Origin: Candidatus Syntropharchaeum caldarium
Lineage (GTDB): Archaea; Halobacteriota; Syntropharchaeia; Syntropharchaeales; Syntropharchaeaceae
Direction: 5' to 3'
Assembly: GCA_001766815.1 (NCBI GenBank)
Contig: LYOS01000002.1
Coordinates: forward strand, 1 to 32,000
Length of the DNA: 32,000 nt
The notes under the pieces are model-generated. The model had not been told where the DNA came from. It was given only the letters and a program-made list of their open reading frames with translations, and did no database searches. Positions 1-32,000 of the stretch are shown in pieces. Positions within the stretch are counted from its first letter, which is position 1. Every line of letters starts with the position of its first letter. The position numbers were made by a program, and so were the translations under genes.

Positions 1-1
1 C

Positions 2-160
2 AGGGGGAGAAAGTGTATCTTCAGATCAAACCATGCCTCAAACTACTTGCCGGTGGGTGGTATCCTGCCCGATGAGAAGGATGAGATCTTGATGATGATT
101 GATACTGCAATCAGGAGAGGAGAGAGTAGCCTGAAGCCTGAGTTTCTCAGAGGGCTATGA
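2..160 (+). CDS. 3' end of an unidentified CDS entering from upstream of the window (partial)
   Basis: This frame is open from the window edge to TGA at 158-160 (...GGILPDEKDEILMMIDTAIRRGESSLKPEFLRGL*). No domain recognised. Confidence 0.3.
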   Translation, partial: RGRKCIFRSNHASNYLPVGGILPDEKDEILMMIDTAIRRGESSLKPEFLRGL

Positions 161-607
161 GTAATAAAAAAACAGGTGTGATGGATGGGGATTGAGGAGG
201 GGATTCTATGTCAGTGGCACTTATTTTCTGACCGGTGGGGAGGGGGTAAATCAAAGTTTTCTTCGGTTAGAATTAGATTTTATGGATTTTTGGTGTGCTT
301 TTTATCCGGGAAAAGGATGACTGTAAATACGCAAATCTCTGATCTGGATCACAAGAAGATATCCTTCTGATCTGTAAGCTCCAGTTAAGAAATGCTGAAT
401 ACTGGATTAAGTTCTCTCAGATGGATTTGATTGAGGGGTTTTCAAAAGTCTGTATGGTCGAGCTTGGTGGGAAGGAGATCATGTCTGAGGTGTCAAAGCC
501 TGTGAGAGAGCTTGATGAGAAGCTCGGGCTGGGGTTATTCCCTAAATGAGGGGGAGGTAAGGTTTATATAACACTATAATATTCAAGTAATTGATTAGAA
601 TATACGA

Positions 608-934
608 GTGATAGATATGTGTACCGGTGATGGATGCGGTCATGGAAGGGGTGAGCATTTCAGAAAGTTGATGAGAGCGCTTCACTGTCCCACGAGATGG
701 ACCATCATCGAATGTATCGGAGAAGGTGAGCGGGGAACAAAGGAGATACAGAAGTATCTGGCAGATATGAAAGAGAAAATAACACCATCCTGCCTGTACT
801 ATCACCTCTCAGAGCTCAAAAAGGCAGGGATAATCGAGATTGCAGGCTACAGAGAGGAGGGGGGCGGGGCTCCTGAGAAGATCTGGAGGCTGAAGTCCAG
901 GCAGATCGTGATAGATTTGCTTGAGGGAGAATGA
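608..934 (+). CDS. ArsR/SmtB-type winged-helix transcriptional regulator
   Basis: wHTH core: PTRWTIIECIGEGERGTKEIQKYLADMKEKITPSCLYYHLSELKKAGIIE. N-terminal Cys/His cluster CTGDGCGHG. ATGA overlap with the downstream ABC ATPase gene. Start ambiguous (GTG 608 or ATG 617). Confidence 0.7.
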   Translation: MIDMCTGDGCGHGRGEHFRKLMRALHCPTRWTIIECIGEGERGTKEIQKYLADMKEKITPSCLYYHLSELKKAGIIEIAGYREEGGGAPEKIWRLKSRQIVIDLLEGE

Positions 935-1845
935 TGGAAGCGATAGCAGTTGAAAACTTGAGTAAGAGCTTTAACGGGCTTAAGGCGGTTGATCGTGTGA
1001 GTTTCAGCGTTCATGAGGGTGAGATATTTGGTTTTCTTGGTCCAAATGGCGCAGGAAAGACGACGACCGTGAGGATATTGACCGGCGTGATACAGCCTGA
1101 TTCCGGGAAGGCGAGTGTCCTGGGTTTTGATGTGGTTAAAGAGACGCTTAAGGCACGGGAGAAGATAGGGGTCGTCCCTGAAGCTGCAAACGCATACCCT
1201 GATCTCTCTGTGTGGAAGAACATGATGCTTACAGCGGCTCTGTATGGTATCGAGCGAAAAAAAGCAGAGGCAAAGGCAGATGAGCTTCTCAGGGTCTTTG
1301 GGATCTCTGAGCGAAAAGATAGCAGGGTGAAGACGCTCTCAAAAGGGATGAAGCAGCGGCTCATGCTCTCAATGGCACTTGTGAGTGATCCTGAGTTGCT
1401 CTTTCTGGATGAGCCAACATCAGGTCTTGATGTGGCAAGTGCACGGATAATAAGGGAGAAGATTATGGAACTCTCCCGGGAGGGGAGGACGATATTCCTC
1501 ACATCCCACAACATGGAAGAGGTGAGTATGCTCTGCGATCGTGTCGGAATCATAAACCATGGCAGGATCGTTGCGGTTGAGAGATCAAGAGATCTGAGAG
1601 ACCGGATAGGAGGATCGCTTGCGGTTGAGGTGGAGTTCGACAGAAAGGTTGATCTTACGGGTTTTCCTGATGTAAAAGCAAGAGGAAACAGATACGTACT
1701 GTATACGACCGATGCACACGATACGATATGCTCGATCGTTGATTTTGCATCCCGCAATGGATTGAGGATCACGGGGTTAAACCTCCATGCACCATCGCTT
1801 GAGGATGTATTTCTCAAACTCACAGGAGGTGAAAGTGATGCTTAG
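931..1845 (+). CDS. ABC transporter ATP-binding protein (ABC-2/DrrA-like exporter type)
   Basis: Walker A GPNGAGKTT, ABC signature LSKGMKQRL, Walker B LLFLDEPTSGLD, H-loop TSHNM. Confidence 0.95.
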   Translation: MMEAIAVENLSKSFNGLKAVDRVSFSVHEGEIFGFLGPNGAGKTTTVRILTGVIQPDSGKASVLGFDVVKETLKAREKIGVVPEAANAYPDLSVWKNMMLTAALYGIERKKAEAKADELLRVFGISERKDSRVKTLSKGMKQRLMLSMALVSDPELLFLDEPTSGLDVASARIIREKIMELSREGRTIFLTSHNMEEVSMLCDRVGIINHGRIVAVERSRDLRDRIGGSLAVEVEFDRKVDLTGFPDVKARGNRYVLYTTDAHDTICSIVDFASRNGLRITGLNLHAPSLEDVFLKLTGGESDA

Positions 1846-2566
1846 AAAGATATGGGCGATAACAAAAAAGAATATCCTGATGTACTACCTCAAGGGACCT
1901 GTTCTGATATTTGGCGTTTTATTCCCGTTATTTCTATTTCTTGCATTTTACATCGGGAGAAGTCTATCAGCAGAGTTTCTCATCCCCGGACTTCTTGCGA
2001 TGACGCTCTTCTTCACATCCACATCGGTCTCGCCGGTGATCATGCCCTGGGAAACCCAGATGAAAACGCTTGAAAGGCTCATATCATGTCCGATAACGGT
2101 CAGAACGATGATATTTGGTGATATACTCGCTTCGTTCATATTTGGGATCATCATCTCAATCGTTCCAGTTGTGATAGGTATGGTGATGGGTGTTGGTGTT
2201 AAAGCACCGCTTACCCTTGGAGTTGCGATAATCATCGGTGCGTTCGCATTCTCCTCTCTCGGACTGCTCTTCTCAACGATCCCGACAGATCTTGTATCGA
2301 ACGTGATGATGCTCTCAAATCTTGTGAAGTTTCCGCTCATCTTTATAAGCGGTATCTTCATCCCGGTGAGTGAACTTCCTGATTGGGGTGTGGCCGTTGC
2401 ATCACTATCTCCGCTCACCTACTTCACGGATATTGCGAGATTCTCGATTGAGGGTTATGCCTTTTATCCGTTGTATCTCGATTTCTTGCTGCTTATCGCA
2501 TCTGCTGTTCTCTTTCTGGTACTTGCCGTGAAGCTCCATGAGCGGACACTTGTGAGGAGGTTTTAA
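1838..2566 (+). CDS. ABC-2 type transporter permease
   Basis: Multi-TM hydrophobic protein directly after the ATPase gene. ATG 1838 is preceded by GGAGGTG (1825-1831) and overlaps the ATPase stop. The track ORF starts at 1787, but the SD favours 1838. Confidence 0.85.
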   Translation: MLRKIWAITKKNILMYYLKGPVLIFGVLFPLFLFLAFYIGRSLSAEFLIPGLLAMTLFFTSTSVSPVIMPWETQMKTLERLISCPITVRTMIFGDILASFIFGIIISIVPVVIGMVMGVGVKAPLTLGVAIIIGAFAFSSLGLLFSTIPTDLVSNVMMLSNLVKFPLIFISGIFIPVSELPDWGVAVASLSPLTYFTDIARFSIEGYAFYPLYLDFLLLIASAVLFLVLAVKLHERTLVRRF

Positions 2567-2643
2567 TGGAAAAACTTCCACTCTCCAGCAGATTGGTTCC
2601 TCATAGAATCCTTTCTCGTGGGCCCCAGAGAAATGATGTACAC

Positions 2644-2656
2644 AAAAAATAAAAAA
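2644..2656 (-). terminator. oligo-T tract (T6-A-T6 on the minus strand) downstream of the MTH865-like gene
   Basis: The plus strand reads aaaaaataaaaaa just 3' of the minus-strand stop at 2675-2677. Archaeal terminators are typically oligo-T runs. Confidence 0.4.
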
Positions 2657-2674
2657 GGGTAGTAGATTAATCAC

Positions 2675-2899
2675 TTACTTCGCCAGTGGTAATATAAAAG
2701 CTACCAGATCGTCAAGGGTTTCAAAAGGATAGTTTCCTTCAATTACGGCCGCAACATCAAGAGCGGTAACTTTTTTACCCTCGGCTTCACAGTAAGTCTC
2801 AGCCCCTTCTGGCAATGCTGCCACCAGATCCGCAGTGTTTGTGAGCGGAAACGGGACATTCTTACACTTCTTACGGATGCAATCTTCCAGTTCACCCAT
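2675..2899 (-). CDS. small helical protein, MTH865-like family (recalled from memory)
   Basis: 74 aa ORF (MGELEDCIRKKCKNVPFPLTNTADLVAALPEG...YPFETLDDLVAFILPLAK) with a duplicated FP..t..dLv pattern typical of MTH865-type proteins. Confidence 0.55.
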   Translation of the reverse strand: MGELEDCIRKKCKNVPFPLTNTADLVAALPEGAETYCEAEGKKVTALDVAAVIEGNYPFETLDDLVAFILPLAK

Positions 2900-3068
2900 T
2901 TTTCAGTCACCTCCATTATTGTTTATGATAGTATCACTCACCTTATCCTACTTATACTTTCGGCCTGTGTTCCGTCTACTTTAAGGAGCCGTCATATTAT
3001 TTCGATAGCTATATATATCACCTTTATCTAACCCCCAAGTAGTTAATGAATTAATCACAGATGGAGGA

Positions 3069-3398
3069 TTGATTGTGAAGAATAGAAGAAAGTTAATGAT
3101 GGCGATCTTGTTATTTGTATCGTTCGGAGCAGTCTTAACAGGTGTTGCTGCTGCCGAGGAAGACGCATCTCCAGTTGCATCAGCAGGTGGCATGGCTGCG
3201 CTTGGTGCTGGGCTTGCCATTGGTATTGCAGGACTTGGTGCAGGTATCGGCGTTGGTACAAGTGGTGCAGCCGCGGTTGCTGCAAGTGCTGAGAAGCCTG
3301 AGATGTTTGGTAAAGCAATCATATTTGTTGCGCTTGCTGAGGCAGTTGCTATCTACGGATTGCTGGTTGCATTCCTGCTCTACACAAAGGTACCGTAA
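3069..3398 (+). CDS. atpK: A/V-type ATP synthase proteolipid subunit K (c subunit)
   Basis: Gly/Ala-rich hairpin GLGAGIGVGTSGAAAVAASAEKPEMFGKAIIFVALAEAVAIYGLLVAFLL with the conserved ion-binding Glu in LAEAVAIYG. GGAGG at 3061-3065. Start uncertain (TTG 3069, GTG 3075, ATG 3096). Carries a hydrophobic N-terminal extension. Confidence 0.85.
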   Translation: MIVKNRRKLMMAILLFVSFGAVLTGVAAAEEDASPVASAGGMAALGAGLAIGIAGLGAGIGVGTSGAAAVAASAEKPEMFGKAIIFVALAEAVAIYGLLVAFLLYTKVP

Positions 3399-3420
3399 AG
3401 TGGAAGTTAAGGATCTCACG

Positions 3421-3624
3421 ATGGCAGAGGTCTGCGTTCATGCGCTACCTATTGCCCTTTTCATCTCTTTTTCCGTTTTTGGTGCTATGATGCTTGGATA
3501 TTTCCTCGGAAATTATCTGGGGATGCCCGGGGGTATCCTGATTGTAGTATCTTTCACAACGGCCGGGATGATCGGTGGGATACTTGGAAGCCTTCTCATC
3601 GTAGATAAAGTGTATGGGGTGTAA
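3421..3624 (+). CDS. small two-TM membrane protein (possibly AtpI/AtpZ-like)
   Basis: ATG 3421 lies inside the 3142..3624 track ORF. It gives 67 aa with two hydrophobic helices (ALPIALFISFSVFGAMMLGYFLG...GGILIVVSFTTAGMIGGILGSLLIV), wedged between atpK and atpC. The 5' part of the track ORF is an Ala/Gly-codon shadow of atpK. Confidence 0.45.
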   Translation: MAEVCVHALPIALFISFSVFGAMMLGYFLGNYLGMPGGILIVVSFTTAGMIGGILGSLLIVDKVYGV

Positions 3625-3627
3625 GGA

Positions 3628-4668
3628 ATGTCTGTTTCAGAGTATGCCTATATCAACGCAAAGATTCGTGTGAAGAAAGGGGATCTTCTTGATCAAAAGA
3701 AGATGCGTTCACTGATGGAAGTATATGAAACGAAAGAGATGATCGCACTTCTCATGGATACGACATACAGGGATGAACTCTCCAGCCTACCACCCGATGC
3801 AACGATCAGGGATATCGAACGTGCGATCATGGATAACATGGTGAAGACGTTTGTAAATATCGCATCGGCAGTTGGTACAGAGGGTGGACGTGCACTATGC
3901 GTGGAACTACTACGGCGCTTTGAAGTTGCAAACTTAAAGAGCGTGTTACGGGCAAAGTTAAGTGGGTTGAGCAGAGAAGAGCTTGATCTGATCCCTGTTG
4001 AAGGATTCTTCAGGCGACGACTCAGTAGACTCATCGATCTTGCGAGTATCGAAGAGATGATTCCGCTTCTTGAGGGGACACCTTATCGTGCCATACTTGA
4101 GGGAAATATGGCTGCATTCAAAGAAACGAAAAAGCTCTTTGTGCTTGAGTCTGCACTTGATGCCGAGCTCTTCCAGAGTATCTGGTTGCAGGCAAAAAAG
4201 TTAAAGGGAGCTGATGCTGCAAGTGCCATGAAACTTCTCGGAACGCGGTTTGATATGATGAATATGATGACGATACTCCGTGGCAAGGCCGACGGAATTG
4301 AAATCAGTCAGTTGAGAAATTACATCCTGCCTTATGGACGACTTAATCCTGATCTCCTCAGGGACGCAATGATGGCAGACGATGTAAAGTCGACTCTTCA
4401 GGTGCTATCCACAACTCAATACGCAGATATATTTGCGGGAGCAGCCTCTGAATATGACGAACTTGGACAGTTATCTTCCTTTGAGGTAGCACTCCAGCGG
4501 CGTATCCTCGATGAATCAAGAAGTCTGATGATGGGTTATCCATTCCAGATCGGTACCATTATTGGGTTTTTCGAGCTTAAAGAGGCCGAAGTAAAGAACC
4601 TGCGTGCCATTGCAGTCTGTAAAGAGAACGGACTTGAGGCAGAAGAGACCAGAAGATTTATTATATAA
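3628..4668 (+). CDS. atpC: A/V-type ATP synthase subunit C (AC39 / V-ATPase d family)
   Basis: The N-terminus EYAYINAKIRVKKGDLLDQKKMRSLMEV...LLMDTTYRDEL matches the YxYxNARVRxMKxxLL signature of archaeal subunit C. Length 346 aa is typical. Confidence 0.85.
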   Translation: MSVSEYAYINAKIRVKKGDLLDQKKMRSLMEVYETKEMIALLMDTTYRDELSSLPPDATIRDIERAIMDNMVKTFVNIASAVGTEGGRALCVELLRRFEVANLKSVLRAKLSGLSREELDLIPVEGFFRRRLSRLIDLASIEEMIPLLEGTPYRAILEGNMAAFKETKKLFVLESALDAELFQSIWLQAKKLKGADAASAMKLLGTRFDMMNMMTILRGKADGIEISQLRNYILPYGRLNPDLLRDAMMADDVKSTLQVLSTTQYADIFAGAASEYDELGQLSSFEVALQRRILDESRSLMMGYPFQIGTIIGFFELKEAEVKNLRAIAVCKENGLEAEETRRFII

Positions 4669-4674
4669 ATTTTA

Positions 4675-4692
4675 AGGTGGAATTATCCACCT
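4675..4692. terminator. 7-bp perfect hairpin between convergent genes
   Basis: AGGTGGA-atta-TCCACCT lies between the atpC stop (4666-4668) and the minus-strand stop at 4692-4694. A T-run sits just upstream (aaatttta). Function not proven. Confidence 0.3.
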
Positions 4693-5096
4693 CACGCAAT
4701 TTTTTTACCAAAATCAGGGGCGCCGACTGAGAAGACCTCATTGACTTTTATCATCGCAACACCGTTGATATCAAGGTTAAGAAGATCTTTGACCAGCGCT
4801 GCAAACTTATCATAGACCGGACCTGAGGTCTCAAACCCTGCAAATGTACCTTTCACCTGATAACCTGCGGGTGGCGGATTTTTGAAGGCAAGAAGTGCTG
4901 CTTTCTTCGTTGCTTCAAGGTTTGCCCTCGTTTTTCCGCTGAATATATCTGCATAAGCGACCGTTTCATCATCGACCGCAGAAATTGTGCCTTTGGCAGC
5001 AACATTTATCTCGCCATCCTCTGCAACCGTTGCTATGACCTTGGATGCTTCTGGATCATTGAATAAATCCACAACTTCTTTTGGCATCTTTACCAT
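4692..5096 (-). CDS. pyridoxamine 5'-phosphate oxidase-like FMN-binding (split-barrel) protein
   Basis: 134 aa. The pattern ...LFNDPEASKVIATVAEDGEINVAAKGTISAVDDETVAYADIFSGKTRANL... is typical of small PNPOx-family proteins. Confidence 0.6.
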   Translation of the reverse strand: MVKMPKEVVDLFNDPEASKVIATVAEDGEINVAAKGTISAVDDETVAYADIFSGKTRANLEATKKAALLAFKNPPPAGYQVKGTFAGFETSGPVYDKFAALVKDLLNLDINGVAMIKVNEVFSVGAPDFGKKIA

Positions 5097-5174
5097 TAGA
5101 TCACCTCACTCTCCCTTTGCGTTTTTAATATAAAAAATTATGTTTAATCAGATCTTTGCAGCGAGAGGTGAAAA

Positions 5175-5513
5175 TTACTGAAGAAACTCGATCGTCGGCG
5201 ATTTCTTAAGCTGCAGTCCAAACTCAGCAAGGATTCCTTTGAGCAGCCCGCATGGTACAGGGCAATCAACATGTGGCAGGTGCTGATCTGCCTTCTTATA
5301 CACAGGGTTGGTCATGAATCCAACTGCGGGCCTACCCCTCTCTGGAAATATATCTGCGAGACCAACCTTCATGAGGTCCCTGCCAAGACGCTGACAGTAC
5401 TTGCAATCTGACTCTATCTCCAATTTCACATCCCGTCCATCGAGGATAATTCTGGCTTCAGTCCTGAACTGGCAGGCGCCCCCATAAATTTCAATTGTCG
5501 TCATATCGATCAC
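5175..5513 (-). CDS. Cys-rich hypothetical protein
   Basis: 112 aa ORF in a clean intergenic context, with Cys motifs (GACQF, CKYCQ, CPVPCG). No family recognised. Confidence 0.55.
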   Translation of the reverse strand: MIDMTTIEIYGGACQFRTEARIILDGRDVKLEIESDCKYCQRLGRDLMKVGLADIFPERGRPAVGFMTNPVYKKADQHLPHVDCPVPCGLLKGILAEFGLQLKKSPTIEFLQ

Positions 5514-5635
5514 ACCAGAGACAGTTAGATGTGGTTACATTCCCAGAGGATAAGAAACTTTCCTGAGGGTGTGCGATACGCTTATAAATATCGATGATCT
5601 TGGATTCTTAAGTTTGATTACACAGGGTGATTTAA

Positions 5636-5788
5636 GTGGGAAAGAAGATGAAGGGCAAGAAGCTCAGGCTTGCAAAGGCAGCCAATCAGAATCGCAGAGT
5701 GCCGGTCTGGGTTATCGTCAAGACAGAACGGGACGTCACAACCCATCCAAAGCGACGGCACTGGAGAAGGAGTAACCTGAAGGTGTGA
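5636..5788 (+). CDS. rpl39e: 50S ribosomal protein L39e
   Basis: Absent from the ORF track because it is under 60 aa. GTG 5636 is preceded by GGGTGA (5625-5630). Translation: [50 protein letters not shown], the classic L39e sequence, followed by rpl31e as in archaeal operons. Confidence 0.9.
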
Positions 5789-5793
5789 TCATC

Positions 5794-6045
5794 ATGGAAG
5801 AGAGAATATATACAATCCCACTGCGGGGAGTTAAGCGAGTTCCAAGATGGAAAAGAGCTAAAAAAGCGATATCTGATATAAAAGCATATCTCACCAGGCA
5901 TACAAAATCTGAGAATCTCGTGCTCGATAAATCCATCAACGAGAAGGTCTGGGCACGGGGGGCAGAGAAGCCGCCATCAAAGATCCGTGTAAAAGTTGTT
6001 GAAGAAGACGGAGCGGTCAGGGCGGAGCTTGTGAAAGAGGCATGA
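5794..6045 (+). CDS. rpl31e: 50S ribosomal protein L31e
   Basis: MEERIYTIPLRGVKRVPRWKRAKKAISDIKAYL...NEKVWARGAEKPPSKIRVKV is the L31e signature. ATG 5794 is preferred over the track start at 5785. Confidence 0.9.
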   Translation: MEERIYTIPLRGVKRVPRWKRAKKAISDIKAYLTRHTKSENLVLDKSINEKVWARGAEKPPSKIRVKVVEEDGAVRAELVKEA

Positions 6046-6695
6046 AACTTCTCAGACTCAATGATAGTCCTTTCATCGGAAACTTTGCACTTGCCACGAA
6101 CGAATATCTTTTACTACCTCCACACACACCTCCAAAGGTGAAAGAAGACTTTGAAGAAGAACTCGGGGTAAAAGCACGATGCGTAACTGTAGGAGAGAGT
6201 AATCTGATTGGTTTACTCGCCTGTGGAAACTCAAAAGGGCTAATTGTTTCGCCGTACACATCAGATTTTGAGATCAAACAGCTTGAGAAGATAACACGCG
6301 TCAGGCGACTCCCATCGATCCTGAGTGCGGTTGGAAATATCATTCTCGCAAACGACGACGCTGCGCTTGTGCATCCAAAGCTATCTGATGAATGTATTGA
6401 ACTGATAGCCGATTTCCTTGATGTGGATGTGTGGCGTGGCACGATCGCAAACCTAAGGACAGTTGGAGCAATGGCGGTTGCAACCGGACGTGGTATTCTT
6501 GTGAACCCGGATATAACCGATAACGAGCTTTCACGGCTTTCAGCGTTGTTTGGCCTCACACCTCTTCGTGGTAGCGCGAACTTTGGATCTGGAGTTGTTG
6601 GATCCTCGATTGTTGCCAATGATCATGGTTGTGTTGCAGGATCTGATACTACAGCGGTTGAGGTTATGCGAATCGAGGATGCACTCGAGCTTTGA
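6042..6695 (+). CDS. eif6: translation initiation factor 6 (aIF6)
   Basis: MKLLRLNDSPFIGNFALATNEYLLLPP... with the pentein-repeat pattern and conserved rpl39e-rpl31e-eif6 synteny. ATGA overlap with rpl31e. Confidence 0.92.
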   Translation: MKLLRLNDSPFIGNFALATNEYLLLPPHTPPKVKEDFEEELGVKARCVTVGESNLIGLLACGNSKGLIVSPYTSDFEIKQLEKITRVRRLPSILSAVGNIILANDDAALVHPKLSDECIELIADFLDVDVWRGTIANLRTVGAMAVATGRGILVNPDITDNELSRLSALFGLTPLRGSANFGSGVVGSSIVANDHGCVAGSDTTAVEVMRIEDALEL

Positions 6696-6701
6696 TCTCT
6701 T

Positions 6702-7235
6702 CTACCATGGCACGTCTTTTTTACCTGCAAGATACCCGAAGGCATTTGAGAGAACGTGAAGAAGCGGTGTAATTATAATGAGTGTGATGATGATCATGGG
6801 TGTAAAATGCTGTAGAAACCATTCGTGTGCAAAGAGCCATAGAAAGAGATATACGCCAAGTACAAAATCTAATTGATCAAATGGAAAGAAAAAACTCCCC
6901 TGCTCAATGCCAAGTCGCCGTTTAATCAAACTCTCAACGAGATCTCCAAAGAGTGCACCTGTTGATATCAGGATGAGCACAGATAGTGGAAAGCTCGGGG
7001 CGTTGATTGATGCGCCTATGTAATTCTGCAACAGCCCAGCCAGTATCCCGCAACATATACCGGCCGCAGTGCCACGGTATGTCTTGCCATCACCAAAAAG
7101 CCGTTTACCGTTGATTCTCAGACCATGATCGATCGGCTTTCCACCACCGAATATAACAGGTGATGAGTTTGCAAAATACGCAGGCAGAATCAGCCACAGA
7201 GATGTGAGTATAGTCGAGATTATTGATTCGATCAT
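6702..7235 (-). CDS. carS: CDP-archaeol synthase (CDP-2,3-bis-O-geranylgeranyl-sn-glycerol synthase)
   Basis: 177 aa membrane protein with PAYFANSSPVIFGGGKPID, GDGKTYRGT, GDLVESLIKRRLGI and DQLDFVLG motifs of the CarS/DUF46 family. Confidence 0.85.
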   Translation of the reverse strand: MIESIISTILTSLWLILPAYFANSSPVIFGGGKPIDHGLRINGKRLFGDGKTYRGTAAGICCGILAGLLQNYIGASINAPSFPLSVLILISTGALFGDLVESLIKRRLGIEQGSFFFPFDQLDFVLGVYLFLWLFAHEWFLQHFTPMIIITLIIITPLLHVLSNAFGYLAGKKDVPW

Positions 7236-7562
7236 CCGTAAATAGAACGTGGAGACGGTTAAAAGCTTTTTCCTGATGAGATTTGGAAACAGGTGGTATA
7301 TATCTAAAAATTCATTTAATGTGTAGATCTGAGCATTAATTCATATTATGGTATTTAAAATCTTAATATGTTAGTTTTTGTATGTTGAAACAATTCTATA
7401 AGCTTATTTTTCTGAAGAAATGAAATAATCGCTCATAGCTCTTTATATTAGATTTTAGCCCTTTTTATGCGTTATTTAATTCTGGAGCTGGAGTGGAAAC
7501 AAAGGGGTCGCAACCAAAAGCTATATAGATTGGATATGTGATGGTAGGTTGAGGCATCAAAG
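7236..7562. other. putative chromosomal replication origin (oriC) region
   Basis: 327-nt non-coding AT-rich stretch immediately upstream of orc1/cdc6. It contains three same-orientation (T/G)GAAACA motifs near 7283-7291, 7385-7392 and 7494-7501, plus long A/T runs (7300-7480) that could act as an unwinding element. Confidence 0.6.
7488..7508 (+). promoter_or_regulatory. origin recognition box (ORB)-like element
   Basis: CTGGAGTGGAAACAAAGGGGT resembles the archaeal ORB consensus as I recall it (..TCCAGTGGAAAC..GGGG.). Weaker copies: GAGATTTGGAAACAGGTGGT at 7278-7297 and the mini-ORB-like GTATGTTGAAACAA at 7380-7393. Confidence 0.55.
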
Positions 7563-8804
7563 ATGGAAGCGTCAATTATGAGTGGGATCTTTTCGGGGTT
7601 GCTGGACGTCAAGCCAATATTTAAAGACAAAGAGGTTTTGAGGTCTACCTATACACCCGATCATCTGCCGCATCGGGAAGCGCAGATAAAGAGCCTGGCA
7701 TATATCCTCGTCTCAGCACTTCGTGGCAACACACCCTCGAATGTCATGATATACGGAAAGACCGGGACAGGGAAGACTGCGTGTGCGAAATTCGTTGGAA
7801 GGGAGCTTGAAGCGACCAGTGCAGAGCAGGGGCGCGAATGTTCGGTTATTTATATAAATGGTGGGATCATCGATACCCAGTATCGGATCATCGCTCATCT
7901 TGCCAAATTGTTTGATAAAGATGTTCCGATGACAGGATGGCCCACGGATCAGGTCTATGCCGAGTTCAAGGCTACAATTGATGAGCGGGAACAGATCATC
8001 ATTATAATACTCGATGAGATCGATAAGCTCGTCAAGAAGGGGGATGAGGTGCTTTACAACCTTTTGAGGATTAATTCAGACCTTGAAAATGCAAAGATCA
8101 GTATAATTGGGATTTCAAACAACCTCCAGTTCAGGGAGTTTCTCGATCCCCGTATAAAATCATCGCTTGGCGAGGAGGAGCTTCTATTTCCACCGTATGA
8201 TGCCAGACAGCTCGGAGATATCCTGAGCGAACGGGCGGCGATTGGGTTTGAAGAGGATGTTCTTGACCCCGCTGTAATCCCGTTATGTGCAGCATTTGCA
8301 GCGAATGAACATGGGGATGCACGAAGAGCACTCGATCTCATGCGGGTCGCAGGTGAGCTTGCAGAGCGAGCTGGTGATGGAATGGTGACAAAGGAGCACG
8401 TGCGAAAGGCGCAGACAAAGATTGAGTCTGATAGAATACAGGAGGTGCTGACAACACTTCCAACACAGTCAAAGCTTGTGCTCTACAGCGTGATGTCAAC
8501 AGGGGGCAAGCCGCACCTGACAACAGGCGAGGTTTATCGTGCCTATATGAACTGCTGCAAGATCACGGGGATGAATGCGCTTACTCAGCGGCGAGTGACA
8601 GATCTGATCTCAGAACTTGATATGCTGGGGATAATCATGACCAAGATCGCTAATAAAGGTAGGTATGGCAGGACAAAAGAGATTTCGCTGGCAATACCGC
8701 ATTCACTTGTGAGATCTATTATACTCACAGATTCAAGATTAAAAGTGCTTGAGGGTTGTTCAACACCACTTCAGCGTACACTTGGCGAGACATGGAATGT
8801 ATAG
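7563..8804 (+). CDS. cdc6: Orc1/Cdc6 replication initiator
   Basis: AAA+ Walker A IYGKTGTGKTACAKFV and Walker B IIIILDEIDKL. Sensor region and C-terminal winged helix (LTQRRVTDLISELDMLGII). Confidence 0.95.
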   Translation: MEASIMSGIFSGLLDVKPIFKDKEVLRSTYTPDHLPHREAQIKSLAYILVSALRGNTPSNVMIYGKTGTGKTACAKFVGRELEATSAEQGRECSVIYINGGIIDTQYRIIAHLAKLFDKDVPMTGWPTDQVYAEFKATIDEREQIIIIILDEIDKLVKKGDEVLYNLLRINSDLENAKISIIGISNNLQFREFLDPRIKSSLGEEELLFPPYDARQLGDILSERAAIGFEEDVLDPAVIPLCAAFAANEHGDARRALDLMRVAGELAERAGDGMVTKEHVRKAQTKIESDRIQEVLTTLPTQSKLVLYSVMSTGGKPHLTTGEVYRAYMNCCKITGMNALTQRRVTDLISELDMLGIIMTKIANKGRYGRTKEISLAIPHSLVRSIILTDSRLKVLEGCSTPLQRTLGETWNV

Positions 8805-9588
8805 CTACTACAATTATGCACTCTGGATTGCTTTAATACTCTTTTTACTATCTTTCCTCATTTCAGGACGAGAGGTACGTGCAAAAGCAATCATTGCAGG
8901 GCTTGGATGGATCGCCTTCTCGATTCACTGGTTCACACAGCCAGCCATATATCTTCAGGAGATAGATCCATTCAACGCATTTCTGACATTTGTGATGGCG
9001 ATCTTCTCGCTTGTTGTCGCATTCTCATTCATGACAGAGCATAAAGATTCACTATTTCTCCTGACAAGAGTCGTTACGATCGCCTGTATCTTTTATTTCC
9101 CGTTTGCATCGATTACACCCCTTCATAATGCCTTAATCTCGCTGAACACGCACTGTATAACTGAGGGATCGAGGACAGTTTTCGGGATCAAGATGGTACT
9201 GGATGACCCACTCATATACCTGAACAACCATCGTGTGAGATTGATACTTGGCTGCACAGCGATCGAGAGTATCGCCCTTTTTATCGGAGTCATATTTGGC
9301 GTCAAAGCATCGCTTGACCGCAAGCTTGCAGCTTTTCTCGTCTCTGTTCCTGTGATATTTGTCCTCAATGTTGTGCGAAATATCTTTGTCATCGTGGCAT
9401 ACAGTAACGACTGGTTCGATGGCTGGTTCGGACTTGGGAGCTTCTACGTTGCCCACAACGTCATCGCAAAGATCGGATCAACGATCGCACTCATCATCAT
9501 CGCGTACGTGGTACTCACCATCCTGCCAGAGGTACTTGATCTGATCGAGGATGCATGGCGTGATATCAGGGCGATCGTCATAGGTTGA
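8797..9588 (+). CDS. archaeosortase family protein (exosortase/archaeosortase)
   Basis: Polytopic membrane protein with the catalytic-triad contexts LGCTAIESIALFIG (Cys), VVRNIFVIV (Arg) and VAHNVIAKIGS (His). ATG 8797 is preferred to avoid a long overlap with cdc6 (track start 8749). Confidence 0.8.
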   Translation: MYSYYNYALWIALILFLLSFLISGREVRAKAIIAGLGWIAFSIHWFTQPAIYLQEIDPFNAFLTFVMAIFSLVVAFSFMTEHKDSLFLLTRVVTIACIFYFPFASITPLHNALISLNTHCITEGSRTVFGIKMVLDDPLIYLNNHRVRLILGCTAIESIALFIGVIFGVKASLDRKLAAFLVSVPVIFVLNVVRNIFVIVAYSNDWFDGWFGLGSFYVAHNVIAKIGSTIALIIIAYVVLTILPEVLDLIEDAWRDIRAIVIG

Positions 9589-9592
9589 TCTC

Positions 9593-10417
9593 ATGAAGAA
9601 AGGATATATGGCGTTGAGGAAAGAACTCGATGGTATCCTCTCTCCAGCAGATCTTGATCGATTGCCGAGGAGATGGCAGCTGATCGGAGATATCGTTCTT
9701 GTAAGAATTGATGGGCTTGAAGATTTCTGGGGAGAGATTGGTGATGCGTTCTTCAAGATCTATCCATGGGCGAAGGGGGTTGCCGTGGATTGTGGAGTGC
9801 ATGGAAAGTTGCGAGAGCCTGATATCAGAGTCATTGCAGGCGAGGTCTCGGAGACGCTGCACCGTGAGAACCACTGTACCTTCAAACTCGATCCCAGAAA
9901 GGTGATCTTCTCACCGGGAAATATGAACGAGCGTATGCGAATCGCGGCGCTTGGCACTGACGAGTTTGTTGTTGATATGTTTGCAGGCATCGGCTATTTC
10001 TCGATCCCGATGGCAAAACACGCAGTACCAGAGAAGATCATCGCGATCGAACTCAACCCTGTTGCATTTGAGTATCTACTTGAAAATATTCGACTGAACC
10101 ACGTTGAGAAGATAATTGAGCCTTTGGCAGGTGATTGTGCCGATCTTACGCCTGTTGGGGTTGCAGATAGGGTAATAATGGGTTATCTGAACGCAGAAGC
10201 ATATCTTGAGGTGGGTGTGAAAGCGATACGGGAGGAGGGTGGAATTTTACACTATCACGAAGCGGTTCCATACCATCTCTTCCCGAATCGACCTGTTGAG
10301 AGAATCCAGGCTGCGTGCAGATCTTTAGGGCGTGGTTGTGAGATCATTGAGGCTAAGAAAGTCAAGAAGTTTGCACCAGGTGTCTTACATGCGGTCATCG
10401 ATGCCGCGATCACATGA
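9593..10417 (+). CDS. Met-10+/Trm5-Tyw2 family SAM-dependent tRNA modification enzyme (size suggests Taw2 rather than Trm5)
   Basis: SAM-binding VVDMFAGIGYFSIPMA and AIELNP. N-terminal pattern RWQLIGDIVLV. 274 aa. Confidence 0.8.
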   Translation: MKKGYMALRKELDGILSPADLDRLPRRWQLIGDIVLVRIDGLEDFWGEIGDAFFKIYPWAKGVAVDCGVHGKLREPDIRVIAGEVSETLHRENHCTFKLDPRKVIFSPGNMNERMRIAALGTDEFVVDMFAGIGYFSIPMAKHAVPEKIIAIELNPVAFEYLLENIRLNHVEKIIEPLAGDCADLTPVGVADRVIMGYLNAEAYLEVGVKAIREEGGILHYHEAVPYHLFPNRPVERIQAACRSLGRGCEIIEAKKVKKFAPGVLHAVIDAAIT

Positions 10418-11052
10418 GAATGCTTAAATCAGATCAGGAACATCAGGAGTTTATGCCCTCAAAGGAGGTTGGACGAAAGTTAATACATATACTATCTGGC
10501 ATAATCATTGCATACCTGATCCTCAACCTCCCGTATTTTATTCTTATCTTTCTAACGATGCTTGGGCTTTTATCAACGCTTTTAATATCATATCTTGTCA
10601 AAAAAGGTTTCAGGATACCGTTGATTGATCAAATACTCAACTCGTATGAACGAGAGCATGCAATGGCAAATATGCCTGCAAAAGGCGTTTTGATGTTTAT
10701 TTTAAGTCTGCTTATCCTTCTAATCCTTGTAAGAAGTCCTCTTATCATCGCATCTGCTGTCATAACGCTTGCGCTTGGTGATGGATTTGCGACGATCACT
10801 GGTATCAGATGGGGCAAACACAGGCTGATCGGTAAGAAGAGTCTTGAAGGTTCAGCGGCTTTCTTTCTCACATCTTTCACTGGATTGAGTTTTCTCTTAT
10901 CGCCTCTCTATGCGTTGATTGCAGCTTTTACAGGCACGTTGATCGAGATGATACCACAGGAGGTCATCGATGATAATATAACAATCCCGCTCGGTGTCAG
11001 CGCGGTTCTCATCTTTCTGATAAAGATCTGGGGTGGTGACACATCGATCTGA
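10414..11052 (+). CDS. polyprenol/dolichol (phytol) kinase family membrane protein (CTP-dependent; CdsA/SEC59-like)
   Basis: Multi-TM protein with GDGFATITGIRWGKHRL...KSLEGSAAFF, characteristic of the cytidylyltransferase/dolichol kinase superfamily. ATGA overlap with the upstream gene. Confidence 0.7.
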   Translation: MRMLKSDQEHQEFMPSKEVGRKLIHILSGIIIAYLILNLPYFILIFLTMLGLLSTLLISYLVKKGFRIPLIDQILNSYEREHAMANMPAKGVLMFILSLLILLILVRSPLIIASAVITLALGDGFATITGIRWGKHRLIGKKSLEGSAAFFLTSFTGLSFLLSPLYALIAAFTGTLIEMIPQEVIDDNITIPLGVSAVLIFLIKIWGGDTSI

Positions 11053-11093
11053 ATGAGATTGCTGGATCTAAACTTCTGGCAGGACTCGGGTTC

Positions 11094-11582
11094 ATGCAGC
11101 GGCTGATGCTGCTTACAGATGGCTCAATGACGCTGCTTCTTGAGATATATACAGAAAATCCCGTTGTGGTTGAGACACTCAAACAGCAGATCATACCTGC
11201 AACTGCAGAGCTTGCAGCAAAGTTCAATCTGGAGAAAGAGGCAGATCTCAACTACCGGGAGGTCATCCTGAAAGATGGCGTGCTGGATAAGCCTCTTCTC
11301 TACGCATGTTCACTCACACCACTTTCGCGGCTCACGGATGAGTTCAGAGAAGATCTTCTCAGGGCAGATATCCCCATAGGGAAGATCATGAAGCGACATG
11401 GACTTGAATTTCGAAGAGATCTGACCAGGATCGCGGAGGAAGAGGCTTCAGCCAAACTCATTGAGATATTTGGTCTTGGAGCGCGTGAAAAGATCCTGAA
11501 ACGATTTTATGACATCATTCACCGTAAGGAAATCTTGATATCGATCATGGAGGCTTTTCCAGCGGCATATTATCGATCGTAA
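11094..11582 (+). CDS. chorismate lyase-like (DUF98) family protein
   Basis: N-terminal LMLLTDGSMTLLLE motif, typical of UbiC-like/DUF98 proteins. 162 aa. Confidence 0.5.
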   Translation: MQRLMLLTDGSMTLLLEIYTENPVVVETLKQQIIPATAELAAKFNLEKEADLNYREVILKDGVLDKPLLYACSLTPLSRLTDEFREDLLRADIPIGKIMKRHGLEFRRDLTRIAEEEASAKLIEIFGLGAREKILKRFYDIIHRKEILISIMEAFPAAYYRS

Positions 11583-11614
11583 GACATTTTAATCGAGCTA
11601 ACTTTAGTGATCAC

Positions 11615-13234
11615 ATGGACATCTATGATGAGGTCATGGAGCTTGCACGAAGAAGGGGTTTTCTGTGGCATTCCTTCGAGATCTATGGTGGAACTGCCGG
11701 GTTCTATGATTACGGGCCCCTGGGTGCGGCATTGAAGCGAAATATCGAACGTCTATGGCGAAGGTTTTATATCGCAGGTGAAGGATTCTATGAGATCGAA
11801 ACACCCATCATCGGGATTGAAGAGATATTTCGTGCATCAGGACATCTCTCAAGCTTCACAGACCCAATTGTAGAATGTGAATCGTGCAAAGAGTTCTTCA
11901 GGGCGGATCATGTTGGAGATAGATGTCCTTCGTGTGGTGGTGCGTTTGGCGAGGTATTTGAGTTTAATCTGATGTTTGAGACCTCAATCGGACCAGGATC
12001 AAAGCGAACTGGCTATCTTCGACCAGAGACCGCTCAGGGGATGTTTGTCGACTTTCCGAGACTTCTCCGATTCTTCAGGGAAAAACTGCCGTTTGGGGTT
12101 GTTCAGGTTGGAAAAGCATTCAGAAATGAGATTTCACCAAGACAGGGCCTGATACGCCTGAGAGAATTTACCCAGGCAGAAGCCGAGATTTTTATCGATC
12201 CCACGAATAAGCGTCACCCGGGTTTTGACGCGATCAAGGATGAGACTTTGATGCTTCTTCCAGAGGGTGCGGATGAAGCATCTAAATGGAGACTTCATGA
12301 TGCCGTCAAAGAGGGTGTAATTGCCAGTGAGTTTCTCGCATACCATATTTATCTTACATATCGCTTCCTGATCGAGATTGGAATCTCACATGATCGTCTG
12401 CGGTTCAGACAGCATGAAGCAGATGAAATGGCACATTACGCCGCTGACTGCTGGGACGCTGAGGTCCTTCTGGATCGACTTGGATGGGTCGAGGTCGTTG
12501 GGATTGCAGACAGGACTGATTACGATCTTAGGGCACATGAGGCAGTTTCAGGTGAGAAGTTGCGAATATTTAGGGCATACGATGAAACAGATACGGTGAA
12601 GCGGGTTAAGCTAAAGCCGAAGATGGCGTTAATTGGTCCGAGATTCAAAGACAGGGCAAAAAAAATTGCAGAAGCACTCGACCTGATTGATGCCACCACG
12701 ATAGGCGATCAGGATATCGTGCTCAATATCGACGGAGAAGAGGTTACAATCACACAGGATATGTTTGAGTCTGTCACCGTCGAGGAAGAGATCAGTGGGG
12801 AGGAGGTGATCCCACATGTTATTGAGCCATCGTTCGGGATTGATCGGATCTTTTTTGCAGTTATGGAACATTCGTTCTACCAGGAAGAGGTAGAGGGTGA
12901 GATGCGTAATGTCCTCAGATTTCTACCCGGTATTGCACCGATTGATGCTTGCGTGCTCCCGCTTCTCGGTTCAAGAGAGGAGCTTCTCGAACTTTCGAAG
13001 CAGATACACCAAAACCTGCGAAGAGCAGGGTTTATCGTTGAACATGACGCATCAGGCACAATAGGACGCAGATACAGGAGACAGGACGAGATTGGAACGC
13101 TCTTCTGTATCACAATCGACTATGAGACGATCGAGGATAATACAGTGACCGTTAGATTCAGGGACTCGATGGATCAGGTGCGTGTGAAGGTCGATGAACT
13201 TCCAGATTGGCTTTCACGAGAGTGTGGTCGATGA
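11615..13234 (+). CDS. glyS: glycine--tRNA ligase (archaeal/eukaryotic alpha2 type)
   Basis: N-terminus RRGFLWHSFEIYGGTAGFYDYGPLG. Class II motif 2 FRNEISPRQGLIRLREFTQAE and motif 3 region SFGIDRIFFAVMEH. C-terminal anticodon-binding domain. Confidence 0.95.
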   Translation: MDIYDEVMELARRRGFLWHSFEIYGGTAGFYDYGPLGAALKRNIERLWRRFYIAGEGFYEIETPIIGIEEIFRASGHLSSFTDPIVECESCKEFFRADHVGDRCPSCGGAFGEVFEFNLMFETSIGPGSKRTGYLRPETAQGMFVDFPRLLRFFREKLPFGVVQVGKAFRNEISPRQGLIRLREFTQAEAEIFIDPTNKRHPGFDAIKDETLMLLPEGADEASKWRLHDAVKEGVIASEFLAYHIYLTYRFLIEIGISHDRLRFRQHEADEMAHYAADCWDAEVLLDRLGWVEVVGIADRTDYDLRAHEAVSGEKLRIFRAYDETDTVKRVKLKPKMALIGPRFKDRAKKIAEALDLIDATTIGDQDIVLNIDGEEVTITQDMFESVTVEEEISGEEVIPHVIEPSFGIDRIFFAVMEHSFYQEEVEGEMRNVLRFLPGIAPIDACVLPLLGSREELLELSKQIHQNLRRAGFIVEHDASGTIGRRYRRQDEIGTLFCITIDYETIEDNTVTVRFRDSMDQVRVKVDELPDWLSRECGR

Positions 13235-14292
13235 ACGAACTTATACTGAGCGGTACAGTTATATATGGCGAGAAGCTCGAACCAAGGAAAAATTCATACA
13301 TCGTGATCGAGGGTGCAGCGATAAAGGAGATTGGCGAAGGGGAAGTTGATTCTGTGGCTGCTGGCATTATATCACCAGGTTTTGTAAATGCCCACACGCA
13401 TATCGGAGATTCGTGCGTTAAAGACCTGCCCTATCTACCACTTGACGATCTCGTGAAGCCACCCCAGGGAATTAAACATAAGATACTCGCTGAGATTGAT
13501 GAGAAGACACTCATAGCATCGATGCGGGCGAGCATTCTCCAGATGATTGGATGTGGAACTGTGCTTTTTGCCGATTTCAGGGAAGGTGGAGCCTCTGGTG
13601 CAAAAGCGTTGAGGGATGCACTATCAGGTCTTGATATCGGGTGTAAGCTCTTTGGAAGGGATGAGATCGTACCAGAAGTTATGGATGGCGTGGGTATAAG
13701 CGGTGCTTCTGATATGAGCTTTGAGGTGGCACTGGAGTTTAGAAACGTCGCCAGATCACTCAATCTACCGTTTGCAATCCATGCAGGCGAGAGGGATGAA
13801 TCTGATATACTTCCTGCACTCACACTCTGCCCTGATCACCTTGTTCACATGGTTCATGCAGAGAAATCGCATATCAAACAGATTGTGGCGGAGGATATAC
13901 CAGTTGTTGTTTGTATCAGATCAAATCTTGTAACAGGAGTTGGATTGCCGCCGTTGAGGTCTATGCTTGATGCAGGAGTTCTTATCGGGATTGGTACAGA
14001 TAATGTGATGCTGAATTCACCCGATATTCTATTGGAGATGGAGTTTCTATCAAAAATTTACAGGCTCGATGACAGAGATGTGTTAAAGATGGCAACGATA
14101 AACGGGATAAGAATTCTGGAAGATCCAACCTATTGTGGCATCATGGAAGGCGGTATCGCTGATCTTGTTCTAATATCTGATGAGAGCTTGAATATGCGTG
14201 GTACAGGCGAACCTGTGAGAGGTATCGTCAGAAGGGCATCGAGTACAGATTTAATTGCCAGGGTAAAATCTGGTTTGCTGGAGGTTTCTTAA
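13231..14292 (+). CDS. metal-dependent amidohydrolase family protein (chlorohydrolase/deaminase-like)
   Basis: PGFVNAHTHIGDS (HxH metal site), HAGE, HMVH and GIGTDN motifs. ATG 13231 forms an ATGA overlap with the glyS stop (track start 13207 is TTG). Confidence 0.8.
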   Translation: MNELILSGTVIYGEKLEPRKNSYIVIEGAAIKEIGEGEVDSVAAGIISPGFVNAHTHIGDSCVKDLPYLPLDDLVKPPQGIKHKILAEIDEKTLIASMRASILQMIGCGTVLFADFREGGASGAKALRDALSGLDIGCKLFGRDEIVPEVMDGVGISGASDMSFEVALEFRNVARSLNLPFAIHAGERDESDILPALTLCPDHLVHMVHAEKSHIKQIVAEDIPVVVCIRSNLVTGVGLPPLRSMLDAGVLIGIGTDNVMLNSPDILLEMEFLSKIYRLDDRDVLKMATINGIRILEDPTYCGIMEGGIADLVLISDESLNMRGTGEPVRGIVRRASSTDLIARVKSGLLEVS

Positions 14293-15273
14293 ATGGTGGA
14301 GGAGACACTTGTAATTGGCTACAACGACATCTCAGATCTTCTCGAGATCTCGATGGTGATTGATGCAGTTGAAGATGCGTTCAGGGCATTCTATCAGGGA
14401 GACGCAAAGATGCCATCAAAGGTTTATCTTGATCTTCCAGAGTTCTCAGGGGATTTCAGGGCAATGCCGGCCAGATTGGGGGATTATGCAACACTGAAAT
14501 GGGTAAACTCACATCCATTGAATAAAAAACACCCGACCGTGATGGCGGTTGTGATCCTGAACGACTGTAGAACTGGTTTTCCACTCGCGCTGATGGATGG
14601 AACACTTCTAACGATGTACAGGACAGGTGCAGCTGCAGGGGTTGCATCAAAGTATATGGCACGAAAAGATTCAAGCACGCTCGGACTTGCAGGATGTGGT
14701 GTTCAGGCACACACACAGCTTCTCGCAATATCTCACGTCTTTGACCTCGATCAGATCAGGATCTCTGATATATCACGGGCAAAGGTTGAGGAATTTGTGG
14801 AGACGTTCCCAACCTACAACATCGAACCAACCTCGCTCGAAGAGGTCTCAGCCTGTGATATTATCTCAACAACAACGCCTGTAAGGGATCCGATCATAGC
14901 GCGTGAGTGGATCAGGGAAGGGGTTCACATAAATGCAGTCGGTGCTGATGCGCCAGGGAAGGAGGAGCTTGACCCGAGAATCATCCGTGATGCAAGGGTT
15001 GTGGTCGATGAGATAGAACAGGCATCAAACGGTGGTGAGATCAATGTGCCACTTAAATCGGGTGTTATTACCCCTGATCATATCTGGGCAGAACTTGGTG
15101 AGGTTGTGGCAGGTAAGAAGGCAGGACGGATAAATGACGATGAGATCACGGTATTTGACTCAACAGGCCTGGGAATACAGGATGCTGCCTGTGCAGAACT
15201 TATTTATAATCTCGCAAAGAAGAGAGGACGTGGCACATGGATGGAATTTGTTCATCCTGCCGCTGTGGCTTAG
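14293..15273 (+). CDS. ornithine cyclodeaminase/mu-crystallin family protein (archaeal alanine dehydrogenase-like)
   Basis: OCD-family layout with the Rossmann motif LGLAGCGVQAHTQL. 326 aa. The 3' end overlaps the tRNA-Thr gene by 15 nt. Confidence 0.85.
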   Translation: MVEETLVIGYNDISDLLEISMVIDAVEDAFRAFYQGDAKMPSKVYLDLPEFSGDFRAMPARLGDYATLKWVNSHPLNKKHPTVMAVVILNDCRTGFPLALMDGTLLTMYRTGAAAGVASKYMARKDSSTLGLAGCGVQAHTQLLAISHVFDLDQIRISDISRAKVEEFVETFPTYNIEPTSLEEVSACDIISTTTPVRDPIIAREWIREGVHINAVGADAPGKEELDPRIIRDARVVVDEIEQASNGGEINVPLKSGVITPDHIWAELGEVVAGKKAGRINDDEITVFDSTGLGIQDAACAELIYNLAKKRGRGTWMEFVHPAAVA

Positions 15274-15330
15274 TGGGAGAGCGGCTGACTCGTAATCAGC
15301 AGGTCGTGGGTTCGAATCCCACCAGCGGCT
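15259..15330 (+). tRNA. tRNA-Thr (anticodon CGU)
   Basis: Hand-folded cloverleaf. Acceptor GCCGCTG/CAGCGGC (7 bp perfect). D arm GCTT-AGTGGGA-GAGC. Anticodon arm GCTGA-CTCGTAA-TCAGC (anticodon CGT). Variable loop AGGTC. T arm GTGGG-TTCGAAT-CCCAC. Discriminator T, no encoded CCA. Confidence 0.9.
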
Positions 15331-15392
15331 TGTTTTAGCCACATCATAAGCCTCTGCCATATATATCCGATGGAGGCAGAGGATGGATTGAT

Positions 15393-16574
15393 ATGGCTAA
15401 AGCAGATATACACAACCAGGATAAGCTTTTTAGAGGGAAGTTTGAGGAGATTCTTGAGGGCATACACCCCGATGACCGGGGAGATGTAAAGCGGTTCTGT
15501 GAGAGTGCGATGATGGATGGTATCGGGTCAGCCAGGCTGCTTAAGTACCTGTTCACACTGCGTCCACTATCCCGGGAGCTTGGCAGGTCATTCAGGGAGG
15601 CCGGTGAGGATGACATCAGGCGGCTCATCTTCTCAATTGAGATGAGCGATTTTTCGGAGTGGTCAAAGCATGACAGGAAAGTCATCCTGAGAAAGTATCT
15701 GCGGTTTATCGGGAAGGATGATCTTGTTAAGGATCTGAAGATCAAACCAGTCAAAAACAACTCAAAGCTTCCTGATGAGATCCTGACGGAGGATGAGATC
15801 AAGGCGATGGCTGCAGCAGCATACAACTCAAGGGATCGGGCTTTCATCCTGGCACTCTATGAATCAGGGTGCAGGATCGGTGAGTTTCTACCGCTCAAAC
15901 TCAAGCATCTTGAGTTTGATGAGTATGGTGCAGTCTTACATGTGCGCGGTAAGACAGGATCGAGACGTGTGAGGTTAATTACATCGGTCCCGGCGCTTCA
16001 GGCGTGGATTGGAGACCAACATCCCATGAAGGATGATCCCGATGCTTACCTGTGGAGGAAGATCCCAACCCCGAATAATCCGAAGTGGAAGAATGAATAT
16101 TTAAGCTATGGTTTTGTAGCAAGGACACTGAAGCAGCTTGCTAAAAAGGCGGGGATTAAAAAGCGTGTGAATCCTCATTCATTCAGGCATGCAAGAGCCA
16201 CACATTTAGCCTCACACCTCACAGAGGCACAGATGAAGGAGTTTTTCGGGTGGGAGCAGGCATCAGAGATGGCAGCGGTGTATGTGCATCTTTCAGGTAG
16301 GGACGTGGATGATGCACTTCTTGCAATACATGGCATCAGGGATGAGAAGAGGAACGGGACAGCTTTCAAGCCTGAGCCATGCCCCCGGTGTGGTGAGGTG
16401 AATGCACCGGGTATGCGGTTCTGTAAACGCTGTTATCTTCCACTGGATGGGGATTACAGCAGGGAGGAGAGGCTTGAACTGGCACTCGTGCGGATGCTTC
16501 AGGAGCTGGCTGAGGCACAACCAGAGATTAAGGAGATGTTTCACCGGGCATTTAAGGAGGTTGAAGGCGTGTGA
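15393..16574 (+). CDS. int: tyrosine-type site-specific integrase with C-terminal zinc ribbon
   Basis: Catalytic contexts CRIGEFLPLK (Arg), HSFRHARATHLA (HxxR) and AAVYVHLSGRD (Tyr). C-terminal CPRCGEVNAPGMRFCKRCYLPL. Lies 62 nt downstream of the tRNA. Confidence 0.92.
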   Translation: MAKADIHNQDKLFRGKFEEILEGIHPDDRGDVKRFCESAMMDGIGSARLLKYLFTLRPLSRELGRSFREAGEDDIRRLIFSIEMSDFSEWSKHDRKVILRKYLRFIGKDDLVKDLKIKPVKNNSKLPDEILTEDEIKAMAAAAYNSRDRAFILALYESGCRIGEFLPLKLKHLEFDEYGAVLHVRGKTGSRRVRLITSVPALQAWIGDQHPMKDDPDAYLWRKIPTPNNPKWKNEYLSYGFVARTLKQLAKKAGIKKRVNPHSFRHARATHLASHLTEAQMKEFFGWEQASEMAAVYVHLSGRDVDDALLAIHGIRDEKRNGTAFKPEPCPRCGEVNAPGMRFCKRCYLPLDGDYSREERLELALVRMLQELAEAQPEIKEMFHRAFKEVEGV

Positions 16575-16613
16575 GGAAAGTAAGCTCTCGCGTGCCACGG
16601 TGTATGTGGGTCA

Positions 16614-17462
16614 TCATTCAGTATTATACCTTTCGAGGATTTCGACACCGTGTTGAAGAAGTGTAAGGAATGGCCTCTCGGGACCGCGAACGCAGATATT
16701 TGCGATCTCCGTCGGGATGAAGAGAGGTGCCATTCCAGCATCCTCCAAGTGAAGCAGGCCAATTGTGTTGTGGAGTTTTTGGTAAAGATCTCTCATGTTT
16801 ACCGGGGGGATCACCTTCACCTCATGCTCTCTCATAAAGGCATCAAAATTTCCGGCCCAAAGAAGGTCGCTGGTGGAAACGCCCGGAACAGCATATCCTT
16901 GTTTTTTGAAATATACAAGGAAAATAATTGAAAGAGCGGCAACTTCCCCAAAGACAGATGCCACAAACCCCAGCGGATTTTTTATGAGTAAACGTCCTTT
17001 CGATTTTCTCTTCCCTATCGGGTTTCTCATTGTAAAATACTCGAAACGATCAGGGAGCTCTCTCTCCCTCTTTACCTGAAACATGGTGCGGAACCATATT
17101 GAATCGAAGATGAGCGAGATGGCTTTTTTCTTCTCTTCATCCAGCTTTTGGGAGCTCTTTTTAATCTCCAGCTTTCTTTCGAGAAATGAAAGATAGGGAA
17201 GAGGTGTGCTTTTAAAGTATGCATTCCGTAGGGTCAATTCATCGACCTTTTCAAGGAATCCGACCTCCTGCAAGGACTTACGTGCATTAATTAGGGGGGT
17301 CTGGTTAACCTCTCTCCCGCTCTTTACACCATAAAGCCTCCTTGCCACCTCTCCCTGGGTGGCCGGCGCAATCCACAGGGTCCAGGCGACCCCACAGAGT
17401 GAAGGTTTACAAAGCGCTTTTAGGCTACATTTTTCTTTTGATTTTGTAGTTGATGACGACAT
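16614..17462 (-). CDS. hypothetical protein with probable N-terminal wHTH
   Basis: 282 aa ORF convergent with int and divergent from the RHH operon. The N-terminal segment APATQGEVARRLYGVKSGREVNQTPLINARKSLQEVGFLEKV looks like a winged helix. The start ATG lies ~27 nt from a TATA box. Confidence 0.6.
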   Translation of the reverse strand: MSSSTTKSKEKCSLKALCKPSLCGVAWTLWIAPATQGEVARRLYGVKSGREVNQTPLINARKSLQEVGFLEKVDELTLRNAYFKSTPLPYLSFLERKLEIKKSSQKLDEEKKKAISLIFDSIWFRTMFQVKRERELPDRFEYFTMRNPIGKRKSKGRLLIKNPLGFVASVFGEVAALSIIFLVYFKKQGYAVPGVSTSDLLWAGNFDAFMREHEVKVIPPVNMRDLYQKLHNTIGLLHLEDAGMAPLFIPTEIANICVRGPERPFLTLLQHGVEILERYNTE

Positions 17463-17485
17463 GGAAGTAATTATGAAGTATATAA

Positions 17486-17493
17486 TTTATAAA
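17486..17493. promoter_or_regulatory. palindromic TATA box (TTTATAAA) shared by two divergent, apparently leaderless genes
   Basis: The box centre (~17489.5) lies 26.5 nt from the A of ATG 17516 (+) and 27.5 nt from the A of the minus-strand ATG at 17462. A BRE-like CGAAACA abuts the box on the minus-strand side. Confidence 0.5.
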
Positions 17494-17515
17494 TGTTTCG
17501 ATCTCTTATACTACC

Positions 17516-17677
17516 ATGAAGCAGAAAGGGGTTTTAATGCCGTCAAAATTGGAACGTTTGTTAGAGGACATGCAGCACGCCACGCAGAAAACACAGGCAC
17601 AAATTATCCGCGAAGCGCTGTTTGAATATGGGAAAAGAAGAGGGTATGAGATCAATGAGCGAGGATGGGAATCTTAG
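17516..17677 (+). CDS. ribbon-helix-helix (CopG/Arc-like) DNA-binding protein
   Basis: Absent from the track (53 aa): MKQKGVLMPSKLERLLEDMQHATQKTQAQIIREALFEYGKRRGYEINERGWES*. It shows a beta-strand, helix, helix pattern with the typical ..IIREAL.. second helix. First gene of the plasmid-like operon. Confidence 0.6.
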   Translation: MKQKGVLMPSKLERLLEDMQHATQKTQAQIIREALFEYGKRRGYEINERGWES

Positions 17678-17775
17678 AGGAAGTGATCGGAGGCTGTCAA
17701 TGATGGGGCAACTTCACGAGCTTCTCGAATCCTGGATTATCGAGGTTGAGAAAGAGAAAAAAAGAGGTGTGTTAA

Positions 17776-18045
17776 ATGAAAACTGTTCTTATCGAGGAAA
17801 AAGAGCAGATACCGAAGTACCTGCTGAAAGCAACCCGTCTGCTTGACGAAAAGGCAAAAAACAGGACACGCTCAGGCTTGATTCGTTTCAGTGAGGTTTA
17901 CAGGATTCTGTCACCATTTTTCAGGCTTACAAAAGCTGAGACATGGGATTTACTTGTTGAGATGGAACGATTTGGGCTGATCAGGATCATCAGACACAAC
18001 GGCATAAAAATCACAGAAGAGATGGAGGGTGGTATGAATGGGTGA
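17776..18045 (+). CDS. small winged-helix-like protein
   Basis: 89 aa. RFSEVYRILSPFFRLTKAETWDLLVEMERFGLIRIIRHNGIKI resembles a wHTH. There is an 8-nt overlap with the downstream replication gene, suggesting translational coupling. Confidence 0.55.
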   Translation: MKTVLIEEKEQIPKYLLKATRLLDEKAKNRTRSGLIRFSEVYRILSPFFRLTKAETWDLLVEMERFGLIRIIRHNGIKITEEMEGGMNG

Positions 18046-20863
18046 ATTCGACGCTTTAACTGTTAGGCAGATTTTTCGATTTTTATCACACACACCATTT
18101 ACTGAGATCCGGGGGATCGATCCGAATGGAAAGAAAAGGCCAGTAATCTACTTCGTGACGGACGAGGATGACTTTGTAGACCGGTGCAGGGGGCTCACGG
18201 GTGATTACAATGTATATGTTGGTATCAATCCAAGACAGCGGCGAAGGGGGAAGGCTGAGGATATAGCAAGTGTAAACGCAGTCATCCTTGATGTTGATGC
18301 AAAACGACCCGATAAAAAGCAGCCAGCAACGGATGAGGAGCTTTCGAAGGCTGAGGAGGTTGCAGACAGGATCATTCGGTGGTTTGAGGCTCAAGGCTTC
18401 CACAGGCCTATCAAATGCATGAGCGGTAATGGGTGGCAACTTTGGGCTGCCATTCCACACATCGGGCTTGATGATGGGAATAGAGATGTGATTCAGGCTA
18501 AGCTACAGGCTTTTCAGAGGTTAATTGAAAAGATGTTTGAGAATGGAGATGTTGAGATCGATAATATCGGCGATTTACCTCGCATCATCAAGGTGATTGG
18601 GACTAAATCGATAAAGGGGGAGAATACACCAGAGAGACCACACAGGCTTTCTTATGCTGTTGATCCAGTTGTGAGGAATGAGGATCCAGGGCTGAGGGAT
18701 TATATCCTGAGTCTTGAGGCTGAAAAGAGTGATGTGCAACTTGCAAATCCATCAGAAGTACAGGTAAAGAGTGAACTCCGCCCGTGCTTCAGGCAGGCAA
18801 TAGAAGAGCGGTGGCAGCTTACCGGTGGGGATGGTCACCACTTCCGGCTTGCGCTTGTTGCAGAGCTTATTGCGGCGGGGTATGGTGATTCAGAGATTCA
18901 TGATGTCTTTAAGATTCAAAGCGATTATGATCCAGGGATCACACAGTCACACATCAATCGGACGAGGGAGAAGGGTATCAGGCCTCATCGTTGTGTAACA
19001 ATTCAGCGGGATTGTGCATCCTTGGTGAGGCAGCTCTGTGAAGCGTGTAAGGAGGGGAAAAGAAAAAGGAATGGAAGAGCAAGCGGAGAGGCCGGCACAA
19101 CAATTAAATCGCAAAACGACAGGCTTGTCACGCTCGCCTTAACCCGCCTTGAAGCAATCGGATGCGATCAATACAGTGAGCCACACGCCATCATTGTGAA
19201 TGGCGGCGGGGGTGTGCGCGCGCTACGTATGAGGTCGAGGGAATTTAGAGAGTGGCTTGCTGAAATATGGTGGCAGAAAGAGCAAAAAGCACTGAGTAAC
19301 GACGCGCTAACAACCGCTACAACAACATTGGCAGGTGTCGCGAGGTTTGAGGGCGGCCGATTCCATCTATGGAACAGGGTCGCTGAGTTAAATGGTCGGA
19401 TCTACTACGATCTTGCAAATGAGTCAGGTGAGGTTATCGAGATCGATGAGAATGGATGGGAGGTTATCACCGATCCACCAGTGCTGTTTAGGAGTGAACA
19501 GCATCAGAGAACACAAATAATACCTGAGCGCGGGGGCAGTATTGACGACCTCTGGCGATTTTTCACGCTTGAGAGTGAGAGAAATAGATGTCTTTTTCTC
19601 ACTGTTCTTATCTCATACTTCTTCCATGAAATACCACGTCCGATTGTGGCGTTTTATGGTCAGCACGGCAGCAGGAAGACAACGTTTTCGAAATGGATCA
19701 AAGAGCTGATCGATCCATCTAAGACAGAGACATTGAGGATGCCGACAAGGGATAACGACATGATTATAAGCCTGTTCCACCATTACTGTGCTGTATTCGA
19801 TAATGAGGGTGTGATCAAGGATTGGCAAAGTGATATACTCTCACGGGCTGTGACAGGGGCTGGTGAGACGAAACGGGCACTTTACACCGATGAAGATGAA
19901 GTGATCTTCAATTATAAACGGGCAATAGTCTTAAACGGCATTCTAATACCGTTATATCGTCCTGACGTTGTAGACAGGTCTTTGTTCTTTAAGTTGGAGA
20001 GGCGTGAAGACAACAAGAGCGGGAGAGAGTTGCAACACGAGTTTGAGACAGCAAAACCTCAACTTTTTGGCGCACTTCTTGATCTCCTTGCAAAGACGCT
20101 GAGGGTACTTGAGAACGAGGAGATCAATATCCCCGGTGGAATACGGATGTACGATTATGCCGAGGTCGGTGAGGCATGTATGAGAGCACTCGGATATAAG
20201 GAAGGGACATTTTTGCGGCACTACCTAAGTTCAAAGGGGGACGATAATCTCAGAGTTATTGAATCGTCTTTGATGGGAAACGTGCTGTTATCACTGTTGA
20301 ATGATGGTTTTTATACCGATGATGAGGGAATCAGACACAACTTTCTGGATGATGAGCAGCGATGGGAGGGTACACCATCTGAACTTCTTACTGTTTTCAA
20401 CCTCAAAGCAAAAGAGCTTGGGATTGACAGGCGTTCCAGAGACTGGCATGGTTCACCAAAGGGGCTTTCAGAGGAGATTGAGCGGTTAAAAACAAACTTA
20501 GCGGCTGTTGGGGTGATGATTGAGCGTGGGAAGTCAGGGAATCGTTACATCAACATTTACCAACGTGGTGGGGGGAATAAGGTCGACCCCTTTAGTAAAG
20601 GCAATCTTGCGTCCTTTGCGTCCTTTGCGTCCGGGTTGGGGGACGAAGTGGACGAACCGGACGCAAAATTGCATACTCTTAAGGGTCAGGGGGTTGAACC
20701 CATCACCGGGGATGATGACCTTGACAACGTTCTCAGAAAACTCAAGGCCTTCCTTGATTACGATCGACAGTTGCTGGACAATCGATCGCGTACTTCTTTC
20801 AGAGAAGCTGTGATAAGCCAGCTTGAGCTTCAGGGGGCTTCTTCTCCCTCGGGAATCAAGTGA
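18038..20863 (+). CDS. plasmid-type replication protein: N-terminal archaeo-eukaryotic primase (prim-pol) fused to a C-terminal P-loop (SF3/D5-like) helicase
   Basis: AEP motifs AVILDVDAK (DxD), MSGNGWQLWA (sGxG) and PRIIKVIGTKSIKG. PriCT-like helical segment CFRQAIEERW...HHFRLALVAELIAAGYGDSEI. Walker A YGQHGSRKTTFSKW and Walker B CAVFDNEG. Architecture resembles pRN1 ORF904-type proteins. Confidence 0.88.
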   Translation: MGEFDALTVRQIFRFLSHTPFTEIRGIDPNGKKRPVIYFVTDEDDFVDRCRGLTGDYNVYVGINPRQRRRGKAEDIASVNAVILDVDAKRPDKKQPATDEELSKAEEVADRIIRWFEAQGFHRPIKCMSGNGWQLWAAIPHIGLDDGNRDVIQAKLQAFQRLIEKMFENGDVEIDNIGDLPRIIKVIGTKSIKGENTPERPHRLSYAVDPVVRNEDPGLRDYILSLEAEKSDVQLANPSEVQVKSELRPCFRQAIEERWQLTGGDGHHFRLALVAELIAAGYGDSEIHDVFKIQSDYDPGITQSHINRTREKGIRPHRCVTIQRDCASLVRQLCEACKEGKRKRNGRASGEAGTTIKSQNDRLVTLALTRLEAIGCDQYSEPHAIIVNGGGGVRALRMRSREFREWLAEIWWQKEQKALSNDALTTATTTLAGVARFEGGRFHLWNRVAELNGRIYYDLANESGEVIEIDENGWEVITDPPVLFRSEQHQRTQIIPERGGSIDDLWRFFTLESERNRCLFLTVLISYFFHEIPRPIVAFYGQHGSRKTTFSKWIKELIDPSKTETLRMPTRDNDMIISLFHHYCAVFDNEGVIKDWQSDILSRAVTGAGETKRALYTDEDEVIFNYKRAIVLNGILIPLYRPDVVDRSLFFKLERREDNKSGRELQHEFETAKPQLFGALLDLLAKTLRVLENEEINIPGGIRMYDYAEVGEACMRALGYKEGTFLRHYLSSKGDDNLRVIESSLMGNVLLSLLNDGFYTDDEGIRHNFLDDEQRWEGTPSELLTVFNLKAKELGIDRRSRDWHGSPKGLSEEIERLKTNLAAVGVMIERGKSGNRYINIYQRGGGNKVDPFSKGNLASFASFASGLGDEVDEPDAKLHTLKGQGVEPITGDDDLDNVLRKLKAFLDYDRQLLDNRSRTSFREAVISQLELQGASSPSGIK

Positions 20864-20923
20864 TTCAGCAGTTCTTATGGCAATAAACATGCTTTACTCT
20901 GATCTTAATGGAGGTGATCGAGC

Positions 20924-21286
20924 ATGACTGAGTTTATTTCACTTGAAGAGCTGGTACGTAGTGGGGTAAAAATCCTCCCACAAAGCACACTTCTCCTTGG
21001 TGGAGAGCTGCGGAAGCTGGTTTGTCCTCAATGCGGTAAGAAATATATTCTTGCACGACAGCCGGGAAATCCAATTTTGGGTGGCTCAAAGATTTCTATC
21101 GGACTACTCAAAAAGCCAGTATCTTGTGATGATTGTGGGATGCCCCTGAAAAAAGGAGATGAGGCGGTTGCAGTGACCCTGGGGTGTGGGTCATGGTCAG
21201 TCCCGGCTTGGGAACATAGGTTTTTCGAGGGCCTGTTGTGGAAAGAAAAAAGTGAGGAGTCGGATGAGATGGTAAGATTTGGGTGA
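20924..21286 (+). CDS. zinc-ribbon protein, function unknown
   Basis: 120 aa with CPQCGKKY...CDDCGMPL (CxxC...CxxC). GGAGGTGA SD at 20909-20916. Confidence 0.6.
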   Translation: MTEFISLEELVRSGVKILPQSTLLLGGELRKLVCPQCGKKYILARQPGNPILGGSKISIGLLKKPVSCDDCGMPLKKGDEAVAVTLGCGSWSVPAWEHRFFEGLLWKEKSEESDEMVRFG

Positions 21287-21342
21287 GTAGATGGAAGTCT
21301 TAACGAGAAAGCGTACCACAGATTTTTTCACGATCAGCGGGC

Positions 21343-23922
21343 TTGAGAAGCAGACTGGCACAGATCGACACAACTGGGACAGGTATAATTCTCAAGGAGC
21401 TGATCGATAACGCTTTGGACGCATCTGAGGAGGCAGGGTTACATCCATATATTGAAGTTGGGATTGAGCTTTATTGTGGAGCTCTCAGGATCCGGGTGAG
21501 AGACAGCGGACCGGGGATGGATATATTCACACTCAAAAAAGTTCTTGATGTCGATAAATATGCTGGTTCTAAGACATTCTTCAGGAGACCAACGCGTGGA
21601 GCACAGGGCAACGCTCTGATGACAGTGTTTTCAATTCCACTCGTTCTCGGTGGGCATGTAATTATTTCATCAAAATTCGGTGTCTATGATATTGGCTTAG
21701 AGAGCGATCCAATCTCACAGGATACACACTTTCTTTTAAACCAAATTTCAGAGGCAGAGCACACTGGTTTCTCCATTGAGGTGGGATTGCCTGTTGAATA
21801 CTGGTTTGAAGCAGAAAAAGAGCGATACCAGAGCATCTTACATGGATTTGCAGCATTCAATCCTCATGCAAGTTTTTCTTTTGAGATCTTCGGTGAAGTA
21901 TGGAAAAGCGATGCACGCGGTGAGATAAGGCGATACCTTCAGAAGGAGCCAATTCACTGGTATTCCTTCGATGAGTTTAGAGAGCTTGTTTATACCTACC
22001 TCAGGGAGGGGATTGACCCGACAGTCAAAGAATTTTTACAGCGGTTCAGAGGCGTTTCACGAAACACAAAGATAAACGTGAGGGGGCATCTTTCTCAGGC
22101 TTCAGAAGAAGAATTGAGGTGCGTTTACGAGGAAGTCAAGAAAAGCACAAAACCACCAAACCCACAGGCACTTGGTGGTATCGGTCGTACGTGTGCCTTT
22201 GAGTTTATGAAAGCAGTCCCTGGGGCAGATCTTTCAACCTTCAAATTCAAATCCACAGAACGAGTTGTGATCTCAGTTGATGATAAATCCACACACCTCA
22301 AAGAGACACCCTACCTGATCGAAGCTGCTGCTGTGGAGCTGAAAGAGGGTGGGAGGCAAGCATATCTCGGGATTAACAACTCCCCTGCACACAACCCGGA
22401 GCTGCTTGAGAGGATACTGGGTTTCCAGTATGATATCAACTTTCGGGATCCTGTCCTGGTTTTCCTCCATATCATCTCTCCAGGCCTTGAGTATCAGAAC
22501 TATGGGAAGACTGAGTTCGAATACTCCGGTGCGCTTGAGGGGATACTTGAGGCGCTTGAACGGGTGTTGAAGGAGTATCTGGAAAAGAAGAGGAAGGTTG
22601 AGGACAGGCTGAGGCGTGAGCAGGAAAAAGAGATAAAAGAAGCGGAAAAAGCGATGAAAAAACTGGCACGAGAAGAGAAAGAGAAGAGACAACAGCGAAT
22701 TAAGGAGATATTTATTGCAACTATCGACGAAGCGTTAAAATTAACCTCTGATAATGGACGATACACACCACCAATAAGACAGGTTTTCTATAAGCATCGA
22801 CCGATACTCCAGGAGCATGGTGCTGAGATTGATTATGCATATTATGAGCGCCTGTTCAAGGAAGAAGAGGAAAGACGAGGGGTAAGGCTCGCAAACAGGG
22901 AGGCAAGAGGGGGCATCATCCTCCCGCGCAGTGGTGAGTGGGTTCAGATTGATACAAGGTTTTTGAATGAGTTTGAACCACCCGAGTGGGAATTTAATAA
23001 AGTACTTTACATTGAAAAAAGAGGGTTCATCGATTACCTGATTCAGGCTGAGATCCACAACCGGTACGATATGGTGCTTGTGGGTGGACAGGGATACTCC
23101 ACATGGGATAACAGAGCGCTTCTTGCAAAAATCGTGGAAAAGGTCCCATCATGCAAGATCTTCTGCCTCCATGATTGTGATATTGATGGGATTGAGATCA
23201 AGAACACACTTGAGCGTGAACACTACATAGACGGGACTAAAATTGAGGTGATCGATCTTGGCCTGATTCCAAAAGAGGCTATTGAGCGCAAGCTGCCACG
23301 GGAAACACAGGTGAGGACAAAACGACCAAAGAAAATTTTATCACAGCTATCCGAGGATGAGAGGAGATTTTTCAATATTAGAAAAGGTAAAGGAAAGAGC
23401 TGGCTTGTGGATCGTGTTGAGCTCAACGTATTCTCCCCTGGTGAGTTTATTGCGTGGGTTGGGAAGAAGTTGAGGGGGTTTGGCGTTACCGAGAAGGTCA
23501 TACCACCGGGAAATCTCATCAGAGGACACACGGATGAGATTTTAGCAAGGAAAAGATCTCTTGAAGATATTAAGATCTCTGATCCAGAGCTTGATAATCT
23601 GATTATTGAGTTGAAACACCTGTTCTTCGATTTTGATGGGTTTAAAGCCTCAATCGAGAGAGAATGGAACAGGACTTTCAGAGTGGATCAGGAAGAGGCA
23701 AAAATGGCTGTGGAGAAGAGGCTTAAAACCAATCCCCAGAATGCTGGAGAGATGCACTTGAAGAAATTATCGAAAAAAGGATTGAGGAGAAGCAGAGTGA
23801 GTGGAGAACTAAGGTTGGAAATATTAAAGTGCAGCACACAAACAGAAAGGTATTCGGTGAAGTGGTTGGCATTCTCCAGAGTGTTGTTAAAAAGTACAAA
23901 AATCGAAAAAATCACGGAATGA
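21343..23922 (+). CDS. fused type IIB topoisomerase-like protein (GHKL ATPase + Spo11/TopoVIA-like 5Y-CAP/Toprim), Topo VIII-like; the 5' end is probably frameshifted
   Basis: Bergerat-fold motifs LKELIDNALDA (N box), VRDSGPGMD (G1) and TRGAQGNALMT (G2). K/E-rich coiled-coil linker. Candidate catalytic Tyr in IRQVFYKHRP. Toprim acidic motifs VLYIEKRGF and CLHDCDIDGIEI. The track start is TTG 21343, but an SD-preceded ATG at 21291 lies in another frame. Confidence 0.8.
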   Translation: MRSRLAQIDTTGTGIILKELIDNALDASEEAGLHPYIEVGIELYCGALRIRVRDSGPGMDIFTLKKVLDVDKYAGSKTFFRRPTRGAQGNALMTVFSIPLVLGGHVIISSKFGVYDIGLESDPISQDTHFLLNQISEAEHTGFSIEVGLPVEYWFEAEKERYQSILHGFAAFNPHASFSFEIFGEVWKSDARGEIRRYLQKEPIHWYSFDEFRELVYTYLREGIDPTVKEFLQRFRGVSRNTKINVRGHLSQASEEELRCVYEEVKKSTKPPNPQALGGIGRTCAFEFMKAVPGADLSTFKFKSTERVVISVDDKSTHLKETPYLIEAAAVELKEGGRQAYLGINNSPAHNPELLERILGFQYDINFRDPVLVFLHIISPGLEYQNYGKTEFEYSGALEGILEALERVLKEYLEKKRKVEDRLRREQEKEIKEAEKAMKKLAREEKEKRQQRIKEIFIATIDEALKLTSDNGRYTPPIRQVFYKHRPILQEHGAEIDYAYYERLFKEEEERRGVRLANREARGGIILPRSGEWVQIDTRFLNEFEPPEWEFNKVLYIEKRGFIDYLIQAEIHNRYDMVLVGGQGYSTWDNRALLAKIVEKVPSCKIFCLHDCDIDGIEIKNTLEREHYIDGTKIEVIDLGLIPKEAIERKLPRETQVRTKRPKKILSQLSEDERRFFNIRKGKGKSWLVDRVELNVFSPGEFIAWVGKKLRGFGVTEKVIPPGNLIRGHTDEILARKRSLEDIKISDPELDNLIIELKHLFFDFDGFKASIEREWNRTFRVDQEEAKMAVEKRLKTNPQNAGEMHLKKLSKKGLRRSRVSGELRLEILKCSTQTERYSVKWLAFSRVLLKSTKIEKITE

Positions 23923-24383
23923 AGTGGGTGATTTAGCATGGTAACAGGAGACCCCAACTTTTTGAAAATCCATACCTTTCACAACCACCAAATAAACGAA
24001 GAAGCAAAGCTTGAGGAATGATCACCACTTGCGCAGGTTCATCATGATCCTGTGGAGTGGAATAGGAGTGAATGAACAAACCAGCCACAATATAACTCAC
24101 ATAATTATACAATCACACAGCATCCCACCGATACTCCTTTTATACCCCACATAAGAGGTCAGTGTGGAGGGAATGAATAGGGGTAACATGGGAGAGCAGA
24201 GTGAGGGTAGTTATGAGAGTAATTATAAGAAATATAATACAAATATATAGTAAGAATGATATAGAGAAATAAAAGGGTCTGTTTAATATTCCTGAAAAAG
24301 GAAGAGAGGATAGTTGAATATTGGGAGGGTTTGACCAGAGGGATGTATATGCGAATTGTGTTGGATGCACGGAGACTAAGATT

Positions 24384-25298
24384 ATGAGTTTAACATCATT
24401 CTTAAAAAATAAAGATGTGAAAGATGCTTTCAAACAGGAGTTTAAAAAACCACGATTAAAACTCCAAGGTGAGTTATTATCACCTCCTTTAACAAATCAC
24501 TATGGTCTTGTTGGTACAGCATTTGATTACTTACTTCGTTTTTATATAAAACAAGTAAATCCCAACGCTATAGAGGGACGTTGGGTAAGTGAAGCGTCTC
24601 TTCATTTATTGGAAATGGCACAATTGCGGGATTCGCTCGAGGTTCCTGAAGAAACACCAGTTATGCAAAAATTAAAAGAAATGATCACAGAAAAACCAAT
24701 ATTATCTGATCCTACTGTCCATAAAAAAGTTGTAGAAATAATACAGTTTTCAAGGAAGGTTTATGCTGAATTTATCAGGAAAGGAGAGATGGGTTCTGAT
24801 TTATTTAAAGCAGTATTGCTATTAGCTCAGGTGGATGTGATATATAGAGCTGGAATTGTAGATGAAAATTTAAGCAGTATTGATGAAAAGGACATAGAGG
24901 ATCTAAGGAATTTGGTATCAATAGTAAAACCAGAATATTTCAAAGCGAAGAGAATATGCATATTAAATCCGACATTTGGAATAGCCTCTCAATTAGTTGG
25001 CGGGGCAGATTGTGATTTGGTTATAGATGATGCAATAATAGATATAAAGACTACGAAGAAACTTGATTTAACAAGAAACTTTTTTGATCAGTTAATAGGC
25101 TATTATATCCTCCACAAAATTGGGGGTATTGAAGGTATGCCCTCGAACTGTGAAATAAAAAGATTAGGAATATACTTCTCCAGGTACGGATATCTCCACT
25201 TTATTGATGTGCGAGATATCATAAGCGAAGACACGTTTCCAAATTTTTTAGAATGGTTTAAGAAAAGGGCGAGTGATGAATATGGAATGGATATATAG
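24384..25298 (+). CDS. PD-(D/E)xK (RecB/Cas4-like) nuclease-fold protein
   Basis: Motif order GLVGTAFDYLLRF ... GGADCDLVIDDAIIDIKTTKK (D...D/ExK) ... FDQLIGYYIL (QxxxY), as in the RecB-family nuclease core. No Cys cluster. ATG 24384 is preferred over the track start at 24321. Confidence 0.65.
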   Translation: MSLTSFLKNKDVKDAFKQEFKKPRLKLQGELLSPPLTNHYGLVGTAFDYLLRFYIKQVNPNAIEGRWVSEASLHLLEMAQLRDSLEVPEETPVMQKLKEMITEKPILSDPTVHKKVVEIIQFSRKVYAEFIRKGEMGSDLFKAVLLLAQVDVIYRAGIVDENLSSIDEKDIEDLRNLVSIVKPEYFKAKRICILNPTFGIASQLVGGADCDLVIDDAIIDIKTTKKLDLTRNFFDQLIGYYILHKIGGIEGMPSNCEIKRLGIYFSRYGYLHFIDVRDIISEDTFPNFLEWFKKRASDEYGMDI

Positions 25299-25347
25299 TT
25301 ATGCCGAGCCTCCGAACTCTACTGTGATTCGCGCCTCGCCCTTTGGG

Positions 25348-25437
25348 TCACTTAACTGGAGGATAGGTGGCTCGCTTACGCTACGCCCAAATTTCGCAAG
25401 GCGAAACTTCACATATCCCCAGAACGTTATGCGAAAT
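25348..25437 (+). repeat. copy 1 of a ~90-nt conserved structured intergenic element
   Basis: Blocks in order: TCACTTAAC, GGCTCG, CGCCCAAAT, hairpin TTTCGC-AAG-GCGAAA (25392-25406), ACTTCA, then a 26-nt tail ending GCGAAAT. Homologous to the copies at 26203 and 27452. Confidence 0.85.
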
Positions 25438-25451
25438 CGGAGGTTCATAAA

Positions 25452-26192
25452 ATGATCAATTCAAAGGGGAGAAAAATGGACGCTTCAGATATAGAAAGCA
25501 AACCGAAAGCAGGAGCAGGGGATGTAGCCCATACTCTTATAAGGACGGGTCTTTCAGCAATACCGGTTCTCGGTGGACCAGCTGCAGAGATTTTCTCAGC
25601 AATTATTGTTCCTCCACTTTCTAAGCGGCGTGATGAATGGATAGAATCAATCGCCAAAAAGCTCAAGGCGCTAGAGGAAAAAGTAGATGATTTTAATATT
25701 GAGGCTCTTTCTCAGAACGAGGTCTTCGTCACAACAGTTATGCACGCAAGTCAAGTAGCGATTCGCAATCATCAAAAAGAAAAGCTTGAAGCCTTGCGCA
25801 ATGCAGTTCTAAATGCAGCTTTATCAAATGCCCCGGAAGAAGACATTCAACTTATGTTCCTCAACTTTGTCGATACTTTTACGCCATGGCATTTGAGAAT
25901 ATTGAAATTCTTTGACAATCCCCAAGAATGGGGACGAAGAGTCGGTATCACCTATCCAAATTGGCCAACGGGCAGCCTATCAACGGTTTTAGAACACACC
26001 TTTCCAGAATTGAGAGGACGACGCGATTTTTATGACCAGGTTGTCAAAGACTTGTTTATTCGGGGATTGATGAACACAGAATCATTACACGGTATTATGA
26101 CTCCACAAGGGATGTTTGCATCTCGCACAACACCATTGGGAAAACAATTTATTAACTTTATTACGTCTCCAATTGAAAGTGATGATGATTAG
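25452..26192 (+). CDS. hypothetical helical protein; the N-terminal segment is loosely reminiscent of Abi-alpha/DUF4393-type proteins (unverified)
   Basis: 246 aa. GGAGG SD at 25439-25443. An alternative in-frame start ATG 25476 follows AGGGGAG. No firm family recognised. Confidence 0.6.
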   Translation: MINSKGRKMDASDIESKPKAGAGDVAHTLIRTGLSAIPVLGGPAAEIFSAIIVPPLSKRRDEWIESIAKKLKALEEKVDDFNIEALSQNEVFVTTVMHASQVAIRNHQKEKLEALRNAVLNAALSNAPEEDIQLMFLNFVDTFTPWHLRILKFFDNPQEWGRRVGITYPNWPTGSLSTVLEHTFPELRGRRDFYDQVVKDLFIRGLMNTESLHGIMTPQGMFASRTTPLGKQFINFITSPIESDDD

Positions 26193-26202
26193 GAAAGCAA
26201 CT

Positions 26203-26295
26203 TCACCTAACCCAGACAAAAAGGCTCGTGCCTTCAGCACTTCGCCCAAATTTCCCTATGGGAACTTCAGATACGCCAAATCCTAGGCGAAAAAT
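26203..26295 (+). repeat. copy 2 of the ~90-nt conserved structured intergenic element
   Basis: Blocks in order: TCACCTAAC, GGCTCG, CGCCCAAAT, hairpin TTCCC-TAT-GGGAA (26252-26264), ACTTCA, then a 26-nt tail ending GCGAAAAAT. Confidence 0.85.
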
Positions 26296-26307
26296 GGTGA
26301 GGAAAAT

Positions 26308-27432
26308 ATGATTAAAAATAATTGGCTTGAAAAGATATTGAAAGAGTGCGGAGAACAAAAACAAAAAGAACTCCATGAATTAAGAGGAGAGCCTCCGAAA
26401 TTTACCTTTAGAATTGAGAGCGGAAAAGAAAGTTTCGGTTTTAGAATTGATCTCAGCGAATTAATAGACAAGTTCTACACACCAATTAAGCTTTTAGAAA
26501 GAGCACAAAGTGGAATATCAAATCTTTTAACCGCATTAAATTTAAATTTTGAGATGAATTACGTAGTGAAAGGGCTTTCGGGTGAATACATTGTTCCCTT
26601 TTATCTAAAGGATGAGGAACGACAAGTTATATTTACTCCTGCTTTATTTCCTTGCATCTTAGAAGCTTTTGGTTTTCCGTCACCCCAATCATATAATGCA
26701 TTTTTACCTTTTCTGACTTTGGAGTTTTTCAAATACATAGATATAATGAATGCTCAAGAAAAACCAACGATTATGGCTTTTTATGGGATTACTAACTTCA
26801 CAGAGGTTGCAAATGTAAACTTCCTCGAATTTTTTGAAGCCACCTTAAAAGACAAAGGTATTACTCCTAGTAAAGGAGATATACAGAAATCAATGAAAAA
26901 CGAGGGAATTTATGGGATTGATATTAAAAATATGTTTGAATCATATGGCATTCCTAGAATCGATATAAAACTTAAGGATGCATTGAGAATGTCTATTTTA
27001 TCTCCAGATATCTCTGAAAATAAAAGAGAATTGGTAGGATATTGTGTAGAGTTAGATCTACCCAGATTTCTAAATCCAACCATTTTAGATTATTCTTTAT
27101 ACGCCACTCACAAATATGGAGAGATTAAACCTGAAACGTTGGGCGATTTTATAACAAAGGGGAAATCACTCGGGCATACACCCTCATCTTCAAAACGATT
27201 GCCGGACATTACTCCTAAAAAAGCAGAGAAAGATCCCTTTGATTTGATGGAATACTTAAAACAAGAAGAAATGGTTGTAGAAGCGAGAGGGAAATATACG
27301 CTAACACCAGAAGGTTTAAGACTAACAGAAATGGAAGTTTACGGCAAACCTCCTGAGTCAACCCTTAGAAAGGTATGGAATATTATAATGAACGCAAAGC
27401 GTTTGATACCATTCCTAAAGTTTATTCAATAG
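26308..27432 (+). CDS. hypothetical protein with probable C-terminal winged-helix domain
   Basis: 374 aa. GGTGAGG SD at 26296-26302. C-terminal DPFDLMEYLKQEEMVVEARGKYTLTPEGLRL looks MarR/wHTH-like. No family recognised for the N-terminal ~300 aa. Confidence 0.6.
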   Translation: MIKNNWLEKILKECGEQKQKELHELRGEPPKFTFRIESGKESFGFRIDLSELIDKFYTPIKLLERAQSGISNLLTALNLNFEMNYVVKGLSGEYIVPFYLKDEERQVIFTPALFPCILEAFGFPSPQSYNAFLPFLTLEFFKYIDIMNAQEKPTIMAFYGITNFTEVANVNFLEFFEATLKDKGITPSKGDIQKSMKNEGIYGIDIKNMFESYGIPRIDIKLKDALRMSILSPDISENKRELVGYCVELDLPRFLNPTILDYSLYATHKYGEIKPETLGDFITKGKSLGHTPSSSKRLPDITPKKAEKDPFDLMEYLKQEEMVVEARGKYTLTPEGLRLTEMEVYGKPPESTLRKVWNIIMNAKRLIPFLKFIQ

Positions 27433-27451
27433 CTATGAGAATTGCACCACA

Positions 27452-27542
27452 TCGCCTAACCGGCTCATATCCGACTTCGCTAACGTTTCGCCCAAATCCA
27501 GCAATGCTGAACTTCAGTTCTGCTCAAAACCCTATCGAAAAT
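27452..27542 (+). repeat. copy 3 of the ~90-nt conserved structured intergenic element
   Basis: Blocks in order: TCGCCTAAC, GGCTCA, CGCCCAAAT, hairpin CAGC-AAT-GCTG (27499-27509), ACTTCA, then a 26-nt tail ending TCGAAAAT. Confidence 0.85.
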
Positions 27543-27767
27543 CACGAAAAAAGTTTTTAAGGGTACGAAAGTGTGTGTATAGAAATGTTATATATACCAC
27601 TACATTGTCTATTATATAAATACACGTGAAGTTCACAGTTCTCAATCCAACTCTGTGGGAAGTGGGGAAAATGTGGTCACTAGATACGCACTTTGAAGAT
27701 ACACGCCAGTACATATTCTGGTTGGTTAAACGAGATAAAAAGATCAGGAATCGAAGGAGGGGGTTAC

Positions 27768-30764
27768 ATGCTGGCTGTTAAATTACGAGAGGAAATAGCC
27801 GATGCTAAAAGTGAAGCGCAATTAGTTAGAAATATCAACCCTGTAATATCATGGGATGATTTCAAACCTCCTGAGGGACCGGATATCCCTGCCCAACTGG
27901 GTGGATTAGAGGGAGATCCTGAGTGGTTTTTTTCTCATACATATCCAACAAGTGTAATCAAGGAGGTTTTAGAGGGTATAAAAGAGAAAATTGAGGGTGT
28001 TGGTCCAGGAGTATTTCCATTAGATGGGTATCTCGGTTCGGGTAAATCCCACATTCTTTTGACATTATATCACATATTCAGGCACCCAGAGGAGGCATTA
28101 TCCTGGTTTAAAAAATGGGGTATAGACTTTCCTGAGATAGAGGATACAATCGTAATCCCCGTACCCCTTCAAAACGTTAGCTACAAAGACTTATGGTCTC
28201 CATTCTTTAAAGCGTTGGGAAAAGATATCGATGTAGAAGAGGAGGACTGGCCTAAGCCTAACCAGATAAAAAAAGCTGTGGGAGATAAGAAGGTTCTAAT
28301 GTTGATCGATGAAATTGATAACTGGTATGATGCGAAAAGCAGCCAAGAAAAAGCAAGGGTTCGAGGGTTTCTACAGAGCCTCTCGGAGACCTCCGAGGAT
28401 CCTGATTACCAACTAAAACTTGTAACAACTTTCTTGGGGTTATCCTCAGATGTTAAAGTATTGAGAGATATCGTTGCCCGTCCACGCGGAGGTTCTTCAA
28501 TAGTCATGCAAAGGACCGAGGACATATTTGATATCGTTAGGTTCAGATTGTTCGAGGTTACTGATGATGCCGAGATAGAAAAGATCATTTTGGAGTATCT
28601 TAAAAAAATAGGCGAGAAGCTTCGCAAAAAGGGGTTAGATGAAAACTCACATCTAAGGGATGAGCTGAAGAGGGCATATCCGTTTCATCCATCTTTCCTT
28701 AGAACTCTAAGCTCCCTCAAAGTACGGCAGATGCTTGTGATGTTAGCCAGAGTTGTAATGAGGAAACTTGATAAGGTCGATCTAATAATAGCCTCGGACC
28801 TTGATGATGACATCTTGAGGGACTACTTGCATTCTGCAAATCCTAAGATCGTGGATGCGTACTTTGAGGATATCCGCTTTGTTCAAAATACAAGAGAAGT
28901 GAAGGATGGGATAATTTCATTTGACCTGGCAAGGGCCATACTACTTACTTCCATGCTTAATACCACAGAGACCAAAAAAGGAGCAGATATCAAGGATATA
29001 ATCTTTGGTTGTAGCCCAAAATATAAGGTTCAGGACATTGACGACACAATATCATTCTTAGAGAAATGGACGAGACTGAAAAAGATTGAAGAAGATGGGA
29101 TAATAAGATATGTCATAACCACTGAGCTTCCGGTTGCAGTTAAAATCGAAAGAAAAGCCCAATTAATATCTGCTGATGATGCCCTGAACAGAATAAAACA
29201 GCTTGTAGAAAAAACGGTTTCCTCAGAGATCAGAGGCTATAAACTAATCTATGATCCATCAGAGATCACCAATGATAAAAGGTTAAAGATCCTCACACTC
29301 CTTGAGAAGCCATTGGATCTCTCTTCCGTCTATCCGTCTGACTTTACCAACAAAAATACGCTTTATCTTTTGTATCCAGGTTACAGCCTGAAGAGCGATG
29401 AGACGATCAAGCTTGCTAAGCGGATTATAGCAAGTAGTGAACTTGCAGAGACCGAGGAACAGAAAGAACCCTTTAAGGATTTCCATAAAGAGTATATGAA
29501 GCATCTAAAAAAGCAGATAGACAATGCTGGGTGGAGAGGGTTCAGATGGTTTAGAAAGAACCTAAAAGATAGACCCACCCCGGATGAAAGGACGATTACA
29601 AACCTTAAAGATGTTGATGAGGTCATCAAGAACTATGCCTCAAAAGACCTATTGAAGTACTTTTTGAACATGGTTCTGGAAGAACAGAACGAGATTTCTC
29701 TACGAGACCTGAAGGAGAGGTTTTACCGGCTCGAAGGTGCGCCCATCCTTCTAAAGGATGAAGACCTATTATCATTACTGGCTGAAATGGAGAAAAATGG
29801 AGAAGTAGCCATTAAAACCAAGCAGGGGAGGACATTATACAAAGAGTCCATATCTCCTCAGATTGTAGGTAACGAGGATGTAATCGAAAAACCACCTGAA
29901 ACCGCTGTGCCACCCACAACAGGTGACGTTGCTACACTGGTCAAGGATAAGAAGAAGTTACATTACAAGGAGTATGCGAGTAGATATCCATTCATCGAGG
30001 AGGGGGTTCTTGAGAAGGTTTACATCTCATCCATCAACCCCAAAGATGGGATATTTGCTATAGAGGAGAACAAGGTAGTCAGTAGGCCCACAAACACAAA
30101 ATTAAGTGCCCTTGCAGTAAAAGAGGAGGCTGCAAAGGTATTAGAGCCGTTAGTTCTCAAGATTGTTAATGAAAAAATTGCCATCAAATTACCTGAGTTG
30201 AGCGAGATATTAAAAGAGACCTATGGAAATTCTGGCATAACAGATGATCTCGTCCTGATGGCAAGCGATAATCTTGAGATAGGTACCCAGGTGCATATAC
30301 TGAGGAGGAAAGATGCGGTTGTAGTTCAGCTTCCTGAGGAGAGATTAATAGATGAAGTCAAGAAAAAGATATTCTTTGAAGTGAAAAAGGAGGGTGAGAT
30401 CGATAAGGAAATCCTTATCGAGGAACTATCTAAGAGAATACCCACAGAAAAGAAGACGTTTGATGATGCTATCGCATACCTCATAGATGATGGAAAGTTG
30501 GAGTTTGATAAAGAGTCCGATAAGCTCTCATTACCAAGGAAAAAAGATAAACCAGTAAAGCCAAAGAAAAGGATCATTATTAAAGAAGAAGGAACGACGA
30601 GTGAGATAATAAATAAAATAGGGGAGATAGTGGAAGAGACTGACATTATAGAAGATGTCAGGATAGAGATTGTCAAGGACCTGTCTGCAAAAGAGCTCAA
30701 GGAGCTTCTTGAGAGAACCGGCGAGATGAGTATAAAGTTAATGGCCAGGAGAAAGGAGATATGA
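27768..30764 (+). CDS. brxC: BREX BrxC/PglY-like P-loop ATPase (DUF499 family)
   Basis: Walker A LDGYLGSGKSHILLTLYHIF and Walker B VLMLIDEIDNWY. DUF499-type AYPFHPSFLRTL motif. About 1000 aa with a K/E-rich C-terminal third. ATG 27768 follows GGAGGGGG (27755-27762); the track start 27693 is an upstream TTG. Confidence 0.8.
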   Translation: MLAVKLREEIADAKSEAQLVRNINPVISWDDFKPPEGPDIPAQLGGLEGDPEWFFSHTYPTSVIKEVLEGIKEKIEGVGPGVFPLDGYLGSGKSHILLTLYHIFRHPEEALSWFKKWGIDFPEIEDTIVIPVPLQNVSYKDLWSPFFKALGKDIDVEEEDWPKPNQIKKAVGDKKVLMLIDEIDNWYDAKSSQEKARVRGFLQSLSETSEDPDYQLKLVTTFLGLSSDVKVLRDIVARPRGGSSIVMQRTEDIFDIVRFRLFEVTDDAEIEKIILEYLKKIGEKLRKKGLDENSHLRDELKRAYPFHPSFLRTLSSLKVRQMLVMLARVVMRKLDKVDLIIASDLDDDILRDYLHSANPKIVDAYFEDIRFVQNTREVKDGIISFDLARAILLTSMLNTTETKKGADIKDIIFGCSPKYKVQDIDDTISFLEKWTRLKKIEEDGIIRYVITTELPVAVKIERKAQLISADDALNRIKQLVEKTVSSEIRGYKLIYDPSEITNDKRLKILTLLEKPLDLSSVYPSDFTNKNTLYLLYPGYSLKSDETIKLAKRIIASSELAETEEQKEPFKDFHKEYMKHLKKQIDNAGWRGFRWFRKNLKDRPTPDERTITNLKDVDEVIKNYASKDLLKYFLNMVLEEQNEISLRDLKERFYRLEGAPILLKDEDLLSLLAEMEKNGEVAIKTKQGRTLYKESISPQIVGNEDVIEKPPETAVPPTTGDVATLVKDKKKLHYKEYASRYPFIEEGVLEKVYISSINPKDGIFAIEENKVVSRPTNTKLSALAVKEEAAKVLEPLVLKIVNEKIAIKLPELSEILKETYGNSGITDDLVLMASDNLEIGTQVHILRRKDAVVVQLPEERLIDEVKKKIFFEVKKEGEIDKEILIEELSKRIPTEKKTFDDAIAYLIDDGKLEFDKESDKLSLPRKKDKPVKPKKRIIIKEEGTTSEIINKIGEIVEETDIIEDVRIEIVKDLSAKELKELLERTGEMSIKLMARRKEI

Positions 30765-31675
30765 TAGAGATCGCCGGGGGTTCAATAAAGATTAACGACG
30801 TAAGCAAACTCGTTCATGGTAACCCGATAGATGGAGTATTTGAATCCTTAAACGATATATGGAGTCATGCATGGTTCAAAGACGATGAGTATTATCCCCT
30901 CGGGGAGGAGCTGGCATCAAAATTCGAAGAACAGGTTTTCAATCTTTATCCTGAGATATACGATTGTATATTAACAAATGCAGAAAGGAGCGATAAAATA
31001 AGCGAGGTACTTTCAAAGCCCCGGTATTGCCTTGTTGTAATGGATGGAATGAGTTTAAGAGAGGTTTTGCCATTATTGAAGGAATTTAAAAAATATGGTG
31101 AGGTCAAATACAGATATGCATACTCAGCAATCCCAAGCGAGACGGAATTTTTTACGAGACGACACTTTAACACAGCATCCCCCTCCCAAATAAAATCCAG
31201 CGAAAGATATCACTTTGTCCATTTGCAAAGGGAGGATGATATCGAGGATATACCTTCAGACAAAGATAAGTTGATAGCCTGGTCAACATACCCAGATTCT
31301 ATCTTTTCCCAATTTAAAAGTGGTTTTGAAACCCAGGACCTCAAAGAGGTCTTCAATAAGACGAAGGATATTCTACTTAGGTTACTTGAGCACCTATCAT
31401 CCTCTAAGGAAATCATCATCACATCAGATCATGGATATTTTGTCGATACATTCTCGTGGAAGGGCTTGGATGACTTTCCAAGCGGGGAGAGATACTCGTT
31501 CAACATTCCAGAATCACTTAAGAGATACTGTAGGCAGTTCGATGACTACTGGATACTTGTGGGAAGGTACAACACGATAAAGCGGGGGAAGTACACTCAT
31601 GTGAGACATGGGGGGCTGTCATTCCTTGAGACGATAATACCCTTCATTGAAGTAAAAAGAGAGGGAGGAGAGTAA
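30761..31675 (+). CDS. pglZ: short PglZ-domain (alkaline-phosphatase superfamily) protein
   Basis: PglZ core motifs CLVVMDGMSLRE, IIITSDHGYF and VRHGGLSFLETIIPF. ATGA start/stop overlap with brxC. Only 304 aa. Confidence 0.8.
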   Translation: MIEIAGGSIKINDVSKLVHGNPIDGVFESLNDIWSHAWFKDDEYYPLGEELASKFEEQVFNLYPEIYDCILTNAERSDKISEVLSKPRYCLVVMDGMSLREVLPLLKEFKKYGEVKYRYAYSAIPSETEFFTRRHFNTASPSQIKSSERYHFVHLQREDDIEDIPSDKDKLIAWSTYPDSIFSQFKSGFETQDLKEVFNKTKDILLRLLEHLSSSKEIIITSDHGYFVDTFSWKGLDDFPSGERYSFNIPESLKRYCRQFDDYWILVGRYNTIKRGKYTHVRHGGLSFLETIIPFIEVKREGGE

Positions 31676-31676
31676 T

Positions 31677-32000
31677 ATGCCATACATTGAAAGAGATTTC
31701 CCAATCGAGCCGATCGATGAGATCGCATGGAGCGAGAGCAATGCTAGAAAACCTATATATGAAATGCATAAATGGTTTGCAAGAAGGGTCGGGAGTACAT
31801 TTAGAGCCTTAATACTTGGAACTTTCCTTGATGATGATCCAATGAAATATTATTACAGAAAAAACGAGCTGAAGAATGGAGAGGGAAAGCCACCGATCGT
31901 GCTTGACCCGTTCATGGGAGGGGGAACCACGATCATAGAAGGTCATAGATTGGGCTGTAAAATGATTGGTGTTGACATTAATCCTTTAGCATGGTTTATT
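31677..32000 (+). CDS. DUF1156-domain DNA methyltransferase (BREX PglXI-like), 5' partial, continues beyond the window
   Basis: Absent from the track because it is open-ended. Translation: MPYIERDFPIEPIDEIAWSESNARKPIYEMHKWFARRVGSTFRALIL...VLDPFMGGGTTIIEGHRLGCKMIGVDINPLAWFI. The DUF1156 H-W-(W/F)-A-R-R signature is followed by SAM-binding motif I (DPFxGxGTT). The ATG lies 1 nt after the pglZ stop. Confidence 0.85.
   Translation, partial: MPYIERDFPIEPIDEIAWSESNARKPIYEMHKWFARRVGSTFRALILGTFLDDDPMKYYYRKNELKNGEGKPPIVLDPFMGGGTTIIEGHRLGCKMIGVDINPLAWFI

Follow-up and report, generated by a model that had tools for sequence, protein, structure and literature searches.

The three homologous ~98-nt elements described here are very probably attC-like recombination sites of an integron-like gene-capture system. 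They lie in the window, the whole 32-kb stretch of archaeal DNA that was analysed. The crossover position, the link to an integrase gene and an attI-like site together mark them as predicted recombination sites. Integrons are the textbook system for gene capture and shuffling, and two hallmarks are taken to define them: a specialised additional domain in the integrase, and conservation of the attC sites in shape, not in sequence. The element family follows the cassette logic of integrons, yet both hallmark rules are broken.

Three homologous elements follow three ORFs in the window

A covariance model (R1) was trained on homologues from outside the window only and then used to place the window copies. 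It found element 1 at 25341–25438, element 2 at 26196–26294 and element 3 at 27445–27542, all on the + strand, and no further copy in the 32-kb window. This agrees with the preliminary description, which had located three homologous elements there, one after each of three ORFs. These ORFs, also on the + strand, are at 24384–25298 (cassette 1, 304 aa from the ATG at 24384), 25452–26192 (cassette 2, 246 aa) and 26308–27432 (cassette 3, 374 aa). As had been noticed, the elements are GC-richer (47–49%) than the surrounding kilobases (35–42%). The pattern CGCCCAAAT-N(8–20)-AACTTCA occurs three times in the window vs. 0.00 expected from shuffles. Among the shared ordered blocks reported earlier, TCRCYTAAC, CGCCCAAAT, AACTTCA and the tail CGAAA(A)AT could be aligned, but GGCTCG is missing from copy 3. 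As described, the stem of the hairpin between CGCCCAAAT and ACTTCA differs among the three copies, and its loop always has 3 nt. The proposed ~33-nt internal subunits reduced to a recurring ACTTC before R′′ and L′, a motif that is weakly conserved upstream of R′′.

Element 1 scored 76 bits (E = 2.8e-17) with model R1, with four non-standard pairs only. It is composed, on the + strand, of R′′ (CACTTAAC, 25349–25356), L′′ (25357–25369), hairpin A (about 25370–25386), the core CGCCCAAAT (25384–25392), hairpin B (25392–25406, the hairpin of the preliminary description), ACTTC (25406–25410), L′ (25410–25422), a bulged AAC (25423–25425) and R′ (GTTATGCG, 25426–25433), with AAAT next. When folded as ssDNA, the L′′/L′ stem and the inner hairpins formed on either strand. 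We regard element 1 as a putative intact attC-like site.

Element 2 scored 29.3 bits, with numerous non-standard pairs in P1 and P2. It retains the core, hairpins A and B and ACTTCA; its L′′/L′ stem is broken, and its R′ reads CCTAGGCG where GTTAGGCG is expected. The distal part of this R′ (TAGGCG) still complements R′′ of element 3 (CGCCTAAC). Element 3 (29.8 bits) retains that R′′, the core and hairpin B; its L′′/L′ pairing is lost, and its R′ reads CCTATCG where GTTATCG is expected. When aligned with the intact element that follows the orthologous cassette in locus L153, element 3 showed substitutions in L′′, L′ and GTT. Judged by their sequences, element 2 is a decayed site, and element 3 is a decayed, mutated form of the intact L153 element. 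R′ of element 1 (GTTATGCG) is not complementary to R′′ of element 2 (CACCTAAC), and a search upstream of cassette 1 for GTTAAGTG, the expected partner of R′′ of element 1, found none; hence, the window array is not a pristine series.

The element family folds into a three-way junction

When folded singly, the three window copies were not significantly better than shuffles (z = −0.4 to −2.2), and it is the family, rather than these three copies by themselves, that provides the structural signal. An exact-pattern scan of one genome per species yielded 64 loci, with about 40 true homologues in archaea and bacteria, and in these loci R1 found 78 copies, arranged as same-strand arrays. The pattern also matches three viral contigs. 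The family now comprises about 150 copies, distributed over about 80 loci that represent many archaeal and bacterial phyla, and is widespread in uncultured Archaea and Bacteria of sediments, vents and the subsurface.

The fold is a three-way junction, in which an outer R′′/R′ pair (YTAAC/GTTR) and an L′′/L′ stem surround two inner hairpins that are joined by the conserved CCCAAAT and ACTTC. The R-L spacer is asymmetric: a single A on the 5′ arm faces 5 nt, such as GAAAC, on the 3′ arm. The L′′/L′ helix (11 bp) is 92% paired, with compensatory changes at 10 of its 11 pairs. The covarying hairpin of the preliminary description, hairpin B, held up in the family (93% paired, compensatory changes at all 6 pairs), although it is only one of four helices. 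AAC/GTT is nearly invariant (111/111, 111/114 and 104/115 paired), followed by a Y-R pair; typical R′′/R′ words are CGCCTAAC/GTTAGGCG and CATATAAC/GTTATATG.

Among 115 distinct copies, pairing was found in 89.5% of cells vs. 70.9% in shuffles and 20–44% in slid registers, and double-change cells numbered 615 vs. 218; the largest covariation count comes from an alignment fitted to the model and leans towards structure. Canonical copies folded as ssDNA gave z values of −3.1 to −7.0. In one canonical copy the bottom strand reached −25.2 vs. −20.7 kcal/mol for the top strand (z = −7.0 vs. −4.8), an advantage due to pairing of the conserved AAGTT/AATTT through one G⋅T. The suggestion that selection acts on structure (RNA or ssDNA) is thus borne out by strong covariation. 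RNAalifold on a MAFFT alignment was discarded as a source of the structure: the variable hairpin A was misaligned, so that only hairpin B and the GGC/GCC pairs came out, and the structure was therefore specified by hand.

The first homologue set had been chosen with a pattern that fixes CGCCCAAAT, AACTTCA and CGAAA, and among copies chosen by pattern or model the inner part is conserved (GGCT, CCCAAAT and ACTTC). In the integrase-anchored set, which is still R1-selected, only CCAAAT and ACTTC stay conserved (CCCAAAT in 33/50, ACTTC in 45/50). A single bulged base in L′′ is restricted to one subtype, and a hairpin just 5′ of R′′, considered as a general feature, was likewise confined to one subtype. 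Chimeric elements (L056; L010 vs. L057) were also observed, suggesting that exchange takes place inside the element too.

The elements probably act as DNA rather than RNA

Throughout the family, the elements form same-strand arrays between tightly packed ORFs. The median inter-element interval is 1090 bp (n = 69), and 66 of these intervals have a co-oriented longest ORF; the median distance is 18 nt from stop codon to element and 35 nt from element to next start. A position just after stop codons, co-orientation with the genes and strong structural covariation would also be expected of structured RNAs in 3′ untranslated regions, whether as terminators, as signals for processing or stability or as small RNA genes; the cassette-like appearance would then reflect operon architecture. 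The minus-strand fold of the three window copies, which gains G-U pairs, pointed the same way; this hint was misleading, and was not borne out by the family. G⋅T and A⋅C mismatches are symmetric among the 115 copies (31 vs. 39 in P2, 13 vs. 20 in P4). Rfam holds no matching family: at gathering thresholds it returned tRNA only, in keeping with the earlier remark that the motif is no known RNA family, and relaxed scans gave chance-level matches far below gathering scores (lowest E-values 0.31 and 0.42). An RNA role would also leave unexplained the pairing of R′′ with the preceding R′, the complement of the first R′′ beside the integrase gene (both below) and the occurrence of one gene with such an element in unrelated neighbourhoods. 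The lack of strand bias of wobble-type mismatches and the R′′/preceding R′ pairing, which only recombination explains, argue for DNA and not RNA, and we consider the RNA reading very unlikely.

Neighbouring elements are complementary across a GTT crossover

With a crossover at GTT, the distal part of each R′ would, in a linear array, form part of the following cassette. Full pairing of the three variable R′′ bases was seen with R′ of the preceding element in 27/46 cases, vs. 23/120 with the element's own R′, 4/46 with R′ of the next element and 11% in random pairs. Where the element's own R′ and the preceding R′ carry different bases, pairing of R′′ is with the preceding one in 22/25, 24/30, 16/23 and 4/5 cases. 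This complementarity places the crossover within or next to the invariant GTT of R′, as at the integron attC. This test took over from mapping the crossover by BLAST alignment end points between loci, which gave few informative pairs with ends blurred by the conserved core.

Neighbour complementarity also shows that what moves is a gene together with its element rather than an element by itself. It thereby bears on whether these could be short repeats of a selfish kind (MITE-, REP- or BIME-like), spreading by themselves into intergenic regions, as their many copies per genome, intergenic position, palindromic nature and the assembly breaks at copies might indicate. Orientation is strict both in the arrays and relative to the integrase (65/65), a pattern of terminal inverted repeats and target duplication was not seen in the element flanks, and the window copies are confined to one cluster. 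Autonomous spread is therefore extremely improbable. There was no clear Rfam match, pairing was preserved in the other copies, and the copies showed no random, MITE-like scatter; the opposite of each had been named in the preliminary description among the outcomes that would count against it.

Arrays are linked to a Xer/IntI-like integrase and an attI-like site

In 80 integrase-anchored metagenome loci, all R1 hits (65/65) were on the integrase strand, and an element was present downstream in 16 of the 17 loci having at least 4 kb of downstream flank. The integrase gene is upstream of the array and co-oriented with it. In 9 loci an element is also found 57–485 bp upstream of the integrase gene, which a simple integrase-attI-array model does not predict. 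An exact 8-mer complement of R′′ of the first cassette occurs once, 42–235 nt after the integrase gene, in 18/22 loci. About 100 nt after that gene lies an attI-like site of conserved architecture (palindrome - CCCAAA(A)T - palindrome - GAACAA - GTTRNNNG). The cassette-like combination of ORF and element noticed at the outset thus extends to arrays tied to an integrase and an attI-like site.

The integrase scores 153 bits against XerA, with which it aligns end to end (PDB 4a8e, 5hxy), and 152.5 bits against IntI. Its match to XerA is continuous, whereas that to VchIntIA (2a3v) is split, with 24 residues vs. 66 in IntI. Scores against TIGR02249 were 143–198 bits (cut-off 265), and one member passes the NCBI XerA model (225 bits, cut-off 220). 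The predicted protein resembles Xer and IntI, and lacks the IntI-specific domain (intI_Cterm, near patch III). It keeps the C-terminal SPLD motif common to IntI. At its N terminus it carries an additional domain of about 62 aa, tethered by a variable linker; the 73 full-length integrases vary in length only at this linker, after residue 62. The N-terminal domain had no sequence or fold match alone, and a structure search with the integrase model returned the recombinase core only. The integrase genes of L065 and L066 are frameshifted.

Xer acts at one double-stranded 28-bp site and resolves chromosome dimers. In contrast to Xer/dif, including Xer-mobilised pdif modules, the sites here are ~98-nt folded elements arrayed beside the gene, and the integrase, unlike Xer, carries the extra N-terminal domain and the SPLD motif. 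A small extra N-terminal domain on a flexible linker is also found in arm-binding integrases (lambda Int, Tn916/Tn1549 Int). By this analogy, the N-terminal domain may be a second DNA-recognition module beside the core-binding domain, as the comparison suggests; its proposed target, however, is a motif inside the recombination site and not distant arm sites.

The preliminary description had not matched the motif to any recombination site, but it resembles the integron attC. As in classical integrons, the cassettes are promoter-poor, co-oriented ORFs, each ending in a folded imperfect palindrome with R′′/R′ boxes of the classical form RYYYAAC/GTTRRRY and a second pair L′′/L′; crossover is in GTT, with the distal R′ part belonging to the following cassette; and the attI-like site adjoins the integrase gene and has the same GTT insertion point. 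Integrons, including the archaeal ones (Ghaly et al., 2022, PMC9668308), resemble the family further in occurring in both Archaea and Bacteria and in carrying toxin-antitoxin genes and genes without known function.

These likenesses raise the question of whether the elements are ordinary integron attC sites, the window being a standard archaeal CALIN served by a canonical IntI elsewhere and the Xer-like integrase being incidental. A CALIN is a cluster of attC sites lacking an integron integrase, with at least two attC sites <4 kb apart and no integron integrase nearby (Cury et al., 2016, PMC4889954). CALINs are known from ANME-1, Archaeoglobi, Thermoplasmatota and Bathyarchaeia (PMC9668308 Data S1/S3), and R-box words of the family, such as GCCTAAC/GTTAGGC and GTATAAC/GTTATAC, are as in published archaeal attCs. 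The crossover position and the cassette layout are also those of integrons, and the true catalyst could be a canonical IntI encoded at another place in these genomes.

However, published archaeal attCs have a TAAC-AAnnC-L′′ layout (PMC9668308): all nine sequences read R′′, 5-nt spacer, L′′, and none has the CCCAAAT/ACTTC core. Here the spacer is 1 nt vs. 5 nt, unlike the roughly symmetric unpaired spacer and extrahelical bases of integrons, and where integrons have a variable terminal structure, the elements have a conserved three-way junction (CCCAAAT, ACTTC, GGCT). The attI-like site differs too, consisting of two palindromes around the same CCCAAAT motif. The array-linked integrase is without the IntI-specific domain and has the tethered N-terminal domain in addition; its gene is co-oriented with the cassettes, in contrast to the divergent integrase gene of integrons, and in some cases has an element before it. 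The link is too strong and too oriented (65/65 strand, 16/17 downstream, attI complement in 18/22) for an incidental integrase. We therefore consider ordinary attC sites unlikely.

The window holds a probable fossil platform

The cassette 1 ORF matched PADLOC PDC-S61 (E = 8.4e-12), RTasPDDEXK (E = 8e-4) and phrog_34041 (E = 4e-27) and no family in Pfam or NCBIfam; its predicted product is PD-(D/E)xK nuclease-like and matches a candidate defence family. The cassette 2 ORF matched phrog_26838 (E = 7e-12) and no family in Pfam, NCBIfam or PADLOC. In public data, an assembly contig breaks 62 nt upstream of this ORF, at element 1. The cassette 3 ORF is SCAL_000575 of Ca. Syntrophoarchaeum caldarius; just 11 homologues were found, and these are cassette genes in other arrays. 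A homologue (67% identical) in L153/L154 has R1 elements on either side (68.7 and 45.6–45.9 bits), and another (89% identical) in L151/L152 has a GmrSD gene before it and a weak element after it, so that such elements accompany this gene in unrelated neighbourhoods. The cargo of related cassettes comprises toxin-antitoxin pairs, glycosyltransferases and genes without known function; the family is not tied to defence genes, contrary to the defence context assumed in the preliminary description.

Upstream of cassette 1, the + strand sequence at 24290–24375 resembles that found after the integrase stop in intact loci, and is a candidate attI-like remnant at the proximal end of the platform. It resembles the 5′ palindromic module of the attI-like site (GACCAGAGGGATGTATATGCGAA...), with the second palindrome and the GTT insertion box missing or mutated. 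Positions 24333–24355 are identical over 23 nt to L083 (30 nt after its integrase) and L027, and this region is identical over 21 nt to L113 and L070, in both cases 36–38 nt after the integrase. A relaxed tblastn search of 23601–24420 found no integrase remnant. The sole window integrase (15393–16574), beside tRNA-Thr, was rejected as a member of the array-linked family (25% identity; 99.5 bits vs. a cut-off of 220 with the XerA model).

With three sites within 2.2 kb and no cognate integrase, the window resembles a CALIN that arose by integrase loss and falls within the CALIN spacing and no-integrase limits, membership hinging on accepting the elements as attC. It differs from a CALIN in that its sites are non-classical, a truncated attI-like remnant persists and mutations affect the stems and crossover triplet of two of the three sites. 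We interpret the window as holding a putative fossil platform in a tRNA-Thr-linked island of Ca. Syntrophoarchaeum caldarius: the integrase is gone, the attI is truncated and the array is partly decayed. Both outer stems and GTT are mutated in elements 2 and 3, and the corresponding cassettes are therefore probably immobilised.

A model for the platform and its implications

In the proposed model, an intact platform would consist of a tyrosine integrase gene, an attI-like site and a co-oriented cassette array, in that order, each cassette comprising one or a few ORFs and one ~98-nt element. The element would fold as a single DNA strand into the three-way junction, the bottom strand being the presumed recombination substrate. 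Cassettes would excise as circles and insert at attI, both steps presumably catalysed by the co-located Xer/IntI-like integrase, whose N-terminal domain may read the junction motif common to attI and the elements.

On balance, we lean towards the view that these loci represent a second, undescribed lineage of integron-like platforms in many archaeal and bacterial phyla. Its integrase would stand between Xer and IntI, with a tethered N-terminal domain instead of the domain thought essential for integron recombination, and its attC- and attI-like sites would share a hairpin-CCCAAAT-hairpin module in a three-way-junction fold. Among the publications searched, none describes such a platform variant. 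The lineage might be the sister group of integrons or ancestral to them.

If confirmed, (i) surveys relying on the presence of the IntI-specific domain would overlook these integrases, and possibly their arrays too; (ii) the family would offer a natural comparison for the site features that set strand choice and crossover position; and (iii) it would bear on the origin of integrons from Xer-like recombinases. In the window itself, captured cassettes that later became fixed would account for three orphan genes in the defence island of this butane-oxidising archaeon.

An Element Family With a Conserved Three-Way Fold

Three homologous elements lie on the + strand of the window (elements 1–3, at 25341–25438, 26196–26294 and 27445–27542), each starting a few nt past a co-oriented ORF (cassettes 1–3, at 24384–25298, 25452–26192 and 26308–27432). 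The preliminary description had proposed one such element per ORF, and alignment and position confirmed it. The motif CGCCCAAAT-N(8–20)-AACTTCA occurs three times in the window (0 expected). As had been described, the hairpin between CGCCCAAAT and AACTTCA changes in sequence from copy to copy with its pairing always kept, and the elements are richer in GC (47–49%) than the 35–42% GC stretch around them. An Rfam scan yielded nothing but one tRNA at curated thresholds, and matches at chance level at relaxed ones.

One genome per species was scanned for exact occurrences of the pattern CGCCCAAAT..AACTTCA..CGAAA, which yielded 64 loci, about 40 of them clear homologues. The homologues belong to archaea (ANME-1/Methanophagales, Alkanophaga, Archaeoglobi, Thermoplasmata, Bathyarchaeia, Altiarchaeales and Nitrosotalea) and to bacteria (Dehalococcoidia, WOR-3, Thermotogota, Aerophobetes, Cloacimonadota and candidate-phyla bacteria). 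Three IMG/VR viral-collection contigs (L156, L157 and L158) match the pattern exactly. The consensus of well-preserved copies is 5′-tC-NNN-YAAC-A-[L′′]-GGCT-[hairpin A]-CGCCCAAAT-[hairpin B]-AACTTC-[L′]-NNNAC-GTTR-NNN-CGAAAT, with R′′ and R′ as the outer stem arms and L′′/L′ as the stem next to them.

A covariance model of the family (R1) was built from 39 non-window copies, with the four helices set by hand. In an alignment of 115 distinct copies fitted to R1, 89.5% of the cells were paired, compared with 70.9% in shuffles and 20–44% in slid registers, and double changes numbered 615 vs. 218; L′′/L′ was 92% and hairpin B 93% paired. A count on a plain MAFFT alignment went in the same direction. 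Single-stranded DNA folding of canonical copies gave exactly this three-way junction (z = −3.1 to −7.0). Helix mismatches of the G⋅T and A⋅C types were equally frequent (31 vs. 39 and 13 vs. 20), suggesting that the element acts as DNA rather than as transcribed RNA.

In one element (L009, 4889–4985) the top-strand AAATT...AACTT holds an A⋅C mismatch and the bottom-strand AAGTT...AATTT pairs via G⋅T, so that on the bottom strand hairpin B is longer and the fold more stable (−25.2 vs. −20.7 kcal/mol); this bottom-strand pairing may be a strand-choice feature. One subtype, which includes window element 1 (25321–25348), carries a 5′ extension, TTCGCGCC-TYG-[small hairpin]-TCAC, before R′′, as seen in L002, L027, L037, L041, L057 and L060. 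It is similar to the inner hairpin-plus-core module and is limited to this subtype rather than family-wide. A variant in a Turneriellaceae MAG (L012, 3–99, and L042, 7820–7916) has the outer stem AAAT/ATTT in place of TAAC/GTTA and is oriented opposite to the adjacent genes; among these are genes for a DnaG-type primase and for a 652-aa protein that contains two catalytic stretches of the tyrosine-recombinase type.

The Elements Form Cassette Arrays With a Crossover in or Next to GTT

Same-strand arrays of two to six elements were present in the fetched loci, with a median inter-element spacing of 1090 bp (69 non-redundant intervals). The longest ORF was co-oriented in 66 of the 69 intervals, and the median distances were 18 nt from stop codon to next element and 35 nt from element to next start.

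Four findings mark the elements as recombination sites: complementarity between neighbours, a linked integrase, an attI-like site, and genes that move with their element. Within the outer stem AAC/GTT pairs perfectly; for the three variable positions farther out, pairing with their own partner is seen only about half the time. Among 46 neighbour pairs, 27 had all three variable R′′ bases paired with the preceding element's R′; a full three-base match was found with the element's own R′ in 23 of 120 cases, with the next element in 4 of 46 and in 11% of random pairs. At positions that distinguish the preceding R′ from the element's own, R′′ matched the preceding one in 22/25, 24/30, 16/23 and 4/5 cases. 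Pairing of R′′ with the preceding R′ is the mark of cassettes that are circularly permuted, with the crossover in or next to GTT, as in the attC (cassette) sites of integrons.

Homologues of window cassette 3 were found in other neighbourhoods, with a NucS-like gene and small ORFs upstream in one case and GmrSD in another, and still had an R1 element after them; the genes move together with their element.

One chimeric element (L056, 3944–4040) has L′′ from one subtype and L′ from another, and the loci L010 (100–330) and L057 (2520–2750) have the ORF end and R′′ in common and diverge from L′′ onwards. Chimeric elements suggest exchange inside the conserved core in addition to exchange at GTT.

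An Integrase and an attI-Like Site Are Linked to the Arrays

A truncated recombinase fragment beside the array in L025 was the starting point for a protein family of at least 404 archaeal and bacterial members. On two long contigs the integrase stands at the edge of housekeeping genes and is followed by same-strand R1 arrays. Scanning metagenomes with the family alignment yielded at least 475 relatives. In the 80 loci retrieved from among them, every one of the 65 R1 hits was on the integrase strand, and a downstream element was present in 16 of 17 loci with ≥4 kb of downstream sequence and in 25 of 33 with ≥1.5 kb. Fourteen contigs stop ≤200 bp past the integrase gene, as expected where repeats break assemblies.

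The L065 integrase, rebuilt across a frameshift, has 338 aa and contains the R, HxxR, H and Y motifs of the catalytic site. Its alignment with archaeal XerA is continuous (153 bits), whereas that with the Vibrio integron integrase falls into two pieces (152.5 bits), with 24 residues facing the 66 that hold the IntI-specific domain. Length variation among 73 full-length members is confined to a linker after residue 62; AlphaFold predicts residues 1–62 confidently as a small alpha/beta domain (pLDDT 84–94), and outside this domain the fold is matched best by XerA and IntI4. The NCBI integron-integrase model scored 143–198 bits against a cut-off of 265, and the XerA model was just passed by one of four members. 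The array-linked integrase is not an IntI by the field criterion (Cury et al., 2016, PMC4889954). Both long-contig archaeal integrases have frameshifts at G runs, at differing positions (L065, 10734–10750, 6 G; L066, about 10717–10737, 9 G), for which homopolymer sequencing error, decay and phase variation are possible explanations.

In 18 of 22 loci, the interval between the integrase and the first downstream element holds a single exact 8-mer complement to that element's R′′, always 42–235 nt past the integrase. The conserved layout of this attI-like (insertion) site is palindrome, CCCAAA(A)T, palindrome, GAACAA and GTTRNNNG; CCCAAAT between two hairpins is therefore common to this site and the elements.

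Nine loci have an R1 element 57–485 bp upstream of the integrase on the same strand (L134 3714–3816, L131 9805–9906, L138 4342–4438, L146 1397–1495, L140 1356–1458, L100/L104 and L111/L124). Here the integrase looks embedded in an array or carried as a cassette, and a simple integrase-attI-array model does not predict the upstream elements. L100 and L111 have an identical integrase segment after two different elements, the identity starting at TTATC of R′.

Ghaly et al. (2022, PMC9668308) reported integrons from 75 MAGs of archaea, among them ANME-1, Archaeoglobi, Thermoplasmatota and Bathyarchaeia; the IntIs are said to bear the additional, IntI-specific domain. The nine attCs listed there are all classical (R′′-AAnnC-L′′...L′-spacer-R′), and none of the nine has the core motifs of the present family.

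The Window Copy Is a Decayed Platform in a Probable Island

An R1 scan of the whole window detected no copy beyond the three. Element 1 scored 76 bits, and elements 2 and 3 about 29–30 bits with both outer helices broken: core and inner hairpins are kept, L′′/L′ pairing is lost, and CCTA replaces the expected GTTA. The distal part of element 2's R′ is still complementary to element 3's R′′, but element 1's R′ is not complementary to element 2's R′′. L153 has an intact element behind its orthologous cassette; relative to that copy, element 3 carries point substitutions in both arms and in GTT.

Upstream of cassette 1, 23 nt of the window (24333–24355) match the attI-like site's conserved 5′ module exactly. 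The similarity runs ∼40 nt further upstream, which in intact loci reaches into the end of the integrase gene; no integrase remnant was found at this attI remnant, which lacks the second palindrome and the GTT box. The cassette 1 product is PD-(D/E)xK-like and matches a candidate defence family, and an intact element stands at its end. With no integrase, a truncated attI and two of three sites mutated, the locus is a fossil remnant of three cassettes, and only the first site, if any, could still recombine.

A protein identical to one of Candidatus Syntrophoarchaeum caldarius assigns the window to that archaeon, and the surrounding archaeal chromosomal genes include Cdc6/Orc1, an A-type ATPase subunit and TYW2. 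The island begins at a tRNA-Thr (CGU; 15259–15330). A tyrosine integrase of 393 aa, with a zinc ribbon at its C terminus, starts 63 nt downstream (15393–16574) and shares only 25% identity with the array-linked family. Together the two look like the left boundary of an integrated island that holds defence-type genes (ATPase-Toprim, DUF499 and PglZ-like proteins) and the cassette remnant. Three co-oriented genes at 18038–23922 code for proteins of 941 aa (weak PriL-like match), 120 aa (zinc ribbon) and 859 aa (GHKL ATPase-Topo VI-B transducer-Toprim fusion with weak JetD/MADS matches), possibly an uncharacterised defence module. At ∼24000 the GC content drops from about 0.43–0.49 to 0.35–0.42, where the cassette remnant starts, and stays low to the window end, which suggests a separately acquired block. 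Just downstream of element 3 (27693–31675 and beyond; L147, 2379–10476) is a Hma/BREX-like defence cluster of a DUF499 ATPase, a PglZ-like protein, a DUF1156 methyltransferase-like protein and a DUF87 ATPase; no more elements were found in the 8.6 kb downstream of element 3, and no R1 element closes the cluster within that distance.

The preliminary reading of a structure-selected, cassette-like element is supported and extended by the family, the arrays and the integrase link. Sequence comparison establishes the family and its fold, how the arrays are laid out, where the crossover lies, the links to the integrase and to an attI-like site, and the decay of the window copies. This appears to be an integron-like cassette system whose window copy has decayed, a variant type of which no description was found in the literature searched. 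The array-linked integrase would catalyse recombination of the elements, with single-stranded DNA, probably the bottom strand, as substrate; its N-terminal domain would read the shared CCCAAAT/ACTTC module, and the cassettes would circulate as circles.
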